Shown here: positions 1 to 64,000 of the stretch, piece by piece
How positions within the stretch are numbered: the first letter of the stretch is position 1
How the letters are laid out: every line of letters begins with the position of its first letter
Assembly: GCA_028279365.1 (NCBI GenBank)
Contig: JANQNX010000014.1
Span: 143,921 to 207,920 of the forward strand
Origin: Gammaproteobacteria bacterium
Lineage (GTDB): Bacteria > Pseudomonadota > Gammaproteobacteria > Eutrophobiales > Eutrophobiaceae
Direction: 5' to 3'
Length of the DNA stretch: 64,000 nt
Made by a program: the position numbers and the translations under genes
Notes under the pieces: generated by a model
Databases searched by the model: none
Told to the model about the DNA's origin: nothing
Seen by the model: the letters and a program-made list of their open reading frames with translations, nothing else

Positions 1-68
1 GTACCTTGAAAAAGATGACTAGTGGGAACTAATTTTTAACTAAACTTTTAATGTATAGGAGAAATGCA

Positions 69-812
69 ATGAGTATTAATGTCGAAAATAAAATTGTATT
101 AGTAACAGGTGCCAATCGTGGTATTGGTAAATCGATAGTAGAAACTTTTCTAAATAAGGGATCCGCAAAAGTCTATGCGGCGGTAAGAAACACCGACTCG
201 GCAAAGGAACTGGTAGAAAAGTACGGCGACAAAGTTGTGCCGATTGAAGTCGATATGGGTAAACAGGAAACCATTACTGCGGCAGCGGCTACTGCGACCG
301 ATGTTGATATCGTGATTAATAATGCCGGTGTCTTATTTAATGCCTCGCCGTTAACCGAGGATGCTTATCAGACATTATTGCAGGAGGTGGATATCAACGT
401 TGGCGGTTTGATCCGAATAGCGCAGGCGTTTGCGCCGGTGCTTAAACAAAATGGAGGTGGTGCGCTGGTACAACTCAATTCAGTGGCATCAATGAAAAAC
501 TTTTCCGATTTTGCCACTTACTCTGCGTCAAAAGCAGCGTCGTATTCCATTACACAAGGCCTGCGCGAGAAGCTTGAAGAGCAGGGTACAGCGGTTGTCA
601 GTGTACATCCTGGTCCGATAGCCACTGACATGGCACATAATGCCGGCCTTGGAGATATTGCGGAACCGGCTTCTGTGGTCGCTGACAGTATCATTGAAGC
701 GCTTGAGCAAGGCGAGTTTCATGCCTTTCCTGATAGCATGGCCAAACAGATATGGCAGCCCTATGAAAGCTTTGCAAAAAATATTGTTGAGGTGAACTTG
801 ATGGAAGGATAG
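69..812 (+). CDS. SDR-family short-chain dehydrogenase/reductase
   Basis: Rossmann motif TGANRGIGK near N-terminus, catalytic YSASK. AGGAG RBS 7 nt before the ATG at 69. The ORF track begins at 51, which is likely an over-extension. Confidence 0.8.
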
Positions 813-837
813 GGAGCATCACTTTCGATAAAAACAA

Positions 838-863
838 AGCCCCGCAATCGCGGGGCTTTTTTA
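838..863 (+). terminator. Rho-independent terminator after SDR gene
   Basis: GC hairpin AGCCCCGC-AATC-GCGGGGCT followed by TTTTTT, 26 nt after the stop codon. Confidence 0.75.
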
Positions 864-938
864 TATTGTTGGTTCTGTTCTGTTTATTCAGCAGCGGCAT
901 GATAAGATAAAACAAAAATAATAAAGAGGGGGATAGTC

Positions 939-1259
939 ATGCAGCATCTTTATAAAAAGATATATGCCGATCCTGAGTTTCATGAACTGGAGTCGAAGCG
1001 CGGTCGATTTAGCTGGTGTCTTGCCGCGATTACTATCATTTCCTATTTCAGTTTTATCCTGATTATTGCCTTTTCCCCTGAACTGTTTGCTAAACCAATT
1101 AGCGATAGCACAGTCATTACCTGGGGCATTCCTGTCGGTCTGTTCATTATTATCCTGAGTTTTGCATTAACCGGTATCTATGTATTTCGTGCCAACAGTG
1201 AATTTGATCGCCTTAGTAAAGATATTGTTGATCATGTTAAGGATTCTGCCGGTGAATAA
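939..1259 (+). CDS. yjcH: DUF485 inner-membrane protein (YjcH family), co-transcribed with actP
   Basis: 106 aa with two TM helices. Collinear with E. coli YjcH (FxELxxKRxRF ... GIPVG ... TGIYxxRANxEFDRL). Stop overlaps the actP start. Confidence 0.8.
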
Positions 1260-2913
1260 GCACTATGTTGCTGGCATGTTTTTATTGATCAGCACGTCTG
1301 TCGTTTATGCAGCCGGCGCGATAGAAGGTGAGGTACAACGACAACCGCTTAACCTGACCGCGATCACCATGTTTTTGTTGTTTGTTGGCGCCACGCTTTG
1401 TATCACTTATTGGGCCGCGCGACGGACTAAAAGTACCAAGGATTTTTATGCTGCCGGTGGGTCTATCTCCGGTTTACAAAATGGCTTGGCCATCGCGGGT
1501 GACTTTATGTCAGCCGCCTCTTTTCTGGGTATCTCAGGCCTGGTATTTGCCAGTGGCTTCGATGGTTTGATTTATTCGATAGGCTTTTTGGTTGGCTGGC
1601 CGATTATTTTATTTTTGCTTGCTGAACGTTTGCGTAACCTGGGTAAATATACCTTTGCTGATGCCGTGAGCTATCGATTAAAACCGCTACCGATTCGTAG
1701 CCTGTCTGCTTGCGGTACGTTGACAGTCGTGTTGCTTTATCTCATCGCACAGATGGTTGGTGCTGGAAAATTAATTCAGGTGTTATTTGGTCTCGAATAT
1801 TATTTAGCGGTGATCGTCGTTGGTGTCTTAATGATCCTATATGTCACGTTTGGCGGGATGTTAGCTACGACCTGGGTGCAGATTATCAAGGCTGTCTTAT
1901 TATTATTTGGCGCGAGCTTTATTGCAGTGGCCGTAATGAATCAGGTTGGTTTCTCTTTTGATAATTTGTTTTCCAGTGCAATTAATCTGCATGAAAAAGG
2001 TCTGGCGATTCTTTCACCTGGCGGACTGGTTTCCGATCCTGTTTCTGCCATTTCACTCGGGTTGGCGTTAATGTTTGGTACCGCTGGCTTACCCCATATT
2101 TTAATGCGCTTCTTTACTGTGCCCGATGCGCGCGAGGCCCGAAAGTCAGTGTTTTATGCAACTGGCTTTATTGGTTACTTTTATATCCTGACATTTATTA
2201 TTGGTTTTGGCGCAATCGTCATGCTGGTAAACAACACTCAGTTTCTGGATCCGGAAAGCGGTGGTATCATCGGCGGTAATAACATGGCAGCGATTCATCT
2301 GTCGCAAGCCGTAGGCGGTGAAATCTTTTTAGGCTTTATTTCCGCTGTGGCTTTTGCCACCATTCTTGCCGTGGTATCCGGTTTAACCTTATCGGGTGCA
2401 TCAGCGATTTCTCATGATTTATATGCCAGTGTGATTAGGCATGGCAAGGTTCAGCAAGGTGAAGAGCTAAAGGTATCTAGAGTTGCGACTATCTTATTAG
2501 GCATTGCCGCTATTTTCCTCGGTATTATTTTTGAACAACAAAATGTGGCTTATATGGTGGGCCTGGCATTTGCCATTGCTGCCAGTGTCAATTTCCCGAT
2601 TCTGTTTCTTTCCATGTATTGGCAAAAGCTCACTACCAAAGGTGCGTTTATCGGTGGCAGTATTGGTCTGCTTACTGCTGTGACCTGTATGTTACTCGGC
2701 CCGACTATCTGGGTTGATATACTGGGTAATGCAAACGCTATTTTCCCTTATAAGCATCCGGCACTTTTTTCGATAACGGCAGCGTTCTTTTTCATTATTG
2801 TAATATCAAAAATGGATTCATCTGATAGTGCAAAAGATGAGGCAATTGCGTTTGAGGATCAATATGTGCGTTCACAAACCGGGCTGGGTGCTGAAGGTGC
2901 CAGTCAGCATTGA
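1252..2913 (+). CDS. actP: Cation/acetate symporter ActP (SSS family)
   Basis: Near end-to-end similarity to E. coli ActP ([27 protein letters not shown]..., [27 protein letters not shown]). Probable GTG start at 1252 overlapping the yjcH stop (GTGAATAA); alternative ATG at 1276. The track's ATG at 1180 is probably an over-extension. Confidence 0.85.
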
Positions 2914-2950
2914 GCTTGAGTCGTTAGCAGTTAATTAACCATATACCTTG

Positions 2951-3709
2951 TTAAGCGCAGGCGATGTGAAATCGTTCCACAATGTTGCCCGGTATTTCGT
3001 AGATCGTTTCAATACTCTCTTTAGTAAGAATGTCGTTACTTTTTCCGGCGTGATGAATTTCGGCATCCTTCATTAATATCGATTCGTCACAGTAATGCAT
3101 GGCCAGGTTGAGATCGTGCAGGATAGTAATCACGGTTAATGATCGCGTTTCTGTCAGTTGTTGGCATAGTGCAAGAATATGATGCTGGTGTTTTAAATCT
3201 AGTGCGCTGGTCGGTTCATCAAGAAATAACACGCTGTGCTCCTGTTCCCATATTTGCGCCAGTGCGCGCGCGAGTTGGACGCGTTGTTGTTCTCCGCCGG
3301 ATAAGGTCGTAAATATCCGGTCTTTAAATGCGTAGGCATCCACATCATGTAACGCGGCCTCGGCAATATCGATATCATAACTGGCCGGGTTTTCCCCAAG
3401 ATAAGGGTTTCGCCCCATCATCACGATCTCCATGGTCGTGAAGGGAAAACTCAGTTGGCTTGACTGCATCACGACCGCGCGTTGCTTGGCCAGTTCCAAC
3501 AGCGCAAAGTCCTGAATCGGTCTATCTTTAAAATGCACCTCGCCGCTATAGTTTCTATGGGTACCACTCAGGCATTTAAGCAGGCTGGTTTTGCCCGCTC
3601 CATTTGGCCCAAGAATACTGGTCATGATGTTTGGGTTAATGTGGACATCAATGTCACGCAATACGACAGTATCGCCGATAGTCTGAATGAGCTTTGTTGC
3701 CTTAATCAT
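2951..3709 (-). CDS. hmuV: Hemin ABC transporter ATP-binding protein
   Basis: Walker A GPNGAGKTS, ABC signature LSGGEQQRV, Walker B LFLDEPTSALD. Start chosen at MIKATK, abutting the hmuU stop; the longer ORF runs to 3748. Confidence 0.8.
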   Translation of the reverse strand: MIKATKLIQTIGDTVVLRDIDVHINPNIMTSILGPNGAGKTSLLKCLSGTHRNYSGEVHFKDRPIQDFALLELAKQRAVVMQSSQLSFPFTTMEIVMMGRNPYLGENPASYDIDIAEAALHDVDAYAFKDRIFTTLSGGEQQRVQLARALAQIWEQEHSVLFLDEPTSALDLKHQHHILALCQQLTETRSLTVITILHDLNLAMHYCDESILMKDAEIHHAGKSNDILTKESIETIYEIPGNIVERFHIACA

Positions 3710-4755
3710 AGTCCCAACCTGCCTGAATATTGTTTGAGTAATAGCCACAGGAAAAATGGTCCGCCGATTAAACTGGTAAAGATACCAACCGGTATTTCAG
3801 CTGGGGCAAAAACAGTGCGGGCAATGGTGTCGGCAACGATCAGAGTGATAGCACCGAGTAACGCCGACGCAGGTATTAACAGTCGATGATCGGGACCCAG
3901 TGTTAGACGGATTAAGTGGGGAATCACCAGGCCGACGAAACCAATAATGCCACTGACTGCGACAGCAGCGCCGACTGAGATCGCGGTACAGATTATGATA
4001 TTACGTTTCAACTTTTCACTATCAACGCCAAGATGTTTTGCCTGTTCTTCACCTAATAACAATATGTTTAACTGTTGTGCATTTCGATAAAGCAAAAACG
4101 TGGCAGGTATAATTAATGTTGCCGTCATTACGACACCTGGCCAAAGTGCACCGCCGAGACTACCCATCGTCCAGAAGGTTAATGTTCTTAGCTGTTGGTC
4201 ATCACTGAGATAGGCAAGAAAGCCAGTGCCTGCTGCGGCCAATGCATTGATTGCGATACCGGCCAGTAATATGTAAGTCACCGATGATGTATCACTTAGC
4301 TTCGCAAACTTGAAGATAATGATGCTGGTGACGAAGCCGCCGGCAAATGCGGCAATGGAAAGGCCATACAGCCCGAGAAAACCGGTTAGTGAACCGAAGA
4401 ACACAATCGTCAACGCCACAGCGAATGCCGCACCGCTGGAGATACCAATCAAACCCGGGTCAGCTAACGGGTTTCTGAATAGCCCTTGCAGCGCCGCGCC
4501 GGAAACCCCGAGTCCGGCTCCTACCAGTGTGGCTAATAATACGCGTGGCAGCCGAATTGAAAGCATTACTGCCTGTTGCTGCTCTGTCATATCACCCAGT
4601 AATAACGAGCCGAGTGGAATCGATAAGGCACCAATCGAAGTCGCAACAAATAGACTGACTAATAATGCGAATATCAACAAACCCAGTGCCGGTAAAGACA
4701 AGTGCACTTGCAAAATGGGTAAGGGCACCCTGATTTGTTTGGAGTACAAACTCAT
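3706..4755 (-). CDS. hmuU: Hemin ABC transporter permease (FecCD family)
   Basis: 349 aa polytopic membrane protein of the FecCD/BtuC type. ATGA overlap with hmuT. Confidence 0.85.
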   Translation of the reverse strand: MSLYSKQIRVPLPILQVHLSLPALGLLIFALLVSLFVATSIGALSIPLGSLLLGDMTEQQQAVMLSIRLPRVLLATLVGAGLGVSGAALQGLFRNPLADPGLIGISSGAAFAVALTIVFFGSLTGFLGLYGLSIAAFAGGFVTSIIIFKFAKLSDTSSVTYILLAGIAINALAAAGTGFLAYLSDDQQLRTLTFWTMGSLGGALWPGVVMTATLIIPATFLLYRNAQQLNILLLGEEQAKHLGVDSEKLKRNIIICTAISVGAAVAVSGIIGFVGLVIPHLIRLTLGPDHRLLIPASALLGAITLIVADTIARTVFAPAEIPVGIFTSLIGGPFFLWLLLKQYSGRLGL

Positions 4756-5588
4756 AAAGACATGAAACGCTGGCGTAACTCTTTGGCAGCATCAATGGTT
4801 CTTGGCCCAAAGCCCAACAGTAGTAATGAGTCCATCGCAATGATATGACCATTTTTGCCGGCTGGTGTTAATGCCAGTCCTGGGCTTTTCAATAAGCTCG
4901 CTTCACCACCTGCCTGTTCCAAACCTTGCTCCGTAATCAGGATAATATCCGGTGCTTGCGTAATCGCTGCTTCCGGTGTCAATGGTTTATAACCCTCATA
5001 CGCCGAAACACTGTTGTTAGCCCCGGCGAGGGTGATAATACTGTCAGCCGCTGTGTTTTTTCCCGCCACCATTGGCGCGCCGCCACCGTGTTGCAGTATA
5101 AACATGATCTTCTTATCAAGGTTTTCAGCTGAAATCTTCTGCGCCAACTGTTGTTGTTGTGATTCCAATTTCTTAACCAGTAGTGTTGCTTTTTCGTCGG
5201 CGCCAATCGCTTTCGCAATGAGCTTGATATTTTCGATGACATCCTCGAATGAACGACCGGCCTTGATCTGAAGAATATCGGTATTGGTTGCCTTAATCTG
5301 TGCCAGTACCGGTTTGGGTCCAGCTTCATTCGTCAGGATAACCAGGTCCGGATTTAAGGATAAAATCCCCTCGGCTGATAATGCTCGTTGATAACCTACC
5401 TTGGGTAAGTTTGCTGCTTGTTCCGGAAAATAGCTGGTGGTATCACTACCGACGATCAGATCCCCTTTATCCAGTTTAAAGACGATTTCCGTGACAGCAC
5501 CGCCGATGGTAATTAAACGCTGTGCGTTAGTATCAGCATAGCTATGATGGATAAAAAATAAACAAAACAGTAAAACCAGATTTCTCAT
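4752..5588 (-). CDS. hmuT: Periplasmic hemin-binding protein
   Basis: Signal peptide, class III periplasmic-binding-protein fold, located within the haem locus. Confidence 0.8.
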   Translation of the reverse strand: MRNLVLLFCLFFIHHSYADTNAQRLITIGGAVTEIVFKLDKGDLIVGSDTTSYFPEQAANLPKVGYQRALSAEGILSLNPDLVILTNEAGPKPVLAQIKATNTDILQIKAGRSFEDVIENIKLIAKAIGADEKATLLVKKLESQQQQLAQKISAENLDKKIMFILQHGGGAPMVAGKNTAADSIITLAGANNSVSAYEGYKPLTPEAAITQAPDIILITEQGLEQAGGEASLLKSPGLALTPAGKNGHIIAMDSLLLLGFGPRTIDAAKELRQRFMSL

Positions 5589-6013
5589 TTGTTTGCCTCG
5601 TGTTGCATTAATAAATTGGCGGCCTCAATCCCCTGGGATTGAAGATAAGTCAGTACCGTTAATAGTCTCTCAATCGAGATAGTCTTATCGCTGGCGATAA
5701 TCAACTCATGTTCAGGTTTGGCTTTGATGATTGTCGGTATCGCATTGCGTAACTCTTCAAACGTTGTAATCGTTTTATCATTTAGCGAGTAACTGTCTTT
5801 GCGGATCTGAAGCATGATGTGTTTCGGCTCATTTACCATCGACAGCTCTTCCATGACACTGGAAGGAAGCTGAATATCAAGTGATTGAAATACCGCCCCT
5901 GCCGTGAGTAGAAAAAACACCAGCATGATAAACAGGATATCCAGCATTGGTGTTAAGTCCGGCGCCAGGTCGGAACCGATATTGCTTTGATGATGGCTTG
6001 GTGTTTTGATCAT
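5585..6013 (-). CDS. exbD: Biopolymer transport protein ExbD
   Basis: 142 aa with a single N-terminal TM helix; ExbD/TolR family. Confidence 0.8.
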   Translation of the reverse strand: MIKTPSHHQSNIGSDLAPDLTPMLDILFIMLVFFLLTAGAVFQSLDIQLPSSVMEELSMVNEPKHIMLQIRKDSYSLNDKTITTFEELRNAIPTIIKAKPEHELIIASDKTISIERLLTVLTYLQSQGIEAANLLMQHEANK

Positions 6014-6591
6014 GCGCTTAGTCTCTCGACATTATTATCAATAAAACTATCTGATGTTTGCTTATCCATCTCGAATGACATGGATAGTTTGTTTAGACGC
6101 AAACAAAGTTTACTGATTTGGCGATCGGCCAGGTGGTGGAACAGGTAAGCCAATAGCAGTGCAGGTAAAGCAATCATCAGTCCTGCCGCCGTCGTTAACA
6201 TCGCTTCCCATAAACCATCAGCAATCATGCTCGGCGAGACCGGTCCGGTTTGCACTGAGATCACTTTAAATGCAGCGATGATCCCAAGTATTGTGCCAAG
6301 CAGTCCGATGATTGGGCTGATGGTACCGATCATGCGCAACAGGCGAGTGCCATTAAAATAACTATGCTGCAATTCAGCCAGCATGATTTCCACCATTTCA
6401 TCACGATTCGGCTTGGGTAAACTTTTATGATCGCTTAAGTAGTCGGACAGTTTGACAAATTGCTGTTCCTGTTTTAACCAGGCATTAGCATGGAATATCA
6501 GCCGCTCGATACTGATCATTACGGTGATGATTGAACAGATGGCGAGCGGCCAGCCCATAATTCCCAGTTGTTGAAACCACTCAGGCAACAT
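6010..6591 (-). CDS. exbB: Biopolymer transport protein ExbB
   Basis: MotA/TolQ/ExbB three-TM protein. Start set at the internal Met (MLPEWFQQ) so it does not overlap hemS by 90 nt; the long ORF extends to 6672. Confidence 0.7.
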   Translation of the reverse strand: MLPEWFQQLGIMGWPLAICSIITVMISIERLIFHANAWLKQEQQFVKLSDYLSDHKSLPKPNRDEMVEIMLAELQHSYFNGTRLLRMIGTISPIIGLLGTILGIIAAFKVISVQTGPVSPSMIADGLWEAMLTTAAGLMIALPALLLAYLFHHLADRQISKLCLRLNKLSMSFEMDKQTSDSFIDNNVERLSA

Positions 6592-7675
6592 GACTGGTTT
6601 CCTTGGCAGGAATAGCGTCAATGATCTCACGCCAAAGTTCGAGTTCAGGGATACCCGGCTTACGTTTACCAAAGAAGGTCACGATCAGTTCACTGTTTGC
6701 ATCAAACAATTCCAAAGCAGTGACGATACCGTCTTCGGTGGGTTTTTTTGTTACCCAGGTATGCGCAATACTATCTTCGTTCAGATGCAGGTTAAACATC
6801 GGGTCAAGCACGTTATACCAGTTCTCATGTTCGACCAGTTTATTGACCGGGCCGGTATGAATTTGTATGCAGCCACGATTACCGACAAACACCATAATCT
6901 CGCATTGTTTATCCCTGGCAAGTTCCAGCATTTGTCTTGACGCAGTATTGTCAACTTCGTAGGCGAGGTTAGTGCCGGCAAAGCGTAAGGCTTGTTCACG
7001 ACCGACCTTGAATTTTTTCAACATTGGGTAAAAATCATGCGTGTCTTTCAGGTTGTTCCAGCTATCACGAAAGCCATCCCAGTCGATTTCATTATCCGGT
7101 TTGTCTGCTGGTTTGGGCTCATAAGCCTCAACCGTAATAACGTTTTCCTGTTTGTCGGCAGTAAATTTTTCTACCAGTGGTTCGAATTCTGTATTGTTTG
7201 ATTTCGTGGTGAGATAGATTTTATGAATCGCAACACCGGCTTTATCAAAAAACTGCAGGCTTTTTCTTGGGCCGCTTTTTGTTTCTTCACTGACGGCAAA
7301 ACAATATTGCCACTGGCTCATAAACAAACGTAGATCGATATCGGGATTCACAAACAATCCCTGTTTCATTTTGCCATGTTCAAAAAACTGTGCATTTTCG
7401 TAAATGCCTTTGCGTTCATGCACGCAATCTTCATTTCTCGTCAGCGCCATTACTTCACCCAGCACATGTACAGATTTTAATATTTCCTGCGGGTTATCAA
7501 TCAGCCTTACGGCGGTTTCACCGACTGATAATGCCAGTAGTTCACCCTCAGAAACGCCCAGTTCATCAGCAATATTTCTGATACGTAAATTGGGCTTATC
7601 TCGTTTAAGCTGTTCGTAACGTTCTTTTAACGTTTTGGTTGCTTCGTTGTTAATTGATGCAGTTGCCTGATTCAT
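6581..7675 (-). CDS. hemS: Cytoplasmic haem-degrading/haem-shuttle protein (HemS/ChuS/HmuS family)
   Basis: 364 aa with a duplicated HemS/ChuX fold and typical position between tonB and exbB in the haem locus. Confidence 0.8.
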   Translation of the reverse strand: MNQATASINNEATKTLKERYEQLKRDKPNLRIRNIADELGVSEGELLALSVGETAVRLIDNPQEILKSVHVLGEVMALTRNEDCVHERKGIYENAQFFEHGKMKQGLFVNPDIDLRLFMSQWQYCFAVSEETKSGPRKSLQFFDKAGVAIHKIYLTTKSNNTEFEPLVEKFTADKQENVITVEAYEPKPADKPDNEIDWDGFRDSWNNLKDTHDFYPMLKKFKVGREQALRFAGTNLAYEVDNTASRQMLELARDKQCEIMVFVGNRGCIQIHTGPVNKLVEHENWYNVLDPMFNLHLNEDSIAHTWVTKKPTEDGIVTALELFDANSELIVTFFGKRKPGIPELELWREIIDAIPAKETSHVA

Positions 7676-7686
7676 GTTTCTCCTCC

Positions 7687-8460
7687 TTATTGGATAACAA
7701 ATTCAATCGGTACGCGTACCCAACTGGTGACAGCCGTACCGTTTTTATTGGTGGGTTCAAATTCCCATTTACGGACAGCGGCAAGCGCCGCCTTATCAAG
7801 TAAAGAATGACCTGATGACTTCATGATTTTTAATTCGCTCGGTAAACCATCTGGCTTGACCAGGGCATGTAAGGTCACGTTACCCTGTTGACCTAACTCA
7901 AGAGCACGACGCGGGTAGCGTGGCGGTGTTTGTTTTCGATATTTTGCATCTTGAACAACCGTTGACAGTTCTTTGCCAACTGCAGGGGCCAATGCCACCG
8001 TCTCAATTCTGGTCGGGTAATTCGTTTCTTTTGTTTCGACCGGTTTTTTTATCTCATTATCGCGTTCGGGTTTTTGAGGTATAGGTTTCGTGATTTGTTG
8101 TTTAACGATTTCGGTTTTTTTAATCACTGGTTTTGGTTCAATGGTCTTTTGAGGTTTAGGCTCGGGTTTGATTTTGGCAATTTTTTTCGGTGCCTGTTTT
8201 TTCGTGACAATCTTTTTCTCTTTAATGACAGGTTTTGGAGGAAGGGGTGGCATCATTGTTTTTATCGGTTCCGGTTTTGGCGCAGGAGCCGCAATGCTCA
8301 TCAAATTGATCTTAATTTGACTGTCGGTAGGTAGTGATATTGAATCGGGTTTAGGCTGGATTAAATTGGCAATAACCAGATTTGCAAACAGCGAAAGGGC
8401 AAGATAGTGAAACCATCTTGCCCTTGGTTCAGATTGTAGGTCGAAACGATCTGCTACCAT
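7687..8460 (-). CDS. tonB: Energy transducer TonB
   Basis: N-terminal TM anchor, long Pro/Lys/Glu-rich spacer (PKPEPIK repeats), conserved C-terminal TonB domain. Confidence 0.75.
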   Translation of the reverse strand: MVADRFDLQSEPRARWFHYLALSLFANLVIANLIQPKPDSISLPTDSQIKINLMSIAAPAPKPEPIKTMMPPLPPKPVIKEKKIVTKKQAPKKIAKIKPEPKPQKTIEPKPVIKKTEIVKQQITKPIPQKPERDNEIKKPVETKETNYPTRIETVALAPAVGKELSTVVQDAKYRKQTPPRYPRRALELGQQGNVTLHALVKPDGLPSELKIMKSSGHSLLDKAALAAVRKWEFEPTNKNGTAVTSWVRVPIEFVIQ

Positions 8461-10532
8461 TGATAGGAGGCCCTCGCGGCGTAACTCCGACCTTCTTCGA
8501 ATAAATCGCCAAAACGCCTGGCATAGGCCTTGTCAGTGATATTCTCAATACCCAGGTCGACAATCAGATTCTCTTTCCCGACCTTGCCTTTCTGCCAACG
8601 GTAGTAAATGTCATAAACTGCATAGCCCTCAGTTTCCTCTTCAGTAGCGGGAATTTCATCATTCTCTTCGGCAAAGCGCCCACGTAAGCCGATAATACTA
8701 TTAACAAAGCTGTAGCTTACGTCTGCGACAAGCGTGCGCGGAATACCGTTGGCGATAAATAGACCGGTGTCGTCATCTTTGGCAGTAATGTGTGAGGCGC
8801 CGACTCTGGCGCGAAAACCATTAAGCTGATATTCGCCTTCAATCTCCCAACCGCGCAACACGGCATTTGGCACGTTAAAGTTGCGCGTGGTACCAGCTGC
8901 GATGTTGACTTCTTGTGTAATAAAATCATCGCCTTCGCTACGATGCCAGGAGCCCTTGATTTGTAACTGGTCATTGCCGATCAAATTAACGAAATCGATA
9001 CCCGCGCCTAACTCAATCGTCGTTACCGTTTCCGGTCTTAAATCTGGGTTAGGTTGAAAAAAGTTATTGGGCGCAAATACGAGGAAAGGAAATGGACAGG
9101 CGCTAATAGGCGTAGCTGGTAAGTTACAACTAGTCGGGAAACCGGCAAAGTGTTGTCCTGCAGGATACAACTCAGTCAGGTTTGGTGCACGAAAAGCCTG
9201 TGCCCAGCTACCGAAGACTAATAAGTTTTCCACAGGCTTATAACTACCGGAAATTTTCGGCGAGAACTGACTCTCATCCTGACTATTACCGTTATTGTCA
9301 TTACTTTGATAACTGTCGTAGCGAACGGCGGGGATTAACAAGAAGTCACCGATCGAGGAGACAATACTCACTTCATCCTGAATATAGAAACCGTAGTTTT
9401 CTGCCTCGGCATTGGGGACACCACCACGTGTGCCGTCTGTGGTTCTGTTGTTATCACCAATCTGCTCGTCCTGATAATACTCAAACCCATAGGAGAGCGT
9501 TTGGTTTAGAAAACCCTGGTCAAAGCGAGATTGGTTATCCAGCGTAAAACCAATGGTTTGGATATCACGTGATTGTACGCGCCCATTATTGGTGCCTGTA
9601 ATGTCGGCTTCTTCGACGCCGGTATCATTCAGATAGACATGCAGCTTTGGTGTCAGCCAGTTGTTGTCGGGGTTTTCATAGTTATATTTAAAACTGAACT
9701 GATAGTCTCTGAACTCTTTATTCAGTATAGGATTGCTATTGGTAATCGTGCCAGCACCGTTATTCGGTTCTCTACCATCGTTGCGCAATATTTGAGAAAT
9801 AAATTTAAACGTATGAAAGTCGTTTAAGGTATATCCTGCCTTGAACAAGCCGGATAACACATGATCCTGTGAACTGAGTTCATTACCGTCTCCTTGTTCA
9901 AGATCGTCGGCATGCCGATAGGTCACACTGCCGAGTAAATCCCAGTTACCGGTTCTGCCGTAAAGTGAGGTGGTTGGCGCATAGTCATCGGTTGCAGTAC
10001 GCACATTAAACGCGGTCATTGCGCCAAAGTTTTCACCGGGCGCTAACAAGTCAGCGGCGTCTTTAGTTTCAAATGCAACTACACCACCGACTGCTCCCCC
10101 GCCATAAATAGCAGAAGAGGCGCCCTTAACGACTTCAACGCGTTTTAATAAAGACGGATCAAGGAAAAAACGACCATCGTGGGCTGATTCAAAGTTTTGT
10201 CGACGGTTATCAATCAAGGTAATAATGGCCTCATCGTCAAAACCACGGATGGATACTGTTTGTCCATTTCGTCGCGGTCCATTGTCAATCTCAACAGACG
10301 TGGTAAATTCGAACAGATCGCCCATATCTGACGCCATCGCATTGCCAGCGGAATCCGCTTCAATAATTGACGTCATGACCGGTACATCGAAGGTGGATTG
10401 TGCACTTCGGGTAGCGTATATGGTGACTTTATCTACCGAAGCGGTGATAACTTTTTGTTCTTCCGCCTTAGCAGAACTGGTGCCAACCATAAAAATAGAT
10501 ACGGCTATTGACAGACATAAAACGCGTCGCAT
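8454..10532 (-). CDS. TonB-dependent outer-membrane haem/haemoglobin receptor
   Basis: Signal peptide, plug domain, 22-strand barrel ending in a C-terminal aromatic residue (ARASYQW). Sits in the haem uptake locus. The FRAP/NPNL-type motif region is present (FRAPNLTELY). Confidence 0.85.
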   Translation of the reverse strand: MRRVLCLSIAVSIFMVGTSSAKAEEQKVITASVDKVTIYATRSAQSTFDVPVMTSIIEADSAGNAMASDMGDLFEFTTSVEIDNGPRRNGQTVSIRGFDDEAIITLIDNRRQNFESAHDGRFFLDPSLLKRVEVVKGASSAIYGGGAVGGVVAFETKDAADLLAPGENFGAMTAFNVRTATDDYAPTTSLYGRTGNWDLLGSVTYRHADDLEQGDGNELSSQDHVLSGLFKAGYTLNDFHTFKFISQILRNDGREPNNGAGTITNSNPILNKEFRDYQFSFKYNYENPDNNWLTPKLHVYLNDTGVEEADITGTNNGRVQSRDIQTIGFTLDNQSRFDQGFLNQTLSYGFEYYQDEQIGDNNRTTDGTRGGVPNAEAENYGFYIQDEVSIVSSIGDFLLIPAVRYDSYQSNDNNGNSQDESQFSPKISGSYKPVENLLVFGSWAQAFRAPNLTELYPAGQHFAGFPTSCNLPATPISACPFPFLVFAPNNFFQPNPDLRPETVTTIELGAGIDFVNLIGNDQLQIKGSWHRSEGDDFITQEVNIAAGTTRNFNVPNAVLRGWEIEGEYQLNGFRARVGASHITAKDDDTGLFIANGIPRTLVADVSYSFVNSIIGLRGRFAEENDEIPATEEETEGYAVYDIYYRWQKGKVGKENLIVDLGIENITDKAYARRFGDLFEEGRSYAARASYQW

Positions 10533-10567
10533 GATAACTCCCTAAAGTTCATGTACGGTGTTTGCTA

Positions 10568-10614
10568 GCTGCCTGGCTGCCTGTAATGGTGGCTGGGTGG
10601 CTGGGTGGCGGGCT
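10568..10614. repeat. Short tandem repeats in hemP-hemR intergenic region / hemR 5' leader
   Basis: CTGCCTGG-CTGCCTG followed by TGGCTGGG-TGGCTGGG-TGGCGGGC on the + strand. On the transcribed strand this gives CCCAGCCA repeats just upstream of the hemR RBS. Confidence 0.5.
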
Positions 10615-10623
10615 ACTTACCTA

Positions 10624-10815
10624 CTACTTGGTTAAGATTAATTTACCGTTGCCGGTTAAACGTAATTTGTATTCCTGGTTATTGTGAACAATGATGATCT
10701 CTCTCTTGCCAGACATGAGTTGTTCGCTCTCGATCCGATCAGAGATGGGGATCATTCTTTGCTGGTCATTAATTTCATTTTTCTGAATCATTATAAAACC
10801 AAGAATAATTCTCAA
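10624..10815 (-). CDS. hemP: Hemin uptake protein HemP/HmuP
   Basis: 63 aa ORF ending ...YKLRLTGNGKLILTK, the hallmark C-terminus of the HemP family. TTG start; an ATG nine codons downstream is an alternative. It is the first gene of the locus. Confidence 0.6.
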   Translation of the reverse strand: MRIILGFIMIQKNEINDQQRMIPISDRIESEQLMSGKREIIIVHNNQEYKLRLTGNGKLILTK

Positions 10816-10827
10816 TTAGAATTTATC

Positions 10828-10848
10828 TAAATAATAATCATTCTCATT
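10828..10848. promoter_or_regulatory. Putative Fur box upstream of hemP
   Basis: TAAATAATAATCATTCTCATT matches the GATAATGATAATCATTATC consensus at about 14/19 positions and lies 13-33 nt upstream of the hemP start. Confidence 0.35.
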
Positions 10849-10932
10849 TTTAAGTCAAGTCATTATTTATCTGTTTTTACTGATAATTCAGACAGGAAAC
10901 TCGACTAACGAGGGGTGGACAATCGAAACTGA

Positions 10933-12876
10933 TCAGCTGGCTTTCTTCATTATCAATTTTGATGACGAATCAATATCAAACTGTTGTTTAATGTCCAGTT
11001 GCTCTGCCGTGACAGGTTTACTAAAAATATAACCTTGACCGTATTCACAACCATGATCAATCAGGAACTTTAAGGTATCTTTATCTTCAATGCCTTCAGC
11101 AATGACGACCATCTTGAAGTTTTTTGCCATGTTGATAATGGTCTGAACCATGACCAGCTTTCTTTCATGGGTGACATCCATGAATGAGCGATCAATTTTG
11201 ATCACGTCAAACGGCAGACCATGCAGGGTACTGAGAGAACTGTAACCGGTACCGAAATCATCGAGTAATAAGCGTACACCTATCTCGGATAATTGGTTTA
11301 ATACCTTAACTGATTTCGCATCTTCAGCATAAAAGACACTCTCGGTAATTTCGATATCGAGAGAATTGGGTTGTAATGAATACTTTGATAATAAATCACT
11401 AATAAAGGCGGGTAATTGTTCATTTTTTAATTGATTGGCAGAGACATTCACCGCTACATGGAAGTTATCATGGCCGACCTCGTTCCAGTGTTTACATTGT
11501 TGACATGCCTCTTCCAATACCCATTTACCCATTTCCTGAATCAAGCAGGTTGTTTCCGCGATCGGGATAAATTCTGCAGGTGGGACCATGCCTTTTTCGT
11601 AATGATGCCAGCGAAGCAGTGATTCAACGCCGATAATTTGCATGCTGGACAGGTCAATGATTGGTTGATAGTTGAGTAATAGCTCTTCTTTTTCAATGGC
11701 GTGCCAGATGTCTTTTTCCAACGTTAGTCGATGTGAAGATTTATGGTTGGACGCACATTCGGTGAAGGTTTTATACTGATTTTTACCATTGGCCTTGGCT
11801 TCATACATTGCCAGATCGGCACGCTTTAACAGGCTGGTAGTGTCCAGTCCATCTTTCGGGCAATGTACAATGCCAATACTGGCCGATATGTACATCTGAT
11901 TACAATCAATCTTGAAAGACTTACTCAAGCTTGCCAGTATTTTTTCAGAGACCTTATGCGCATGCATTATCGAATCGGGACCGGATAATAGTAGTAAGAA
12001 CTCATCACCGCCAAACCGAGCCAATGTGTCACTTTTTCTCAGACACTGTTGCATGCGCAGCGATGCTTCCTTGATGACGTTATCTCCCGCATCGTGTCCC
12101 AGGGTATCGTTAATCAATTTAAATCGATCAAGGTCAATGTATAACATTGAGAAAGACGTGTTATAGCGAATCGCATTACGAATTTGTTTATCCAGAATTT
12201 CAAGAAACAAATTACGATTGGGAATATTGGTTAATGTGTCATAGTAAGCCAGCTTATTATTTTCATCTTTCTTTTGATTCAGCAGGTTGATTGTTTCATA
12301 GAGGCGATCGGTGTTGAGATTGATGTGTCGAAAAACCACAATACTTACCATGATGATGAGTATGGAAAACGGCACCATTAACCAAAACACCAGCTGGATA
12401 GTATGGTGGCTAATGTTATCAATTTGAGCCACTAAATTTGTCAGGTTCATTTTGAATGTGCGCAGGGCATATTCAATGGTGTCGACCATGATAATGTCGC
12501 TGATGGCATATGATTCATCACTATCCAGATCCACCAGCAGCTCTTGCAGCATCTTTTCTTCTTTAATGCATGATTGCAGTGCTTGTTGCAGATCCTGATT
12601 AAGAATGATAATCGGATTCAAACTCTGCAGTTTTTCCTGACAAGACCTGGGGTGCTGTCCAAGTGTTTGCAGTTGTTCCCGAATATCAATTTTCATTAAC
12701 GGTGACTCAGGAAAGTTGTTTAACGTCTCTGATAATTCATGCACATGATTGAGAAACGCCAGGTTGTCATTATGGATACTAATGACGTTTGACAGTTGAA
12801 TGATGGAATACATGACCGAAGACACGAACAGCGCTGTGATTCCGAGTATGAGGTGTAATCGGGATGAGGTTTTCAT
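10933..12876 (-). CDS. Membrane-anchored GGDEF-EAL c-di-GMP turnover protein with periplasmic sensor region
   Basis: Two TM helices flank a roughly 130 aa loop. GGDEF motif RFGGDEF. EAL domain has an ESLLR variant of the EAL motif together with the DDFGTG, KIDRSF and IAEGIE motifs. Confidence 0.85.
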   Translation of the reverse strand: MKTSSRLHLILGITALFVSSVMYSIIQLSNVISIHNDNLAFLNHVHELSETLNNFPESPLMKIDIREQLQTLGQHPRSCQEKLQSLNPIIILNQDLQQALQSCIKEEKMLQELLVDLDSDESYAISDIIMVDTIEYALRTFKMNLTNLVAQIDNISHHTIQLVFWLMVPFSILIIMVSIVVFRHINLNTDRLYETINLLNQKKDENNKLAYYDTLTNIPNRNLFLEILDKQIRNAIRYNTSFSMLYIDLDRFKLINDTLGHDAGDNVIKEASLRMQQCLRKSDTLARFGGDEFLLLLSGPDSIMHAHKVSEKILASLSKSFKIDCNQMYISASIGIVHCPKDGLDTTSLLKRADLAMYEAKANGKNQYKTFTECASNHKSSHRLTLEKDIWHAIEKEELLLNYQPIIDLSSMQIIGVESLLRWHHYEKGMVPPAEFIPIAETTCLIQEMGKWVLEEACQQCKHWNEVGHDNFHVAVNVSANQLKNEQLPAFISDLLSKYSLQPNSLDIEITESVFYAEDAKSVKVLNQLSEIGVRLLLDDFGTGYSSLSTLHGLPFDVIKIDRSFMDVTHERKLVMVQTIINMAKNFKMVVIAEGIEDKDTLKFLIDHGCEYGQGYIFSKPVTAEQLDIKQQFDIDSSSKLIMKKAS

Positions 12877-12998
12877 GACTCCGCTTTGGTTTTTTTATCG
12901 TATGGCGATGTATCGGCTAAAATATGGCAATCTTTACTCCCTCGCAGATTTTTTTTATTACTGGGAATAGTTTATTAGTTGTTGATTTTAATAAGATT

Positions 12999-13568
12999 AT
13001 GAAAAAGCGATGTAGCTGGTGCGGTGACGATCCGCTGTATGTGAAATATCACGATAAGGAGTGGGGCGTGCCGGTCCATTCTGACCGGAAACTCTTCGAG
13101 TTTTTGATATTGGAAGGTGCGCAGGCCGGTCTGAGCTGGATCACCGTATTGAGAAAGCGCCAGGCCTATCGGGATGCGTTTGATCGTTTCGACTTTAACA
13201 AGATTGCTCGTTATAACGAATCAAAAATCAGCCGTTTGCTGGAGAACGAGGGCATTATAAGAAATCGACTGAAGATTCGCTCTGCGGTGAGTAATGCGCA
13301 AGCGTTTATCAGGATTAGGGAAGAATACGGCAGCTTTAACAAATTCATCTGGCAATACACTGATGGTGGAACCTTACAAAACAAATGGAAGACCCTGGCT
13401 GACGTTCCGGCTAAAACTGAATTATCTGATCGAATCGCAAAAGACTTAAAAAAAGCTGGATTTAACTTTGTCGGTTCGACGATTTGTTATGCGTTTATGC
13501 AGGCAATTGGTATGGTTAACGATCATACTTTGGACTGCTTTCGTTACAATGAGATTAAAAAAAGGTAA
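12999..13568 (+). CDS. tag: DNA-3-methyladenine glycosylase I
   Basis: Collinear with E. coli Tag (CxWxxxDPLYxxYHDxEWGVP, FLxLEGxQAGLSWITVL, FVGxTICYxFMQAxGxVNDH). Start at MKKRCSWCG; the ORF track starts 25 codons earlier. Confidence 0.85.
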   Translation: MKKRCSWCGDDPLYVKYHDKEWGVPVHSDRKLFEFLILEGAQAGLSWITVLRKRQAYRDAFDRFDFNKIARYNESKISRLLENEGIIRNRLKIRSAVSNAQAFIRIREEYGSFNKFIWQYTDGGTLQNKWKTLADVPAKTELSDRIAKDLKKAGFNFVGSTICYAFMQAIGMVNDHTLDCFRYNEIKKR

Positions 13569-14298
13569 GCCCGTTTTGAATCAATCATTAAAAGTTTTGT
13601 TTCTGATTACTTTTTTCTTCATCAGTTTGTCAGTATCAGCAGAGGCTGAGTTTAAGTTCAAGCGGACGACACCGCTTGAATTGGATAATCAGTTTCTTGC
13701 TGCAATTGATGAGGAAGTCAAATTCATAATTCAGCGAATCAATCAGATCCTGCTTATCCCTGAAAATGTTGTTTTTCTATTTGGCGCAGAGGATGGGCCT
13801 TTATACGATCCTTTATTAAAACAGATTTGGATGCCTGATGACTTTACCTATGAAGTCATTGAACGATTTGAACAGGCGAATTATGTTGAGAATGAACAGG
13901 AATTGTTTGATGTCACAGTCGATGTGATAGAACACACGCTCTACCATGAACTGGGTCATGCATTAATAGACATTTTACAAATACCGATTACCGGCAGAGA
14001 GGAAGATGCCGTTGATAATCTGGCAACAATCCTGGTGATTATGACGAATGAGGAGGGTGGCGAGGTAGCATTAAGTGCTGCCGATTTATTTGATCTTGAG
14101 GGTGATGATAGACAGGAATTTACTGATGAAGACTATTGGGGCGAACATAGTCTGGATTATCAACGGTTTTATAATGCAATTTGTTACATCTACGGCAGTA
14201 AGCCAGACCAGTATCAGTATTTAATTGAGGAATTAGCTATTACCGAAGATCGAGCTGAGCTCTGTATTGAGGATTTTTTGCGAATAAGGACATCATGA
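13549..14298 (+). CDS. Secreted putative zinc metallopeptidase (HExxH; DUF4344-like)
   Basis: Signal peptide MRLKKGK...SLSVSAEA and HTLYHELGHAL zinc-binding motif. The acidic C-terminal half is also present. Start chosen at the Met that begins the signal peptide, overlapping the tag 3' end by 20 nt. Confidence 0.55.
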   Translation: MRLKKGKPVLNQSLKVLFLITFFFISLSVSAEAEFKFKRTTPLELDNQFLAAIDEEVKFIIQRINQILLIPENVVFLFGAEDGPLYDPLLKQIWMPDDFTYEVIERFEQANYVENEQELFDVTVDVIEHTLYHELGHALIDILQIPITGREEDAVDNLATILVIMTNEEGGEVALSAADLFDLEGDDRQEFTDEDYWGEHSLDYQRFYNAICYIYGSKPDQYQYLIEELAITEDRAELCIEDFLRIRTS

Positions 14299-14358
14299 AA
14301 AAAGTTATTACTGCCTCATCTCAAAGATAAGACCTTATTAAATTAAAAAGTTAATTGA

Positions 14359-15300
14359 GTGACTGTTCGACCTAAAGACTACATCATCGTTGATCAACAC
14401 TTGTATTTTGCTGTTGTTGATTATGGTATCGAACAAGGTCGGGCATGCTGTTTTTTACGATATGTCCAGGATGATAATGGCCTGCATAAACTCGATACGC
14501 AAGCTGCTGATGCGCTGATTCGTCGTCGCTACCCGCATTATCTCTTTCACAGTCAACGGGCAGATATTGAATTGCACGGTATACCACTTGATCAAGATCA
14601 TCAACATCTTATGCCGGAACAAACAACAATCTATCTTAATGGATTAGATATCTTAAATGAGATTCAAGAAAATGCGCTTACTGTGATTAGTCTATTGAAA
14701 AAGGGAGGCATCAAAACAGAGAACATCGGTATTACCGGTTCGTTGATGCTGCGTAATGAAAACGCAACATCTGATATTGATATCGTCATCTATGGCAGGC
14801 CGGTTTTTTTTAAAGCAAGAGAACTCATCAGGCAAGCAGTCACTTCAGGCCAACTGCATCCGTTAACGGATAGTGACTGGCAAGAGAGCTATCGTCGTCG
14901 TGCTTGCAGTTTTAGTTTTACAGACTATCGTTGGCATGAACAGCGAAAATGGAATAAGTGTTTGTCGGGAAAAACGAAAGTGGATATGAGTATGCTAGCT
15001 GAACATGACGAACGCATTGTTACTGACAGCAGGTATAAAAAACAACGTAGCGACTGTATTCAAGCCAGGGTGACTGACGCCAGTTTGGCGTATGATTTTC
15101 CGGCAAAATTTGCTATTGACCATGACGAAATTCGGGAAGTCCTGGTTTACACTGCCACCTATACCGGTCAGGCGGAAAAAAATGAGAGAATAGAAGCGGC
15201 CGGCGTAGTTGAGCAGAGTATTGATGGCAAACAACGATTAGTCATCGGCACCAGTCGCGAAGCAGAGAATGAATATATTCGGGTAATTGAGAATAAGTAA
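14359..15300 (+). CDS. Pol-beta-superfamily nucleotidyltransferase-domain protein, function unknown
   Basis: Central motif [23 protein letters not shown] fits hG[GS]-x10-DxD of minimal nucleotidyltransferases. About 115 aa of N-terminal extension and a roughly 160 aa C-terminal region have no recognisable family. Confidence 0.6.
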
Positions 15301-15313
15301 AACAGGAAACAAA

Positions 15314-16696
15314 ATGAAACGAAGCAAGATTAAAACATTGTTAAATGCCAGTCAGCCAGAGAACAGTGTGTTGTTAAAAGGCTGGGTTCGTACCTTACGA
15401 GAAAGTAAAAACTTTTCGTTTATCGAATTGAATGATGGTTCTTGTTTAGCCAACATACAGGTTATTGTTGATGAAGACCTTGGTAACTATGCAGACGTAG
15501 TCAAACTGACAACCGGTGCAGCGGTTACCGTAACCGGTGAATTAATTGAGTCACCCGGCAAAGGACAGAATTGGGAAGTGCGTGCTGCTGAGGTCGAAGT
15601 ATTAGGTACGGCACCGGATGATTATCCGTTACAAAAGAAACGCCACACTGATGAATATCTGCGCACGATCGCGCATTTGCGCCCGCGTTCCAATAAATAT
15701 GGCGCAATCTTTCGAATACGATCAAAGCTGTCCTATGCGATTCATCAGTTTTTTCAGGAACGCGACTTCAAATGGATTCACACGCCTATCATCACCGGCT
15801 CCGATTGCGAAGGTGCGGGTGAGATGTTTCGTGTGACAAGCTTTGATTTGGAAAATGTACCGAAACAAAATGGCAAGGTCGATTTCAATGAAGACTTCTT
15901 TGGCAAAGAGGCCAACCTGACGGTTTCCGGTCAGTTATCGGTGGAAACCTTCGCGACCAGCCTGGGCGATGTGTACACTTTCGGTCCAACGTTTCGCTCC
16001 GAGAATTCAAACACCAGTCGGCATATGGCCGAGTTCTGGATGATCGAACCGGAGATGGCCTTTGCCGACCTTCAGGATGATATGGCGTTGGGCCAGGAAT
16101 TTATTCAATACCTGGTTAACTACACGATAAATGAATGTGCCGAAGACCTGGAACTGTTTGCCAAATTTGTCGATAAGAATTTAATGACGACGCTTAATAA
16201 CATCGTCAGTCATGATTTTGTCCGGTTACCTTATACTGAGGCCATCACTATTCTCGAACAGTCGGGCAAAAAGTTTGAGTATGACGTTGTCTGGGGTAAT
16301 GACCTGCAGTCAGAACACGAACGCTTTTTAACCGAAGAACATTTTAAACAACCGGTTATCGTTTACGATTATCCTAAAGATATCAAAGCATTTTACATGC
16401 GCATGAATGATGATGAAAAAACCGTGGCAGCGATGGATATCCTGGTACCGGCGATTGGTGAAATCATCGGCGGTTCACAGCGCGAAGAACGTCATGATGT
16501 ATTAACCAGACGTATAAATGAACTCGGGTTTGATGAAGTGGATTACTGGTGGTATCTGGATACACGAAAATACGGTACCGTGCCGCATGCCGGATTTGGT
16601 TTGGGTTTTGAAAGGTTGTTAATGTTGGTGTCAGGTATCTCAAACATCCGCGATGTGATTCCGTTTCCGAGAACGCCAAAGCATCTAGAGTTTTAA
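15314..16696 (+). CDS. asnS: Asparagine--tRNA ligase
   Basis: Near full-length collinearity with E. coli AsnS (GWVRTxRxSK, [25 protein letters not shown]). AGGAAAC RBS; start at MKRSKIK. Confidence 0.9.
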
Positions 16697-16768
16697 TCTT
16701 ACGATTAACACTTAAATATTTCTTTAAGATTAAATTGAATGTGTTTAATTATTGATGCGAGATTTTGA

Positions 16769-17386
16769 TTGGCCGAGCTAACGGTTTTTGGAACCGAAGG
16801 GTATCAGCAGAATATCAATCGATTTGTTGAAATCAGTCAGTCTCTGGATTTCCAAGAGGTATGCAAAGACTTTATTAATTTTTTACCTGGTAAGAACGCG
16901 CATGTACTTGATCTGGGGGCGGGCGTTGGTCAAAACGCTGCCGCTTTGGATAAACTGGGTTTTAACGTTACAGCCATCGAACCTATACAGGATTTTGTAG
17001 ATGTGGCCCAAAAAACATATACCAATACCTCGGTAAATTGGCTTTGCGATAGCTTGCCCGATATGCACTGCCTTGAAGACAAGCGAATAAAGTTTGAATT
17101 TATTTTAATCGAGGGCGTTTGGCACCACCTTGATGAAACAGAAAGAACAAAAGCAGCAAATCGATTATCTACATTAATTAGCAAACATGGTAAATGTGCT
17201 ATTTCGCTAAGAAATGGTCCTCCTGGTTTGGGCACAAAGGTCTATCCGACAGACCCGGATAAAACAGTTACATTATTTATGAATCACGGCTTTAGCTGCC
17301 TCTTTAAAATACAAAATCAGCCAAGTATCTTAGCCAATAAAGAGCAGGTTTCATGGGCTAGAGTTGTGTTCGAAAAAACTAGATGA
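16769..17386 (+). CDS. Class I SAM-dependent methyltransferase
   Basis: Motif I VLDLGAGVGQNAAAL. Apparent TTG start, so the start is uncertain. Confidence 0.55.
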   Translation: MAELTVFGTEGYQQNINRFVEISQSLDFQEVCKDFINFLPGKNAHVLDLGAGVGQNAAALDKLGFNVTAIEPIQDFVDVAQKTYTNTSVNWLCDSLPDMHCLEDKRIKFEFILIEGVWHHLDETERTKAANRLSTLISKHGKCAISLRNGPPGLGTKVYPTDPDKTVTLFMNHGFSCLFKIQNQPSILANKEQVSWARVVFEKTR

Positions 17387-17466
17387 ATCACTCTGTATTT
17401 GTAAAATACATTTCCTTCGCAAAGCGTTATCCTTAAGCGTCGCTATCTCTTTTTATCCATGACTAT

Positions 17467-18099
17467 TTAGTAGGTTAATTCCGGATCTACGCATTCGTAA
17501 ATTTGTCCAATGCTATCTTCTCGCTTAAGTAGTTGCAGGCTTAGCCTTGCGACTTCACTGCGAGTGATCAGTCCGTGAACTTCCTGGTGCTGCGATAGCT
17601 TCCCAGTATTTGTAATGTCACCATTCTTCAAACCACCCGGACGTAGAATAGTAAAATCCAGCTGACTGCTTTGAAGCCAAGCTTCTGCCAGCGATTTTTC
17701 TCTAACGGCTTTACCAAAGCCTTGCCTTGAACGCTCGGATAAATATCTCCATGAATCACCGCAGCCAAGCGATGTGATGAATAAAAATCGGGCGTGTTCA
17801 AACTGCTCCAAGGCATCAATCAGATGGCGATGCCCGATGTAATCAACAGGAACCTCGGCTTGAAAACTACCCATTGTCGAAATAGTGATGATTCCTTTTG
17901 GTAGCTTGCTAACGGTAGTAAATATCTGCTCTTTGTTAGTGGCATCACAAACCATATAATCGATGTTGAGCTCACTAATGCGTGGATTTTTATCCGGATT
18001 TCTGACGATAGCAGTGATAGCAAGGTCTTGTTCATGAAAATAGTCGAGCATAGCGGCACCAAGCCCGCTAGCAGCCCCCCATATTGCAATCTTGTTCAT
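17467..18099 (-). CDS. NAD(P)H-binding oxidoreductase (NmrA/YwnB-like atypical SDR)
   Basis: N-terminal GAASGLG dinucleotide-binding motif; 210 aa. Confidence 0.65.
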   Translation of the reverse strand: MNKIAIWGAASGLGAAMLDYFHEQDLAITAIVRNPDKNPRISELNIDYMVCDATNKEQIFTTVSKLPKGIITISTMGSFQAEVPVDYIGHRHLIDALEQFEHARFLFITSLGCGDSWRYLSERSRQGFGKAVREKSLAEAWLQSSQLDFTILRPGGLKNGDITNTGKLSQHQEVHGLITRSEVARLSLQLLKREDSIGQIYECVDPELTY

Positions 18100-18256
18100 A
18101 CATATATCTCTTTATAGTAACAGTAGTAAATAGCCTGCATTATTTATTGCTAATTGACCAGCCTCGATAATGTAGAACCATGTTTAATCTCGTAGAACCT
18201 ATCAAGACAAACATATAACCGATAGTATTAATGACACTCTTTTGTATTAATAACGC

Positions 18257-18275
18257 GATAAAGATTGTCATGATA
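18257..18275. promoter_or_regulatory. Fur-box-like element upstream of small membrane protein gene
   Basis: GATAAAGATTGTCATGATA matches the Fur consensus at 14/19 positions, 32 nt upstream of the 18307 start. Weak. Confidence 0.25.
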
Positions 18276-18306
18276 AGATAAAGGCGAATATTAACCGGGT
18301 TCGTTA

Positions 18307-18687
18307 ATGCCTCCATTATTACTCTACGCCTTTATTCTTTTCACTGTTGCGCTGGTGTTGTATACCGTCAGTGTCTGGAGCGAGAGGTATCAGAAGCGTT
18401 TGAAAGTCTGGCACCTTGTTGTATTTGGGCTTGGTGTTGTTATCGATATGGCCGCTACCTGGCTAACTATCGAGTTTGTCGGTGCAGTAGTATTCACGCC
18501 GCATGCGATATTTGGTTTCACTTCTCTGTTTCTCATGGCCTTGCATTTTGTTTGGGCGGTTGCGGTCTATATTGGTGATAGAGACGCTGGCAAGAGGCAG
18601 TTCCATCGCTTCAGCATATTAGTTTGGTCGATTTGGCTATTGTCTTATACCACTGGTCTTGTAAGTGGTATGCAAAGGATCATATGA
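18307..18687 (+). CDS. Small integral membrane protein (4 TM), unknown function
   Basis: 126 aa with four predicted TM helices, divergent from the 17467-18099 gene. I could not confirm the family from sequence. Confidence 0.5.
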   Translation: MPPLLLYAFILFTVALVLYTVSVWSERYQKRLKVWHLVVFGLGVVIDMAATWLTIEFVGAVVFTPHAIFGFTSLFLMALHFVWAVAVYIGDRDAGKRQFHRFSILVWSIWLLSYTTGLVSGMQRII

Positions 18688-18803
18688 ACAAACGACTTAT
18701 TTGGCTTACTAAAATCTGAATATTGAATTTAATTTAGTCATCTCTTTCTAACAGAGATATTTTTCAAACAATAATGCCGATTCCATTTTAGAACGCAATC
18801 CAG

Positions 18804-19661
18804 ATGAAAACTTTTTTATACACTGCACTCGCGCTTTTTGCGTTTGCAGGTAACTCTATACTCTGTCGGCTCGCATTGGGCGGTGAATTAATTGATGCAG
18901 CGAATTTTACCGTGATTCGCTTACTGTCTGGAGTTTTTGTGCTAGTCATCATTTTCTCCGGAACAAAAAAAGATACCAGTGTTAAAACAAAAGGAAGTTG
19001 GAAGGCATCTATCATGTTATTTGTTTATGCAATCACATTTTCCTATGCCTATCTGTCTTTAGAGACCGGTGCGGGCGCGTTAATTCTGTTTGGTGCTGTA
19101 CAAATCACGATGATATTAATGAGTCTGTTACAGGGTAATAAACTATATAAATCTGAGTGGTTCGGTGTCGTTGTGGCTTTTGCTGGCTTGGTATATCTGG
19201 TGCTGCCGGATTTAGGATCGCCTTCACTGGTAGGTTTTTTACTGATGACTATCTCGGGTATTGCCTGGGGTTTTTATACTCTGGTTGGAAAAGGCTCCAA
19301 AAATTCATTGAGTGATACGACATATAATTTCTCGCGCACTTTGCCATTTGTGGCCATTCTGCTTGCGATCACATTTCAACTTACTGGCTTATCAATACAA
19401 GGCATAGTCCTGGCGGCGTTGTCAGGTGGTGTTGCCTCTGCGATGGGTTATGCTATCTGGTATAAAGCGCTTAATGGACTGTCGGCAACGCAGGCAGCGG
19501 TTGTCCAGTTATTGTTGCCTGTGATTGCAGCCGCTGGCGGTGTGTTATTTGCTAACGAAGCCTTGTCTGTGCGATTGATAGTCTCATCGCTCATCATTTT
19601 TGGCGGCATATTGACGGTGGTATTAGGCAGACAATACGCCATGCAGCAAGCTGCGAAATAA
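18804..19661 (+). CDS. EamA/DMT-family transporter
   Basis: 285 aa with roughly 10 TM helices and a duplicated EamA-type architecture. Confidence 0.75.
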   Translation: MKTFLYTALALFAFAGNSILCRLALGGELIDAANFTVIRLLSGVFVLVIIFSGTKKDTSVKTKGSWKASIMLFVYAITFSYAYLSLETGAGALILFGAVQITMILMSLLQGNKLYKSEWFGVVVAFAGLVYLVLPDLGSPSLVGFLLMTISGIAWGFYTLVGKGSKNSLSDTTYNFSRTLPFVAILLAITFQLTGLSIQGIVLAALSGGVASAMGYAIWYKALNGLSATQAAVVQLLLPVIAAAGGVLFANEALSVRLIVSSLIIFGGILTVVLGRQYAMQQAAK

Positions 19662-19757
19662 ACCAGTGAAACTTATGATTAAAATACACACACACAAAAT
19701 TGCAGTTGTCATGATGATGTTACTTATCATATCGGCCTGCCGAATCGATAATACTAT

Positions 19758-21113
19758 TCAAGCGACGGGTGGTTTTTTAACGGAAGAAACCGAGACCTTA
19801 TCAAAGTAACGCTGCATTTCTTTCACAACGCGTTGCGAGAGTATTAATGTTGTCATCAGTGTAGGGAAAATCATCAAGGCAAACATGCAGTCAATAATGT
19901 TGATAATGGTGTCTTGTGTCCATAACGCGCTGATGGCAATGACGATGAGATAAAAACCTAGAAACAGAGTATTGCTTTTCTTGCCAAACAAATAGCGTGC
20001 ACATTTCAAGCTGTAATAGGTATAGGTAAGCATGGTTGATAGCGCAAATAATCCAAACACCAGATAGACAATCAGATTACCGATGCCGGGCAGGGAATGA
20101 TTAAAGGCGTTGGCAGTTAACAATATGCCACTAGTTTCAGCAGACAGACCGCTACTCAGAATGACCAACGCAGTACAGGTGCAAACAATATGAGTATCGA
20201 AAAATGGTCCCAACATCGCGACCAGTCCTTCTCTGACAGGTTCACGGGTTTTGGCAGTGCCGTGTGCCAAGGCTTCCGTACCGACCCCGGCTTCATTGGA
20301 AAATATCGCTCGTTTAATGCCGGTGACCAATACTTCTTTAAATACCAGTCCGGTCGCGCCGCCGACTATTGCCTCTTGTCCAAACGCCGCGGTGAATATA
20401 CTCAGGAAGATACTTGGGATTGACTGCCAGTTGATCGCAATGACGATTAAACTGCTGATGACATACAGTAAAAACATGATTGGTACGATGTAGGCTGTGA
20501 CATTACCGACGCGCTTCACGCCACCAATCAAGATGATACCGATAAAACTGGCGGCCATGATACCGGTCATTAATGGCTCAAGGGATAATTCGGTTTGTAA
20601 CAGGCTTGAAAGTTGATTGATTTGGAATAGTGGCATACAGCCTATCATGCCTGCACCGGCAAACACGACAGCCATTGGTTTGAATCTCGGGCCGAGCCCC
20701 TGTTCAATGAAATACATTGGCCCGCCCTGCTCGATATTGTCTTCATCTTTCTTTCGATACAGACAGGCAAGAGTGCAGGTAAAGAACTTGATGACCATGC
20801 CAAACAGACCCGCCATCCACATCCAGAATATCGCTCCTGCTCCACCCATGTTGATAGCAATCGCCACACCGGCAATATTGCCCATGCCAATGGTGCCGGA
20901 TAAGGCAACGGTAAGCGCACGAAAATGGGATAGCTCGCCGGGGGCATCATGCTGATCGTCACGTCCGCGCAGCAATTGCAGGGCATGCAGAAAGCCGGAG
21001 AAGGGTGTCAGTCGGGAGATAACTGAGAAGTAAATCCCAGTGAACAGGATAAACATCACCAGCGGTAATCCCCACAGTATATCCACACTGGAAGCCCAGA
21101 ATTGTTCGAACAT
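19758..21113 (-). CDS. agcS: Alanine/glycine:cation symporter (AGCS family)
   Basis: 451 aa with AGCS family signatures (GGPGAIFWMW, ...). Confidence 0.85.
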   Translation of the reverse strand: MFEQFWASSVDILWGLPLVMFILFTGIYFSVISRLTPFSGFLHALQLLRGRDDQHDAPGELSHFRALTVALSGTIGMGNIAGVAIAINMGGAGAIFWMWMAGLFGMVIKFFTCTLACLYRKKDEDNIEQGGPMYFIEQGLGPRFKPMAVVFAGAGMIGCMPLFQINQLSSLLQTELSLEPLMTGIMAASFIGIILIGGVKRVGNVTAYIVPIMFLLYVISSLIVIAINWQSIPSIFLSIFTAAFGQEAIVGGATGLVFKEVLVTGIKRAIFSNEAGVGTEALAHGTAKTREPVREGLVAMLGPFFDTHIVCTCTALVILSSGLSAETSGILLTANAFNHSLPGIGNLIVYLVFGLFALSTMLTYTYYSLKCARYLFGKKSNTLFLGFYLIVIAISALWTQDTIINIIDCMFALMIFPTLMTTLILSQRVVKEMQRYFDKVSVSSVKKPPVA

Positions 21114-21201
21114 AGGTGTTTATCAACTCTCGATTAATTTGCATTGAACAATGCCGTGACTGAACAGTCAAATCCGCATCTTATCGTAGAGAGTTAATAT
21201 C

Positions 21202-21933
21202 ATGTCACGATTATTGATTGTTGTTTTGCTGCTATTTGTTTCATCGGTCAACGCGGAAACCCGAATTCAGAGTGGGGATAAACAGGTGAGTTTACTGGAA
21301 CTTTATACATCAGAGGGCTGTAGCAGTTGCCCACCAGCGGATAAGTGGTTGAGTGAGTTAACTGCCCACCCAGGATTGTGGAGTTCAGTGGTACCGGTCG
21401 CGTTTCATGTTGACTATTGGGATTACATTGGCTGGGATGACCGTTTTGCTTCCCCAGAGTATTCTGCTCGTCAAAGGCGTTACGCCAGTGCTAAAAATCT
21501 CAGGACTGTCTACACACCGGGATTTTTATTGAACGGTGAAGAATGGCGTTCGTTTTTTGGCTTACGAAAGCTATCACTTGACGATAGCGGTATGCCCGGA
21601 CAATTAAATGCTGTAGTTGATGGACAATCCATCGATGCGACCTATATCACTAAACAACCTATCCATAGTGACCTTATGATCAACATTGCGGTATTGGGTT
21701 TTGATATTAAGACCGATGTCAAAGCGGGCGAAAATCGAAATCGTCAATTGATACATGATTTTGTTGTGTTGGGACATAAAGTGGTTCCGCTATTTAAGCA
21801 ACAAGGGCGATATGTTGTGAAAACTGATTTGCCGGAGTTAAAACAAACGGCGATGAAAAAAGGTATCGCGCTATGGGTGAACAAACAGCGAGACTTAACG
21901 CCCATACAGGCGGCGGGGAACTGGCTGCAATAA
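21202..21933 (+). CDS. DUF1223 secreted thioredoxin-fold protein
   Basis: Signal peptide and a CSSCPPAD CxxC motif early in the mature protein, typical of DUF1223. Confidence 0.75.
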   Translation: MSRLLIVVLLLFVSSVNAETRIQSGDKQVSLLELYTSEGCSSCPPADKWLSELTAHPGLWSSVVPVAFHVDYWDYIGWDDRFASPEYSARQRRYASAKNLRTVYTPGFLLNGEEWRSFFGLRKLSLDDSGMPGQLNAVVDGQSIDATYITKQPIHSDLMINIAVLGFDIKTDVKAGENRNRQLIHDFVVLGHKVVPLFKQQGRYVVKTDLPELKQTAMKKGIALWVNKQRDLTPIQAAGNWLQ

Positions 21934-21957
21934 TCAATATTGCTGAAATAAAATGAT

Positions 21958-21982
21958 AGCCCGCTTATCGCGGGCTTTTTTA
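21958..21982 (+). terminator. Rho-independent terminator after DUF1223 gene
   Basis: AGCCCGC-TTATC-GCGGGCT followed by TTTTTT. Confidence 0.75.
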
Positions 21983-22030
21983 TCTTCCCAATCCCGGTAG
22001 AATCGACGCTTTATTGATTTCCTGTCGAAC

Positions 22031-23422
22031 ATGCCAGAACAAACTATCAGTCCGGCGTTGCAAAAGAAGACGCTTACTATGGTGTTGGTCAATGCATTCA
22101 CTACCCCGTTAATGTTATCGGCGGTCAATGTTGCTTTGCCATCCATTGCCACCGATCTTTCCATGAGTGCGGTGATGTTGAGTTGGGTACCGATGGCTTA
22201 TCTGATGGCAAGTGCCATGTTCGTGTTGATGTTTGGAAGGTTGGCGGATATGTTTGGCAGGAAGCGCATCTTTTTGGTTGGCACGACTTGCGTCATTATC
22301 ACATCAATCATTGCTGCCTTATCAGTGAATGGCAGCATGATGATTGTTGCGCGTTTTTTACAAGGGATGAGCGCTGCGATGTTATATGCCACACAGGTTG
22401 CGATTGTTTCTTCGGTGTATCCACCACCCAAACGGGGGCGTGTCATCGGCCTGACGGTTTCGATGATATATCTTGGCTTGACTGCCGGGCCGATGGTCGG
22501 GGGGTATATCATTGACCAGTTGGGATGGCGTGCCAGTTTCCTGATACATATCCCACTTGCACTGACTGCGATCATGATCGGGCTGCTATATGTGAAACAG
22601 GATTGGTTAGCAGATACCAGGGGTAGTATGGACATATTTGGTGCCGCCATTTATGCGATAGCGATTTTCTTTCTGTGTCTGTCGGTGTCATACATACCGG
22701 CCACAACAGGCTATGTACTATTTGTCATTGCTCTATTCAGTATTGCTTTTTTTATGTTATTTGAACGAGCCCACAAGCATCCAATATTGAATGTGAATTT
22801 GTTTTTTACCAATCGCGTATTTACTTTTTCATGTCTGGCATCATTAATTATTTACACAGCGACGTTTGCCAACGTGGTACAGGTCAGTTTGTATCTTCAA
22901 TATTTAAAAGCCTTGTCTGCGACAACAGCAGGCTTCATCATGATGTGCCAACCGATCACGATGGCATTATTTTCACCATTAGCGGGCAGGCTATCGGATA
23001 AATTTGAACCACGATATATGGCCAGTGTTGGCGTATTTATCAGCGCTATTGGCCTAAGCCTACTAGCCATGTTGACGGTCGATAGCAGCATTTTCTATTT
23101 GATCATTGCGTTATTTTTGACCGGTCTCGGGTTTGGCTTTTTTTCTTCGCCCAATGTTAATGCCATCATGAGTTCGGTAGAGAAGAAACAGCTGGGCAGT
23201 GCCAACGGTGTGGTGGCGACGATGCGAATTGTTGGACAGATGACCAGTATGATACTGGTTACCTTAGTATTTGCATTGTTGCTGGGAAGCGCTGAGATAA
23301 TGCCTGACAACTATGCCGATTTGGAACAGGCGATAAGAAGTATTTTCACGATTGCTGCGTTGTTATGTTTGCCCGCGTTTTATTTTTCTTTTGCGCGTGG
23401 CAAGTTACATCAATCGCCGTAG
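22031..23422 (+). CDS. MFS transporter (14-TM drug:H+ antiporter-like)
   Basis: 463 aa. MFS motif A region GRLADMFGRKR. DHA2/EmrB-like topology. Confidence 0.75.
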   Translation: MPEQTISPALQKKTLTMVLVNAFTTPLMLSAVNVALPSIATDLSMSAVMLSWVPMAYLMASAMFVLMFGRLADMFGRKRIFLVGTTCVIITSIIAALSVNGSMMIVARFLQGMSAAMLYATQVAIVSSVYPPPKRGRVIGLTVSMIYLGLTAGPMVGGYIIDQLGWRASFLIHIPLALTAIMIGLLYVKQDWLADTRGSMDIFGAAIYAIAIFFLCLSVSYIPATTGYVLFVIALFSIAFFMLFERAHKHPILNVNLFFTNRVFTFSCLASLIIYTATFANVVQVSLYLQYLKALSATTAGFIMMCQPITMALFSPLAGRLSDKFEPRYMASVGVFISAIGLSLLAMLTVDSSIFYLIIALFLTGLGFGFFSSPNVNAIMSSVEKKQLGSANGVVATMRIVGQMTSMILVTLVFALLLGSAEIMPDNYADLEQAIRSIFTIAALLCLPAFYFSFARGKLHQSP

Positions 23423-23685
23423 TGTAAATTTGTCTCCATGACATCCGGTGGCATTTGTAAAAAATAGCCTTTGTCATTTAATGATTGCATCACTTCATCG
23501 ACATCGACACGCGCGAGTTTGCGTTCCGGGCTAAGTTCCAGATCCATTACATGGGTAAGTTGTTTGACCAGAACCAACAGCTCTTGTGGTAAATCTTCCT
23601 GTGTTTTATCTGAGTGAATATAAAGGTACATCTCTTCTTTAGCAGAGCAGCGATAGATGTGACATTCAAGGGTATTCATAGGCAC
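23410..23685 (-). CDS. ycgL: YcgL-domain protein
   Basis: Collinear with E. coli YcgL (CxIYRSxK...YLYV...GYFLQMPP). Confidence 0.65.
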   Translation of the reverse strand: MPMNTLECHIYRCSAKEEMYLYIHSDKTQEDLPQELLVLVKQLTHVMDLELSPERKLARVDVDEVMQSLNDKGYFLQMPPDVMETNLHYGD

Positions 23686-23729
23686 AGTAAAAGGGGCGCG
23701 GTCGCGCCCCCGATATTGAAGTATGAGTG

Positions 23730-25406
23730 TTAGAACAAGCCGACGATATTACCGTTTTCGTCAACGTCAATTTTTTCAGCGGCCGGCACTTTCGGTAAAC
23801 CGGGCATGGTCATCATGTTGCCGGCAATGGCAACAATAAAACCGGCACCGTTAGCAAGACGCACTTCACTGATATGTACATTATGTCCGGAAGGCGCGCC
23901 TATTGCGGTTGGATCGGTAGAAAACGACATTTGCGTCTTGGCCATACACACAGGATAAGAACCGTATTCTTCATTCCAGTCTGCCAGTTGTTTTTTGACT
24001 TTGGCATCTGCAGAGATACTGGCCGCGCCATAGACCTTGGTCGCAATGGCTTCGATTTTATCCCAAAGTGACATATCCGATTCATACACATAGTTATGTT
24101 GTCCGGGATTATTTTCTACAATGTTAACGACTTCGTTTGCCAGATCTTCAGCACCAGCACCGCCTTCTGCCCAGTGTTTCGATAACACGGCTTTGACGTC
24201 AAGTTCATCACATTTGCTTTGCAGTAGCTCAATCTCTGCATCGGTATCAAAGGTAAAGTGATTTACGCAGATGACACAAGGCAGACCGTATACATTTTTG
24301 ATGTTTTCCACATGACGTTTCAGGTTCGACATAATGCCAGCTTCTAATGCTTGCAGGTTCTCTGTATTCAAATCATCTTTGGCTGCACCACCGTGATATT
24401 TCAACGCGCGCACCGTTGCCACCAGTACCACGACTTTAGGACTGAGTCCGGCCATGCGGGTTTTAATATCGATGAATTTTTCCGCACCAAGGTCTGCACC
24501 GAACCCGGCTTCCGTGACACAATAGTCTGCGAGCTTTAATCCAGTCTTGGTCGCGGTGACGGTATTACAACCATGCGCAATGTTCGCAAACGGACCGCCG
24601 TGAATAATCGCAATATTATTTTCCAGAGTTTGCACCAGGTTTGGATTAATGGCGTTATTCAATAATGCTGCCATTGCCCCATGCGCTTTAAGATCGCTGG
24701 CAAAGATTGGCGTTTTGTTATCGCGCTTGTAGCCAATAATGATCTTGCCCAGGCGTTCTTTTAAATCTTCTCGACTGGTGGCCAGGCAAAGGATGGCCAT
24801 GATCTCGGATGCAACGACAATGTCGAAGCCGTCTTCGCGCGGATAGCCATTGGCAGGCCCGCCCTGTGCGACAGTAATTTTACGTAATGCGCGATCGTTC
24901 ATGTCGACGACGCGTTTCCATTGAATACGACGTACATCGATACCAAGTTCATTGCCATGATTGACATGGTTATCAATCATTGCGGATAGCAAGGCATGGG
25001 CAACACCAATGGCATGGAAGTCGCCGGTGAAATGCAGATTGATATCTTCCATCGGTACAACCTGGGCGTAACCACCCCCGGCTGCACCGCCTTTCATACC
25101 AAAGCAAGGACCGAGCGACGGTTCACGCAGACACATAATGGCTTTTTTACCGACCCTATTTAATGCGTCACCGAGACCGACGGTCGTGGTCGTCTTCCCT
25201 TCACCAGCAGGGGTGGGACTGATGGCTGTGACCAGCACCAGGTTTCCTTCTTGATTGCCCTCAAGACTCTTGACGTAATCTAGCGATAATTTCGCTTTAA
25301 AGTGTCCATAAGGTTCGAGATGCTCACTAGCAATCCCATATTGATCCTGGGCAAGATCAACAATGCGTTTTTTGTCGGCTTTTTGTGCTATTTCAATATC
25401 TGACAT
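23730..25406 (-). CDS. fhs: Formate--tetrahydrofolate ligase
   Basis: 558 aa FTHFS signatures ([35 protein letters not shown]). Confidence 0.9.
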
Positions 25407-25600
25407 GCTGCTCTCCCTAAAACTTTTTTAAATACAGATTGTTATGTTGTTGCTGTGATAATATTTCTGTGCTCAACAATGAATTCAATCATAGAATTCC
25501 GGCACATGTTTAATTCTTATAGATATAGTCTACCTTGATGATGCGCGTTTCACTAACCCGAAATAATTATTTCCCGAAAATATTGACTTACTAATAGCGA

Positions 25601-27337
25601 ATGATAGCCACGTTTCAGTCATTATTAGAGCGATTGCGCGAAGTGCTGGCCGGTAAAAGAGCGCTATTCGTGCTGTCGTTACTTGGCTTATTGACCGGTA
25701 TTCTTGTGGGCGTTGTTATTAGTCTGTTTCGATTCAGTATGGAACTGCCACAGACCGCGTTATTACCCGGCGGTAATCCCGAGAACTATGAAGCGCTCTC
25801 CTGGGAGGTAAGGCTGTGCCTTGCCAGTGGCGGCGGTTTACTCATGGGTCTGCTATTTCATTTTGCCAGTCCGCAACCGCTCAGGGTTGGGGTATTACAT
25901 GTGCTGGAGCGTTTGTCGTATAACGAAGCCCACTTGCCGTTCAAGAATATGTTGATGCAATTTATCGGTGGCGTGTTAGCCGTCTTTTCAGGGCAGTCAG
26001 TGGGCAGGGAGGGGCCGAGTGTGCACATCGGTGCGGCCAATGCCAGTCTGCTCGGGCAATTATTACGTCTGCCTAATACCAGCATTCGTACTCTGGTAGG
26101 TTGTGGTGCGGCGGCGGCCATTGCCGCGTCATTTAATACGCCGCTGGCTGGCGTTATCTTTGCGATGGAAGTGATACTGATGGAATATACCATTGCTGGT
26201 TTTACTCCGATTATCTTATCTGCCGTCAGTGCGACTGTTGTTTGTCGGTTGGTATTCGGCAACGAGCCGATATTGACACTACAGCAGGTATCGCTGTCCT
26301 CTTTTTGGGAATTACCGGCAATTGTATTAATGGGGATTGTGATAGGGGGACTGGCGGCGCTGTTTATTCGTATAACCCGACTGATCACGTTTTATGGTCA
26401 ACGATTAACTATCGTCCTGCGCATGACATTGGCAGGCATACTGGTGGGTTTGATCGCGATCATTTGCCCAGAAGTGATGGGAGTAGGTGCCGATAGCTTT
26501 GATTTGATTGCGCTAGGTGAACTCGGTCTGACAGCATTGTTGTTAATCCTGCTAGCGAAAATTCTGGCTACGTCAATTTCGGTCGGTCTGAGTATTCCGG
26601 GAGGTTTGATAGGGCCGACGGTATTTATTGGCGCGATTGCTGGCGGTATTGCCGGGCAGTTGCTCTCTGCTCAATTCGATAATTTTTCCGAGATTGGTTT
26701 ATATACCTTGCTGGGGATGGGAGCGATGATGAGCGCTACCTTGCAAGCACCGCTGGCAGCGTTGCTGGCCTTGCTCGAACTTAGCGGTAACCAAAATATT
26801 ATTTTTCCGGCAATGTTAGCCGTGGTCAGCGCCAATTTGTGTGCGCAGGAGTTATTTAAGTGTCAGTCCATCTTTATGAGTCAGTTCAAGGAGATTGGAC
26901 TGGATTATCGTAACGATCCGATTTCACAACACCTGCGCAGAATCGCCGTGGATACCGTCATTAATAATGCCTATGTGGTATCCGAACCCGTGATTAAACG
27001 CGCTGCCGCGATAGCTTATCTAACTTCCAAACCTGACTGGTTATTAATTCGTCGTAGCGATGATGTGAATCTGTTGATGCCCGCGGCCGATCTTGCCAGG
27101 TACCTAGAAAATACTATGCAGCAGGATGAGCAGGAAGAGATTGAGCTGTTGGAAATTCCTGCCAAGCGTCGACAACTAGGGACAGTGAATCTGGGCTCTA
27201 CCTTGCAGTATGCCCAGCAACTGATCAACGAGACCGACGCGGAAGCGCTGTATGTTATTCGACGCATAGGGCAATCGGCAGATCGCATCTACGGCATTAT
27301 TACACCAGAAGAAATAGAGAAACATTATCGTTTTTAA
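25601..27337 (+). CDS. ClC-family chloride channel / H+-Cl- antiporter
   Basis: Selectivity motifs GREGPSVHIG and GLSIPGG(L)IGP. 578 aa with a C-terminal cytoplasmic domain. Confidence 0.8.
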   Translation: MIATFQSLLERLREVLAGKRALFVLSLLGLLTGILVGVVISLFRFSMELPQTALLPGGNPENYEALSWEVRLCLASGGGLLMGLLFHFASPQPLRVGVLHVLERLSYNEAHLPFKNMLMQFIGGVLAVFSGQSVGREGPSVHIGAANASLLGQLLRLPNTSIRTLVGCGAAAAIAASFNTPLAGVIFAMEVILMEYTIAGFTPIILSAVSATVVCRLVFGNEPILTLQQVSLSSFWELPAIVLMGIVIGGLAALFIRITRLITFYGQRLTIVLRMTLAGILVGLIAIICPEVMGVGADSFDLIALGELGLTALLLILLAKILATSISVGLSIPGGLIGPTVFIGAIAGGIAGQLLSAQFDNFSEIGLYTLLGMGAMMSATLQAPLAALLALLELSGNQNIIFPAMLAVVSANLCAQELFKCQSIFMSQFKEIGLDYRNDPISQHLRRIAVDTVINNAYVVSEPVIKRAAAIAYLTSKPDWLLIRRSDDVNLLMPAADLARYLENTMQQDEQEEIELLEIPAKRRQLGTVNLGSTLQYAQQLINETDAEALYVIRRIGQSADRIYGIITPEEIEKHYRF

Positions 27338-27503
27338 ACGAAAGTTTTTAATTAAATTCGTGATTGATAGATGGTGAAATCCGAGCAAACCTGATAGCAT
27401 TATATCCCCTGAATATGTTGATATTTAGGCACTCTTTTACCACTGACAACGGTTTCTTCGAACCGCACAGTTTACTTCCCTCTGAAATATCATCTATCAC
27501 TGA

Positions 27504-29970
<2,467 letters not shown>

Positions 29971-29977
29971 CGAGTAG

Positions 29978-31270
<1,293 letters not shown>

Positions 31271-31292
31271 ATCGATTAATGAACATGCTGCT

Positions 31293-31589
31293 ATGAGGCC
31301 AATGACTATCATTTTTATCCTGCTGCTGGTATTGCTACAGTATCGACTGTGGTTTGGTAATGGCAGCATGCGAGAGGTCTACCAGCTTCAGGATGAAATG
31401 GCTCAGCTTGAAGTAGAGAATAATAAGTTACTTGAACGTAACCGATCACTCGCAGCGGAAGTGAGTGATCTGAAGCAGGGCGAGGCAGCCATTGAAGAAC
31501 GTGCGCGAAGTGAGATGGGTATGATTCGATATGATGAAACGTTTTATCAGATTATTGATTACTCGGCTGCGCAAACCACGATTAATTAA
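31293..31589 (+). CDS. ftsB: Cell division protein FtsB
   Basis: 98 aa with a TM helix plus coiled coil. Conserved position between eno and ispD. Confidence 0.8.
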   Translation: MRPMTIIFILLLVLLQYRLWFGNGSMREVYQLQDEMAQLEVENNKLLERNRSLAAEVSDLKQGEAAIEERARSEMGMIRYDETFYQIIDYSAAQTTIN

Positions 31590-31594
31590 TTCAT

Positions 31595-32287
31595 ATGTCA
31601 GACAAGCCGCGCTATTGGGTAGTGATTCCTGCCGCAGGAATTGGTAAACGTGTTGGCGCTGATCAGCCCAAGCAATATATTACGATTCATTCGAAAACAA
31701 TTCTTGAACATACTATCGATTGTTTTATTGAACGTGCTGACATTACCGGTATCGTCGTCGCGATTGCGAAAGACGATCCTTATTGGCAAACATTGGCTAT
31801 TCATAATCATGAAAAAATTATCACAGCGCCAGGCGGTAAGGAACGGTTTCAATCTGTGACTAATTCGTTGCATGCTTTGCTTGATATGGCTGATCAAAAT
31901 GACTGGGTGATGGTGCATGATGCGGCGCGGCCATGTTTAAGCCAGGCTGCAATTGATCGATTAATAAAGGAATTAGCGCAGCATGATGTCGGAGGTATTT
32001 TGGCCATGCCTTGTCGGGACACGATGAAGCGTGCGGATAGTAATAATGACATAGTTGAAACAGTCGAACGCGAACAGCTATGGCATGCGCAAACACCGCA
32101 AATGTTTCGTTATCATTTTTTGTTGTCGGCGTTAAACGACGTTGTCGAACAAAGTAAGTTAGTAACCGATGAAGCCATGGCAATTGAACAACTGGGCTTA
32201 CAACCAAAATTGATTCAAGGCCATCATGAGAATCTAAAAATAACCCATAAAGATGATCTTCAGCATGCTGAAACGTACCTAGTATGA
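31595..32287 (+). CDS. ispD: 2-C-methyl-D-erythritol 4-phosphate cytidylyltransferase
   Basis: N-terminal VIPAAGIGKR motif; 230 aa. Confidence 0.85.
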   Translation: MSDKPRYWVVIPAAGIGKRVGADQPKQYITIHSKTILEHTIDCFIERADITGIVVAIAKDDPYWQTLAIHNHEKIITAPGGKERFQSVTNSLHALLDMADQNDWVMVHDAARPCLSQAAIDRLIKELAQHDVGGILAMPCRDTMKRADSNNDIVETVEREQLWHAQTPQMFRYHFLLSALNDVVEQSKLVTDEAMAIEQLGLQPKLIQGHHENLKITHKDDLQHAETYLV

Positions 32288-32775
32288 ATGAGATAAAAAA
32301 AATGCGAATCGGTCATGGTTATGACACACATCGATTAGTTGAGAACAGAAAATTAATTCTTGGTGGTGTCACCATTCCTTTTGAAAAAGGTTTGGAAGGT
32401 CATTCTGATGCAGATGCTGTGATCCATTGTTTGTGTGATGCTTTATTGGGCGCGATGGCAATGGGTGATATTGGCAAGTTTTTTCCCGATACCGATGCTG
32501 CATTCAAAAACATTAACAGTCGACTGTTACTTCAACAAGTTCATGATTTTATGAAAGAAAAAAATTATGTACTGGTTAATGCTGACATCACTATCTTGGC
32601 ACAAGCGCCAAAAATGGCAGCGCATATTCCTGCCATGATTAATAATCTTTGTGGCGATCTTCAGGTTGATCATTCTCAAATTAATATCAAAGCGACCACA
32701 ACTGAAAAGATGGGATTTATCGGAAACGGCGAAGGGATATCTTCCTACGCTGTCGTTTTACTTCACCATCAATAG
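32284..32775 (+). CDS. ispF: 2-C-methyl-D-erythritol 2,4-cyclodiphosphate synthase
   Basis: RIGHGYDTHRL and SDADxVxHxxxDALLGA motifs. ATGA overlap with ispD. Confidence 0.9.
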   Translation: MNEIKKMRIGHGYDTHRLVENRKLILGGVTIPFEKGLEGHSDADAVIHCLCDALLGAMAMGDIGKFFPDTDAAFKNINSRLLLQQVHDFMKEKNYVLVNADITILAQAPKMAAHIPAMINNLCGDLQVDHSQINIKATTTEKMGFIGNGEGISSYAVVLLHHQ

Positions 32776-32815
32776 TTAATCACCGACTTTCATTTCTTTT
32801 TTTTCTCTTATAGCG

Positions 32816-32850
32816 TTGACTAGTTATCTAACGATACGAGTCAAAGTCAA
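32816..32850. promoter_or_regulatory. Operator-like hexamer repeats upstream of rpfF-like gene
   Basis: TTGACT-N17-AGTCAA-AGTCAA: an inverted repeat plus a tandem copy of the same hexamer, about 77 nt upstream of the ATG at 32927. Confidence 0.25.
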
Positions 32851-32926
32851 TTTCTTTTAATTTTACTTTCGGATTCATCGTTAGCTCTGACGAATTATGC
32901 AGTAAACATTTTTCAGGAGCACTACC

Positions 32927-33832
32927 ATGAAGACATTAGATTTTTTAGCTAAAAAAGTAACCGATGATTTAAAACATATCGATTATCAGTTTGATGAATC
33001 AGAAGGGCTCATATGGGTTTATCTGGATGCCAGTCCAAGACCCTGTGTGACGCCTCAGCTTGTCAATGATATTCGTAATTTACATAGAACTATTGAAATC
33101 AATCACGGCAAGCTGCCGACAAAGAATGGATTGAAAACGGTGAAATACCATGTGCTTGATGCGCATGCAGACGGTGTTTTCAGTCTTGGCGGTGACCTTG
33201 CCTATTTTCTTCAGTGTTTAAAAACCAAAGATAGAATCGCGTTAAAGAATTATGCAAGAAGCTGTGTCAACGCCATTTATCCCATCATGGTCGATTTTGA
33301 ATTGCCTATTACTACAATTTCATTAGTCAGGGGTAATGCTCTTGGTGGCGGTTTTGAAATTGCCTTGTCGGGAGATGTTGTTATTGCTGAACGTTCTGCG
33401 CAAATGGGTTTTCCGGAAATACTCTTCAACACGTTTCCAGGTATGGGTGCATTTCAATCGTTAAGCTATCGCGTTGGGCTTAATCAGGCTAGCAAGATGA
33501 TAAAGAGTGCCAAGTTATATCAGGCCGAAGAACTCTATAACATGGGTATCGTTGACATTTTAGTCGATGACCACTCTGGTGAAGAAGCGGTTTATTCATT
33601 TATCCAGGATAACAACAAGCACTGGAATGGTAACAAGTCGATACAGTCTGTCTCCAATCGGCTTAAGCATTTTGAATATCGGGAAATTATGGATATTTGT
33701 TGTAACGACTGGGTGAATTCAGTCTTCAGTATGTCTGAAAGAGATATGCGAACGGTATCCCGGTTGTTGCGAAGTCAACAACGATATGTCTCAGACAATA
33801 AAGCCCAGGCATTGCGTCACGTCTCTGCTTAA
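32927..33832 (+). CDS. rpfF: DSF-family signal synthase (RpfF-like crotonase)
   Basis: Crotonase fold collinear with Xanthomonas RpfF (as I recall it): VFSLGGDLAYF, GNALGGGFEIALS, GFPEILFNTFPGMGA with both catalytic Glu retained, and a C-terminal ...RDMRTVSRLLRSQ tail. AGGAG RBS. Confidence 0.75.
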   Translation: MKTLDFLAKKVTDDLKHIDYQFDESEGLIWVYLDASPRPCVTPQLVNDIRNLHRTIEINHGKLPTKNGLKTVKYHVLDAHADGVFSLGGDLAYFLQCLKTKDRIALKNYARSCVNAIYPIMVDFELPITTISLVRGNALGGGFEIALSGDVVIAERSAQMGFPEILFNTFPGMGAFQSLSYRVGLNQASKMIKSAKLYQAEELYNMGIVDILVDDHSGEEAVYSFIQDNNKHWNGNKSIQSVSNRLKHFEYREIMDICCNDWVNSVFSMSERDMRTVSRLLRSQQRYVSDNKAQALRHVSA

Positions 33833-33871
33833 AAAAAACATTCATAATTTTCAAATTCAAAGGAGTAAAAA

Positions 33872-34984
33872 ATGAATACTATTGGTACGAAAAGTTTAAG
33901 GCCTTCAATATCAGAGTTTGTAAACCCATCTAACAAGACAGCTCTTGTTATATTTTTAATAGATATGACAATCTATGTCAGTGCAGTGGCCGGGATCATA
34001 TTTTTTGAAAGCCTTGTGTTAAAGGCATTATGTAGTATTTTATGTGGACTAAAAATGGCCTCGCTATTTGTTATTGCACATGATGCAGCACATGACAATT
34101 ACACAAAAAGTAAATGGCTAAATAAAGTGATTGCTCGATTGGCATTCTTACCGTGTTACCACAATTATAGTTTGTGGTTGATTGTTCACAACCGTTTGCA
34201 CCATCAGCTGACAAATATAAAGGGGGTCAATTCCTGGTCGCCGCTATCAAAACAAGATTTTGATAATTTGCCAAAATACCGCCAGTTATTGGAAAAGTTT
34301 TACAGAAGTCCATTTGGTATTAGTTTTAATTATATGATTGAGCGTTGGTTAAAGGATAAATTTTTTCCTTTTGTCAGACTGACAAAAGGAAAAAATGGAG
34401 CACACTGGCTGGATTTCACTATGGTTTCAGGTTTTCTTTTTTCACAGATCATGTTTTTCACATACTTGGGCTTTGTCTCTCCGGAAATAGGTGTGTTCGG
34501 TTCTTTATTGTTGGGAGTCGTTGCTCCATTTATGGTTTTTTGTTACATGGTTGGTTTCTCGGTGTATCAGCAGCATACGCATGAAATGGTACCGTGGTTT
34601 ACCACGCTGGAGGAGAGGGATGCATGTTGTGATGTAGAGGATTTAACAATACATGTTAAATACCCAAAGTGGTATAACTTGATCAGTCATAATGTGATGG
34701 AACACACTGCACATCATGTTGATCCCAGAATTCCGTCCTATGAGTTATCAAAAGCGCAGTCTGTATTACTGAAAGTTCTGGGCGATGATATCTTATCGAT
34801 TAATTTTTCGTTTTCCGATTTCATAAAAACCATGCAGCTATGTAAGTTATATGATTATGACACGCATTGCTGGCTTGATTTTGATGGCAATGTTACGAAC
34901 CCAACAGTACTAGCTTTTATAAAAGATAAGGATCATTCTGTCAATGGTTCGAGGACAGTTGATGAGTTTCCTAATGCGGCATAA
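33872..34984 (+). CDS. Membrane fatty-acid desaturase (three His-box family)
   Basis: His boxes HDAAHD, HNRLHH and HTAHH plus TM segments. AAAGGAG RBS. It lies 39 nt after the rpfF-like gene, so the two are likely co-transcribed. Confidence 0.8.
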   Translation: MNTIGTKSLRPSISEFVNPSNKTALVIFLIDMTIYVSAVAGIIFFESLVLKALCSILCGLKMASLFVIAHDAAHDNYTKSKWLNKVIARLAFLPCYHNYSLWLIVHNRLHHQLTNIKGVNSWSPLSKQDFDNLPKYRQLLEKFYRSPFGISFNYMIERWLKDKFFPFVRLTKGKNGAHWLDFTMVSGFLFSQIMFFTYLGFVSPEIGVFGSLLLGVVAPFMVFCYMVGFSVYQQHTHEMVPWFTTLEERDACCDVEDLTIHVKYPKWYNLISHNVMEHTAHHVDPRIPSYELSKAQSVLLKVLGDDILSINFSFSDFIKTMQLCKLYDYDTHCWLDFDGNVTNPTVLAFIKDKDHSVNGSRTVDEFPNAA

Positions 34985-35009
34985 TTAAATCGCGATAACC
35001 CCTAAAGAA

Positions 35010-35031
35010 AACCAGACAGGGAAGTCTGGTT
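35010..35031. terminator. Bidirectional terminator hairpin between convergent desaturase and sensor-kinase genes
   Basis: AACCAGAC-AGGGAA-GTCTGGTT, a perfect 8 bp stem, in the 49 nt convergent gap. Confidence 0.5.
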
Positions 35032-35033
35032 AT

Positions 35034-37547
35034 TTAGTTAGATAAGTTTGATTTACGTTGTTCCACATAGGAATAAAGCGCTGTTTTACTTTCTTTAAAC
35101 ACTTCTTTGAGTTCTATCAAAAGCGATGATAAATCATCATGGTTTTTCGATCTGGAAGCTTTGTAAATATTATCGGCAGATTTCGATAAGCGGGTAGCGC
35201 CAATTGAACGTGAACTGCCGTCCAATGTATGAGCATGTTCGTCTATATTATTGTAACTATTCTGGCTAACGGCATTATCGAGTTTTGTTATTGTTTCTTC
35301 TGCATCTTTGCAGAAATTACTGACAAGGTCAGCGACAAAGTTTTTTGTTTTAGACATTTGATTGAGCGAATCGAGTAAATCAGAGTCTATGATCGGCAAA
35401 TTTTTAGGATCGTTGATACTGACAATATTATGAGGAGAACTATTATCAGAGATGATATGCATATTTTTATCTCTATAAAGATCAGTAACTGTGTTTAATA
35501 GTCTTTCCGGTTCAATAGGTTTAGTGAGAAAGGCATCCAGTCTTGCTTCTTTACATGCCTCATAGGCTTCTTTCGTTGCGTTGGCCGTCAACATGATTAT
35601 TGGAATATGCCTGTTCTCCGGATACATGAAACGATACATCTTGGCGGCTTCAATGCCGTTCATAATCGGCATATGCATATCAAGTATGATGAGATCGTAT
35701 TCCTTCTGTTCCAGATAATCTAGAATAATTTCGCCATTTTCAACGATAGTCACCTGATGATTGCCGTGTTCGAGTATATTGCGAATTACCTTTTGATTGG
35801 TTTCATTATCCTCACCGACAAGTATGCTTAGGCTTTTACGGGCATAATCTGTGTTAAGTTCTGGTTCTCTCAATATGTTTCTTCCTGAATTGTCTGCATA
35901 GTCATTGGCAGCAACAAGAGCATGTAACGACCTGAATAATGATGTTCTTTCGGGCTTACTACTTATTATGGAGGCATAGCCAGCCGCCAGCTGATTACTG
36001 ATTTCACTATTATTATCAGTACAATCCGAGACCAATATTGCATGTGTATTCTTACTTATTGATTTAATTTCGTTGATTAACAGGAACGGGGAGGTATCCA
36101 GCTGCCGTTGAAAAACTAATGCAATCTGATAGCGACGATTTTCCATCATTTCTAACGCGCTGTGTGCATCGGTTGCCAGGTCAAAATCGATCATCCAGTT
36201 TTTAAGCTGTTCTGAAATATAATGATTTTGCTCAGTATTTGATGTAATCAATATGATGTTTGATTTATTAAGCTGTTCTAGCGAATGCTTTTCCTCAGAC
36301 AATACCTTTTGTCTTTGCAACATCAATTCAAACCAAAATGCGGAACCTTTATTTAATTTGCTGCTAAAGTCGATCACGCCACCCATTGCCTCAACTAGCT
36401 GTTTGGCTATTGCCATGCCAAGGCCTGTGCCGCCAAACTTCCTGGTTGTCGATTCATCGGCCTGGGTGAATTTTTCAAAAAGTTTGGCTTTTGATTCTTT
36501 CGGAATGCCAATTCCCGTATCAACAATTTTGAACCTCAGTTTAACGTCTGTATCCATGATCAAAATCGGTTCTACGTATATCTGGATTGAACCTTGTTCA
36601 GTGAACTTAATCGCATTGCTAATTAAATTAATAATAATTTGACGTAAATGTTGTTCATCTCCACGTAATAGAAAAGGGATTTCCGGTGATATGTGTATGT
36701 TAAGTACTAGTCCTTTATGTTCTGCTTGCGGCGCGAGCATATGTGAAGTTGAGTTAACCAATGAATGCAAGTCAAAGTCTACTTCTTTAATTGTCGTTTT
36801 GCCGGCCTCGATTTTTGATATATCCAGGATGTCATTAATCAGTGCCAGCAAAGTTTTTGCAGACGCTTTTATTGTTGACGCATAGTCCTTTTGTTGAATG
36901 TCAAGATCAGTTTTGTCAAGCAAGCCACTCATACCAATTACGCCATTCAGCGGTGTACGTATTTCATGACTCATATTTGCCAGAAATTGACTTTTTGCTT
37001 CATTTGCCGCCTCGGCAGAATTAATGGCTTTTCGTAACTGTGATATCAGTGTGGATACGTATACGGTCAAAATTATGATAGTGACTAAAAAACCATAGCT
37101 AAGAAATTTCTGTTCATGCCAGTATTCAACGTTGGTTAACACAAAACAAAAGCCAATAATGCTTAACAACATGCACGAGAACAAGTATTTATTACCGTAA
37201 CGAAAACCATATCCAAATGTGATGAATAGATAAGAGCCGATTAAGGGTGCACCATAACTACCTAAATGATACAAGGCATATGAAATGAGAACCGCATCGG
37301 AAATCATACCTATGTACCTCCTGTATGGAAGAGGTTTAGGGTTAAGAACCACCCAACAAAAAATTGCAATGCAAATTAAGAGATATTGAATTGGCGCTAT
37401 AACGGCTTGCGGAGGAAGTAATCTATATTCATATTCAATCCATAAAATATAAAAAAGCCAGATTGTTCCCATTATTAGTTTGACGAAGCACTGTATATGT
37501 TCAGAGTCCTCTCTGTTCTCCAGCCGACTTTTGATTATGTTAAACAT
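35034..37547 (-). CDS. rpfC: RpfC-like hybrid sensor histidine kinase (5TM-HisKA-HATPase-REC-HPt)
   Basis: N-terminal 5-TM sensor. H-box [10 protein letters not shown]. HATPase G-boxes. An intermediate receiver-like segment. A receiver domain ([14 protein letters not shown]). C-terminal HPt ([13 protein letters not shown]). The gene is markedly AT-rich. Confidence 0.85.
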
Positions 37548-37580
37548 TAGTACAACCTATGTTAAGTAACGCTATCGAGT

Positions 37581-38645
37581 CTATCGATTGTTATCTTGAA
37601 TATTAACTATATCAAGCAATGCATCGACACAAGCAGGATCGAAATGTTTACCTTTTTCAGAGATGAGGTATTCCTTGGCATGCTCAATTGGCCATGCTTT
37701 TTTATAAGGACGTTGATTGGTTAACGAATCAAATACATCAGCAACCGCAGTTATTCTTGCTTCAATCGGAATCTCGGATTCGCCTATCGCGTTGGGATAG
37801 CCTTTGCCGTTGTATTTTTCGTGATGATTAAGCGCGATGATTGCACCTGTTTGTAAATAAGGAGAGGGACTGTCTTTCAATAATTCATAGCCAATCTCTG
37901 TATGCGATTTCATTATAGTAAATTCTTCGCCAGTTAATTTACCTTGTTTCATCAGGATGTTATCTGCAATTGCAATCTTGCCTACATCATGCAGTGGAGA
38001 AGCCAGCTTGATTATTTCCGCCCGTTCTGCATCGATCCCCATCTTTATTGAGATTTGATGTGCAAATGAGGCGATACGTTTGAGGTGTTCCCCGGTAATG
38101 CAGTCTTTAAACTCGCAGGCACGGGTCAATCGATTCAGCGTTTCCTGTTCTCTCAGTAATAGTTCATCTGAATTGCGGTTGACTAAAAACTGAAGTACGT
38201 CTGTTTTATGTTCCAGACGCGATTGATGTTTGGACAAGGCCAGCAAATTTTTACATCGGGCTTTACATTCAGCTTGATCAAAGGGTTTATTGAGGAAATC
38301 ATTTACGCCAGATTCAAGTGCATTATGTAACGTCGATTTATCATCCATGATAGTGATCATGATAACGGGCACGTTTTTACAGCCCGGCACATGTCTTACC
38401 GACTGTGTGAATTCAATACCATTCATCTCCGGCATTTTAAAATCGGTAATAATGAGATCAGGGGGGCTGAGTCTGGCATCGGTTAATGCCGCCAAAGGGT
38501 GTTTGAACGCCCGGATCTGTATATCAGAATCAATGTTTCTGACAATCTCGGTCAGGATATTCAGGCTGACCGACTGATCGTCAACTATCATGACAGTTGA
38601 AGCCGAGTAATTTGCCGATATATCGTCGATAGAAATGGGTAGCAT
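37581..38645 (-). CDS. rpfG: RpfG-like response regulator with HD-GYP phosphodiesterase domain
   Basis: REC domain (VMIVDDQ...ITDFKMPEMNG) fused to HD-GYP (HLKRIASFAH, HDVGK, HHEKYNGKGYP). The GYP box has Asn in place of the usual Asp. Confidence 0.8.
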   Translation of the reverse strand: MLPISIDDISANYSASTVMIVDDQSVSLNILTEIVRNIDSDIQIRAFKHPLAALTDARLSPPDLIITDFKMPEMNGIEFTQSVRHVPGCKNVPVIMITIMDDKSTLHNALESGVNDFLNKPFDQAECKARCKNLLALSKHQSRLEHKTDVLQFLVNRNSDELLLREQETLNRLTRACEFKDCITGEHLKRIASFAHQISIKMGIDAERAEIIKLASPLHDVGKIAIADNILMKQGKLTGEEFTIMKSHTEIGYELLKDSPSPYLQTGAIIALNHHEKYNGKGYPNAIGESEIPIEARITAVADVFDSLTNQRPYKKAWPIEHAKEYLISEKGKHFDPACVDALLDIVNIQDNNR

Positions 38646-38698
38646 TCTTTATTATCCGTAACTATTTCAGCCGCCGCAGCGTTTTATTTAATTATAGT

Positions 38699-39259
38699 CT
38701 ATGTGTCCTTTTTTAATAGAAGATAAATAGCGCCAGTACCGCCATCGACCTGTCTGGCAGAGCAGTAAGCGAGCACATCATCACGTTGTTGTAGCCAGTG
38801 ATTCAATTTATTCTTTATTACCGGTTTTTTATTTTTTGATCCCAGCCCCTTGCCATGAATGACTCTGACACAGCGCTTGCCTCTACTCTGACAATATTTT
38901 AAAAAATCAGATAAAGCAGCGCGCGCAAGGTCTACAGTTAACCCATGTAAGTCTAGCTCATCTTCAATGGGAAAAACTCCTTTTCTTAGTTTGCGCATGG
39001 TCTGTTTCTGAATACCGGGGCGCAGAAAAAACAGTTCATCACCCGTTTCCAGCGTTGCGGGATCATAGTCACCATCAATCAACTCTTGCATAACGGCGGC
39101 ATCATCCGCTAATGAATGTTTGGGATGGGCAGCAGGGCGGGCCTTATTGGACAGTACGGTCGAATTTTTTATCGGCGTGATATCGCCCACTGCTCGACGG
39201 AATAATTCGCTATCTTCTTCTGATATATCGGATGACTTGGACATCATCATGCTACCCAA
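38699..39259 (-). CDS. smrB: Smr-domain protein (SmrB/YfcN-like)
   Basis: C-terminal Smr domain LDLHGLTxxxAxxxL...RVIHGKG; 186 aa. Confidence 0.7.
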   Translation of the reverse strand: MGSMMMSKSSDISEEDSELFRRAVGDITPIKNSTVLSNKARPAAHPKHSLADDAAVMQELIDGDYDPATLETGDELFFLRPGIQKQTMRKLRKGVFPIEDELDLHGLTVDLARAALSDFLKYCQSRGKRCVRVIHGKGLGSKNKKPVIKNKLNHWLQQRDDVLAYCSARQVDGGTGAIYLLLKKDT

Positions 39260-39355
39260 AATAGGAGTAGTTTAGCGTAAGCCTCAACAATTGTCAGGCT
39301 AAGCAATGTGCCAATAACTATTTTTCTTAACAGTTATAGGTAACCAATAGCGTTT

Positions 39356-42300
39356 TCAGTCAAGCCAACGTCTGGCATTCAGGAATAATTGCATCCAAGG
39401 ACTGTACTCATGTTTCCATTCTCTCGGCAGCCAGGAAAACTGTTTGCTCAAAAACACACGTTCCGGATGCGGCATCATGATCGTAACCCTGCCATCGGCA
39501 CTACACAGACCAGCAATGCCATTGGCAGAACCGTTTGGATTTAACGGGTAAGTCTCTGTCGGTTTGCCCTGGCTATCGATATAGCGTAGGCTGTTGTGAT
39601 TAGCACTGTCACTGTTTACGCGACCTTCACCATGTGCGACCACAACAGGAATACGCGAGCCAGCCATACCCTTAAATAATATGGATGATGATGGCATCAC
39701 TTCCACCATGACCAATCTGGATTCAAATTGTTCTGATTCATTTCTAACAAAGTCTGGCCAGTCGTTGGTGCCAGGAATTAATTCACGAAGTTGCGACATC
39801 ATTTGGCAGCCATTACAGACACCCAATGCAAACGTATCTTCACGAGTAAAGAAACGTGAAAACATGTCGGTGAGCTTAGGCGTAAACAGTATTGTCTTTG
39901 CCCAACCACCGCCTGCGCCAAGTACATCACCGTAGGAAAATCCGCCGCAGGCGACGAGACCATCAAAGCTATCCAGTGTTTGATTCCCCGCAATTAAATC
40001 CTGCATGTGTACATCAATACAAGTAAAACCAGCCCGATCAAATGCTGCCGCCATTTCTACCTGACCGTTGACACCTTGTTCACGTAAGATTGCAACTTTC
40101 GGCTTGCTTGCCTGCGTAATATGAATAGCCGGTAATTCGGTTAAAGAAAAATTGACGTCTAATGAGAGTCCTCGGTGTGATGAATCACTGATCAATGCAA
40201 ACTCCTGTTTGGCACACTCCGGGTTGTCGCGCAAGGATTGCATTCCGAAACTGGTTGCTGCCCAGTCTTGTTGTAGTTTGTTCAAGGCAGCACTGTAGAC
40301 AACATCATTGTTATTCACGATTTCAACAATGGCATCATCATGAATTGACGCAACTTGCTGGACAGCACTTTGATCAAAACCGGCTCGTTCAAATGTGTCC
40401 AACACGTTTTTCAAATCACGCTGTCGTATTTGTATTACCGCGCCAAGTTCTTCATTGAACAAAAACTCTAGTGGTTGATGGTCATCACAAGAGATGCTGA
40501 GTCCGCAACGTGCTGCAAATGCCATTTCCAGAAGCGTGACAATGAGTCCTCCATCTGAACGATCGTGATAAGCAAGAATCAGATCGGATTCGTTTAACAA
40601 CTGAATGCAGTTGAAGAATTGTAATAATAAATCGACGTTATCGACATCAGGGGTCTCATCGCCAAATTGTTCAAATACCTGGGCAAGAACAGAGCCTCCC
40701 AAACGCGCTTTACCCGCGGCTAGATCAATAAACAAAATGACTGTCTCATTATCAGCGACTAACTGCGGGGTCAGTGATTGACGTGTATCAGCAACACGGG
40801 CAAAGGCAGAAATTGTGACAGATAAGGGTGATGTAACCTGTTTCGTAATATCCTGTTCTAGCCAGACGGTATTCATGGATAATGAATCTTTACCAACAGG
40901 GATAGCGATACCCAGTGCCTGACAAAGTTGACTGACTGCTGAGACAGTGGCATATAAATCCGCGTCTTGGCCCGGTTCACCACAGGCCGCCATCCAGTTT
41001 GCCGAGAAGGAAATGTCGTTAATTTTTAATATTCGGGCAGCACAAATATTGAGAATGGCTTCAGCAATAGCCATGCGGCCCGAAGCCGGCGCGTCTATCA
41101 CTGCGATCGGTGTTCGTTCACCCATCGCCATCGCTTCACCGATATAGTCATAATACGAACTGCTGGTGACGGCGCAGTCGGCGACAGGTACTTGCCACGG
41201 GCCGACCATTTGATCGCGTACCACTAAGCCGGATACGGAACGATCGCCGATAGTGATCAGGAATTGTTTACTGGCTACAGTAGGGCAATGCAATACACGC
41301 GAGAGGGCTTCATCAATGAATATATTGTCTGTATTGATGGGCATTGGTGATGTTTTTACAGAATTGACATCGCGTTGTATGGTCGGCATTTTCCCTAACA
41401 GCACCGACATCGGTATATCTATCGCATGATTATTGAAATGTGAGTCATTTAATCTTAGCTGTGGTTCCTGAGTGGCTTCACCCAGTACGGCAAACGGTGC
41501 GCGTTCACGCTGACAGAGTCTTTCGAACTGATCTAACTGATTGGGATCAATCGCCAACACATAGCGTTCTTGGGATTCATTACACCAAATACCCATCGGC
41601 GACATACCGGGTTCGTCATTCGGAATTTTCCTGATTTCCAGATTGGCGCCACGTTCACAGGCGCTCACCAGTTCAGGCATCGCATTAGATAAACCGCCAG
41701 CACCAACATCATGAATACTCAGTATTGGATTACTATCACCCATCGCCCAGCAGCGATCTACGACTTCCTGACAACGGCGCTGCATCTCGGCGTTATCACG
41801 TTGTACCGAAGCGAAATCTAATGACGCATCGCTAGTGCCGGATGCCATTGAAGATGCAGCGCCACCACCGAGTCCGATCAGCATGGCAGGGCCGCCAAGC
41901 ACGATCAGTTTTGCGTCAGCCGGGATAGTATGTTTATCAATATGGGATTCGCGAATCATGCCGTAGCCCCCGGCCAGCATGATCGGTTTATGATAGCCGC
42001 GGATGATGGTGTCGGTTTCCTGTTGCTCGTAACTACGAAAATAACCGCATAAAGCAGGACGGCCGAATTCATTATTATAAGATGCCGCGCCTATTGGCCC
42101 TTCCAGCATAATATCCAGTGCCGATACGATCCGATCCGGTTTGCCGTTGTCTTTCTCCCAAGCCTGATCAAAGCCGGGGATTTTGAGATTTGAAACACTA
42201 AAACCACATAGCCCGGCTTTCGGTTTCGCACCACGACCAGTTGCCGCTTCGTCTCTTATTTCTCCACCGGAACCGGTCGCCGCGCCGGGATGTGGGGAGA

Positions 42301-43213
42301 TTGCGGTCGGATGATTATGGGTCTCGACCTTCATCAAAATGTTGATGCTTTCATCCTGATAGTGATATTCATTCGTTTCCGTATTGATTAAGAAACGTTT
42401 GCCAGCATAGCCTTTCATGACCGCTGCATTGTCATGATAAGCGGACAGTACATTGCCAGGATTGCTCTCATGCGTTTGACGAATCATGCCGAATAGTGAT
42501 TGGTCTTGCTTGTTTCCATCCAACTTAAAGTCAGCGTTAAAAATTTTATGGCGGCAGTGTTCCGAGTTTGCCTGTGCAAACATCATCAACTCGACATCGG
42601 TCGGATTGCGTTGCATTTTTTGAAAGGCATCATATAAATAGTTGATCTCTGCGTCTGATAAGGCCAGTCCCATTGAAGTATTCGCCTCTTCAAGCGCGGC
42701 TTTACCCTGTTGGACAATATCGATATGTTTCAGCGGCTCGGGCTCAGTCGCAGCAAAAAGTACGCTCGCTTGTTCTTCAGTAGAGATAACAATCTCGGTC
42801 ATACGATCATGTAATAGCGAGTGTAATTTCGTTTGTTCGGTTTCGCTTAATGTCGTTGGCGAACTAGCTTGAAGCAGGTAGGCAAGCCCACGTTCGACCC
42901 GATTAATTCTTTGCAGACCTGAATTGTGCAAAATATCAGTTGCCTTACTTGACCAGGGAGAAATCGTACCGGGCCGTGGGATCACGATAAGTTTTTCTCC
43001 GTCGCTTAATTGAGCGACTTGTTCGCCACCATAATTTAACAGTGCGCGCAGTTGTTTATGCTCGTGCTCATTTAGAGACTCATTAAGGTCTACAAAGTGA
43101 ATGAAGTAAGCATCGACCGAGACGATATCCGGAATCAGAGACTGTAATTCGTTAAGTAATTTAGCTAGACGAAAGCCGGATAAGGCCTGGCAACCGGGGA
43201 GTATTAGCATCAA
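39356..43213 (-). CDS. purL: Phosphoribosylformylglycinamidine synthase (large single-chain type)
   Basis: 1285 aa with PurL/FGAM synthase domains and a C-terminal GATase (GVCNGCQ). Confidence 0.95.
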   Translation of the reverse strand: MMLILPGCQALSGFRLAKLLNELQSLIPDIVSVDAYFIHFVDLNESLNEHEHKQLRALLNYGGEQVAQLSDGEKLIVIPRPGTISPWSSKATDILHNSGLQRINRVERGLAYLLQASSPTTLSETEQTKLHSLLHDRMTEIVISTEEQASVLFAATEPEPLKHIDIVQQGKAALEEANTSMGLALSDAEINYLYDAFQKMQRNPTDVELMMFAQANSEHCRHKIFNADFKLDGNKQDQSLFGMIRQTHESNPGNVLSAYHDNAAVMKGYAGKRFLINTETNEYHYQDESINILMKVETHNHPTAISPHPGAATGSGGEIRDEAATGRGAKPKAGLCGFSVSNLKIPGFDQAWEKDNGKPDRIVSALDIMLEGPIGAASYNNEFGRPALCGYFRSYEQQETDTIIRGYHKPIMLAGGYGMIRESHIDKHTIPADAKLIVLGGPAMLIGLGGGAASSMASGTSDASLDFASVQRDNAEMQRRCQEVVDRCWAMGDSNPILSIHDVGAGGLSNAMPELVSACERGANLEIRKIPNDEPGMSPMGIWCNESQERYVLAIDPNQLDQFERLCQRERAPFAVLGEATQEPQLRLNDSHFNNHAIDIPMSVLLGKMPTIQRDVNSVKTSPMPINTDNIFIDEALSRVLHCPTVASKQFLITIGDRSVSGLVVRDQMVGPWQVPVADCAVTSSSYYDYIGEAMAMGERTPIAVIDAPASGRMAIAEAILNICAARILKINDISFSANWMAACGEPGQDADLYATVSAVSQLCQALGIAIPVGKDSLSMNTVWLEQDITKQVTSPLSVTISAFARVADTRQSLTPQLVADNETVILFIDLAAGKARLGGSVLAQVFEQFGDETPDVDNVDLLLQFFNCIQLLNESDLILAYHDRSDGGLIVTLLEMAFAARCGLSISCDDHQPLEFLFNEELGAVIQIRQRDLKNVLDTFERAGFDQSAVQQVASIHDDAIVEIVNNNDVVYSAALNKLQQDWAATSFGMQSLRDNPECAKQEFALISDSSHRGLSLDVNFSLTELPAIHITQASKPKVAILREQGVNGQVEMAAAFDRAGFTCIDVHMQDLIAGNQTLDSFDGLVACGGFSYGDVLGAGGGWAKTILFTPKLTDMFSRFFTREDTFALGVCNGCQMMSQLRELIPGTNDWPDFVRNESEQFESRLVMVEVMPSSSILFKGMAGSRIPVVVAHGEGRVNSDSANHNSLRYIDSQGKPTETYPLNPNGSANGIAGLCSADGRVTIMMPHPERVFLSKQFSWLPREWKHEYSPWMQLFLNARRWLD

Positions 43214-43503
43214 ACTAAGCTGTTTATTCGGAAAGAGAAAATTTTGATTATTTTATCAGCCCTTTGAATTTCAGGCTAAATTATTTTGCTTGAGTTTGAC
43301 TGTTGTTTTTCATCATATATATTTTGGCGGGAATAAAAAACTAGCTGTATCCAATAGTCACTATTTTTCTCTTGCAGACTGACCAATATTGTCTTTCAAA
43401 TTAAAAAAGTAGGCAGAGGGATTTCATAAAACTTACATAATTTTGTAAGAATTGATCGACAAAATACCTGTCTTTGTTTAACGACATATAAGGAAGCTGG
43501 GTA

Positions 43504-44292
43504 ATGAACAATCGGAAAAATTTGATGTTAGCGGTTTCCATTATCGCTTCTGTGTTTTCCTTCGCAGCAGATGCGGCGATGATAGATTTAACCGGTCAGG
43601 GTGGCAATGGGGGTGGTTTTGGCAATAGCCTGAATTTCAATCAGAATGGTATCTCATTAACTGTCAGCGCTTATGGTGAGACCGGTGCTGAGCATCCACC
43701 CGGCTCTTTGTATTATTTATTTGAGACCGCAGAGGTCTATAGTTGGAATAGCGGACTGGGTATTTGCAATCGACATGAGGGAAGTGCTGCTGGGGGGTGT
43801 TCAACAAACGAGCACGAAGTTGATACAGTAAACCGGGATGATCTGTTGGTATTTGAGTTTGACCAGTCGGTAAATTTTGAATCCATTACTGTTGATCCGT
43901 TTAATGGATCAGGAAGCGACCCCAATGATAGAGATATCATTTATTGGGTCGGCCAGGTGAGTCAACCCTTGCACCTGACGAACGAGACTTTTGCGACGCT
44001 CTCTTCCATCACCGGCATTGAGGACGAGATATACAGTCCGGTATCATCCAGCTATTCACCTTTTACTCATAGTTTAACCGGCACAGGAAACATATTATTG
44101 CTCAGTGGTAATTATTACGATTTGGGCTGCAAAAATAAAAATACCAGCAGCGGTTCTGAATGTGAGGCATACAAAATTACCAATATTACTGTTTCAGCTG
44201 CGCCTCCGCCTATTCCAGTTCCTGCAGCATTTTGGTTATTTGCCTCAGGCGTAAGCACATTATTCTGGAGACAACGAAAAGTTGCGGTTTAG
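43504..44292 (+). CDS. VPLPA-CTERM (PEP-CTERM variant) sorting-domain secreted protein
   Basis: Signal peptide, Gly-rich N-region, and C-terminus ...PIPVPAAFWLFASGVSTLFWRQRKVAV (motif + TM + basic tail). AAGGA RBS. Confidence 0.7.
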   Translation: MNNRKNLMLAVSIIASVFSFAADAAMIDLTGQGGNGGGFGNSLNFNQNGISLTVSAYGETGAEHPPGSLYYLFETAEVYSWNSGLGICNRHEGSAAGGCSTNEHEVDTVNRDDLLVFEFDQSVNFESITVDPFNGSGSDPNDRDIIYWVGQVSQPLHLTNETFATLSSITGIEDEIYSPVSSSYSPFTHSLTGTGNILLLSGNYYDLGCKNKNTSSGSECEAYKITNITVSAAPPPIPVPAAFWLFASGVSTLFWRQRKVAV

Positions 44293-44307
44293 ATTATTGT
44301 GGCTAAT

Positions 44308-45171
44308 CTACTTTGCTTCTTCGACTTTAATTAATACGTTGCGCTGTTCCTGTCCTCTTGAACGCGTGCTAATCGCGTTACGATTGCCATCGTCCTTAAA
44401 GTGTTGCGCCGCACCGCCGACCGGTATCCATTGCCCAAGTTTACCGCTTACCGTAGTTTCAATATTCTGTATATCAAAGGTATCCCGTTGTGCAGGATTG
44501 ATGCGTGATAAGGATGGCGACACCAGTAAGGTCACATTGTCACCCTGAAGTCGGGGTAATACATAGAAGCCTGAAGACACATCACGGTATTCCACGCCAT
44601 CCTGAATGATGACACCACCGCCGGTGACGATGGCATTGGAGGTAGGAATCGGTACCGACTGGCCGGTATTGATAAAAGCCGGGTTGCCCTCAAGTGTTGT
44701 CACGCGAAAAACATTTCGATCTTCGATACGCGAGCGTGTTTCCAAAGAACGATAGCGAATGACATTACCATCACTATCGCGTCCTTCAACAATCGTGCCC
44801 CTTCGTCCGGTCTCAGGTACATCCAGATTCACATCTCCTGCCTGATAACGTCCTGACAATCCGCCTTCACTGAGGTTGAAGTTACCATCAATATCTTGTT
44901 TGACACTGATCACAAGATTGCGCGGTGCGTAATCGATTTGTTCAAGTACACCAATAATCTGTTTCAGGTTAGAAGGCGTGGTTTTAACAATGAGTTGGTT
45001 GTTCATTCCCGTCACGGTGCCGCCCTCAGCGACCAGCGGTTTGATAATGGGGACAACATCAGAGACTAGACGATGTTTGAGTGGAATCATTTCAATTTTC
45101 ATCGATTCCGCCATGACTAAATTTGTCAGGCTGAGCAGTGACAGCAGTATAAATGTCAGACGAATATTCAA
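44308..45171 (-). CDS. Periplasmic protein with a single secretin-N (NolW-like) domain
   Basis: Signal peptide MNIRLTFILLSLLSLTNLVMA. Residues about 25-95 match the secretin_N pattern (IPLKHRLVSDVVPIIKPLV...NQLIVKTTPSNLKQIIGVLEQID). No secretin C-domain; the remainder is G/R/D-rich. Confidence 0.6.
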   Translation of the reverse strand: MNIRLTFILLSLLSLTNLVMAESMKIEMIPLKHRLVSDVVPIIKPLVAEGGTVTGMNNQLIVKTTPSNLKQIIGVLEQIDYAPRNLVISVKQDIDGNFNLSEGGLSGRYQAGDVNLDVPETGRRGTIVEGRDSDGNVIRYRSLETRSRIEDRNVFRVTTLEGNPAFINTGQSVPIPTSNAIVTGGGVIIQDGVEYRDVSSGFYVLPRLQGDNVTLLVSPSLSRINPAQRDTFDIQNIETTVSGKLGQWIPVGGAAQHFKDDGNRNAISTRSRGQEQRNVLIKVEEAK

Positions 45172-45683
45172 ATTAATACCCTGCGTAAGTTTGGATCAGG
45201 CGTCGCCGTTTCCCACATTGCGTTAAAGACTTCTAACAGGGCTTTTGACTCGCGTCGGCTATTGAAGTTTACTTTCCCTTTATAGCGTTCACGATTCTCA
45301 CGAAATAAATAACCAACTTCGTCGACGATCATTACCGCCTCATTAAATGATCTATATTCATTAGACGCTTTTCGTAACTCGATAAAGCTGCTCAGTTTAC
45401 CGGCTAAATCCAGTATCTTGTGCCCACGTCGTGAAATCAATGCAGCCTCAAACACAATGACACGAACTTCAGCGTAGCGATTACCAATGACGACTTTCCT
45501 CAGGGCTTCAACAAATTCCGGCTGATCATAAACAAACGGATCCAGTTCCGTGCTGATGATGGAAATTTTCTGTCTGGTTTGGCTAACCAGTTCCAGTGCT
45601 GCATCGGCATTTTCCTGCCGGGTCGAGATATTGATAGCGCCATCAGTCGACTGGCCTAAATCATAATCAGAAAAATCAATCAT
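45168..45683 (-). CDS. Hypothetical cytoplasmic protein (171 aa)
   Basis: ORF 9 nt after the purB stop, overlapping the downstream gene by 4 nt, which implies an operon. I recognised no motifs. Confidence 0.5.
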   Translation of the reverse strand: MIDFSDYDLGQSTDGAINISTRQENADAALELVSQTRQKISIISTELDPFVYDQPEFVEALRKVVIGNRYAEVRVIVFEAALISRRGHKILDLAGKLSSFIELRKASNEYRSFNEAVMIVDEVGYLFRENRERYKGKVNFNSRRESKALLEVFNAMWETATPDPNLRRVLI

Positions 45684-45692
45684 GCGCTTCAG

Positions 45693-47093
<1,401 letters not shown>

Positions 47094-47107
47094 CTAAATT
47101 ATACATG

Positions 47108-48151
47108 CTAAGGCCCGGGATTAGGATGCATCTCATGAATCGCCTCTATTTTCCTGATGAGGTCTTTACTCAAGTTGACATTGATACTGTCTATATCGGA
47201 TTTGAGTTGTGACATTGATGTCGCGCCAATAATGTTACTGGTCAGAAACGCACGTGAATTTACATAGGCTAATGCCATTTGTGCCGGGTCGAGTCCATTT
47301 TCTTTTGCCAGATTGACATAGGCGTCGGTTGCGGCAATCGCCTGCGTATTGGTGTAACGAGTAAAGCGATCAAATAGCACCAGCCGCGAACCTTCCGGCT
47401 TCGCGTTATTCAGGTATTTGCCACTGAGTACACCAAATGCGAGTGGCGAGTAGGCGAGCAGACCCACTTGCTCCCGATGTGCGAATTCAGCCAGTCCAAT
47501 TTCAAAGCTGCGATTGAGTAAGTTATAGGGATTCTGAATACTGACGATGCGCGGTGAATTATTCTCTCGAGAGACACGCAGATACTCGGCACAACCCCAG
47601 GCAGTTTCATTAGAAATACCAATCGTCCTGACCTTACCTGATTGCACAATTTCAGCGAGCACTGACAGGGTCTCTTCAATGGCAACGCCATCTTTTTCAG
47701 GGGCATGGTAGTAATTCAGTTTGCCAAAATAGTTGGTGTCGCGTTCCGGCCAATGCAGCTGATATAAGTCAAGATAGTCGGTTTGTAGCCGCTGCAACGA
47801 TGCATCAAGTGCTGCAGTAATATTCTTTTTATCCAGCTTCGCTTCGCCGTTGCGCAAGTAGGGTAACCATTCAGCTTGTGCACAGACTTTACTGGCGATA
47901 ATTAATTGATCGCGGTCGCTGCGTTTAGCTAACCAATTGCCGAGATAGGTCTCGGTCAGCCCCTGTGTTTCTGCCTTGGGTGCGACCGGATACATCTCTG
48001 CGGTATCAATGAAATTAATACCGGCGTCAATGGCATAATCCAACTGTTCATGTGCTTCCTGTTCAGTATTTTGCTCTCCCCAGGTCATGGTGCCGAGGCA
48101 CAATTGACTGACGCTGATATCCGTGTTTCCCAGTGTATTAAATTTCATCAT
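47108..48151 (-). CDS. tas: NADP(H)-dependent aldo-keto reductase Tas
   Basis: Collinear with E. coli Tas (LGLGTMTxGEQN...HxQLDYAxxxGINxIDxAEMYP ... IVxIQNPYxLLNRSFEVGLAE). Confidence 0.85.
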   Translation of the reverse strand: MMKFNTLGNTDISVSQLCLGTMTWGEQNTEQEAHEQLDYAIDAGINFIDTAEMYPVAPKAETQGLTETYLGNWLAKRSDRDQLIIASKVCAQAEWLPYLRNGEAKLDKKNITAALDASLQRLQTDYLDLYQLHWPERDTNYFGKLNYYHAPEKDGVAIEETLSVLAEIVQSGKVRTIGISNETAWGCAEYLRVSRENNSPRIVSIQNPYNLLNRSFEIGLAEFAHREQVGLLAYSPLAFGVLSGKYLNNAKPEGSRLVLFDRFTRYTNTQAIAATDAYVNLAKENGLDPAQMALAYVNSRAFLTSNIIGATSMSQLKSDIDSINVNLSKDLIRKIEAIHEMHPNPGP

Positions 48152-48237
48152 TACCTCGCGCGTTTCTCAATGACAGTTCAGACAATAGCACTGACTTATG
48201 ATACCTTTAAGTCATCGAATAAACTCAATTCTGTTGA

Positions 48238-49275
48238 TTGATGCAAACCCTGACAATTACGAAACCCGATGATTGGCACCTGCATGTGCGTGACGGTGAC
48301 ACATTGGCAAGCGTGGTGAATCATACTGCTGCCCAGTTTGCCCGCGCGATTATTATGCCTAACCTGCAACCACCTGTTGTCTCGACTGAAATGGCATTGG
48401 CTTACTATCAGCGGATTATGGCGGCCGTTGATAGTCGCTATCAATTTCAACCATTAATGACGCTTTATCTGACTGACAATACCTCGCCAGAAGAGATCAA
48501 GCTTGCGGCCAGCTGTGAACATGTCAAAGCGTTGAAATACTATCCTGCTGGTGCGACGACGAATTCTGATCAAGGGGTGACTGATTTTAAAAAGACTTAT
48601 CCTGCGCTTGAAGCAATGTCGGAGTTAGGCGTCTTGCTGCTATTGCATGGTGAGGTGACAGATAATCATATCGATGTGTTTGATCGAGAGGCAGTGTTCA
48701 TTGAAAAGATACTCTCCAGGCTGGTAGCTGATTTCCCGAATTTAAAAATTGTCTTTGAACATATCACCACCCGCGCAGCGGTCGAGTTTGTCATGCAAGC
48801 CGGTGACAACATTGCAGCAACCATCACACCGCAGCATATATTATTGAATCGAAATGATTTATTTCGGGGGGGATTACGCCCACATCATTACTGTTTACCT
48901 ATCCTGAAAGCGGAGGATGATCGGCAGGCAGTCATCGCTGCTGCAACCAGCGGTAACCCGAAATTCTTTCTCGGTACAGATAGCGCGCCGCATGCGCGTG
49001 GCAAAAAGGAAAGTGATTGCGGTTGTGCCGGTATTTATACCGCCCATATCGCATTGGAACTCTATGCTGAGGCCTTCGCCCGCGCTGATAAACTCGACAA
49101 ACTGGAGGCGTTTGCCAGTTTTTATGGCCCAGACTTTTATGGCCTGCCCAGAAATATCGATTCGGTCACGCTGATTAAACAGGAACAAACTGTGCCTGAT
49201 ACACTTCCGCTTGGTGACACTGTGCTGGTGCCGTTTCGTGCCGGCAGTAGCTGTAGCTGGCAACTACAACACTGA
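48238..49275 (+). CDS. pyrC: Dihydroorotase (class II)
   Basis: PDDWHLHx[14 protein letters not shown] and CGCAG motifs, collinear with E. coli PyrC. Confidence 0.9.
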
Positions 49276-49282
49276 TTACATT

Positions 49283-49897
49283 GTGGATACTGTTGCAACA
49301 CGTTTTCGTGGTTTTCTGCCGGTGATAGTGGATGTGGAAACCGCTGGCTTTAATGCTGCCACCGATGCCTTATTGGAAATCGCTGCGGTCACGATAACTA
49401 TTAATGATGAAGAACAATGGTGTATCGATGAAACGATTTCAAAACATGTGGAACCGTTTGAGGGTGCGAATCTTGATAAAGAATCGCTGGAGTTCACCGG
49501 CATTGATCCCGACCATCCTTTTCGCAAACAAATCGCTGTCAGCGAAGTCGAGGCGCTGCAGGCAATCTTTAAACCAATTCGAACTAAAATCAAACAGCAT
49601 CATTGCAAGCGTGCCGTGCTGGTCGGACACAATGCACATTTCGATTTAGGCTTTTTAAATGCCTGTGTTGAACGCAATGATATTAAACGTAACCCGTTTC
49701 ATCCTTTCAGCATATTTGATACAGCTACCTTGTGCGGTTTGGCTTATGGTCAGACGGTTTTGTCGCGCGCGGCGAAAGAGGCTGGTCTGGAATGGGATAC
49801 GAAAGAGGCACATTCTGCTCGTTATGATGCAGAGCAGACGGCATTACTGTTTTGTGACATTGTGAATAAGTGGAATACATACTCGGGCGTAATTTAA
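49283..49897 (+). CDS. rnt: Ribonuclease T
   Basis: DEDDh exonuclease collinear with E. coli RNase T ([18 protein letters not shown], HNAxFD, HSAxYD). A GTG start at 49283 best fits the homolog's N-terminus; the track ATG at 49211 would overlap pyrC by 65 nt. Confidence 0.75.
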
Positions 49898-49905
49898 GTT
49901 ATGAA

Positions 49906-50823
49906 TTAATAATACGCTTTCACCGGTGAAACAAAACCATTCGGTTTTAGAGCGAGCATGCCACAAGTTAATTGTTGCAAAATATTCTCAGCGGTGTTGC
50001 CAATAATAAAACCGGGAATGCCGTTTCTTGCTACTGTCCCCATCACCACCATATCAATCTTGTGTGTCTCGATATACTCGGGAATTTCTTCATTCGCTTT
50101 GCCTTTCTTCAGGATTAGACTGCCCGGCTTTTCTATTTTCGATTCTTCAAAAAGCGCGTCTATCGATTCTTTGTGGGCCAGTCGGGTGTCATCAAGCAGT
50201 TTGGTTAAGGTTTCAGCGTCGGTCTTTCCAAAGGCGGAATGTTTCAGAAAACTTTCATGTTCAAAATGCCAGCATGAAATAACATGGATAGTCCCATTCA
50301 GCATTGCATTCACTGCATAGCTCAGTTGCAGAAGTTTGATGCTCAGATCATGCCCTTCGGGCCTGTCGCTAAGCGGGTCGATGGCAACCAGGATCTGTGG
50401 GTTTTTATCAGTATGAAAATCTCTGTGAATCCAGACTGCACAAGGGCACTTTCGTAACAGATGCATGTCCAGCGATTTGAAACCAGAATGTTGTTGTGCA
50501 TCCAGCGGTTCTGATGACTTAATTACCAGGTCAATCTCGTTTTTCAGAACAAACTGGATAATCGCAACAAACTCAGGCGAGCTGGTTTGAAAAACAATCG
50601 GGCTGGCTTCGTTTATATTATGATGTTTGAGTTTTTCGCGAATTGAATCTTCGATAGTTTTTTGGAAGGCGGCCTGGGAATCAATCAACTCTTCCGGGAA
50701 CTTCGGATGCAATACCAGAAATGAGAGCTTACCATTGTTGGAAAAGCTCAGTGAGGCTGCGCGTTTTAGTACATCGTCTGATATCTGATTGGAGTAAACT
50801 ACAAAAAGGATATTCTTAAACAT
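49906..50823 (-). CDS. uspE: Tandem-domain universal stress protein UspE
   Basis: 305 aa with two Usp domains, collinear with E. coli UspE (HLLRKCPxPVW, GTVGRxGIxxxxxGNTAExV). Confidence 0.75.
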   Translation of the reverse strand: MFKNILFVVYSNQISDDVLKRAASLSFSNNGKLSFLVLHPKFPEELIDSQAAFQKTIEDSIREKLKHHNINEASPIVFQTSSPEFVAIIQFVLKNEIDLVIKSSEPLDAQQHSGFKSLDMHLLRKCPCAVWIHRDFHTDKNPQILVAIDPLSDRPEGHDLSIKLLQLSYAVNAMLNGTIHVISCWHFEHESFLKHSAFGKTDAETLTKLLDDTRLAHKESIDALFEESKIEKPGSLILKKGKANEEIPEYIETHKIDMVVMGTVARNGIPGFIIGNTAENILQQLTCGMLALKPNGFVSPVKAYY

Positions 50824-51155
50824 GGTGCGATACTATTACAGCTATAACTTAGGCAAAAATTAGATATTTTTATGTTACTAATTAGTCCGATGTATCAATA
50901 AAAATAGTTAGATTGTGATTATTTATCATCGTACGAAATAGAAAACAGAACATTATGTGTTGTGTTTTATCCAAAAGCATGGCTGATAGATAAATTCATT
51001 AAACTGTAATAATTTTGCAGTTACTGGATGATAGCATTTCATGTAGTTTGTTCAATGAGTGGTGCATGGACAGCATTTTGTAGTATGGAAAGTTTAAAAA
51101 AACAAAAAATTCATTTCCTTTTTTTCTGTTTATCCTCGGGTTAAGTCATAGTGCG

Positions 51156-52844
51156 GTGGCAGACATCACCGCATCGGGAAACTTGCCAATTAGCTATGAT
51201 GGCGTGTCCAATCCATGGATAGTTCGGCAGACAGAAATTTGTAATCCATTTATAGGTGGATGTTTTCTAATTCCTCTCAATGATGGCAATTTGGAACCGT
51301 TTGGCAATTTGGGTGTGTTTGGCTATGGTCCTGTAAGTGACTTAGCATTTAATTTACTGGAGATCGACAACGGCAGCGTCGTTATTAGTGAAGCGGGCTC
51401 TATAGGTTCTACCACCAGAATGTCTGGTTCTCATATTCTTACTGACGGGCATGGTGCCGTTGTTATCAAAGATCCCGGCAGTCAATGGATTAATCATGGC
51501 CGTTTGACGGTTGCGGCAGGTAGCGATGACGCATCCTTAGATGTGCTAAACGGGGCCTATGTAAACAGCGCCGAAGGCGCAATTAATCAAACCGGGATAG
51601 TGACCATATCTGGAGCTGGGTCCACTTGGTATAACGAAAACGGCCTGGAGGTAAATGGTGGTAGTATAAAAATTGAGAATGGTGCCCGACTAAGTAATTC
51701 AGTCGGTATCTTTAACTATCGTCCCTTTAATTCCTCATTTATTGACTATTCATCCTATCTTAGTTTATCAGGTTCCGTGACAATTTCCGGAGCGGGTTCT
51801 GTTTGGGAAAACAGACAGAGTAATAACCCAACACCGTATGATAGGTTATATATAGATGGTTCAGTGTTAATCGAAGACGGCGCCAGATTGGAAACCGTAA
51901 ATACATTTGTACGATTTGGTTTTGACACACAAAATATAACTGTAACGGGTACTGGGTCAACTTGGGAAAATCAGAACAATATTTTCGTCTCAAACCGATT
52001 AACTGTTTCAGACGGGGCCAAGGTAGTGACGAAAACGTCGACTTTTGACAACAGTGAAGTGTTGATCGATGGTTCAGGCTCCGAATTAACTATTCAGGAA
52101 AGTGCTCTTGTATTTGGCGGTCGTTTGAGTATTGTCAATCAGGCTTCTGTCAGCGGAAATGGCAGTTATAGTCAACGTGGTCGGCGTTCATTTAGCCTCG
52201 AAGAAGGCGTGCAATATTCTGGATTAACTACAGTTAACGGTATATTAGCATTTGATGGTGTGGAGATAATTGAGAGTAAAATTAATGGTAATGGAGATAT
52301 CAACGCTAACAACGTTTCAATAATCAATAGCTCGATAGAAGTGGGGGACAATCAGGAAACTGATATTTTTACCATTAACGGTGATCTATCGCTAATTAAT
52401 TCCATACTGGAAATTGATATTACGTCAACGGAAGAAATAAATAACATAGCAAGAATAAGAACTAACAGTTCTGATGTTTTACAGGTTTCAGGCACGACTA
52501 CAATTGAAAGAAGTTTTTTTTGGGGGGGCACTATTGAAGGTCCCGCGACCAACATCCTCTTCGATCTGACTGAATATGTCCCTATTTTGCAGACAGAAAC
52601 GTATACTTTTTTAACTGCTGATGAAATTTTATTTCAGGGTCTGGATATAGATGAGCTAATCGTAACTTTTTTGACTTCGTCCTCGTACAGTTTTGACTGG
52701 TTTATTGAACAGGTCCAGTTCAATGGCGGCCAGGCATTAAACTTAACGCTAGTTAACTCCGTACCGTTGCCAGCGGCTTTTTGGTTGATGAGCTTTGCCT
52801 TACTAGGTTTAATCCCTTTTAAAGCCTGTCGTTGTTCAAGCTAG
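51156..52844 (+). CDS. VPLPA-CTERM beta-helical repeat surface protein (N-terminus disrupted by T7 frameshift; intact form would start at ATG 51085)
   Basis: About 35 aa repeats (TISGAGSTW.N...G..L...) resembling autotransporter-associated beta-strand repeats. C-terminus ...NSVPLPAAFWLMSFALLGLIPFK. The in-frame upstream sequence encodes ...FPFFLFILGLSHSAVA (a signal peptide) but has no start codon. An ATG at 51085 in the +1 frame would join it if the T7 run at 51119-51125 were T8. Confidence 0.65.
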   Translation: MADITASGNLPISYDGVSNPWIVRQTEICNPFIGGCFLIPLNDGNLEPFGNLGVFGYGPVSDLAFNLLEIDNGSVVISEAGSIGSTTRMSGSHILTDGHGAVVIKDPGSQWINHGRLTVAAGSDDASLDVLNGAYVNSAEGAINQTGIVTISGAGSTWYNENGLEVNGGSIKIENGARLSNSVGIFNYRPFNSSFIDYSSYLSLSGSVTISGAGSVWENRQSNNPTPYDRLYIDGSVLIEDGARLETVNTFVRFGFDTQNITVTGTGSTWENQNNIFVSNRLTVSDGAKVVTKTSTFDNSEVLIDGSGSELTIQESALVFGGRLSIVNQASVSGNGSYSQRGRRSFSLEEGVQYSGLTTVNGILAFDGVEIIESKINGNGDINANNVSIINSSIEVGDNQETDIFTINGDLSLINSILEIDITSTEEINNIARIRTNSSDVLQVSGTTTIERSFFWGGTIEGPATNILFDLTEYVPILQTETYTFLTADEILFQGLDIDELIVTFLTSSSYSFDWFIEQVQFNGGQALNLTLVNSVPLPAAFWLMSFALLGLIPFKACRCSS

Positions 52845-52845
52845 A

Positions 52846-54156
52846 TTAAGCTCTTATTTTTGTTTCCCACTCGGTCGCTTTTTTCATCAAGCTACTGTAT
52901 TCGATGGTCGTCAATTCACGATTGGCTAAAACTTGTTTGCCCGCTATCCAAACATCCGTGACTTGCTGGCGGTTGCCGCTGTAGACCAGTTGTGAAATCG
53001 GTTCGAAATTTGGCAGTGTTTCTAACTGTTCAAGATTGATAGCGACGATATCGGCCTGTTTACCCTTTTTCAAAGAACCGATCTGTTCGCTTAAACCCAA
53101 TGCTTTGGCACCATTAATCGTTGCGGCCGCTAAAGCAGCAGGGGCAGCTAACGCAGTGCTATCTTGAGCGACGCCTTTTGCCAGTAAAGCGGCAGTGCGC
53201 ATTTCGCCAAACATATCCAGATCATTATTACTGGCGACACCGTCGGTACCAATGCAAACATTGACCTTGGCATCCATCAATTGTTTAACTGGACAAAAGC
53301 CGCTGGCAAGTTTGAGGTTGGACTCGGGACAGTGAGCGATACTTACACCTAGCTTGGCTAGATTCTGTATTTCAGCTGGTTCTAACTGCGTCATGTGGAC
53401 AGCTAATAGGCGCGGACTCAACAAGCCCAGTTCTTCCAGGCGTTGTAAGGGTCGCTTGCCGGTGTTTTCAACGGCCTGTGCCACCTCGTCAGCCGTTTCA
53501 TGGATATGCATATGAATCGGAATATCGAGTTCTTCTGCCAGCACACTGATACGCTTTAGTGGTTCATCAGAGACGGTATACGGGGCATGCGGTGCAAAGG
53601 CCGTATTAACCAGCGGTGCATGTCGATAATTATCATGGACTTGCTCGCCTTTTAAAATGTACTCATCGGCGTCTTTAGCCCAGGCGGTCGGGAAATCAAT
53701 CAAGATTAGGCCGACGACAACGCGCATACCCACGTTTGCACAGACCTCTGCAGTTTTATCGGGGAAAAAATACATATCGTTAAAACAGGTGGTGCCGCCA
53801 CGTATCATTTCGGCTATCGCGAGTTGTGAGCCTTCATTAACGAATTCAGGATCGACCCATTTCTGCTCGGCTGGCCAAATATGGTTATTCAACCATTCCA
53901 TTAATGGTAAATCGTCCGCCAGTCCGCGAAATAGATTCATCGATGCATGCGTATGGGCGTTGATCAATCCCGGGATCAATACATGACTATTAAGCACAAA
54001 CTCATTGTTAGCAGAATATTTTTGTTTTGCTGTTTCGGTTGGCAGGATCGCGTCAATCTTGCCAGCGTGAATTGCCAGAGAATGGTCCTTCAATACCTGG
54101 CCATGAGGTTCTACCGGGATAATCCATTTTGCGTTTAACAACGTATCAATATTCAC
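52846..54156 (-). CDS. mtaD: TRZ/ATZ-family amidohydrolase, probable 5'-methylthioadenosine/S-adenosylhomocysteine deaminase
   Basis: Metal-binding HxH (INAHTHASM), HxHETADE and a conserved D near the C-terminus. It is divergent from mtnA, a methionine-salvage context. Confidence 0.7.
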   Translation of the reverse strand: MNIDTLLNAKWIIPVEPHGQVLKDHSLAIHAGKIDAILPTETAKQKYSANNEFVLNSHVLIPGLINAHTHASMNLFRGLADDLPLMEWLNNHIWPAEQKWVDPEFVNEGSQLAIAEMIRGGTTCFNDMYFFPDKTAEVCANVGMRVVVGLILIDFPTAWAKDADEYILKGEQVHDNYRHAPLVNTAFAPHAPYTVSDEPLKRISVLAEELDIPIHMHIHETADEVAQAVENTGKRPLQRLEELGLLSPRLLAVHMTQLEPAEIQNLAKLGVSIAHCPESNLKLASGFCPVKQLMDAKVNVCIGTDGVASNNDLDMFGEMRTAALLAKGVAQDSTALAAPAALAAATINGAKALGLSEQIGSLKKGKQADIVAINLEQLETLPNFEPISQLVYSGNRQQVTDVWIAGKQVLANRELTTIEYSSLMKKATEWETKIRA

Positions 54157-54254
54157 GATGATTTAATGTCCTGTTAAAGTTCTAAACAACTGATTATGCT
54201 GCACACTATATTCATCTTTTTATCAGATTGCATTAGAGGAGATAGGTAACGCCA

Positions 54255-55286
54255 ATGGCAGAATCATTTGCCGCTGTCCAATGGAATAAAGGCATGTTGA
54301 CCTTGTTGGATCAGCGCAAGCTTCCGCAGGAGCTGATCTATCTCGATTACGATAGCTGCCATGAGGTGGCTGATGCGATTACTAATATGGTAGTGCGAGG
54401 CGCGCCTGCAATCGGGATTGCTGCTGCCTACGCGGTCGTGTTTGCTGCCCGCCATGCCTATCAGGAAGATATAGAAAATTGGCGAAAGCTAATTGAACCT
54501 GCATTACAATATCTCGCGGATGCCAGACCCACAGCGGTCAATTTGTCCTGGGCGATAGCAGAAATGCGACAGGCATTTGATGAAATCACCGGCGATCCTG
54601 AACACTATTTATTAGAACAGGCAAAGCGTATTCATCAAGACGACATTGCTGCAAATCAGCAGATGGGGCGACTGGGTGCTGAATTGATTCAGCCAAACAG
54701 TCATGTGTTGACGCATTGTAATGCCGGAGCATTGGCCACCGGTGGCTATGGAACGGCCCTGGGTGTGATCCGTAGCGCTTACCAAAAAGGGTTGATTGAT
54801 CATGTTTATGCGTCTGAGACGCGTCCATGGATGCAGGGCGCAAGGCTAACCAGTTGGGAGTTACAACAGGATGCCATTCCGGTTAGTCTGGTGATTGATT
54901 CGGCAGCGGCTACGTTGATGCATTCAGGTACAGTGCAATGGCTGATCGTTGGCTCAGATCGCATTGCTGCTAATGGTGATGCGGCAAATAAAATTGGTAC
55001 CTACTCTCATGCCGTTAATGCCAAACATCATGGCATAAAAGTGATGGTGGTAGCGCCATCGTCGACTGTCGATATGAGTCTGGAATCGGGTAGCCAAATT
55101 CCGATTGAGCACCGAACCGCTAGCGAGATTACTGCCATTCAGCAGATGCCTGTAGCGCCAAAAAATATGGACGCAATCAATCCTGCATTCGATGTGACAC
55201 CAGCAGAATTAATTGATGCGATCGTCACTGAAAAAGGTGTCGTGAACAAACCCGATACTGAAAAAATGCGATCTGTATTTCATTGA
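54255..55286 (+). CDS. mtnA: S-methyl-5-thioribose-1-phosphate isomerase
   Basis: eIF-2B alpha/beta/delta-like MtnA family (GAPAIG, CNAGALAT, the GSDRIAANGD motif). Confidence 0.85.
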   Translation: MAESFAAVQWNKGMLTLLDQRKLPQELIYLDYDSCHEVADAITNMVVRGAPAIGIAAAYAVVFAARHAYQEDIENWRKLIEPALQYLADARPTAVNLSWAIAEMRQAFDEITGDPEHYLLEQAKRIHQDDIAANQQMGRLGAELIQPNSHVLTHCNAGALATGGYGTALGVIRSAYQKGLIDHVYASETRPWMQGARLTSWELQQDAIPVSLVIDSAAATLMHSGTVQWLIVGSDRIAANGDAANKIGTYSHAVNAKHHGIKVMVVAPSSTVDMSLESGSQIPIEHRTASEITAIQQMPVAPKNMDAINPAFDVTPAELIDAIVTEKGVVNKPDTEKMRSVFH

Positions 55287-55348
55287 TTTTAAAAGGGTTA
55301 TTGAAGTAAAAAAAATGAAATAAAAGTAGGGTAAATCGCTTCGATATG

Positions 55349-55376
55349 TTAGAATTTGCAGCTTCAAAATTATAAT
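55349..55376 (+). promoter_or_regulatory. Putative sigma70 promoter of gyrA
   Basis: TTAGAA-16 nt-TATAAT, about 40 nt upstream of the gyrA ATG. Confidence 0.3.
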
Positions 55377-55416
55377 AATTTAAGGCTTTTTTACTTCCTT
55401 TTTTCATCAATGGTTT

Positions 55417-57975
55417 ATGTCTGAATCTGATTTCGCGCGGGCGCTTTCCCAGGTAAATATCGAAGACGAAATGCGGCAATCCTATATGGATTACGCAATG
55501 AGCGTCATTGTCGGTCGAGCATTGCCCGATGTTCGTGACGGTCTTAAACCGGTGCATCGTCGTGTGCTCTATGCGATGAAAGAAATGGGCATTGAATATA
55601 ATAAGGCCTATAAGAAGTCGGCGAGAGTCGTCGGTGATGTGATTGGTAAATATCATCCGCATGGCGATACTGCAGTTTACGATACCATTGTGCGCATGGC
55701 GCAGCCGTTCTCGTTACGCTACGTATTGATAGACGGTCAGGGTAATTTCGGGTCGGTCGATGGTGATGCGCCGGCGGCGATGCGTTATACCGAAGTGCGC
55801 ATGTCACGTATTGCGCATGAGATCCTGGAAGACATTGATAAAGACACGGTCGATTTTGCGCCTAACTATGACGGTTCCGAGCAGGAGCCAGTGGTACTGC
55901 CGACCCGCATTCCGAATTTACTGGTTAATGGTTCCAGCGGCATTGCCGTGGGCATGGCGACTAATATTCCGCCACATAATTTAAGCGAGGTGATTTCGGC
56001 TTGTCTTGCCCTAATCGATAATCCGGATTGTTCTATTGCTGAACTCATGCAGCATATCCCCGGACCGGATTTTCCAACTGCAGCCATCATTAATGGTTCA
56101 TCAGGTATCCGTGAGGCTTATGAAACCGGGCGTGGTCGCATTTACATTCGCGCTAGAACCGAGATCGAAGAACTGGAATCAGGTAATCGGATCATCATTC
56201 ACGAATTACCTTATCAGGTAAATAAGGCGCGTTTACTGGAAAAAATTGCCGAGTTAGTGAAAGACAAAAAAGTGACCGGCATACGCGAGCTTCGCGACGA
56301 ATCAGATAAAGATGGCATGCGTGTTGTGATTGAACTGAAGCGTGGCGAAGTCGGTGAAGTGATTCTGAATAATTTGTATAAGTTTACCCAAATGCAGTCA
56401 GTGTTCGGCATTAACATCGTGGCATTGGCAGACAATCAACCACGCTTGATGAATCTGAAAGATTTGCTGGAAGCGTTTGTCAGTCATCGACGTGAAGTTG
56501 TGACGCGAAGAACCTTATTTGAACTCAGAAAAGCCCGAAATCGCGCACATATTTTAGAAGGTCTCGCCGTTGCACTCGCTAATATCGATCCGGTTATTGC
56601 GCTGATTAAACAATCAGCCAGTCCTGCCGAGGCGAAACAAGGGCTGCTTGATGAACTTTGGGAGTCAGGTACCGTTGTAGAGATGCTACAACGTGCCGGT
56701 GCTGAGGCCTCGCGTCCGGAAGAACTTGCAGCAGAGTTTGGACTACAGGAAGGGGGTTATCGTTTGTCGCCGGAACAGGCGCAGGCCATTCTTGAATTAC
56801 GTTTACAAAAATTAACTGGCCTCGAAAAAGAAAAAATACTCAAGGAATATGCTGATTTACTAGATGTCATTGCTGACTTGCTGGACATCCTCTCCAGACC
56901 TGAACGTTTGATGGAAGTCATACGTGACGAACTGGATGACGTTAAGGAGCGTTACGGTGATGAACGTAAGACTGAAATTGTTCAGACCCAGCAAGACCTG
57001 AGTATGGAAGATTTGATCACTGAAGAGGATGTAGTCGTGACCTTGTCTCATGCCGGCTATGCCAAATCGCAACCGATCGATACCTATCGTTCACAACGTC
57101 GTGGTGGACGTGGAAAATCGGCAACATCAGTCAAAGATGAAGACTTTATCGATAAGCTATTTATTGCCAGTACGCACGATACGATTTTATGTTTTTCCAG
57201 TCGCGGTAAATTGTATTGGTTGAAGGTTTACGAGTTACCGCAGGCAAGTCGAACCGCGCGTGGAAAACCGATCGTTAATTTACTGCCATTAGAAGACGGT
57301 GAGCAGATAAATGCTATCTTGCCGATCAGGGAGTTTAGTGAAGATAAGTTTTTATTCATGGCAACCGCGGATGGTACGGTCAAGAAAACCTCGCTGGCCG
57401 AATTTTCCCGGCCCAGACCCAGCGGTATCCGTGCAATTGAACTGGTTGCAGGTAACAAGCTGATTGGTGTCGAGCTGACTGATGGAGCACATGACATCAT
57501 GCTTTTCAGTAATGCTGGTAAGGTAGTGCGTTTCCCGGAATCACACGTGCGGGCAATGGGACGAACCGCCAAAGGTGTCAGGGGAATACGCCTTCAGGAG
57601 GGCCAAAAAGTTATTTCTCTTATTATCGTTAACGGTAAAGATGAAACGATATTGACAGCAACAGAAAATGGTTATGGCAAACGCACGGCCACTGAAGATT
57701 ATCCGCAAAAGTCTAGAGGTGGATCTGGTGTGATCTCGATTCAGGTATCGGAACGTAACGGCTCGGTGGTGGGTGCGGTCGCGGTTGCCAATGATGACGA
57801 GATCATGTTGATCAGCGATCAAGGTACCTTAATCAGAACGCCGGTCAGTGATATTTCCGTGTTTGGCAGAAACACGCAAGGTGTGAGGCTGGTTAATCTG
57901 GATGAGTCAGAACATCTGGCCGGACTGGAGCGTATTGTCGAATATAACGACGACGAGTCGTCTTCTGATTCCTGA
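55417..57975 (+). CDS. gyrA: DNA gyrase subunit A
   Basis: Near-identical N-terminal region to E. coli GyrA including [15 protein letters not shown] and the active-site Tyr region. Acidic C-terminal tail. Confidence 0.95.
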
Positions 57976-58005
57976 ATCTTTAGGTCTAGCCAGACCAGTG
58001 ACAAC

Positions 58006-59088
58006 ATGACACGTTCGGTATTAAATTTTGGGCCAGGACCAGCAATGCTTCCTGAAGAAGTTATGCTACAAGCTCAGGCAGAGTTGCTTGATTGGCAGGG
58101 CAGTGGTAAATCGGTGATGGAGATCGGTCATCGTACGCCTGATTTCATAAAGTTAGCCGAACATGTTGAATCAAGCCTACGCGACATTCTGGCGATTCCT
58201 GATTCTTATCATGTGTTGTTTCTGGCTGGCGGTGCGACCCATCAGTACTCCATCATTCCAATGAATCTATTGGCCGGCAAACAAAGTGCTGATTATATTG
58301 ATACAGGTATTTGGTCTGACAAGGCGATAGCTGCCGCTAAACGATACACTGACGTTAACATTGTTTGCAGCTCGCGTGATGATGACTATCAATCTATTCC
58401 TGATCCGAGCAATTGGCAGTTAAATAACGACGCGGCATATTGCTATTACACTGATAATGAAACGATAGGCGGTGTCGAGTTTCATTCTGTCCCGAAGGTA
58501 AGTACTCCGCTGGTGTCTGATATGACATCGTCGCTATTGTCTAAACAGGTTGATGTCTCACAGTTTGGATTGATCTTCGCCGGTGCTCAAAAAAACATCG
58601 GGCCAGCAGGACTAACATTGGTCATTGTTAATAGTGAATTGCTGAAAGACATACTGTCCATTACACCTGATTTATTGAATTATTCCTTGCAGGCCAAAAA
58701 TCACAGCATGTTGAATACGCCGCCAACGTTTAATTGGTATATGGCAGGGTTAATGTTTGACTGGGTCAAACAGCAGGGCGGTATTGAAACAATGCAGCAA
58801 ATGAATCAGCGCAAGTCAGATCTGCTCTATCGTGCGATTGATGAATCTGGTTTATTTTACAATGATATTGCAAAAACGTGTCGTTCCCGAATGAATGTTG
58901 TGTTTCATTTGCAAGATGAAAATTTGCTACAAACGTTTTTAGAGGAAGCCACGCTAGCGGGATTACATGCGCTTAAAGGTCACAAGCTGGCAGGCGGCTG
59001 CCGCGCCAGCCTTTACAATGCCGTGTCTGAAGCCGGCGTAGAGCAATTAGTCGCTTTTATGCGTGAGTTTGAGCGTACAAAAGGCTAA
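58006..59088 (+). CDS. serC: Phosphoserine aminotransferase
   Basis: Collinear with E. coli SerC (FxxGPAMLP, GAQKNIGPAGLTxVIV, NTPPTFxWY). Confidence 0.9.
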   Translation: MTRSVLNFGPGPAMLPEEVMLQAQAELLDWQGSGKSVMEIGHRTPDFIKLAEHVESSLRDILAIPDSYHVLFLAGGATHQYSIIPMNLLAGKQSADYIDTGIWSDKAIAAAKRYTDVNIVCSSRDDDYQSIPDPSNWQLNNDAAYCYYTDNETIGGVEFHSVPKVSTPLVSDMTSSLLSKQVDVSQFGLIFAGAQKNIGPAGLTLVIVNSELLKDILSITPDLLNYSLQAKNHSMLNTPPTFNWYMAGLMFDWVKQQGGIETMQQMNQRKSDLLYRAIDESGLFYNDIAKTCRSRMNVVFHLQDENLLQTFLEEATLAGLHALKGHKLAGGCRASLYNAVSEAGVEQLVAFMREFERTKG

Positions 59089-59196
59089 ATCACCAACAAT
59101 GACTTTATCGGCTTGTGCGTCTGCCGTATGCTGTCCGGCACAAGTTAAAGAATAGTGTTTGTTTGAGTGAAACAACATGCCGTCTTGAGTAGAACT

Positions 59197-60282
59197 ATGA
59201 ACGATAAAAAAAACCTTGAGAGCTTGCGGGTTGAGATCGATGCGTTGGATAAACAGCTTATCGAGCTAATCAGTCAACGTGCTCAGCTGGCGCAGCAAGT
59301 TGCCGATGTAAAAAATGCATCGGCGGAACCGGCCCGGTTTTATCGTCCGGAACGTGAAGCGCAAATTTTGCGTAAGGTCATTGAGGAGAATCAAGGGCCC
59401 CTGTCGGAAGAAGAAATGGCGCGTTTGTTTCGTGAAATTATGTCAGCCTGTTTGGCATTAGAACAACCACTGGATATCGCTTATCTCGGTCCGGAAGGGA
59501 CGTTTACCCAATCGGCGGCATTAAAACACTTTGGCCATTCTGTTAATACATCGGCGTTTGGCAGTATCGATCAGGTGTTTCGTGAAGTGGAGTCCGGCGC
59601 GTCTGATTATGGTGTGGTGCCGGTTGAAAATTCGATAGAAGGCGTCGTCAACCATACGCTTGATATGTTGAATCACTCAAGCCTGATGATCATTGGCGAA
59701 GTCGAATTGCGTATTCACCATCATCTGTTGAGTAAAGAAACCGATACCGAATCAATTATGACAGTCTATGCGCATCAACAGGCTTTGGCGCAATGTCGCG
59801 CCTGGCTGGATACCAATTTAAGCAAGGCGGAGCGTATTTCAGTCTCTAGCAATGCTGAGGCGGCCAGAATCGTAAGTGATAAAGATCAGGTAGCGGCGAT
59901 TGCCAGTGAATCCGCCGGTGAACTATATCAGTTGAACATCTTAGAAAGTAATATTGAGAATCATCCTGATAATACCACCCGCTTTCTGGTGATAGGCAAG
60001 GAAATGTGTCGTCCCTGTGGCAATGATAAAACATCACTGATTTTTTCGACGCCAAACAAGCCGGGCGCGTTACATAAAATGTTAAGCTGCTTTGCAGATA
60101 ACGGGGTGAGTATGACCCGGATTGAATCTCGTCCATCGCGAAAAGAGATGTGGGATTATGTATTCTTTGTCGATGTTGAGGGGCATGCTGAGGATGAGCC
60201 TGTGAAACAGGCCTTGCATGAACTGCAAACGCATGCGGCGATGGTTAAGTTGTTAGGTTCTTATCCGCGGGCTGTCCTTTAG
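59197..60282 (+). CDS. pheA: Bifunctional chorismate mutase / prephenate dehydratase
   Basis: CM domain (LRxxIDxLDxQLxxLxxxR) then PDT domain (YLGPxGTFT, TRF) and ACT domain. Start at MNDKKNL; the track ORF starts 10 codons earlier. Confidence 0.85.
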   Translation: MNDKKNLESLRVEIDALDKQLIELISQRAQLAQQVADVKNASAEPARFYRPEREAQILRKVIEENQGPLSEEEMARLFREIMSACLALEQPLDIAYLGPEGTFTQSAALKHFGHSVNTSAFGSIDQVFREVESGASDYGVVPVENSIEGVVNHTLDMLNHSSLMIIGEVELRIHHHLLSKETDTESIMTVYAHQQALAQCRAWLDTNLSKAERISVSSNAEAARIVSDKDQVAAIASESAGELYQLNILESNIENHPDNTTRFLVIGKEMCRPCGNDKTSLIFSTPNKPGALHKMLSCFADNGVSMTRIESRPSRKEMWDYVFFVDVEGHAEDEPVKQALHELQTHAAMVKLLGSYPRAVL

Positions 60283-60465
60283 TGAATTATTATTAATGTT
60301 CTTTTTTTGTCATGACGGCGTCAGCATTGTGCTCAAATCCTCATGTATTATCTATACACTCCGGTTCTGCGCGTAATGCTTTCTGGTCCTGACAAAAAAA
60401 TTACGTTTACTAATAATCCACTTATTATTTTTAACATTTAATAATAATTAGCAAAGTAAGCATTC

Positions 60466-61569
60466 ATGACTTGTGATTTATTTACATTGGCAACAAAAGG
60501 CGTCGTCGGCTTGCAACCATACAGCGCGGGTAAACCGATCGAGGAATTGCAACGAGAGCTAGGTTTGAGTGAAATTATCAAGCTTGCGTCAAATGAAAAT
60601 CCGATGGGTCCGTCAGATGCGGTGCTTGATGCTATTGCATCAACCAAAGATTTATCACGTTACCCGGATGGCAACGGTTTTAATTTGAAACAGGCCTTGG
60701 CGGAAAAACATCAGGTCGATCCCTCGCAGATAACCCTGGGTAATGGTTCAAACGATCTGCTTGAGATGGTTGCGCGTGCCTTTGTTACCGAAAAACATCA
60801 GGTGATCTATTCGGAACACTCTTTTGCTGTTTATCCTATTGTTACCCAATCGGTGGGCGCAAAACATGTGGTAGTGCCGGCTAAAGACTGGGGTAATGAT
60901 TTACAGGCAATGCTAGCGGCGGTCACTGATAATACGAGATTACTGTTTATTGCTAATCCGAATAACCCAACCGGAACCTGGGTGAATAGCAATGATTTAC
61001 GTAACTTGCTGGAGAATATGCCGGAGCATGTCGTTGTCGTGGTTGATGAGGCCTATTTCGAATACGCAAGAGATACGGAAGAGTATCCTGATGCCAGTCA
61101 ATGGCTAAACGATTTTCAAAATCTGATCGTGACCCGCACCTTTTCCAAGGCCTACGGCATTGCCGGATTACGCATGGGTTACGGTTTATCGCATCCTGAT
61201 ATTGCCAATTTATTGAATCGTGTCAGACAGCCGTTTAACAACAATATGTTGGCGCTGGTTGCTGCTGAAGCGGCCTTGAATGATGAGAGTTATATTCAAA
61301 AAAGTGTCGAACTGAATCATAAGGGTATGAATGACATTATTCGTGCTTGTGATGATATGGGGCTGGATATGATTCCTTCCAAGGCAAATTTTGTCTGTAT
61401 AAATTTTGAACAACCGACAGATAGCATCTATCAAGCTTTGTTGCGTTCTGGGGTGATTGTCAGACCGATTGCCAATTACGGTATGCCGAATCATTTACGT
61501 GTGTCCATCGGACTGGAACATGAAAACAAACTGTTTATTGATTCGCTTTCTTCAATCTTATCCGCATAA
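60466..61569 (+). CDS. hisC: Histidinol-phosphate aminotransferase
   Basis: Class II aminotransferase; KLASNENP ... RTFSKAYGIAGLRxGY with the PLP lysine. Confidence 0.85.
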   Translation: MTCDLFTLATKGVVGLQPYSAGKPIEELQRELGLSEIIKLASNENPMGPSDAVLDAIASTKDLSRYPDGNGFNLKQALAEKHQVDPSQITLGNGSNDLLEMVARAFVTEKHQVIYSEHSFAVYPIVTQSVGAKHVVVPAKDWGNDLQAMLAAVTDNTRLLFIANPNNPTGTWVNSNDLRNLLENMPEHVVVVVDEAYFEYARDTEEYPDASQWLNDFQNLIVTRTFSKAYGIAGLRMGYGLSHPDIANLLNRVRQPFNNNMLALVAAEAALNDESYIQKSVELNHKGMNDIIRACDDMGLDMIPSKANFVCINFEQPTDSIYQALLRSGVIVRPIANYGMPNHLRVSIGLEHENKLFIDSLSSILSA

Positions 61570-61571
61570 GT

Positions 61572-62444
61572 ATGTTAATTGATCATCTTGCAATTATTGG
61601 CGTTGGCTTAATTGGCGGTTCGCTGGCGCGTGCGCTACGCAAAGATAAACTGGTAGGAAAAGTGACCGGCTGTAACCGTGGCGAAGATACATTAAAACAG
61701 GCTATCGAGTTAAATGTCATTGATGATTATTCCTTGTCTATTGGGGGTGCGATTGCCGATGCGGATGTTGTATTAATAGGTACGCCGTTATCGACCACTA
61801 ATAAGCTGTTACCGCAAATTGCCGAAGCCATGAACGACACTACCGTTTTGACAGATGTGGGCAGTGCCAAAGGCAGTGTCGTCAATGCTGCCAGAGAATG
61901 TCTGGGAGACCATTTATCGAGATTTATACCGGGACACCCTATCGCCGGTACTGAGCAAAGTGGGGTTGCGGCCTCGTTTGCTGAGTTGTTTGTCGATCAT
62001 CGCGTGATACTGACACCACTAGCCGAGACCGGCGCAAAGGCTCATCAGCTGATCACCGATATGTGGCAAGCGGTTGGCGCCGAGGTGATTAATCTGGACG
62101 TGATGCACCATGATCAAGTGTTGGCAGCGACCAGTCATCTGCCGCACATGCTTGCCTATGCCCTGGTTGATTGTCTTGCGCGAATGGAAGAACGAGAGGA
62201 AATATTTAAATACGCCGCAGGTGGTTTTGCCGATTTTACCCGCATTGCATCAAGCAGTCCTGAGATGTGGCATGACATCTGTATTTCAAATCGCGAGTCA
62301 TTATTAGAGACAATGACAATATTTTCTGAACACATGGAACGTATTCGCATCGCGATAGAAGCAGGTGACAGCGAAGCACTATTAAAGATATTTCAGTGTG
62401 CAAAAACGGCACGAGATAATTTTGCCAGTAAGAAACTTACCTAG
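61572..62444 (+). CDS. tyrA: Prephenate/cyclohexadienyl dehydrogenase (monofunctional)
   Basis: N-terminal Rossmann IGVGLIGGS. 290 aa, not fused to aroA. Confidence 0.8.
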   Translation: MLIDHLAIIGVGLIGGSLARALRKDKLVGKVTGCNRGEDTLKQAIELNVIDDYSLSIGGAIADADVVLIGTPLSTTNKLLPQIAEAMNDTTVLTDVGSAKGSVVNAARECLGDHLSRFIPGHPIAGTEQSGVAASFAELFVDHRVILTPLAETGAKAHQLITDMWQAVGAEVINLDVMHHDQVLAATSHLPHMLAYALVDCLARMEEREEIFKYAAGGFADFTRIASSSPEMWHDICISNRESLLETMTIFSEHMERIRIAIEAGDSEALLKIFQCAKTARDNFASKKLT

Positions 62445-62475
62445 TTTAAGTTAAGCAGAAGCGACTTTTATTCTC

Positions 62476-63783
62476 ATGCAGCAAGCAAATCGTTTTCGTA
62501 TTCAACCCGGTGGTAAGTTATCGGGTCAGTTAACCGTGCCGGGTGATAAATCCATATCGCACCGTGCAATTATGCTCGGCGCGATTGCTGAGGGTGAGAC
62601 TAACGTAAGTGGGTTTTTGCAGGGCGAAGATACACTGGCCACCATGCAAGCTTTCCAGCAGATGGGTGTGTCAATTGAACGCAGTGGATCAAATATCCGA
62701 ATTATCGGTGTCGGTTTGGGTGGACTAAAAGCACCAGGCAAACCACTTGACCTGGGTAACTCCGGGACCTCAGTTCGATTACTTGCCGGATTATTGGCAG
62801 GACAAAGATTTGATGTGGATTTGACTGGTGATGAATCTTTAAGAAAGCGTCCTATGCGTCGTGTGATCGATCCGCTGATGCAAATGAATGCAAGCATTAG
62901 CTGTACTGATGACGGTACCTTACCGGTACATATAACAGGCGGACAACAATTACACGGTATTGAATATGACATGCCGGTTGCTAGTGCCCAGCTTAAATCC
63001 TGCCTGTTACTTGCTGGACTCTACGCAAGCGGCACGACCATCGTGATCGAATGCAAGCCAACACGCGATCATACCGAACGCATGCTGACTGCATTTGGCT
63101 GCCCTGTTGATAAACAAGGACAGCGTATCTCGATACAGTCTAGTAATAAATTAGTGGGTAATGATGTGCATGTACCTGCTGATTTTTCCTCTGCGGCTTT
63201 TTTTATTGTTGCCGCTGCGATAGTGCCGGGCTCAGATATTGTGATAAAGAATGTCGGTGTGAACCCGACCCGTCATGCTATGCTGGATATCTTGAAGTTG
63301 ATGGGCGCAAAGATTGATTTGCTCAATCAACGGGAACAAACAGGTGAGCCGGTTGCTGATATTCATGTGGAATACAGTCAACTGAATGGTATTACTATTC
63401 CCGAAGCACTGGTGCCAATCGCAATTGATGAATTCCCCATTATTTTTATTGCTGCTGCTGCAGCTAAGGGTGTGACAAAACTCTCCGGCGCAGCAGAGTT
63501 GCGGGTCAAGGAAAGTGATCGTATTGAATCTATGCTAGCGGGTCTGTTGGCATTAGGTATTAAGGCCGAAGCGCTGGGAGACGGGATGATCATTGAAGGC
63601 GGTAAGTTTTCGGGTGGTGAGGTGAACAGCTTTACCGATCATCGTATTGCAATGGCGTTTTCTGTTGCGGGTATGTTGGCCACTGATACGGTTACGGTTA
63701 ATGATTGTACTAATGTGGCAACCTCATTTCCCGGTTTTTTCGACACTGCGCGCCAAATCGGGATGCATATCGACCATGGCTGA
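62476..63783 (+). CDS. aroA: 3-phosphoshikimate 1-carboxyvinyltransferase (EPSP synthase)
   Basis: 435 aa EPSPS ([11 protein letters not shown], RPMxR, the ...ELRVKESDR motif). Confidence 0.9.
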
Positions 63784-64000
63784 TATGCCGGTTATCACAG
63801 TTGACGGGCCTAGTGGGACCGGCAAAGGCACGGTCTGTAGTTTTCTGGCCAATTGGCTTGGCTGGCATTTATTAGATAGTGGCGCACTTTATCGAATATT
63901 GGCATTGGCGGCAGATAAGCATGCTGTTTCATTGCAGGATGAATTATCACTGGCCGAGCTGGCAGAAAAACTGCAAATACAATTTACCGCGCAACAGGCA
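63776..64000 (+). CDS. cmk: Cytidylate kinase (5' part; continues beyond window)
   Basis: [20 protein letters not shown]-loop. Overlaps the aroA stop. Truncated by the window edge. Confidence 0.85.

Follow-up and report, generated by a model that had tools for sequence, protein, structure and literature searches.

The 64,000-nucleotide stretch of DNA analysed here (the window) belongs to an uncultured marine gammaproteobacterium and carries a chromosomal, long-resident DSF-family quorum-sensing cluster of four genes, organised as two convergent operons, rpfF-desaturase and rpfG-rpfC. Judged from its sequence, the cluster is very probably a working-type Rpf/DSF system. Its non-canonical part is the desaturase; the rpfF/rpfC/rpfG core without rpfB is already known. 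All four open reading frames proposed in an earlier sequence-only reading of this DNA were recovered, and two non-coding elements accompany them:

32816-32844, no strand assigned: dyad-symmetric element TTGACTAGTTATCTAACGATACGAGTCAA between ispF and rpfF, read directly from the sequence
32927-33832, + strand: rpfF-like crotonase, 301 aa
33872-34984, + strand: three-His-box membrane desaturase, 370 aa, 39 nt 3' of the crotonase
35010-35031, no strand assigned: bidirectional terminator-like hairpin, AACCAGAC-AGGGAA-GTCTGGTT, reported on both strands
35034-37547, - strand: rpfC-like hybrid kinase, 837 aa, convergent to the crotonase and desaturase
37581-38645, - strand: rpfG-like REC/HD-GYP regulator, 354 aa, followed on that strand by rpfC after 33 nt

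The cluster is flanked upstream by ispF and downstream by an Smr protein, which scores higher on the SmrA than on the SmrB model and below both cutoffs, and by purL.

The crotonase matches ECH_1 (1.6e-22). Two of the three motifs quoted for it previously, GGDLAYF and GNALGGGFE, are present, while the third reads GFPEILFNTFPGMGA, with I in place of the V that had been given. Both catalytic Glu residues are kept, as claimed: E144 and E164 align with E141 and E161 of Xcc RpfF (for which the PDB chain numbering is the native numbering +16) and are invariant in an alignment of 25 crotonase homologues. On NF006452 the crotonase reaches 303 bits against a cutoff of 177. On the NCBIfam RpfF equivalog model it scores 184 bits, short of the cutoff of 550, which counts against its identity as a DSF synthase. 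For calibration, PDB 6dgn, whose sequence we take to be that of a validated BDSF-type synthase, reached 185 and 399 bits on the RpfF model and NF006452, respectively, and Xcc RpfF 549 and 402. The best PDB matches of the crotonase are RpfF proteins (5e-44, against 8e-15 for a generic ECH), at 148-154 bits compared with at most 58 for other crotonases. Furthermore, a neighbour-joining (NJ) tree, built, like that of the desaturases, without a crotonase outgroup, places Xcc RpfF and the 6dgn sequence within the crotonases of the loci. At the level of sequence, the NCBIfam and PDB scores and the NJ nesting strongly support grouping the crotonase with validated DSF synthases and apart from ordinary enoyl-CoA hydratases.

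The RpfC architecture claimed for the kinase (5TM-HisKA-HATPase-REC-HPt) is borne out by its Pfam domains (HisKA, HATPase_c, REC and Hpt) and by a hydropathy profile with five hydrophobic segments within residues 1-170, preceded by a short N-terminal sensor. Directly before TM1, the stretch REDSEHIQ (residues 12-19) aligns with RADSEHAQ of Xcc RpfC (residues 15-22). Six of the eight residues are common to both, and all five that are needed for DSF sensing in Xcc RpfC (R15, D17, S18, E19 and Q22) are kept, which strongly supports REDSEHIQ as a predicted DSF-sensing stretch of RpfC type. The best REC-only PDB match of the kinase REC domain is that of Xcc RpfC (3m6m_D, 1.1e-25), and in most of 80 genome loci a full-length homologue of the kinase faces the crotonase in convergent orientation. 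The regulator has the RpfG architecture that had been assigned to it, with REC (87 bits), HD_5 (110 bits) and also HD domains, an HD motif at residue 219 and a GYP motif at residue 282; its best PDB match is the HD-GYP protein 4mcw (1.8e-50). With a synthase that groups with DSF synthases, a kinase bearing the RpfC sensor motif and a regulator combining REC with HD-GYP, the identification of the block as an Rpf/DSF-type module stands.

The history of the cluster differs from that first proposed. The four genes have 37-42% GC against 45.2 ± 2.5% in the 46 other window ORFs, lying 3-8 points under the window mean, and gene content at the ispF-smr/purL site differs among relatives. Both observations fit the original view of an island acquired recently and horizontally between unrelated housekeeping loci, which we nevertheless consider highly improbable. 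The kinase, put at about one-third GC, measures 37.7%; the GC3 of the four genes (0.37-0.41 against 0.44 ± 0.04) deviates from the window mean by no more than about 1-2 SD, with ispF lower still at 0.32, and the window contains no tRNA genes. In all relatives examined the ispF-[rpf]-smr-purL site is filled, with crotonase identity falling from 75% to 41% and that of ispF from 76% to 55%. Within the lineage this is where the cluster normally lies, and not a junction of unrelated loci. GC in the rpf genes tracks that of the host over a span of about 35-65%, with an equal small deficit everywhere; flanking genes in the sampled loci of the lineage range from about 39% to 65%. In addition, the crotonase and desaturase NJ trees broadly agree within the clade, which fits vertical descent with repeated losses. 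Recent acquisition is thus not supported, and is already contradicted by these data; the cluster is long resident.

The gene set had also been called non-canonical on two counts, of which only the desaturase holds. Neither rpfB nor rpfH is in the cluster, but Xylella and Burkholderia also have rpfB unlinked, and the literature already describes rpfF-rpfG-rpfC clusters from Methylophaga, Thiobacillus, Leptospirillum and Methylobacillus (PMC4504480). A missing rpfB is therefore unremarkable, because rpfF|rpfC-rpfG clusters without it were previously known.

The desaturase matches FA_desaturase (PF00487; 1.2e-24, 87.9 bits) and carries the His boxes H70DAAH, H106NRLHH and H278TAHH. Its AF2 model (pLDDT 87, pTM 0.87) has an FAD-like protein as best PDB fold match (TM 0.74). 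Within the 39-nt gap after the crotonase, the desaturase ATG has a ribosome-binding site ahead of it (AAGGAG, 33861-33866), and no terminator was found there. This confirms the placement of the gene in the synthase operon, and we infer that it shares a transcript with rpfF. The terminator-like hairpin is placed between the desaturase stop (34984) and the kinase stop (35034) and is common to both convergent operons. At the other end, a palindrome occurs at the equivalent place in an upstream-region alignment of 11 related loci, its sequence drifting among them (ATCGTTAAACGAT, CATCATGTGATG, TTGATGTCTGG..CCAGACATCAA); the dyad element could serve the synthase operon as an operator or promoter.

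The rpfF-desaturase|rpfC arrangement is also seen in loci L002, L082-L085, L090, L091 and L166-L171. The desaturase is common in the lineage, absent from the closest relatives of the window, and repeatedly missing where rpfF and rpfC remain; it is dispensable and has been lost repeatedly. Homologues of at least 47% identity are rpf-linked wherever flanking genes are visible on the contig. Rpf genes accompany the desaturase clade in at least five further arrangements, including those of L026 (Steroidobacteraceae) and of L042 (Methylotenera), where FadL adjoins the pair; a DUF4442 hotdog gene is frequently present as well (L089, L111, L116, L117 and L118). No description of desaturase-rpf linkage was found in the literature searched. 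The composition reported earlier as undescribed is thus real and recurrent, and common in relatives, though not characterised there.

Presence of the desaturase also co-varies with the receptor. The position of Xcc S18 is Ser in 13 of 13 desaturase-carrying clade loci (a raw count that ignores kinship, with five loci read only once the pattern had been noticed). In at least four separate branches without the desaturase, all loci have Ala or Thr there. Outside the clade the rule fails in both directions: L042, L111 and L118 have a desaturase without Ser, and L011, L019 and L059 have Ser without a desaturase. No RpfF pocket residues co-vary with the desaturase; only two positions in the C-terminal tail do.

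By homology to studied systems, the crotonase would dehydrate 3-hydroxyacyl-ACP from fatty-acid synthesis and cleave the thioester, freeing a cis-2-unsaturated fatty acid. Signal binding at the juxtamembrane REDSEHIQ sensor would then lead to autophosphorylation of the kinase, whose REC and HPt domains would relay phosphate to the regulator, and its HD-GYP domain would degrade c-di-GMP. From gene linkage and co-variation, the co-transcribed desaturase could act on the acyl chain and so alter the signal, most probably by adding a double bond, which would yield a CDSF-like dienoic member of the DSF family. Linkage further suggests that in the marine clade the RpfF thioesterase activity may replace the DUF4442 hotdog protein found with the desaturase elsewhere. 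We regard tailoring of the signal as the most likely role of the desaturase, at an even or marginally better chance. It is favoured by the 39-nt gap, the ribosome-binding site, the lack of a terminator and the hairpin after the desaturase, as well as by rpf linkage across gene orders and taxa, the Ser co-variation and tree congruence. If true, desaturase-carrying strains would use a signal dialect different from that of relatives without the gene. Weighing against tailoring, membrane desaturases of this type normally act on lipid- or CoA-bound acyl chains, a mismatch with RpfF, whose substrate is acyl-ACP and whose product is a free acid. The dispensability of the desaturase, the RpfF pocket without co-variation, the breaking of the Ser rule outside the clade and the JGI label of its homologues, acyl-lipid omega-6 desaturases, also disfavour it.

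That label, together with the FAD-type fold match and the repeated loss of the desaturase with rpfF and rpfC retained, would suit an ordinary Rpf system in which a homeostatic membrane-lipid enzyme adjusts membrane unsaturation or fluidity, its expression tied to signal production by the operon. The desaturase would offset the drain on acyl-ACP by the broad thioesterase of RpfF, much as RpfB does in Xanthomonas; the side activity and its counteraction by RpfB, which re-activates free fatty acids, are established (PMC4504480), and rpfF is reported to influence membrane integrity in X. oryzae (PMC8659556). We rate this account as possible, though rather unlikely. A housekeeping desaturase would not be expected to neighbour rpf genes in six or more separate arrangements and taxa, nor to be paired with a small hotdog thioesterase-like protein, nor to co-vary with a ligand-contact Ser of RpfC, and the scores on characterised bacterial DesA and DesB models (47 and 40 bits) are far under the cutoff of 500.

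Other oxidative chemistry is conceivable, given that the FA_desaturase superfamily takes in hydroxylases and other oxidases and that the protein weakly matches the hydroxylase models GntB and CrtR. It could limit signal build-up, as RpfB-dependent turnover does elsewhere, by hydroxylating, epoxidising or desaturating DSF or free fatty acids; the lack of rpfB in the cluster and the FadL adjoining the pair in L042 would agree with this. We consider it improbable, as a quencher directly behind the synthase in one operon would defeat synthesis, and the receptor Ser co-variation suits a changed ligand better than quicker turnover.

The recurrence of a thioesterase-like partner (RpfF or DUF4442) would also suit a free-acid substrate for an UndB-like enzyme that oxidatively decarboxylates acids freed by either partner to volatile 1-alkenes, giving a hydrocarbon besides or instead of DSF. 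We hold this to be very improbable. UndB-type decarboxylation turns a saturated alpha-beta bond into a terminal double bond, and a cis-2-enoic acid lacks the bond required. Three UndB sequences gave no significant match to the desaturase family profile (E-values of 0.46-3 in a three-sequence search), with only the His boxes aligning. In its favour, free fatty acids are the substrate of UndB, a di-iron membrane enzyme resembling desaturases, which engineered pathways combine with thioesterases (PMC11204201, PMC12746148).

Compared with the Xanthomonas campestris rpf locus (rpfB-rpfF convergent with rpfGHC), the window cluster shares the catalytic Glu pair of the crotonase, the convergence of rpfG-rpfC on rpfF (PMC4504480), an RpfC with the same short N-terminal sensor, multi-TM input and HisKA-HATPase-REC-HPt order, including the R-x-D-S-E-H-x-Q stretch, and an RpfG with REC and HD-GYP. 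It differs in lacking rpfB and rpfH, in the membrane desaturase after rpfF, in a crotonase distant from Xcc RpfF (184 bits against the equivalog cutoff of 550) and in a host that is no xanthomonad. The Methylophaga, Thiobacillus, Methylobacillus and Leptospirillum clusters share with the window a core of three genes that lacks rpfB, but no desaturase is mentioned in their description (PMC4504480), whereas the window and related loci have one, sometimes with DUF4442 or FadL. In our genome scan, Methylophaga, Thiobacillus and Methylotenera loci show a window-like layout, crotonase | HK - HD-GYP. To our knowledge, the DSF-type signals of Methylophaga, Thiobacillus, Methylobacillus and Leptospirillum are largely uncharacterised.

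The BDSF synthase of Burkholderia and Cronobacter (RpfF_Bc/DfsA) falls, like the window crotonase, under the umbrella family NF006452, and the 6dgn sequence and the window crotonase score near-equally on the Xanthomonas RpfF model. There, however, the receptor is the cytoplasmic RpfR (PAS-GGDEF-EAL), in contrast to the membrane RpfC-type kinase and HD-GYP partner of the window. CDSF, cis,cis-11-methyldodeca-2,5-dienoic acid, is a dienoic member of the DSF family (PMC4504480). It provides a precedent for a second double bond, the product class proposed for the window cluster, where a separate membrane desaturase would supply it. In CDSF that bond comes, to our understanding, from unsaturated fatty-acid synthesis intermediates, and we know of no dedicated desaturase reported for it. 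Routes combining UndB with a thioesterase likewise join a membrane desaturase-fold di-iron enzyme to an enzyme that frees acids from thioesters. UndB and the window desaturase have no detectable sequence relationship past the His boxes, and the UndB pairing is engineered, whereas that of the window is a natural operon with a sensor kinase.

Open-reading-frame calling placed all four genes of the cluster where the sequence-only reading had put them, on the same strands, and Pfam confirmed the domains of each product. The features of the locus are as follows.

32816-32844: dyad-symmetric element, about 100 nt upstream of rpfF
32927-33832, + strand: rpfF-like crotonase, 301 aa (ECH_1)
33872-34984, + strand: membrane desaturase, 370 aa (FA_desaturase)
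35010-35031, reported on both strands: hairpin in the 49-nt gap between the convergent stop codons
35034-37547, - strand: rpfC-like hybrid kinase, 837 aa (HisKA, HATPase_c, REC, Hpt)
37581-38645, - strand: rpfG-like regulator, 354 aa (REC and HD_5/HD)

The crotonase and desaturase genes are separated by 39 nt, with an AAGGAG ribosome-binding site before the desaturase and no terminator found between the two genes, and the regulator gene lies 33 nt upstream of the kinase gene on the same strand. The cluster is flanked by ispD-ispF upstream and by genes for a Smr protein and PurL downstream. The dyad element suggests a putative binding site for a dimeric regulator; a palindrome occupies the matching place in related loci, its sequence drifting from one locus to another. 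Rfam and tRNA scans of the 64-kb window gave no match to an RNA gene. A separate haem uptake cluster lies at 2951-10532 on the - strand, comprising a TonB-dependent receptor, TonB, HemS/ChuX, ExbD, a periplasmic binding protein, a FecCD permease and an ABC ATPase.

The window crotonase is a DSF-synthase-type enzyme, as judged from sequence and profile comparisons. Its crotonase fold is recognised by Pfam (ECH_1 80.5 bits, ECH_2 42.8 bits), and residues E144 and E164, invariant in 25 homologues, align with the catalytic E141 and E161 of RpfF from Xanthomonas campestris (Xcc). A PDB search returned RpfF proteins as the best matches (Xcc 3m6m at 5e-44, then 6dgn, 5fus and 7zq7) at 148-154 bits, with the next crotonase at 8e-15 and all other proteins at 58 bits or less. 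Among NCBIfam models, the RpfF model scored 184 bits and the next named enzyme 73 bits. The 184 bits on this RpfF equivalog (NF053515) fall under its cutoff of 550, while the umbrella model NF006452 scored 303 bits, over its cutoff of 177. Both models were calibrated with reference proteins: Xcc RpfF scores 549 and 402 on the RpfF model and NF006452, respectively, and the corresponding scores of the 6dgn sequence, taken here as a validated synthase of the BDSF type, are 185 and 399. These reference scores show the equivalog to be Xanthomonas-specific and NF006452 to be the umbrella model for DSF synthases. In the PDB alignment, G85, L136, G137, G138, M170, W258 and L276, which we take to be pocket residues of the Xcc RpfF structure, are identical to Xcc. 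Finally, Xcc RpfF and 6dgn nest among homologues that adjoin RpfC-like kinases (neighbour-joining tree of 96 sequences, no outgroup). The proposed RpfF identity is thereby upheld, and grouping with ordinary hydratases was not seen in the PDB, NCBIfam or neighbour-joining comparisons.

The RpfC and RpfG identities proposed for the convergent genes were likewise supported by Pfam domain order, DSF-sensor residues and the HD and GYP motifs. In the kinase, the HisKA-HATPase-REC-HPt domains are all over Pfam cutoffs, the H-box lies at H194, and the best REC-only PDB match is the REC domain of Xcc RpfC. Hydropathy alone places five hydrophobic segments, the third of them weak, at about residues 19-38, 46-66, 79-103, 119-139 and 146-168, preceded by an N-terminal tail of some 17-18 residues. 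Within this tail, residues 12-19 (window 37491-37514) read REDSEHIQ, compared with RADSEHAQ at residues 15-22 of Xcc RpfC. R15, D17, S18, E19 and Q22 of Xcc RpfC are required for DSF detection, S18A abolishing sensing and S18T being tolerated (Cai et al. 2017, PMC5391125). The window kinase retains all five (R12, D14, S15, E16 and Q19), identically spaced and directly before TM1. The regulator carries REC (87 bits) and HD_5 (110 bits), and its HD and GYP motifs begin at positions 219 and 282, respectively; its best PDB match is the HD-GYP protein 4mcw (1.8e-50). Another gene of c-di-GMP turnover lies 20 kb from this regulator, at 10933-12876 on the - strand: it encodes a GGDEF-EAL protein of 647 aa with an N-terminal region of about 200 residues that has no domain match, and it lies within a lower-GC stretch (0.41).

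The sequence-only reading had also suggested that the cluster was horizontally acquired. Synteny in relatives did not bear this out, nor did the GC and GC3 of individual genes, calculated for the window and for ten relatives. The gene order pyrG-kdsA-eno-ftsB-ispD-ispF-[rpf]-smr-purL is shared by all relatives examined, some of them represented by contigs of 2.4-2.9 Mb, and the ispF-[rpf]-smr site is kept even where the crotonase is only 41-47% identical to that of the window (L004-L006, L090 and L091; such handles denote related loci from our genome and metagenome scans). In the window, the four cluster genes have 37-42% GC against 45.2 ± 2.5%, and a GC3 of 0.37-0.41 against 0.44 ± 0.04; the GC3 of ispF is below all four. 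In related loci the flanking genes range from 39 to 65% GC and the rpf genes from about 35% to about 65%, a steady deficit of a few points. A tRNA gene was sought in the 64-kb window as an island signature and none was found. A recent genomic island was therefore rejected, as the site is filled in all relatives examined, GC tracks the host and the window has no tRNA gene; the cluster was not acquired horizontally, at least not recently. The lineage that carries it is uncultured, marine and widespread: GyrA relatives of 83-90% identity are proteins from metagenome-assembled genomes (MAGs) and metagenomes, many of them marine, and the lineage has many matches in marine metagenomes, including TARA.

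A genome scan with one genome per species gave 80 loci, from Gamma-, Beta-, Alpha- and Zetaproteobacteria. Most of these loci pair the crotonase gene with a convergent gene for a full-length homologue of the window kinase, and an HD-GYP gene often follows. The absence of rpfB from the window cluster, part of its supposed non-canonical character, stands as an observation. It fails as a distinguishing trait, because the literature already describes three-gene rpf clusters without rpfB (Methylophaga, Thiobacillus, Methylobacillus and Leptospirillum) as well as an rpfB that is unlinked (Xylella and Burkholderia; PMC4504480).

The desaturase in the synthase operon did prove to be a non-canonical element, and it occupies the same position in L002, L082-L085, L090, L091 and L166-L171. 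The closest crotonase relatives of the window lack it (L162, 75% identity; L163 and L164, 70%; L001, 68%; L165, 64-65%), and in L121 (1465-2473) it is broken. Within the clade of loci at the ispF-[rpf]-smr-purL site, the desaturase tree broadly agrees with that of the crotonase (neighbour joining), and the pattern fits an ancestral gene that may have been lost several times. Other parts of the cluster often decay in relatives as well. L003 retains only an rpfF remnant (10001-10846) and lacks the kinase, L085 (9696-10265) and L168 (10717-11821) have a truncated or split rpfG, and rpfG is absent from L170, L171, L091 and L005. Along with L121, these are decayed clusters, some of which could be assembly errors. 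Two desaturase-carrying loci, L002 (about 16000-18500) and L084, have a second hybrid kinase paralogue between rpfG and smr, 46-49% identical to the window kinase, and L170 has an insertion of two genes with cNMP_binding domains in the interval from ispF to rpfF (1851-3787).

As an enzyme, the desaturase is recognised by PF00487 (87.9 bits), with the His boxes HDAAH, HNRLHH and HTAHH and further invariant histidines at H97 and H235; its AF2 model has a confident desaturase fold (pLDDT 87). Beyond the Pfam domain, residues 310-340 or so hold a C-terminal C-K-L-Y-D-Y-D..W..F.G pattern that is invariant in the family and modelled as a small β-sheet. The DesA Δ5 and DesB Δ10 models gave no match (47 and 40 bits; both cutoffs 500), and the only solved structures matched, a Chlamydomonas FAD-like subunit and AlkB, are not informative on the substrate. 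Alkene formation is a rival function, since UndB, a fatty-acid decarboxylase that yields 1-alkenes, is itself desaturase-like. An UndB-like decarboxylase was rejected: the family profile matched three UndB sequences, taken from a paper supplement as OCR text with small errors, at E values of 0.46-3, with only the His boxes aligning.

In a metagenome scan seeded with the desaturase, homologues of at least 47% identity are rpf-linked on every contig that extends into flanking genes, and more distant members of the desaturase clade are rpf-linked too, in differing gene orders. A Steroidobacteraceae MAG (L026) has rpfF-desaturase, and a Methylotenera MAG (L042, 5665-9201) has desaturase-rpfF with a gene for a FadL/TodX-type outer-membrane channel directly upstream, which fits traffic of a fatty-acid signal. 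Elsewhere, a DUF4442-desaturase pair lies beside or inside rpfF/rpfC/rpfG clusters in several gene orders (L089, 1134-4418; L111, 1881-7077; L116, 1327-3786; L117, 1824-4806; L118, 1750-6487). The marine clade that includes the window has the desaturase without DUF4442. A soil-type subclade has no rpf genes nearby (L095, L096, L097, L101, L103, L105 and L106; e.g., L106 5385-7810). Here DUF4442 (PF14539, hotdog-fold) is directly upstream of a member of this desaturase clade, with a convergent gene for a Crp/Fnr-type regulator (cNMP_binding and HTH_Crp_2). This trio appears to be a further, uncharacterised fatty-acid module that has its own sensor. A role in lipid homeostasis is a further rival explanation, in which the enzyme would act on membrane lipid. 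The desaturase is repeatedly partnered with an acyl-thioester-cleaving protein (RpfF or hotdog-fold) and a sensor, a combination that fits synthesis of a free fatty-acid signal better than bulk lipid remodelling.

A link between desaturase and receptor emerged from reading the kinase N-termini. At the position of Xcc S18, Ser is found within R[EA]DSEHxQ in 13 of 13 desaturase-carrying loci of the ispF-smr clade, five of which (L166 and L168-L171) were read only after the pattern had been noticed. Desaturase-lacking loci of the clade have Ala (L001, L163, L165) or Thr (L004, L005, L006), and L121, with its broken desaturase, has Thr. These Ala/Thr loci represent at least four separate branches on the crotonase tree, a count made without phylogenetic correction. 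The rule does not hold outside the ispF-smr clade. A residue scan for discriminators between loci with and without the desaturase missed the sensor Ser column, which gaps close to the N-terminus may explain. In RpfF, the only separating residues are two positions in the C-terminal tail, and RpfC W30 was rejected as a discriminating residue because L170 breaks the rule. The Ser co-variation is a good lead that the desaturase may change what the receptor sees. Signal turnover offers a competing account, in which the desaturase would help to remove the signal.

By homology to studied systems, RpfF would make a cis-2-enoic acid from 3-hydroxyacyl-ACP, RpfC would sense it and pass phosphate to RpfG, and the HD-GYP domain of RpfG would then degrade c-di-GMP. 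Linkage and co-variation suggest that the desaturase tailors the acyl chain to give a variant signal. Some Δ12-type desaturases introduce a double bond three carbons away from one already present; speculatively, the same placement would turn a cis-2 substrate into a 2,5-diene, the skeleton of the known dienoic signal CDSF. A tentative overall reading, to which we would give rather less than an even chance, is that an abundant uncultured marine lineage uses an unknown DSF-family signal with a desaturase-modified acyl chain (a 2,5-diene or another unsaturation being possible), that the receptor residue (Ser or Ala/Thr) has co-evolved with the presence or absence of the desaturase, giving sister strains different DSF dialects, and that DUF4442-desaturase is a portable signal module for Rpf or Crp/Fnr-type sensing.

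To our knowledge, work on DSF signalling has dealt almost exclusively with pathogens of plants and humans. DSF diversity in those pathogens is explained by the fatty-acid synthesis pool together with the specificity of RpfF; if the tailoring proposed here is correct, a dedicated enzyme whose gene sits in the synthase operon would add a new route to DSF diversity. The presence or absence of the desaturase, together with a change at a residue essential for DSF sensing, would provide a ready-made system for studying signal-receptor co-evolution, and a complete DSF circuit is placed in a widespread uncultured marine lineage. In the literature on RpfF/DSF, dienoic DSF signals and DUF4442, we came across no account of an rpfF-linked desaturase: ‘desaturase’ in DSF papers refers to the dehydration step of RpfF itself or to unrelated genes, and metagenome surveys have counted marine rpfF, leaving its gene context unexamined. 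The cluster with the desaturase is widespread but uncharacterised, built around an Rpf core of a known kind. In the canonical layout, an rpfG-rpfC operon is convergent to rpfF (PMC4504480), and the window likewise has rpfG-rpfC convergent to rpfF.

Follow-up and report, generated by a model that had tools for sequence, protein, structure and literature searches.

The window, the whole stretch of 64,000 nucleotides that was analysed, comes from an uncultured gammaproteobacterium and contains a gene for a putative membrane desaturase that follows a crotonase gene on the forward strand. Genes for an RpfC-type sensor kinase and an RpfG-type response regulator lie on the reverse strand, convergent to the crotonase-desaturase pair. 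The features of the locus are as follows:

32927..33832, forward strand: RpfF-type DSF synthase of the crotonase family, 301 aa (Pfam ECH_1/ECH_2; NCBIfam PRK08788)
33833..33871, forward strand: intergenic spacer of 39 nt, between the end of the crotonase ORF at 33832 and the desaturase ATG at 33872
33861-33865, forward strand: AGGAG ribosome-binding site, 6 nt before the desaturase ATG
33872..34984, forward strand: membrane di-iron fatty-acid desaturase family protein, 370 aa (ATG start; PF00487)
34079-34096, forward strand: desaturase histidine box 1, HDAAHD, residues 70-75 (read from the sequence)
34187-34204, forward strand: desaturase histidine box 2, HNRLHH, residues 106-111 (read from the sequence)
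34703-34717, forward strand: desaturase histidine box 3, HTAHH, residues 278-282 (read from the sequence)
35010..35031, both strands: bidirectional terminator-like hairpin; 8-bp stem including 4 GC pairs, and a T-rich tail on each strand
35034..37547, reverse strand: RpfC-type hybrid sensor kinase, 837 aa (Pfam: multi-TM input, HisKA, HATPase_c, REC, HPt)
37581..38645, reverse strand: RpfG-type response regulator, 354 aa (Pfam Response_reg and HD_5/HD; motifs LHDVGK and HHEKYNGKGYP)

The sequence-only reading had described the desaturase as intact with three histidine boxes, and our analysis bears this out. The 370-residue product matches Pfam PF00487 (FA_desaturase) over residues 51-309 (E 1.2e-24, 87.9 bits against a cut-off of 29.7), is full length relative to its homologues (coverage 92-100%, E down to 1e-151), and keeps eight histidines (H70, H74, H106, H110, H111, H278, H281 and H282) that never vary across an alignment of 22 family members. 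An AlphaFold2 model (pLDDT 86) adopts a four-TM desaturase/AlkB-type fold with long helices at residues 21-44, 48-73, 177-202 and 207-235. Searching the PDB with this model, Foldseek retrieved the FAD-like chain 8xks_K (TM 0.75) and AlkB 8sbb (TM 0.44), and together the PDB sequence and structure searches confirmed the superfamily only (FADL, AlkB). By profile, histidine boxes (patterns HX3-4H, HX2-3HH and HX2-3HH) and predicted four-TM fold with a cytosolic di-iron cap, the protein belongs to the membrane fatty-acid desaturase superfamily, and with dN/dS values of 0.09-0.13 among close relatives, similar to those of RpfC, it is under purifying selection.

Narrower assignments within the superfamily did not hold. 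The top curated NCBIfam matches were the B. cereus desaturases DesA (Delta5, 47 bits) and DesB (Delta10, 40 bits), with cut-offs of 500, and no curated lipid-desaturase equivalog was reached in that search. Homologues carry an automatic JGI label of Delta12 or omega-6 acyl-lipid desaturase, which we rejected, as no Delta12 model was among the NCBIfam matches. Membership of the UndB-type decarboxylases was likewise rejected: compared with Pme-UndB (taken from the supplement of PMC12746148, in a sequence with minor OCR noise), the desaturase gave a BLASTP E of 0.56 and an hhalign E of 0.17, with no sequence homology found. The sequence fixes neither the substrate nor the double-bond position, nor even desaturation as the reaction type.

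The identification of the neighbouring gene as rpfF stood at the level of family and fold. Its product scores 303 bits against NCBIfam PRK08788 (cut-off 177), its best PDB matches are the RpfF structures 3m6m, 6dgn, 5fus and 7zq7 (E 5e-44 to 4e-42), and its residues E144 (GGGFE) and E164 (FPE) correspond in alignment to the catalytic glutamate pair of Xcc RpfF (3m6m), E141 and E161; homologues carry the NCBI and JGI name 'DSF synthase'. At the stricter level of the RpfF equivalog NF053515 it did not, with a score of 183.9 bits against the required 550. RpfF-type enzymes are bifunctional dehydratases and thioesterases acting on 3-hydroxyacyl-ACP (PMC4504480), and by analogy the crotonase is presumed to release a cis-2-unsaturated free fatty acid from this substrate.

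The RpfC-type sensor has hydrophobic segments across residues ~21-170 of its translation, and directly before TM1, at residues 12-19, it reads REDSEHIQ (R12, D14, S15, E16, Q19). This matches R15-A-D17-S18-E19-H-A-Q22 of Xcc RpfC, in which R15, D17, S18, E19 and Q22 are essential for DSF sensing (PMC5391125); all five are kept, and the R-x-D-S-E-H-x-Q motif is conserved among the desaturase-linked sensors. From their predicted products, the genes make up a complete RpfF/RpfC/RpfG DSF quorum-sensing system. Neither the cluster nor the scanned large ORFs of the window contained an RpfB-type ligase or AMP-binding gene, and an Rfam scan of the window returned no RNA gene.

The short gap and ribosome-binding site previously noted after the synthase gene are both present. 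No terminator-like hairpin or promoter-like site was detected in the 39-nt gap, and a scan of the gap and of the region upstream of the crotonase gene found no sigma-70-like site; the terminator-like hairpin lies beyond the pair, where it separates the desaturase stop codon from the sensor gene that converges on it. We infer that the crotonase and desaturase genes are co-transcribed. Such co-transcription had been read as a sign of signal biosynthesis, which by itself it does not imply, the rpfF-linked rpfB of Xanthomonas mobilising free fatty acids rather than making signal (PMC4504480).

Conserved linkage and desaturase-less sister cassettes

We surveyed the gene neighbourhoods of 165 desaturase loci in public data. 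A crotonase gene accompanied the desaturase in all loci (21/21) in which the desaturase was at least 45.7% identical and the flank was readable, and in none (0/142) of the more distant loci. The RpfC gene was present in all but two of the 21 linked loci, and those two have short downstream flanks. In the linked gammaproteobacterial loci the gene order is ispF-crotonase-desaturase followed by the convergent rpfC, and the window cluster is syntenic with Tara Oceans and MAG contigs; contigs that carry the cluster derive from groundwater and sediment samples as well as from Tara Oceans. Since the gammaproteobacterial loci are all syntenic, the linkage may have arisen only once or twice. A different order and context were found in Kiloniellales/Rhodospirillales MAGs, where a DUF4442 gene precedes the desaturase, and a gap, the crotonase gene and the convergent rpfC follow. 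In some lineages (L004, L005 and L007) rpfG has been lost and the desaturase retained.

Below 38% identity, the relatives of the desaturase stand alone (115 loci, in Polynucleobacter and other Betaproteobacteria), and at 38-45% their neighbours encode a hotdog protein, a Crp/Fnr regulator and a long-chain acyl-CoA ligase. The closest unlinked relatives resemble common desaturases that stand alone or serve lipid metabolism. Only four residues, Q112, L214, N269 and R286, all outside the histidine boxes, separate the gammaproteobacterial crotonase-linked desaturases from the unlinked clades, and the alphaproteobacterial linked forms carry the unlinked-type residue at every one of these positions. 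A search for specificity-determining residues by clade comparison was therefore uninformative. We also observed that some alphaproteobacterial DUF4442-hotdog/desaturase pairs adjoin other signalling genes.

Six related gammaproteobacterial contigs hold rpfF and rpfC, with or without rpfG, in the same slot between ispF and smr, without a desaturase. In gene trees, loci with and without the desaturase separated with 100% bootstrap support for RpfC and 88% for the crotonase (RpfF), as opposed to 24% for RpfG and 0% for a concatenate of the flanking housekeeping genes (kdsA-eno-ispD-ispF, 1057 columns). The housekeeping tree instead placed the desaturase-less locus L168 beside two desaturase loci, as their sister (99% support). 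Within RpfC, the ratio of between-type to within-type identity was 0.78 for the input domain as against 0.90 for the kinase core, suggesting that the input domain is only modestly more type-specific. Judged from the linkage in 21 loci, the six desaturase-less slots and the conflict between these trees and the housekeeping genes, synthase, desaturase and sensor act in evolution as a single, exchangeable type of cassette, which relatives conserve and whose members evolve together.

Candidate roles of the desaturase

The sequence-only reading had proposed a pathway that modifies the signal. Conserved linkage and co-segregation with particular synthase and sensor types lend weight to this proposal, and its chemical part is not fixed by the sequence. 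The conserved arrangement suggests a chemically modified fatty-acid signal, and with moderate confidence we favour an explanation in which the desaturase joins synthase and receptor as a third part of a DSF-type signalling cassette. In such a mechanism, the crotonase would, like RpfF and BCAM0581, convert a 3-hydroxyacyl thioester from fatty-acid synthesis to a cis-2-unsaturated free fatty acid, and the O2-dependent di-iron membrane enzyme would further modify the acyl tail of this acid or of its immediate precursor, most likely by a second double bond and possibly by hydroxylation. The carboxyl/cis-2 head would be left as it is, in keeping with a sensor whose DSF-contact motif is complete and whose input domain otherwise differs from that of its desaturase-less sisters. 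RpfC would then sense the modified acid and phosphorylate RpfG, upon which c-di-GMP would fall.

An enzyme that tailors the signal would be expected to show just such linkage and to co-segregate with its own types of synthase and sensor; the operon anatomy, the hallmarks of a genuine DSF system, the desaturase-less slots and the purifying selection on the desaturase also speak for this explanation. A free DSF-type acid is, moreover, a chemically plausible substrate, as UndB, a member of the same superfamily, uses free fatty acids, which it binds by a network of Arg, Glu and Tyr (PMC12746148). Against signal tailoring, crotonase, desaturase and rpfC could co-segregate simply because they lie together in a block that recombines, and not because their functions are coupled. 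The weak scores against curated models, the small number of clade-specific residues and the slight excess of type-specificity in the RpfC input domain also count against it. Judging by their gene content, the sister systems work without a desaturase, and the wider family occurs in lipid-metabolism or stand-alone contexts. Known DSF diversity, CDSF included, also arises without tailoring enzymes (PMC4504480).

The foremost alternative, which we consider somewhat unlikely, is an ordinary acyl-lipid or acyl-CoA desaturase that is co-regulated within the operon and adjusts membrane unsaturation when DSF signalling is on, the signal itself being a canonical cis-2 mono-unsaturated acid. It could, for example, offset the drain of acyl-ACPs by the broadly acting RpfF thioesterase, by analogy with the housekeeping role proposed for Xanthomonas RpfB. 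The stand-alone and lipid-metabolism settings of the desaturase relatives described above (115 loci below 38% identity; hotdog, Crp/Fnr and ligase neighbours at 38-45%) are consistent with such a role, as are the existence of desaturase-less sister cassettes, the scarcity of clade-specific residues (four, none within the histidine boxes) and the JGI pipelines' naming of the family as acyl-lipid desaturase. The thioesterase activity of RpfF is known to perturb lipid pools, and rpfF mutants have altered membranes (PMC4504480, PMC8659556). However, a membrane role gives no obvious reason for strict placement between synthase and sensor down to ~50% identity, found again in the rearranged alphaproteobacterial locus, nor for co-variation with a distinct type of sensor and of synthase irrespective of host phylogeny, and no curated lipid-desaturase equivalog was matched.

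We think it quite improbable that the desaturase serves in turnover or resetting of the signal, oxidising the DSF-type acid to an inactive or differently active form, with synthase and inactivating enzyme produced side by side. A precedent exists in RpfB, a signal-removing or fatty-acid-mobilising enzyme whose gene is linked to rpfF in most xanthomonads, and published metagenome abundances of rpfF and rpfB correlate; the lack of an RpfB-type ligase in the cluster and in the scanned large ORFs of the window also speaks for this reading, and the canonical DSF-contact motif of the sensor fits an unmodified acid as the active signal. Yet quorum quenching is not known for any di-iron desaturase, the DSF turnover described so far proceeds by CoA activation and beta-oxidation-type enzymes, and signal turnover leaves unexplained why cassettes with and without the desaturase have different sensor and synthase types. 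Least probable is a passenger gene unrelated to signalling, inserted once between rpfF and rpfC and carried along by linkage: the uniform synteny of the gammaproteobacterial loci may reflect a single ancestral event, and linkage alone would yield the co-segregation seen in the trees, but the desaturase is under purifying selection, sits at tight operonic spacing, was kept while rpfG was lost (L004, L005, L007), and stays with the crotonase and rpfC genes in an alphaproteobacterial locus of different order and context.

The structural variety of the DSF family is, to our knowledge, set by what fatty-acid synthesis feeds to RpfF, and we know of no tailoring enzyme. If the signal-tailoring explanation is correct, the conserved cassette of synthase, desaturase and receptor would provide the first genetic evidence that a DSF-type signal is enzymatically tailored, as well as the first evidence that fatty-acid quorum sensing has specificity types like the pherotypes of peptide systems, and DSF signalling would reach abundant uncultured bacteria. 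More speculatively, and at a level that we regard as unlikely, uncultured Gammaproteobacteria, many of them marine, might hold interchangeable DSF 'dialect' cassettes between ispF and smr, of which one type is desaturase-tailored and provides a private channel with a matched RpfC and an oxygen-dependent signal identity; the alphaproteobacterial DUF4442-hotdog/desaturase pairs would then form a second, RpfF-independent route to free unsaturated fatty-acid signals. Because desaturase-bearing and desaturase-less sister cassettes share one chromosomal slot, they provide a clean experimental handle. Should the enzyme prove to be a lipid desaturase instead, the locus would document membrane remodelling hard-wired to a quorum-sensing operon.

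Comparison with known systems

The desaturase-bearing cassette is a variant of the known DSF system for which we found no published description: a search of full texts open without subscription turned up neither a desaturase gene within a DSF cluster nor cassette polymorphism in DSF-type fatty-acid systems. A close parallel in gene content is the rpf locus of Xanthomonas campestris (rpfB-rpfF / rpfC-rpfH-rpfG), the paradigm of DSF quorum sensing, in which, as in the window, a crotonase synthase adjoins a multi-TM HisKA-HATPase-REC-HPt kinase and a REC-HD-GYP regulator, the sensor has the R-x-D-S-E-H-x-Q motif, and the synthase has both catalytic glutamates. The window differs in that rpfB and rpfH are missing and a PF00487 desaturase gene follows the synthase gene instead, in that its crotonase is only ~36% identical to Xcc RpfF, and in that its host is no xanthomonad but an uncultured gammaproteobacterium with relatives from marine and sediment samples.

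Among PRK08788 crotonases, chain 6dgn, deposited as RpfF, scores 399 bits where the window protein scores 303 (cut-off 177), and the two are only 32% identical; 5fus is deposited as 'putative enoyl-CoA hydratase'. We take both chains to be of the Burkholderia/Cronobacter BDSF-synthase type. The Burkholderia synthase is paired with the cytoplasmic receptor RpfR, not with RpfC/RpfG, and we know of no desaturase gene linked to it.

The earlier parallel with the dienoic DSF of Xanthomonas fell away on closer comparison. CDSF (cis,cis-11-methyldodeca-2,5-dienoic acid), found in Xanthomonas oryzae and Burkholderia, does have the second double bond of the predicted product type; it nonetheless depends on RpfF alone, the signal mix being set by substrate supply, with no dedicated desaturase known (PMC4504480), and therefore offers no precedent for the gene arrangement in the window.

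UndB shares with the desaturase its superfamily, four TM segments, di-iron centre, histidine boxes and O2 dependence, but makes 1-alkenes by oxidative decarboxylation and has no detectable sequence relationship to it apart from the third histidine box. B. cereus DesA and DesB are the best curated matches, albeit weak and far under their cut-offs, and their regiospecificity is not transferable.

In its mode of evolution, the cassette resembles the pherotype cassettes of staphylococcal agr and Bacillus comQXP, in which genes for synthesis, modification and receptor co-diversify at a fixed site and are incongruent with their flanks. The crotonase, desaturase and rpfC genes likewise co-vary against kdsA-eno-ispD-ispF and rpfG, with the difference that agr and comQXP use peptide signals and the window system is of the DSF fatty-acid type.

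A desaturase gene within an RpfF/RpfC/RpfG cluster

The desaturase gene is inserted between the synthase and sensor genes of an RpfF/RpfC/RpfG system, which comprises the following features:

32927-33832, plus strand: crotonase (ECH_1/ECH_2; Pfam)
33872-34984, plus strand: desaturase, ATG start, 370 aa; His boxes HDAAHD (residues 70-75), HNRLHH (106-111) and HTAHH (278-282), read in the translation
35010-35031, both strands: bidirectional hairpin (consensus scan) between the stop codons of the desaturase and of the next, convergent gene
35034-37547, minus strand, convergent to the crotonase-desaturase pair: RpfC-type hybrid sensor kinase, 837 aa, with multi-TM input, HisKA, HATPase_c, REC and HPt (Pfam)
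37581-38645, minus strand, next after the sensor: RpfG-type REC-HD-GYP regulator, 354 aa (Pfam), with HDVGK and HHEKYNGKGYP in the translation

The desaturase matches PF00487 (fatty-acid desaturase) over residues 51-309 (Pfam, E 1.2e-24), and all eight His-box histidines are conserved without exception across 22 aligned family members that are 39-63% identical to the window protein. From this alignment, AlphaFold2 gave a confident model (mean pLDDT 86.4) with the four long membrane helices expected; among solved structures it best matches a FAD-like subunit of the Chlamydomonas motor Ycf2-FtsHi (TM 0.75) and AlkB, the alkane hydroxylase (TM 0.44). Together with a dN/dS of 0.09-0.13 among four close relatives, these results bear out an intact ORF with three His boxes, as an earlier sequence-only reading had proposed, and its wording that the enzyme is probably active seems reasonable. 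The strongest curated desaturase match, a Delta5 enzyme at 47 bits against a 500-bit cut-off, may serve as a lead for regiospecificity, not as evidence. Membership of the UndB family was ruled out, as the desaturase showed no sequence homology to UndB by BLASTP or hhalign. Inside the ORF, at 34360-34396, lies a perfect 18+1+18 nt palindrome (ATTTTTTCCTTTTGTCAG-A-CTGACAAAAGGAAAAAAT, coding KFFPFVRLTKGKN), which is single-copy in the window and has no counterpart at this position in four orthologous loci; its RNA hairpin (-21.3 kcal/mol, z = -4.3) may be either a terminator-like element of the minus strand or a structure internal to the mRNA.

The crotonase ORF is followed after a 39-nt gap by the desaturase ATG, with AGGAG 6 nt upstream of the start, an anatomy that the sequence-only reading had described correctly. 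A consensus scan of the gap detected neither a terminator-like hairpin nor a promoter-like site, and we infer that the two genes are co-transcribed. Likewise, no sigma-70-like promoter was detected by consensus scan in the ispF-crotonase intergenic region, where an imperfect inverted repeat at 32816-32844 (TTGACTAG...CGAGTCAA around TAACGAT) aligns with a near-palindrome, ATCGTTAAACGAT, in relatives (comparison loci L002, L081, L087, L088); its ACGAT is kept in 6/7 sequences, and the element may be an operator for the cassette. The cluster is flanked by housekeeping genes, pyrG-kdsA-eno-ftsB-ispD-ispF on one side and smr-purL on the other, with a G+C content of 0.45-0.47 versus 0.38-0.39 in the four-gene island (32000-38000), which is nonetheless ancient in the host lineage. 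Some 20 kb away, a 647-aa GGDEF-EAL protein (10933-12876, minus strand), another c-di-GMP turnover enzyme, could intersect with RpfG output.

The best PDB relatives of the crotonase by sequence are four RpfF-type structures (3m6m, 6dgn, 5fus and 7zq7; E 5e-44 to 4e-42), the next-best crotonases reaching only E 8e-15, and its E144 and E164 align with the two catalytic glutamates of Xanthomonas RpfF. It passes the NCBIfam model PRK08788 (303 bits, cut-off 177) and fails the Xanthomonas-type RpfF equivalog (184 bits, cut-off 550). Since 6dgn, a chain deposited as RpfF, scores likewise (399 and 185 bits), PRK08788 is itself a DSF-synthase family; homologues of the window crotonase are named 'DSF synthase' at NCBI and JGI. 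The identification of this neighbour as RpfF thus stands at the level of the DSF-type synthase family, but not as the Xanthomonas equivalog. Sensor residues 12-19, directly before the first membrane helix, read R-E-D-S-E-H-I-Q, and the counterpart in X. campestris RpfC is R15-A-D17-S18-E19-H-A-Q22, in which mutagenesis showed R15, D17, S18, E19 and Q22 to be essential for DSF sensing (PMC5391125). Taken together, the crotonase, sensor and regulator with their motifs thus form a complete RpfF/RpfC/RpfG system.

Linkage across relatives

We collected 165 loci encoding desaturase relatives from species-representative genomes, metagenomes and contigs found by exact protein, and scored their flanks by tblastn.

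Neighbours of desaturase relatives, by identity to the window protein
At least 45.7%, flank readable: 21 loci; crotonase adjacent in 21; RpfC-type gene in all but two (short downstream flank)
38-45%: 27 loci; crotonase adjacent in 0; 17 with a DUF4442 hotdog gene immediately upstream
Below 38% (mostly Polynucleobacter and other Betaproteobacteria): 115 loci; crotonase adjacent in 0; neither RpfC nor DUF4442

The desaturase subclade of the window protein is therefore specifically and consistently tied to the RpfF/RpfC pair. Counting duplicates once, the top band holds about 18 distinct loci, 15 of which are gammaproteobacterial contigs, Tara Oceans scaffolds among them, with the order ispF-crotonase-desaturase followed by minus-strand rpfC, rpfG (not in all) and smr. 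The Tara Oceans scaffolds keep the synteny all the way from pyrG to purL. Because the gammaproteobacterial loci are syntenic, the linkage has few independent origins, probably one or two. Three closely related Kiloniellales/Rhodospirillales MAG contigs have another context and order: glucokinase, DUF4442, desaturase, a gap of ~0.6-0.8 kb, crotonase, convergent RpfC-type gene and REC-PAS-kinase. A 2.7-kb contig with the crotonase-desaturase-RpfC set (L003, BQJP01000161.1), binned as Thermodesulfobacteriota, encodes proteins 46-65% identical to gammaproteobacterial counterparts and is probably mis-binned rather than a third phylum.

In the 38-45% band, a convergent Crp/Fnr-type regulator and a ~650-aa acyl-CoA ligase often follow the desaturase. 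Alphaproteobacterial relatives (L006, L008, L010, L012, L014, L016, L018, L085, L092-L105) have the DUF4442 hotdog-fold gene 20-190 nt upstream of the desaturase, and in L085 the pair lies beside a second desaturase, a REC-guanylate cyclase and a GAF kinase.

Two cassette types at one chromosomal slot

Conversely, we inspected the contigs of seven crotonase homologues 41-48% identical to the window crotonase. All seven place the crotonase between ispF and smr; the desaturase is present in one (L167) and absent from the slot in the other six (L166, L168, L169, L170, L171, L172), where only 8-113 nt separate the crotonase and RpfC stops. It follows that the RpfF/RpfC(/RpfG) island is older and that the desaturase is accessory to it. 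The slot thus holds two cassette types, one with the desaturase (window, L001-L011, L024, L081-L088, L167) and one without it (the six loci above). Neighbour-joining trees with 300 bootstrap replicates served to see how the genes sort by desaturase presence.

Bootstrap support for the split between cassette types
RpfC: 784 columns, 100%
Crotonase: 270 columns, 88%
RpfG: 323 columns, 24%
kdsA+eno+ispD+ispF (immediately adjacent flank): 1057 columns, 0%

The cassette trees disagree with that of the flanking housekeeping genes, which places desaturase-less L168 as sister to desaturase-bearing L004 and L005 (99% support); there is, then, a second, desaturase-less cassette type at the same site in interleaved hosts. 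All three of these loci lack rpfG, so rpfG state tracks the host and crotonase/rpfC type does not. Synthase, desaturase and sensor thus act together as a single exchangeable type of cassette. More widely, rpfG is gone from the cluster in L004, L005, L007, L168 and L169 with crotonase and RpfC (and desaturase where present) retained, so the cassette need not include the downstream regulator. Beyond rpfG, a second RpfC-like hybrid kinase gene occurs on the minus strand in L002 (13098-15596; variant sensor motif RPDSELEQ) and L009 (13091-15160).

Sensor motifs are canonical in desaturase-bearing cassettes (REDSEH.Q in most, RDDTQHEQ in L004, REDTEFEQ and REDSEFEQ in two others) and degenerate in desaturase-less ones (RPDTEHEQ, RGNTEFEQ, NDKTEREQ, RSDSDLEQ, HKYTELEQ, SADSENEQ). 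The ratio of between-type to within-type identity differs modestly, at 0.78 in the sensor/TM region versus 0.90 in DHp+CA and 0.92 in REC. Desaturase-linked crotonases form two groups ~40% identical to each other (window, L001, L002, L081, L086-L088 versus L004, L005, L007, L009, L011, L024, L083, L167), a pattern at odds with the ispF and housekeeping tree, and their desaturases are roughly equidistant (~50-55%) with no matching split, which suggests that the synthase was replaced, or evolved at an accelerated rate, within the cassette.

Co-segregation is predicted by functional coupling and also by plain linkage in a recombining block, so it cannot alone decide between them. Overall, the comparative data strengthen the case for a functional coupling.

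A proposed signal modification and alternative roles

Beyond gene content, order, motifs and co-inheritance, we infer a mechanism whose central proposal stands, in our judgement, an even chance of being right: on the best-supported account, the desaturase would modify the acyl tail of the cis-2 acid or its immediate precursor, and its product would be sensed by RpfC. The crotonase, being homologous to RpfF and BCAM0581 (PMC4504480), would dehydrate 3-hydroxyacyl-ACP and hydrolyse the thioester to release a cis-2-enoic free acid. The desaturase, as a di-iron membrane enzyme of an O2- and reductant-dependent superfamily (PMC12746148), would then alter the tail; UndB, of the same superfamily, takes free fatty acids as substrates (PMC12746148). 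RpfC would sense the modified acid and RpfG would hydrolyse c-di-GMP. The sensor retains every residue contacting DSF in Xanthomonas, and the carboxyl/cis-2 head is therefore expected to be unchanged, with the difference further along the chain. The sequence-only interpretation is borne out in part. Its addition of a second double bond is a hypothesis; were the cis-2 acid desaturated at Delta5, the outcome would be a 2,5-diene resembling CDSF (cis,cis-11-methyldodeca-2,5-dienoic acid). The Xanthomonas dienoic DSF that the sequence-only reading took as precedent was wrongly invoked, as in Xanthomonas and Burkholderia dienoic DSF depends solely on RpfF and the signal pattern follows substrate supply (PMC4504480).

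It is rather unlikely, though a serious contender, that the gene encodes a desaturase of the ordinary membrane-lipid or acyl-CoA kind, either co-regulated with the system or offsetting the RpfF thioesterase drain; the wider family looks like such enzymes, and only four residues mark the linked gammaproteobacterial clade, the linked alphaproteobacterial proteins lacking them. We consider improbable a signal-turnover enzyme, with a logic like that of rpfB, a fatty-acid-mobilising gene linked to rpfF in xanthomonads (PMC4504480). A passenger carried by linkage is more improbable still, given purifying selection on the desaturase and its retention in the rearranged alphaproteobacterial locus.

Full-text searches of open literature, a DSF review and a cold-seep quorum-sensing survey, with subscription journals mostly beyond their reach so that absence is not proof, yielded no description of a DSF cluster that contains a desaturase gene, or of cassette types in DSF systems. 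The modified-signal proposal is testable by simple heterologous expression, with the sister cassettes lacking the desaturase as a built-in control.

Peptide quorum-sensing loci display specificity-group polymorphism, and the slot with its two cassette types resembles this arrangement.

Follow-up and report, generated by a model that had tools for sequence, protein, structure and literature searches.

We conclude that P1 and P2, two unrelated accessory genes for surface proteins in an uncultured marine gammaproteobacterium, probably both carry the PEP-CTERM sorting tail in a VPLPA-type variant typical of the lineage, with P2 broken in frame and both genes belonging to the flexible genome. P1 (43504-44292, forward strand) encodes an apparently intact XDP1-like surface protein of 262 aa with a VPLPA-type sorting tail, ending in ...PIPVPAAFWLFASGVSTLFWRQRKVAV. 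P2 as called (51156-52844, forward strand) encodes a 562-aa T5SS/PEP-CTERM-associated-repeat protein, adhesin-like and predicted to be beta-helical, which lacks a signal peptide and ends in ...VPLPAAFWLMSFALLGLIPFKACRCSS. Both lie in a 64-kb window, the whole stretch of DNA that was analysed.

The preliminary description had treated 43504-52844 as one feature; we find instead two distinct insertions of one gene each, and six housekeeping genes separate them. Compared with OZ271833.1, P1 and the block of uspE and P2 are insertions within a syntenic backbone, whose genes are equal in length to their orthologues in relatives, and the slot between rnt and mtaD is occupied by different genes in two further relatives. 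P2 shares its 3-kb insertion with a divergently transcribed uspE-like universal stress protein gene (49906-50823, reverse strand; NF008380, E = 6e-38, its 130.6 bits falling short of the 227-bit cut-off). Because P1 and P2 are sited in variable slots of a conserved housekeeping backbone, both appear to be part of the flexible genome; variable islets on such a backbone are the expected location for niche-specific surface proteins.

The two ORFs do end in a VPLPA-type PEP-CTERM variant, as had been claimed for them, and they share this signal above chance. The P1 tail (aa 236-262; 44209-44289, forward strand) has the tripartite architecture of motif, helix and basic residues, with PIPVPAA followed by the helix FWLFASGVSTLFW and by RQRK, and ends 3 aa before the stop. 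The P2 tail (aa 536-562; 52761-52841, forward strand) is likewise tripartite and at the extreme C-terminus, with VPLPAA, the helix FWLMSFALLGLIPF and KACRCSS, of which the basic part is weak (K..R among Cys). In known sorting tails the motif abuts the helix without a spacer (bioRxiv 10.1101/2023.06.07.544157). A six-frame regex scan for VP(L/V)PAA, a hydrophobic helix and basic residues returned only P1 and P2 among the window's real ORFs. When an HMM of 26 P1-family tails, with P1 and P2 left out, was run over the window's full set of 652 six-frame segments, P1 scored 30.6 bits (E = 7e-9) and P2 15.8 bits (E = 3e-4; aligned at model positions 2-19 only, with the basic cluster outside the alignment), far ahead of the next best segment at 3.3 bits (E = 2.5), so the shared signal stands well above chance. 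Further matches of the P2 tail are to the C-termini of floc_PepA (20.9 bits), EppA (14.5) and XDP1 (13.6). That the C-termini would satisfy a sorting-domain HMM thus held in these targeted tests but not at curated thresholds: both tails fall below the cut-offs of TIGR03370 (25.35 bits), TIGR02595 (16 bits) and PF07589 (20.7 bits, its gathering score), with P1 giving no match in the TIGR03370 and TIGR02595 searches and 14.3 bits over the full Pfam PEP-CTERM model (1-24), and P2 giving 10.3 bits full-length and 15.0 bits tail-only against TIGR03370.

P1 matches XDP1 (NF041927) over model positions 5-241 of 242 with 75.7 bits (E = 5e-21), and because this is below the 125-bit equivalog cut-off, P1 is by this measure a homologue of XDP1, not a member of the equivalog. 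A promoter-like site lies upstream (43296-43323, forward strand; TTGACT-16-TATATT, 10/12 matches), a consensus match that says nothing of function, and an AAGGAAG Shine-Dalgarno-like sequence stands about 9 nt 5' of the ATG. The signal peptide (aa 1-24; 43504-43575, forward strand), read from the sequence as MNNRKNLMLAVSIIASVFSFAADA followed by AMIDL, is modelled as a helix over residues 2-18, and family members share a hydrophobic segment at the N-terminus. Beyond it the ectodomain (aa 25-232; 43576-44199, forward strand; Cys 88, 99, 209 and 220) is predicted to form a galactose-binding-like beta-sandwich, with an AF2 pLDDT of 84.7 for P1; as a small disulfide-containing jelly-roll domain it most likely binds a glycan. 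The label “Gly-rich” given to P1 earlier does not fit well, as glycine makes up 9.9% of the protein with one local GGNGGG patch.

The P1 family supports the reading of its tail. Our searches found 64 homologues. All 20 of 20 family members compared match the XDP1 model (59-108 bits), 15 of 20 match TIGR03370 (best E = 5e-10), 11 of 20 match the C-terminal region of floc_PepA, and some carry the NCBI name “VPLPA-CTERM sorting domain-containing protein.” One member of the P1 clade (L019) exceeds the TIGR03370 cut-off with 31.7 bits; the XDP1 cut-off is cleared only by L030 from Burkholderiales, at 143.9 bits and with a canonical VPEP tail. The tripartite tail is conserved throughout, P238 and P240 are invariant, and the motif varies by lineage, being VVP(V/L)PAA in gammaproteobacteria and VPEP in Burkholderiales, Caulobacterales and Bryobacteraceae. 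The VPEP and VP(V/L)PA tails of this XDP1-like family are clean comparative evidence for VPLPA as a lineage-tuned form of one sorting signal.

The P2 protein has autotransporter-like repeats and no beta-barrel, and on both points the preliminary description was right. It matches TIGR04393 with 79.5 bits in 4 stretches (cut-off 23), tblastn gives matches to annotated plasmid autotransporters at 27-32% identity, and Foldseek places the passengers of Ag43 and TibA on top (prob 0.85-0.99, E 3e-4 to 2e-3), with TM-scores kept low (0.17-0.23) by the poor quality of the model outside residues 100-330. About five repeats of ~45-55 aa occupy aa about 60-340 (51333-52175, forward strand), with four or five GxGSxW cores, among them (V/I)T(I/V)(S/T)G(A/T)GS(T/V)W at 51612, 51789, 51948 and 52071. 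This region is predicted to be a right-handed beta-helix, in an AF2 model with pLDDT 75-97 for residues about 100-330 and poor values elsewhere. HMMER relatives match through the repeat region without exception (241/241), and P2 had no orthologue above about 36% identity from which an intact 5' end could be read. Pfam and NCBIfam searches for autotransporter barrels were empty, P2 has a TM helix at its C-terminal end, and the AF2 model, of low confidence over the final 140 residues, contains no barrel there; P2 therefore does not qualify as a classical (type Va) autotransporter, which would have a C-terminal 12-strand beta-barrel translocator. A beta-helical protein displayed by a sorting tail had been called unusual, which the family does not bear out: among the 149 closest representatives, 88 (59%) have a PEP-CTERM-type tail and about 22 an OMP-barrel-like end, so the P2 architecture is the norm of a family whose curated name is “T5SS/PEP-CTERM-associated repeat” (TIGR04393). 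Tails of the VP(L/V)PA type occur in 2 of these 149.

Signal peptides are always present in PEP-CTERM proteins (PMC3237569). The 562-aa P2 call has none, and a good signal peptide is encoded upstream in another frame. An ATG at 51085 opens MESLKKQKIHFLFFCLSSG and then meets a stop, forming an out-of-frame 5' end (51085-51155, forward strand), and the P2 frame 5' of the GTG at 51156 reads ..KFKKTKNSFPFFLFILGLSHSAVA with no start codon there. The two frames would have to be joined at an A7 tract (51096-51102, forward strand; TTA AAA AAA C, containing the heptamer A AAA AAA); two more homopolymers, A6 (51104-51109) and T7 (51119-51125), come after it. Adding one A yields a P2 of 586 aa that starts with MESLKKTKNSFPFFLFILGLSHSAVA followed by DITASGN, and the N-termini of P2 relatives consist of a signal peptide and A(I/V)(I/V)TxxG(D/N)V. 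Neither a promoter-like site nor a Shine-Dalgarno sequence was found in the P2 5' region. The annotated 562-aa protein is mis-called, and the real gene is either newly inactivated or a candidate for phase switching; with its signal peptide out of frame, the sequenced form of P2 cannot serve as exosortase cargo, and is off, a recent pseudogene, or dependent on -1 slippage.

Homopolymer indels are the commonest type of sequencing error, and a consensus error at the A7 tract would leave P2 an ordinary intact gene of 586 aa. We consider this very unlikely: the region is identical in the Logan assembly of SRR20820731, an independent k-mer assembly that gives the same 562-aa call as the NCBI assembly (although both may stem from the same reads), the 25 other long homopolymer tracts within ORFs of the window are all in frame with no other ORF broken at a homopolymer, and backbone genes match their orthologues in length. 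A genuine break could alternatively be functional, with P2 phase-variable by slipped-strand change from A7 to A8 or recoded by a -1 shift at A AAA AAA, so that the adhesin is displayed in a subpopulation only. The break falls exactly on a perfect heptamer, in the correct register for a -1 shift and seven codons into the signal peptide; either a -1 shift or one added A fuses a textbook signal peptide in frame, and the other 562 codons are open. P2 is moreover enriched in homopolymer tracts, with 4 of the 32 long tracts of the window against 0.88 expected (Poisson P = 0.012), including an in-frame T8G7 pair (52514-52528, forward strand), and surface adhesins, which P2 resembles, are a class that is typically phase-variable. 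An A7 tract is, however, short for efficient slipped-strand variation and has its 25 similar but in-frame counterparts, RNA structure downstream of it is not significant (z = -0.8) and no clear Shine-Dalgarno-like stimulator precedes it, whereas a programmed -1 site would pair its slippery X XXY YYZ heptamer with one or the other, and decay would explain the weak basic cluster at the C-terminus just as well, so that we hold phase variation or recoding to be possible but unlikely. The fuller proposal that the A AAA AAA tract controls both the export of P2 and its exosortase-dependent display, through reversible A7/A8 phase variation or through a low level of -1 slippage in translation or transcription, strikes us as improbable; if true, surface-displayed adhesin would come from a subset of the cells or from some of the translation events only, and a free-living marine bacterium would have a contingency switch on PEP-CTERM cargo.

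An enzyme that processes these tails would have to be encoded outside the DNA examined here. As stated previously, the window has no exosortase, all of its polytopic membrane ORFs being otherwise assigned (ActP, EamA, AgcS, MFS, ClC and similar), and none was found in 39 reference loci around P1 homologues and other loci, about 690 kb in all. In TIGRFAMs the VPLPA-CTERM signal is paired with the exosortase subtype XrtD (TIGR04152), and a dedicated system of this kind would combine such an enzyme with multiple VPLPA-CTERM proteins; both the enzyme and this subtype are putative in the present organism. TIGR03370 and XrtD were, as far as is known, defined on alphaproteobacteria, not on the gammaproteobacterial lineage of the host, which would favour a cognate enzyme other than a dedicated XrtD, either the XrtA-like exosortase that generally serves EPS loci or some further gammaproteobacterial subtype whose preference drifted to VP(L/V)PA. 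The motif tracks lineage, from the canonical PEP-CTERM of the true XDP1 in Burkholderiales to the VP(V/L)PA of gammaproteobacterial homologues, and the P2 tail matches those of PepA and EppA, by name proteins of the EPS/XrtA system; P1 and P2 nevertheless share the variant motif, as would fit a subtype-specific enzyme, and we put a non-XrtD enzyme at slightly less than an even chance. That the tails are instead generic C-terminal membrane anchors or relics, left unprocessed in a cell where the exosortase is absent or the tails have diverged beyond recognition, seems to us hardly probable. It would account for two sub-threshold tails, for the lack of an exosortase in the loci surveyed and for a P2 already disabled at its 5' end; but the P1 tail motif is invariant in at least 20 homologues and gives way to canonical PEP in other phyla, a pattern that speaks for a cognate enzyme as the selecting agent, and close homologues pass TIGR03370. 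Every species with PEP-CTERM proteins has an exosortase, and because this co-occurrence is reported to be strict (PMC3237569), we infer that one is encoded elsewhere in the genome.

Our preferred reading, that P1 and P2 are accessory surface-protein genes with a lineage variant of the PEP-CTERM tail, suggests the following course of events, modelled in its sorting steps on the known system. Cargo would be exported by Sec via its N-terminal signal peptide, its C-terminal helix would keep it in the inner membrane, an exosortase encoded elsewhere would cleave at or near the VP(L/V)PA motif, and the cleaved protein would then pass to the cell surface or EPS matrix. Intact P1 would in this way display its small, most likely glycan-binding, jelly-roll domain. 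P2 would be a self-associating-autotransporter-like, beta-helical adhesin of TIGR04393, a family that normally has a PEP-CTERM tail in place of a beta-barrel; with the signal peptide cut off from the mature protein by the 1-nt frame break at the A7 tract, P2 would not be exported, and would either have become a pseudogene very recently or be in an OFF state, barring -1 slippage at A AAA AAA by a minority of ribosomes or transcripts.

These findings have little importance beyond annotation, since PEP-CTERM/exosortase cargo is widespread and the families are already curated; P1 and P2 are ordinary for known families, save for the out-of-frame signal peptide of P2 at a run of seven A. The lectin-like predicted ectodomain of P1 suggests a testable glycan- or EPS-binding role for the XDP1 family. 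Compared with VPLPA-CTERM (TIGR03370, a variant of the PEP-CTERM of TIGR02595 and PF07589), P1 and P2 have the same motif at the extreme C-terminus, abutting a helix and followed by basic residues, but stay below threshold, with the basic cluster of P2 degenerate. P1 resembles XDP1 in spanning nearly the whole model, in a similar size of ~250 aa, and in its signal peptide and C-terminal exosortase-type tail, and differs in its lower score and in belonging to a gammaproteobacterial clade with VP(V/L)PAA tails. Its predicted jelly-roll fold is reminiscent of the carbohydrate-binding module of an Aeromonas salmonicida RTX adhesin (PDB 9q5u), at 13% identity and as a stand-alone domain with a sorting tail instead of a module of a giant RTX protein. 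P2 shares with TIGR04393 proteins the GxGSxW repeats, a mature N-terminus of A-I-T-x-x-G and, with most of them, a PEP-CTERM-type tail, but its tail is the VPLPA variant, it is short (562-586 versus about 900-2000 aa) and its signal peptide is out of frame. With the type Va proteins Ag43 and TibA it has in common a passenger predicted to fold as a repeat-built right-handed beta-helix, and it carries a sorting tail where these have a C-terminal beta-barrel translocator. PepA of Zoogloea resiniphila (NF033554), as cited in one preprint, is an experimentally supported small PEP-CTERM surface protein needed for flocs (bioRxiv 10.1101/2023.06.07.544157); the likeness of P2 and the P1 family to its C-terminal region is confined to the tail, the ectodomains not being homologous.

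Two genes of the window, those for P1 (an XDP1-like protein of 262 aa; 43504-44292, + strand) and P2 (a TIGR04393 repeat protein of 562 aa as called, with a GTG start; 51156-52844, + strand), encode proteins ending in a PEP-CTERM-type tail: a VP(L/V)PA motif, a hydrophobic helix, and basic residues (...PIPVPAAFWLFASGVSTLFWRQRKVAV in P1 and ...VPLPAAFWLMSFALLGLIPFKACRCSS in P2). ORF calling recovered both at exactly the coordinates and lengths of the preliminary description, and a regular-expression scan of all six frames of the window found tail-type C-termini in these two genes only. We trained a tail HMM on 26 tails of the P1 family, with P1 and P2 withheld. Across all 652 six-frame segments of the window, this model gave 30.6 bits for P1 (E = 7e-9), 15.8 bits for P2 (E = 3e-4), and 3.3 bits for the next best segment. 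The tail signal common to P1 and P2 is real, P2 being unrelated to the training family.

Assignment of these tails to the VPLPA variant, as previously described, fails if curated cut-offs are applied strictly, but is supported by homologues and by the targeted tail HMM. Against TIGR03370 (VPLPA-CTERM; cut-off 25.35) P2 scored 10.3 bits over its full length, and its tail by itself 15.0 bits; P1 had no TIGR03370 match when scored with the curated models, and reached 14.3 bits against Pfam PEP-CTERM (cut-off 20.7). We keep the VPLPA/PEP-CTERM assignment of these sub-threshold tails because of their family context: TIGR03370 is matched by 15 of 20 aligned P1 homologues (best E = 5e-10) and XDP1 by all 20, one clade member exceeds the TIGR03370 cut-off (31.7 bits), several homologues carry the NCBI name “VPLPA-CTERM sorting domain-containing protein,” and both motif prolines are invariant across the family. 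The family also swaps tails by lineage, with VVP(V/L)PAA...RRR in gammaproteobacterial members and canonical VPEP...RRRR in members from Burkholderiales, Caulobacterales, and Bryobacteraceae; and the P2 tail, in addition, is matched by PepA, EppA, and XDP1 at their C-terminal ends.

P1 has a good signal peptide, with a predicted cleavage site between ADA and A, and four cysteines; across the family, C88 and C99 never vary and C220 is nearly invariant. It aligned to nearly the whole XDP1 model (NF041927, “exosortase-dependent surface protein”) at 75.7 bits, under the equivalog cut-off of 125 bits that a Burkholderiales member is the sole homologue to pass. A tblastn search of plasmids with P1 gave no match. 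Another XDP1-like clade shares 33-36% identity with P1 and has VVP(V/L)PAA tails. Its genes precede amtB by ~3 kb in nine or more gammaproteobacterial MAGs (reference loci L019, L020, L022-L025, L027, L028, and L032; match at ~10001-10700 or equivalent), and some genomes hold both clades (e.g., L005/L024 and L006/L027).

P2 had been described as an autotransporter-like passenger with a sorting tail in place of a barrel, and this architecture is borne out. Its repeats, with GxGSxW cores, scored 79.5 bits against TIGR04393 (“T5SS/PEP-CTERM-associated repeat”; cut-off 23), their only tblastn matches on plasmids were annotated autotransporters (27-32% identity), and no barrel domain is present in P2. 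The predicted structure has a confident core at residues ~100-330, with the β-helices of Ag43 and TibA as its best fold match. The further suggestion that this is an unusual way to display an adhesin does not hold, as the curated family name already includes the tail, and a tripartite PEP-CTERM-type tail ends 88 of the 149 best representatives from an exhaustive HMMER search (241 matches). OMP-barrel-like ends were found in ~22 of the 149, and the VP(L/V)PA variant in two of the 88. Among the 241 matches there was no P2 orthologue, the best relatives being roughly 30-45% identical in the repeats only.

P2 as called begins MADITASG... and lacks a signal peptide, a feature missed in the preliminary description. 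Upstream of the GTG, the P2 frame reads ..KFKKTKNSFPFFLFILGLSHSAVA, a classic h-region with an AXA cleavage site, but there is no start codon back to the stop codon. An ATG at 51085 opens MESLKKQKIHFLFFCLSSG, followed by a stop, in a different frame, and the two frames join at TTA AAA AAA C (A7, 51096-51102). If one A is added, or if -1 slippage occurs at A AAA AAA, the product is a protein of 586 aa in which MESLKKTKNSFPFFLFILGLSHSAVA precedes the predicted cleavage site and DITASGN... follows it. Because relatives of P2 start with a signal peptide followed by A-(I/V)-(I/V)-T-x-x-G-(D/N), the mature N-terminus in this family directly follows the signal peptide.

The frame break is probably real, because the A7 tract is the same in an independent Logan assembly (SRR20820731, in which two contigs of 30 kb and 9.5 kb gave exact protein matches), the frame is unbroken at all 25 further long homopolymer tracts that lie within the window's ORFs, and backbone gene lengths equal those in relatives. 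P2 cannot be exported as sequenced, and would thus not be exosortase cargo. P2 may be a recent pseudogene, and the degenerate basic end of its tail is compatible with such decay. Alternatively, it may have been caught in a phase-OFF state or be expressed by low-level slippage, as the perfect A AAA AAA heptamer, a 562-codon ORF that is otherwise intact, and an excess of long homopolymer tracts in P2 (4 of the window's 32, against ~0.9 expected; Poisson P = 0.012) would suggest. These tracts include a T8G7 pair (52514-52528) that lies in frame. Against a switch stand the shortness of the A7 tract, the same degenerate tail end, and the lack of a stimulatory structure, no significant RNA structure for -1 frameshifting having been detected at P2. 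We conclude that the signal peptide is the point at which P2 is disabled or, possibly, switched.

A gyrA-based placement puts the source genome in a largely marine, uncultured gammaproteobacterial lineage (GyrA 83-90% identical to MAGs), and all housekeeping proteins checked were singletons at 90% identity. The window shares a backbone of purL, mini-secretin, DUF7931, purB, AKR, pyrC, rnt, mtaD, mtnA, gyrA, and onward with the complete relative genome OZ271833.1, which lacks P1 and P2 at the corresponding positions. There purL adjoins the mini-secretin gene, and P1 with its promoter region lies between them in the window; the OZ271833.1 orthologue of P1 (72% identity) is elsewhere in that genome. 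The rnt-mtaD gap, 22 bp in OZ271833.1, holds a 3-kb uspE and P2 block in the window (49898-52897). This slot varies across the lineage (7337-7423 in L048, 3850-7407 in L049, and 6577-7444 in L050): empty in OZ271833.1, it contains an HTH gene in GCA_038142205.1 (L050) and a Na+/H+ exchanger and cytochrome b561-like block in GCA_040217615.1. The span 43504-52844, presented previously as a unit, is therefore two accessory-gene islets. Neither insertion had convincing flanking repeats of the kind left by mobile elements, and the window contains no tRNA genes.

The mini-secretin and DUF7931 pair (44308-45683, - strand) is kept between purL and purB in L048 and L050. The mini-secretin (287 aa, with a signal peptide, Secretin_N, and a partial Secretin domain) is much shorter than classical secretins (> 400 aa). 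We rejected a functional link of P1 to this pair, which is conserved backbone in relatives without P1 there, and occurs in 0 of 39 P1-homologue loci. In GCA_038142205.1, purB (2320-3692) and mtaD (7445-8754) are each split into two ORFs, probably by assembly frameshift error, unlike the backbone genes of the window, which are all intact. Elsewhere in the window, 32000-38000 has low GC (0.38-0.39 vs 0.44 for the window) and may be another accessory segment, encoding fatty-acid desaturase-like, BarA-like hybrid histidine kinase, and HD-GYP response regulator proteins; and 2951-10532 (- strand) is an iron-uptake-type cluster of a FecCD-like permease, ExbB/TolQ-like and TonB-C-terminal-like proteins, and a 692-aa TonB-dependent receptor-like ORF, most of them identified from C-terminal sequence and TM counts only.

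The observation of two sorting-tailed proteins is thus confirmed and its interpretation partly supported: P1 and P2 belong to known families (XDP1-like, TIGR04393, VPLPA/PEP-CTERM) and are sited in variable islets. As originally noted, no ORF in the 64-kb window encodes an exosortase. We also scanned ~690 kb of flanks around the 39 reference-genome P1-homologue loci and the P2-relative loci, picking polytopic membrane ORFs with a strict, then a lax filter and scoring them against NCBIfam and Pfam. None matched PF09721 or Xrt; they were AmtB, MFS, DsbD, Lnt, YidC, Lgt, Wzy, and similar proteins, and no exosortase was found within 10 kb of any of the 39 P1 homologues or near three P2 relatives. 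A recurrent ~500-aa, 11-TM ORF downstream of a distant XDP1-like clade, considered as a candidate, proved to be amtB. A literature search returned no exosortase sequence and no paper on VPLPA-CTERM or XrtD, the putative cognate subtype, linked with VPLPA-CTERM tails in TIGRFAMs. A serious alternative is a lineage-tuned exosortase of another subtype, consistent with the lineage-dependent tail swap within the XDP1 family. Co-occurrence of PEP-CTERM proteins and exosortases is reported to be strict (PMC3237569), and on that basis the enzyme would be encoded elsewhere in the source genome. Its absence near the cargo genes fits an arrangement of scattered cargo served by one distant enzyme, as described for PEP-CTERM systems.

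What the first reader, a model, noticed from the sequence alone, without database searches (positions are those of the whole stretch)
51085..51160. Homopolymeric T7 tract interrupts the signal peptide of a VPLPA-CTERM surface protein (phase-variation candidate or sequencing error)
The reading frame of the 562 aa repeat protein extends upstream as ...KTKNSFPFFLFILGLSHSAVA|DITASG. That is a textbook signal peptide with an AVA cleavage site, but it has no in-frame start codon. An ATG at 51085 (MESLKKQKIHFLFF...) is in the +1 frame and terminates after 19 codons. One extra T (T8), or two fewer (T5), in the T7 run at 51119-51125 fuses them into MESLKKQKIHFLFFLFILGLSHSAVA-DITASG.... Homopolymer slippage in the 5' end of a surface-protein gene is the classic contingency-locus mechanism. 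It is equally the classic homopolymer sequencing artefact.
Basis: seen in the sequence. Interest (0 to 1): 0.6.

Follow-up and report, generated by a model that had tools for sequence, protein, structure and literature searches.

The report
Frameshifted signal peptide of surface protein
A gene for a beta-helix surface protein of an uncultured gammaproteobacterium has lost contact with its start codon through a one-base change in a short A/T-rich stretch; this is most likely an ordinary recent inactivating mutation, and nothing here shows a dedicated on/off switch.

Summary
ATG 51085 opens a 19-codon frame (MESLKKQKIHFLFFCLSSG*). The 562-codon ORF is open upstream to 51084 and encodes ...FPFFLFILGLSHSAVA|DITASG with no usable start. 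T7 lies at 51119-51125, and T8 or T5 fuses the frames. Ten distant homologues carry a signal peptide ending directly before the same I-T-x-x-G...P-x-Y motif, so the split signal peptide is real.

- **Site not unique.** A7 (51096-51102) and A6 (51104-51109) restore an equally good signal peptide with +1. A substitution in TAG 51081, downstream of the frame-0 ATG 51066, would also do so.
- **Sequencing error unlikely.** An independent Logan assembly of run SRR20820731 is identical over 9.5 kb, T7 included. None of the other 26 runs of at least 7 nt breaks a gene.
- **Phase variation untested.** No second strain or close homologue exists in any collection searched. Seven-base A/T runs are ordinary in this window. 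The runs in the signal-peptide codons are what Lys/Phe codons give (P=0.47).
- **No frameshift stimulator.** No stimulatory RNA structure follows the slippery sites.

Best reading: a genuine, young frameshift or OFF allele in a lineage-specific accessory gene. Interest is low.

The parts
50824..51084 (.). AT-rich (about 35% GC) divergent intergenic region between the usp gene (minus strand) and the repeat-protein gene. The presumed promoter and leader lie here.
   Evidence: ORF map and composition. The simple sigma-70 scan found no plus-strand consensus promoter here. No Rfam family reached its threshold. No flanking inverted repeats suggest an invertible promoter.
51066..51083 (+). Frame-0 ATG (51066) followed by MDSIL and the stop TAG 51081-51083. 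This is the alternative ancestral start if the lesion is a nonsense substitution rather than a frameshift.
   Evidence: Translation MDSIL*YGKFKKTKNSFPFF. The Shine-Dalgarno pairing energy is -3.6 kcal/mol, against -3.0 for ATG 51085 and a median of -3.15 for 28 reference starts.
51085..51144 (+). 19-codon frame from ATG 51085 to TAA 51142-44, MESLKKQKIHFLFFCLSSG*. It holds the start codon, the n-region and the beginning of the h-region of the signal peptide, one base out of frame with the rest of the gene.
51096..51102 (+). A7 run. One extra A gives MESLKKTKNSFPFFLFILGLSHSAVA. A_AAA_AAA is in phase as a -1 slippery heptamer.
   Evidence: searches (run list; reading frames), and direct reading of the sequence.
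51104..51109 (+). A6 run. One extra A gives MESLKKQKNSFPFFLFILGLSHSAVA.
   Evidence: and direct reading of the sequence.
51119..51125 (+). T8 or T5 fuses the frames. T_TTT_TTC (51120-51126) is in phase as a -1 slippery heptamer.
51126..51161 (+). The remainder of the signal peptide in the main frame (LFILGLSHSAVA). The predicted signal-peptidase site lies after A-V-A, between 51161 and 51162.
   Evidence: Translation and alignment with the signal peptides of homologues.
51156..52844 (+). The ORF as called in public annotation (GTG start, 562 aa, P0001). The mature protein starts at D (51162).
   Evidence: Four TIGR04393 T5SS/PEP-CTERM-associated repeat stretches score 79 bits against a cut-off of 23.
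51333..52175 (+). Confidently modelled all-beta repeat core (residues about 60-340 of the 562-aa ORF), a beta-helix like the passenger domains of self-associating autotransporters.
   Evidence: AlphaFold2 with a 25-sequence alignment gives pLDDT mostly 90-98 over residues 100-330. The best PDB matches are TibA 4q1q (E 6e-4) and Ag43 7kob/7koh. These matches are weak (TM 0.27-0.47).
52514..52528 (+). T8 followed directly by G7, in frame (FFWGG). A +/-1 change would remove the last ~100 residues, including the C-terminal anchor.
52761..52844 (+). C-terminal sorting-signal-like tail VPLPAAFWLMSFALLGLIPFKACRCSS plus the stop codon.
   Evidence: Translation. There are weak sub-threshold matches to PepA PEP-CTERM (21 bits), VPLPA-CTERM (14.9 bits against 25.35), EppA and XDP1.

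Best explanation
**What the gene is.** The DNA really carries a one-base frame disruption in the first 14 codons of a lineage-specific accessory gene. The gene encodes a Sec-exported, beta-helical repeat protein with a PEP-CTERM-like (VPLPA + transmembrane) tail.

**How the lesion arose.** The most likely event is loss of one base by replication slippage in one of three short A/T runs: A8 to A7 at 51096, A7 to A6 at 51104, or T8 to T7 at 51119.

**Consequence.** The start codon and Lys-rich n-region (ATG 51085) are now out of frame with the h-region, the AVA cleavage site and the 560-residue mature protein.
- Translation from ATG 51085 stops after 19 codons.
- The annotated GTG 51156 start would give a protein without a signal peptide. 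That protein could not reach the envelope, where this family works.
- As sequenced, the gene is therefore OFF.

**Age and reversibility.**
- The lesion is young, because the other 586 codons are still open.
- It is reversible in principle by a +1 slip. The expected rate is the ordinary mutation rate of a 7-nt A/T run, not that of a dedicated hypermutable switch.
- A trace of full-length protein could arise from +1 transcriptional slippage or -1 ribosomal slippage on the same runs.

**Shown and inferred.**
- Shown: the frame anatomy, the homology of the split signal peptide, agreement of two assemblies, and absence of other homopolymer frame breaks.
- Inferred: that the event was a slippage deletion, which run it hit, that the gene is non-functional, and that no selected switching is involved.
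For: - **Anatomy and repair by +1 or -2:**
- **Signal peptide required and homologous.** 10 of 10 relatives with the I-T-x-x-G..P-x-Y N-terminus have a signal peptide ending just before it. About 97% of PEP-CTERM proteins have a signal peptide (Haft 2006, PMC1569441).
- **Real in the reads.** Logan contig SRR20820731_51602 equals window 46163-55662 with 0 differences, T7 included. The 15-billion-protein collection holds only the 562-aa form, in a cluster of one, with no 586-aa variant.
- **Not a general homopolymer artefact.** The other 26 runs of at least 7 nt lie in intact ORFs or between genes, and the suspicious overlapping ORF pairs are separate full-length genes.
- **Ordinary tract.**
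  - T8 and A8 runs occur inside intact genes of this window.
  - The signal-peptide codons carry no more runs than synonymous shuffles give (P=0.47).
  - Selection against slippage-prone A/T runs typically appears at about 9 nt (PMC1088944).
  - The PhasomeIt poly-A/T cut-off is at least 10 (PMC6321876).
- **Accessory gene.** The synteny gyrA-mtnA-mtaD-[variable]-rnt-pyrC is conserved. The nearest relatives lack both usp and this gene (L005 has mtaD and rnt 50 bp apart), and the gene's GC is lower than that of its flanks.
- **Singleton frameshifts.** Singleton frameshifted genes are generally indel mutations or sequencing errors (Antonov 2013, PMC3711429).
Against: - **Nothing decides between a one-off mutation and an OFF phase.** Only one sample of this organism exists in the collections.
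- **Contingency-like features.**
  - The gene as a whole carries more runs of at least 7 nt than synonymous shuffles give (4 against a mean of 1.8, P=0.017).
  - It has 2.3 such runs per kb against 0.44 for the window.
  - They include a G7 that meets the usual poly-G cut-off.
  - Three slippage-prone runs sit inside the 58-nt frame overlap.
  - The product is a surface protein.
- **Intact remainder.** The fully intact remainder of the ORF also fits a gene that is still in use.
- **Assemblies not independent in sequencing.** Both assemblies may come from the same reads, so a systematic read error is not formally excluded.
- **A different lesion.** The lesion could instead be the TAG at 51081.
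Confidence: 0.5

Rival explanations
1. This is a true contingency locus. Slipped-strand mispairing in the A7/A6/T7 cluster switches the surface protein ON and OFF at a selected, elevated rate. The sequenced population is in the OFF phase. The T8G7 tract near the 3' end is a possible second switch that removes the anchor.
For: - The gene encodes a surface beta-helix protein that resembles the self-associating autotransporters TibA and Ag43.
- Three runs lie within the 58-nt frame overlap, and any of them repairs the frame with +1.
- The gene is enriched in runs of at least 7 nt (P=0.017).
- The internal G7 meets the poly-G/C cut-off of at least 7, and a +/-1 change deletes the anchor.
- The ORF is otherwise intact.
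- Poly-A tracts in the N-terminal coding region of a surface lipoprotein are a known switch (M. fermentans p78, cited in PMC3711429).
Against: - No tract-length variation could be observed, because there is one sample and no relatives.
- The Logan contig runs through the tract without a break.
- 7-nt A/T runs are common in intact housekeeping genes here.
- The 5' runs are explained by Lys/Phe codons (P=0.47).
- The tracts are shorter than the poly-A/T cut-off of at least 10.
- None of the family members with the motif shows a similar N-terminal break.
Confidence: 0.18
2. This is a sequencing or consensus error. The organism has T8 (or A8/A7) and an intact 586-aa gene.
For: Homopolymers are the classic site of indel errors. 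The repair needs only one base, and the rest of the gene is intact. Singleton frameshifts confirmed by homology are often errors (PMC3711429).
Against: - Two different assemblies agree base for base over 9.5 kb.
- None of the other 26 runs of at least 7 nt, including eight 8-mers, breaks a gene in the 64 kb.
- No 586-aa variant is present in the protein collection.
Confidence: 0.1
3. The lesion is a nonsense mutation, not a frameshift. The ancestral start was the frame-0 ATG 51066, and a sense codon at 51081-83 mutated to TAG. The ancestral signal peptide was MDSILxYGKFKKTKNSFPFFLFILGLSHSAVA. The frame-1 ATG 51085 is then coincidental.
For: - The frame-0 ATG lies 15 nt upstream of the TAG.
- The resulting 32-residue signal peptide is within the 22-34 residue range of the homologues.
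- Its Shine-Dalgarno energy is no worse than that of ATG 51085 (-3.6 against -3.0).
Against: - It needs a specific substitution, which is far rarer than an indel in a 7-nt run (established mutation biases; inference).
- It leaves the ATG 51085 frame, which stays open exactly up to the runs, as a coincidence.
- The 16-residue n-region is longer than usual.
Confidence: 0.08
4. This is programmed recoding. The full-length protein is made from the T7/A7 template by -1 ribosomal frameshifting (T_TTT_TTC or A_AAA_AAA) or by +1 transcriptional slippage, as a built-in way to set a low expression level.
For: - Both heptamers are in the right phase, and a -1 shift is the direction needed.
- The product would be identical to the T8 or A8 protein.
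- Transcription insertions occur in A/T runs and rise exponentially with run length (PMC5574713).
- Some disrupted ORFs are rescued this way (PMC1088944).
Against: - There is no stimulatory structure. The fold of 51127-51210 has z = -0.70, and the only stable hairpin starts 24 nt after the T site.
- There is no Shine-Dalgarno-like stimulator upstream.
- 7-nt runs are below the roughly 9 nt at which slippage matters.
- No homologue shows a conserved frame break.
- About two of three phases of a T7 give a valid heptamer, so the phase match is weak evidence.
Confidence: 0.05

Closest known systems
Homopolymer-associated frameshifted pseudogenes ('authentic frameshift' singletons; Antonov et al. 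2013, PMC3711429)
   Same: A single frame break next to a poly-A/T run of at least 7 nt, confirmed by homology on both sides of the break. It occurs in one genome only, and the rest of the ORF is intact.
   Different: Here the break lies within the signal peptide of a surface protein, and three alternative runs lie within 30 nt. The case therefore overlaps in form with phase-variable genes.
SSR-mediated translational phase variation of surface proteins (for example the poly-A tract in the N-terminal coding region of Mycoplasma fermentans p78, or poly-G tracts of Campylobacter and Neisseria surface genes)
   Same: A homopolymer in the 5' coding region of a surface-protein gene. A +/-1 change toggles between a full-length exported protein and a short peptide.
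   Different: No length variation has been observed. The tracts are short (6-7 nt A/T) and explained by codon usage. The organism is an uncultured environmental gammaproteobacterium with no sign of other contingency loci in this 64-kb window.
T5SS/PEP-CTERM-associated repeat proteins (NCBIfam TIGR04393) and the PEP-CTERM/exosortase sorting system (Haft 2006)
   Same: Four repeat stretches score above the curated cut-off. The architecture is N-terminal signal peptide + conserved I-T-x-x-G..P-x-Y start + beta-helix repeats + C-terminal motif/TM tail. 91 of 153 relatives have PEP-CTERM-like tails.
   Different: The tail (VPLPAAFWLMSFALLGLIPFKACRCSS) is below the cut-off of every CTERM model and lacks the Arg-rich cluster. 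No exosortase gene was seen in the window. Sequence identity to any relative is at most 39% and is confined to the repeats.
Self-associating autotransporter passengers (TibA, Ag43)
   Same: The best structural matches of the confident beta-helix core. These are surface aggregation and adhesion factors, and Ag43 is itself phase-variable.
   Different: The matches are weak (E 6e-4 to 3e-3, TM 0.27-0.47, 12% identity). There is no autotransporter beta-barrel. Ag43 switches epigenetically (Dam/OxyR; from established knowledge), not through a repeat tract.
Transcriptional slippage or -1 PRF rescue of disrupted ORFs (IS elements, dnaX, endosymbiont poly-A genes; Baranov 2005, PMC1088944)
   Same: An A/T run at the break. 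A +1 nucleotide in the mRNA or a -1 ribosome slip would restore the ORF. The heptamers are in phase.
   Different: The runs are 7 nt rather than 9 or more. There is no stimulator and no conservation of the break in relatives.

Membership tests
T5SS/PEP-CTERM-associated repeat protein (TIGR04393) | Repeat model scores above the curated cut-off | tested here: met
   79 bits against a cut-off of 23, in 4 stretches. 241 repeat-level relatives have E<=1e-3.
T5SS/PEP-CTERM-associated repeat protein (TIGR04393) | N-terminal Sec signal peptide followed by the conserved mature N-terminus | tested here: inconclusive
   The signal peptide is present but split over two frames. It is contiguous only after a +1 (or -2) change.
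VPLPA-CTERM sorting domain (TIGR03370) | Domain model scores above the curated cut-off (25.35 bits) | tested here: not met
   10.2 bits in the whole protein and 14.9 bits for the tail alone. The VPLPA motif and a hydrophobic helix are present by eye, but the basic cluster is reduced to K..R.
PEP-CTERM/exosortase system | A cognate exosortase (EpsH/Xrt) and several PEP-CTERM proteins in the same genome | not testable with these tools
   Only 64 kb of the genome is available. No other ORF in the window has a PEP-CTERM-like tail. No exosortase was looked for beyond the ORFs scanned.
SSR contingency locus (phase variation by slipped-strand mispairing) | Repeat tract in the coding region or promoter whose +/-1 unit change toggles expression | tested here: met
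   A +1 in T7, A7 or A6 restores the full ORF.
SSR contingency locus (phase variation by slipped-strand mispairing) | Observed tract-length polymorphism within a population or between strains | not testable with these tools
   Only one sample carries the locus. There are no relatives in genome or metagenome collections.
SSR contingency locus (phase variation by slipped-strand mispairing) | Tract longer than expected from composition and at lengths shown to be hypermutable | tested here: not met
   The signal-peptide runs are not enriched against synonymous shuffles (P=0.47). 7-8 nt A/T runs occur in many intact genes. The tracts are below the poly-A/T cut-off of at least 10 in PMC6321876. The whole gene is mildly enriched (P=0.017), and its internal G7 does meet the poly-G cut-off.
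Programmed -1 ribosomal frameshift | X_XXY_YYZ slippery heptamer in the zero frame | tested here: met
   T_TTT_TTC at 51120-26 and A_AAA_AAA at 51096-102 in the ATG 51085 frame.
Programmed -1 ribosomal frameshift | Stimulatory element (a structure 5-9 nt downstream, or an upstream SD) and conservation of the break among homologues | tested here: not met
   The fold z-score is -0.70 and the hairpin is 24 nt away. Homologues have contiguous signal peptides.
Transcriptional-slippage recoding | A/T run long enough for appreciable slippage (typically 9 nt or more) | tested here: not met
   The runs are 6-7 nt. The threshold is taken from PMC1088944.

The most novel reading that the evidence does not exclude
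An exosortase-type (PEP-CTERM-like) beta-helix aggregation protein of an uncultured sediment or host-associated gammaproteobacterium is under true repeat-mediated phase variation. A cluster of three short A/T runs in the signal peptide would act as the ON/OFF switch. A T8G7 tract would act as a second switch that converts the anchored form into a truncated, unanchored one. This would extend contingency-locus biology to the PEP-CTERM protein class and to a non-pathogen.
Probability: 0.12. Interest if true: 0.5.

Novelty: new member of a known kind. Interest (0 to 1): 0.22.

Why it matters
**Annotation.** The public 562-aa protein with a GTG start (P0001) is almost certainly mis-modelled. The gene should be treated as a frameshifted gene whose intact form is 586 aa with a cleavable signal peptide.

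**Biology.** The stake is small unless tract-length variation is shown. In that case it would be a first hint that PEP-CTERM-type surface proteins of environmental bacteria are switched by simple repeats. I found no paper that links the two.

**Method.** The case shows that a 'homopolymer in a signal peptide' is largely a by-product of Lys (AAA) and Phe (TTT) codons. Several repairs can look equally convincing.

Tried and rejected
**Searches that found nothing comparable**
- **Exact 34-mer upstream of the tract in genome contigs:** 0 matches.
- **MtaD-anchored fetch of 80 syntenic loci from species representatives:** the closest are only 75-78% identical. None carries the gene or the usp neighbour.
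- **Protein-pattern scan of metagenome contigs:** nothing.
- **Exact-protein look-ups of four neighbouring genes:** all return the same single Logan contig. The look-up of P0001 itself found no record.
- **Word-index search:** found only the ORF itself plus five distant repeat proteins.
- **Full HMMER search:** gave only repeat-level relatives.
- **Literature:** 'SRR20820731' gives 0 papers. 'PEP-CTERM' with 'phase variation' gives no relevant paper. The M. fermentans p78 paper is not held.

**Hypotheses tested and rejected**
- **A general homopolymer error problem.** The overlapping pairs 12924/13468, 939/1180, 6010/6581 and 31595/32284 are separate complete genes.
- **An RNA structure as frameshift stimulator**.
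- **An Rfam element in the leader.** Only a 21.9-bit RsaF match turned up, far below the 60-bit gathering score.
- **An invertible promoter**.
- **GTG 51156 as the true start.** It would remove the signal peptide that all comparable relatives have.
- **CTG 51126 or ATC 51132 as starts.** The remaining stub is too short to act as a signal peptide.

**Analyses that did not help**
- **Shine-Dalgarno energies** could not discriminate among ATG 51066, ATG 51085 and GTG 51156.
- **Single-sequence structure prediction** was too poor to use (pLDDT 47.8).
Full report
**1. The observation**

- ATG 51085 opens MESLKKQKIHFLFFCLSSG and stops at TAA 51142-44.
- The frame of the long ORF is open from 51084, right after TAG 51081-83. 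It reads YGKFKKTKNSFPFFLFILGLSHSAVA|DITASG....
- Its first ATG, GTG or TTG is GTG 51156. That codon lies inside the A-V-A cleavage motif.
- T7 occupies 51119-51125.
- One extra T gives a 586-aa protein that begins MESLKKQKIHFLFFLFILGLSHSAVADITASG. Two fewer T also fuse the frames.

**2. The split signal peptide is real**

The word-index search found only the ORF itself (P0001, 562 aa, NCBI and Logan, a cluster of one) and five distant repeat proteins. A full HMMER search found 241 relatives, all at repeat level with 30-39% identity.

Ten of the proteins fetched in these two searches start their mature part with the same motif as this protein (I-T-x-x-G-D/N-x-x-P-x-Y...P-W). All ten have a signal peptide that ends directly before it. 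Examples:
- P0004: ...CASQA|AITPTGDVTPTYNGADDPW
- P0010: ...VIKA|DITPVGDIDPVY
- P0129: ...TTLA|AITATGDITPAY

Only this ORF has the motif at residue 3. [quoted passage not shown] GTG 51156 is therefore an artefact of ORF calling. The ancestral gene encoded a cleavable signal peptide, and that peptide is now split between two frames.

**3. What the protein is**

- NCBIfam finds four T5SS/PEP-CTERM-associated repeats (TIGR04393), 79 bits against a cut-off of 23.
- AlphaFold2 with a 25-sequence alignment gives a confident all-beta core, with pLDDT 90-98 over residues about 100-330.
- The best solved matches are the beta-helix passengers of the self-associating autotransporters TibA and Ag43. These matches are weak: E 6e-4 to 3e-3, TM 0.27-0.47.
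- The C-terminus is VPLPAAFWLMSFALLGLIPFKACRCSS. It looks like an exosortase-type sorting tail but is below the cut-off of every model: VPLPA-CTERM 10.2-14.9 bits against 25.35, PepA 21 bits. 'VPLPA-CTERM protein' is a reasonable description but not a demonstrated membership.

**4. Genomic setting**

- The neighbours are housekeeping genes in conserved order: gyrA-mtnA-mtaD-[gap]-rnt-pyrC-aldo/keto reductase.
- In 80 species representatives the closest MtaD is only 75-78% identical. All of the closest are uncultured Gammaproteobacteria MAGs. None has this gene or the adjacent usp gene.
- L005 has mtaD and rnt 50 bp apart. L003, L008 and L010 carry unrelated cargo in the gap.
- The gene is therefore a lineage-specific accessory gene in a variable spot. 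Its GC is slightly lower than that of its flanks.

**5. Sequencing error**

- Look-ups of four neighbouring proteins all led to one Logan contig, SRR20820731_51602 (9,500 bp). It equals window 46163-55662 without a single difference, T7 included.
- Logan is a separate assembly of the raw reads, so the T7 is not a product of one assembler or polisher. It may rest on the same reads, however.
- The window holds 28 runs of at least 7 nt. Apart from the A7 and T7 in the 5' overlap, every one of the other 26 lies in an intact ORF or between genes. Each suspicious overlapping ORF pair turned out to be two complete genes with full-length Pfam coverage.
- A platform with homopolymer trouble would have broken more genes. 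I put sequencing error at about 0.1.

**6. Whether the T7 is the site**

It need not be.
- The 58-nt overlap of the two frames also holds A7 (51096-102) and A6 (51104-109).
- One extra A in either gives MESLKKTKNSFPFF... or MESLKKQKNSFPFF.... Both are valid signal peptides, because A-runs read as Lys and T-runs as Phe in any frame.
- Frame 0 also has its own ATG at 51066 (MDSIL), followed by TAG 51081. One substitution there would give a 32-residue signal peptide, MDSILxYGKFKKTKNSFPFFLFILGLSHSAVA.
- Shine-Dalgarno energies do not separate the candidate starts: -3.6, -3.0 and -3.2 kcal/mol, against a median of -3.15 for 28 reference starts.
- An indel in a run is mutationally much more likely than one specific substitution. 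The ATG 51085 frame also stays open exactly up to the runs. I therefore favour a frameshift and give the nonsense route about 0.08.

**7. Phase variation**

The defining evidence is tract-length polymorphism. It cannot be obtained here, because one sample carries the locus and no relatives exist.

Indirect tests lean against a dedicated switch:
- 7-8 nt A/T runs are common in intact genes of this window.
- Synonymous-codon shuffles of the 26 signal-peptide codons give as many runs of at least 6 nt as observed (P=0.47).
- Cut-offs in use for poly-A/T contingency tracts are higher, at least 10 in PhasomeIt (PMC6321876).
- No inverted repeats or other switch elements are present.

Some features lean towards a switch:
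- The whole gene has more runs of at least 7 nt than shuffles give (4 against 1.8, P=0.017).
- These include an in-frame T8G7 at 52514-28. A +/-1 change there would delete the C-terminal anchor.
- The product is a surface protein.
- The ORF is otherwise intact.

I give true phase variation about 0.18.

**8. Recoding**

- T_TTT_TTC (51120-26) and A_AAA_AAA (51096-102) are in phase as -1 slippery heptamers, and -1 is the shift needed.
- One extra U or A added by RNA polymerase would do the same. Transcription insertions are known to concentrate in A/T runs and to rise exponentially with run length (PMC5574713).
- There is no stimulatory structure: z = -0.70, and the only stable hairpin starts 24 nt downstream.
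- There is no upstream SD-like element, and no homologue has a conserved frame break.
- Selection against slippage-prone runs typically starts near 9 nt (PMC1088944).
- Leaky expression at a low level is plausible. A programmed mechanism is not (about 0.05).

**9. Verdict**

The finding is real in the sequence, and it corrects a public gene model. The most likely explanation is ordinary. A recent one-base slippage deletion in a short A/T run has switched off a lineage-specific, exported beta-helix surface protein. The change is reversible in principle at ordinary mutation rates. Nothing found here marks it as a new kind of system. Reading the tract lengths in the raw reads of SRR20820731 would settle the open question.

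Noticed in passing
window 52514-52528: T8 is followed directly by G7 inside the same ORF, in frame (ERSFFWGG). G8 would stop the protein after 460 aa and G6 after 470 aa. Both remove the last ~100 residues, including the VPLPA tail. G7 is one of only two G7 runs in the 64 kb and meets the usual poly-G contingency cut-off.
   Followed up: partly
window 49906-52844; loci L003, L005, L008, L010: The mtaD-rnt interval is a variable insertion spot in an otherwise conserved gene order (gyrA-mtnA-mtaD-...-rnt-pyrC-aldo/keto reductase). L005 has the two genes 50 bp apart, and other relatives carry unrelated cargo. Here the interval holds a tandem-USP gene plus the repeat protein.
   Followed up: yes
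window 52842-52848: The stop codons of the repeat-protein gene (plus strand) and of mtaD (minus strand) are one base apart, which leaves no room for an intergenic terminator. The only terminator-like hairpin (52764-52776) lies inside the tail-coding region.
   Followed up: no
window 51151-51174: A 7-8 bp GC-rich hairpin (GCGGUG...CACCGC) spans GTG 51156 and the signal-peptidase site codons. The fold of the region as a whole is not better than shuffles (z -0.70).
   Followed up: partly
window 51284-51319: An 18-nt tandem direct repeat (TGGCAATTTGGAACCGTT / TGGCAATTTGGGTGTGTT, 78% identical) encodes GNLEPFGNLGVF near the N-terminus of the mature protein.
   Followed up: no
window 46163-55662 = Logan contig SRR20820731_51602: The organism appears in only one public run. 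That run's Logan assembly has more than 51,000 contigs, which suggests a metagenome or a host-associated sample. No species-level representative is present in the GTDB-based genome collection, and the closest MtaD is 78% identical.
   Followed up: partly
window 13448-13568: Two A7 runs sit where the ORFs 12924-13568 (3-methyladenine glycosylase) and 13468-14298 (DUF4344 metallopeptidase) overlap. This looked like a second homopolymer frameshift. Both proteins cover their Pfam models essentially end to end, so they are separate genes.
   Followed up: yes
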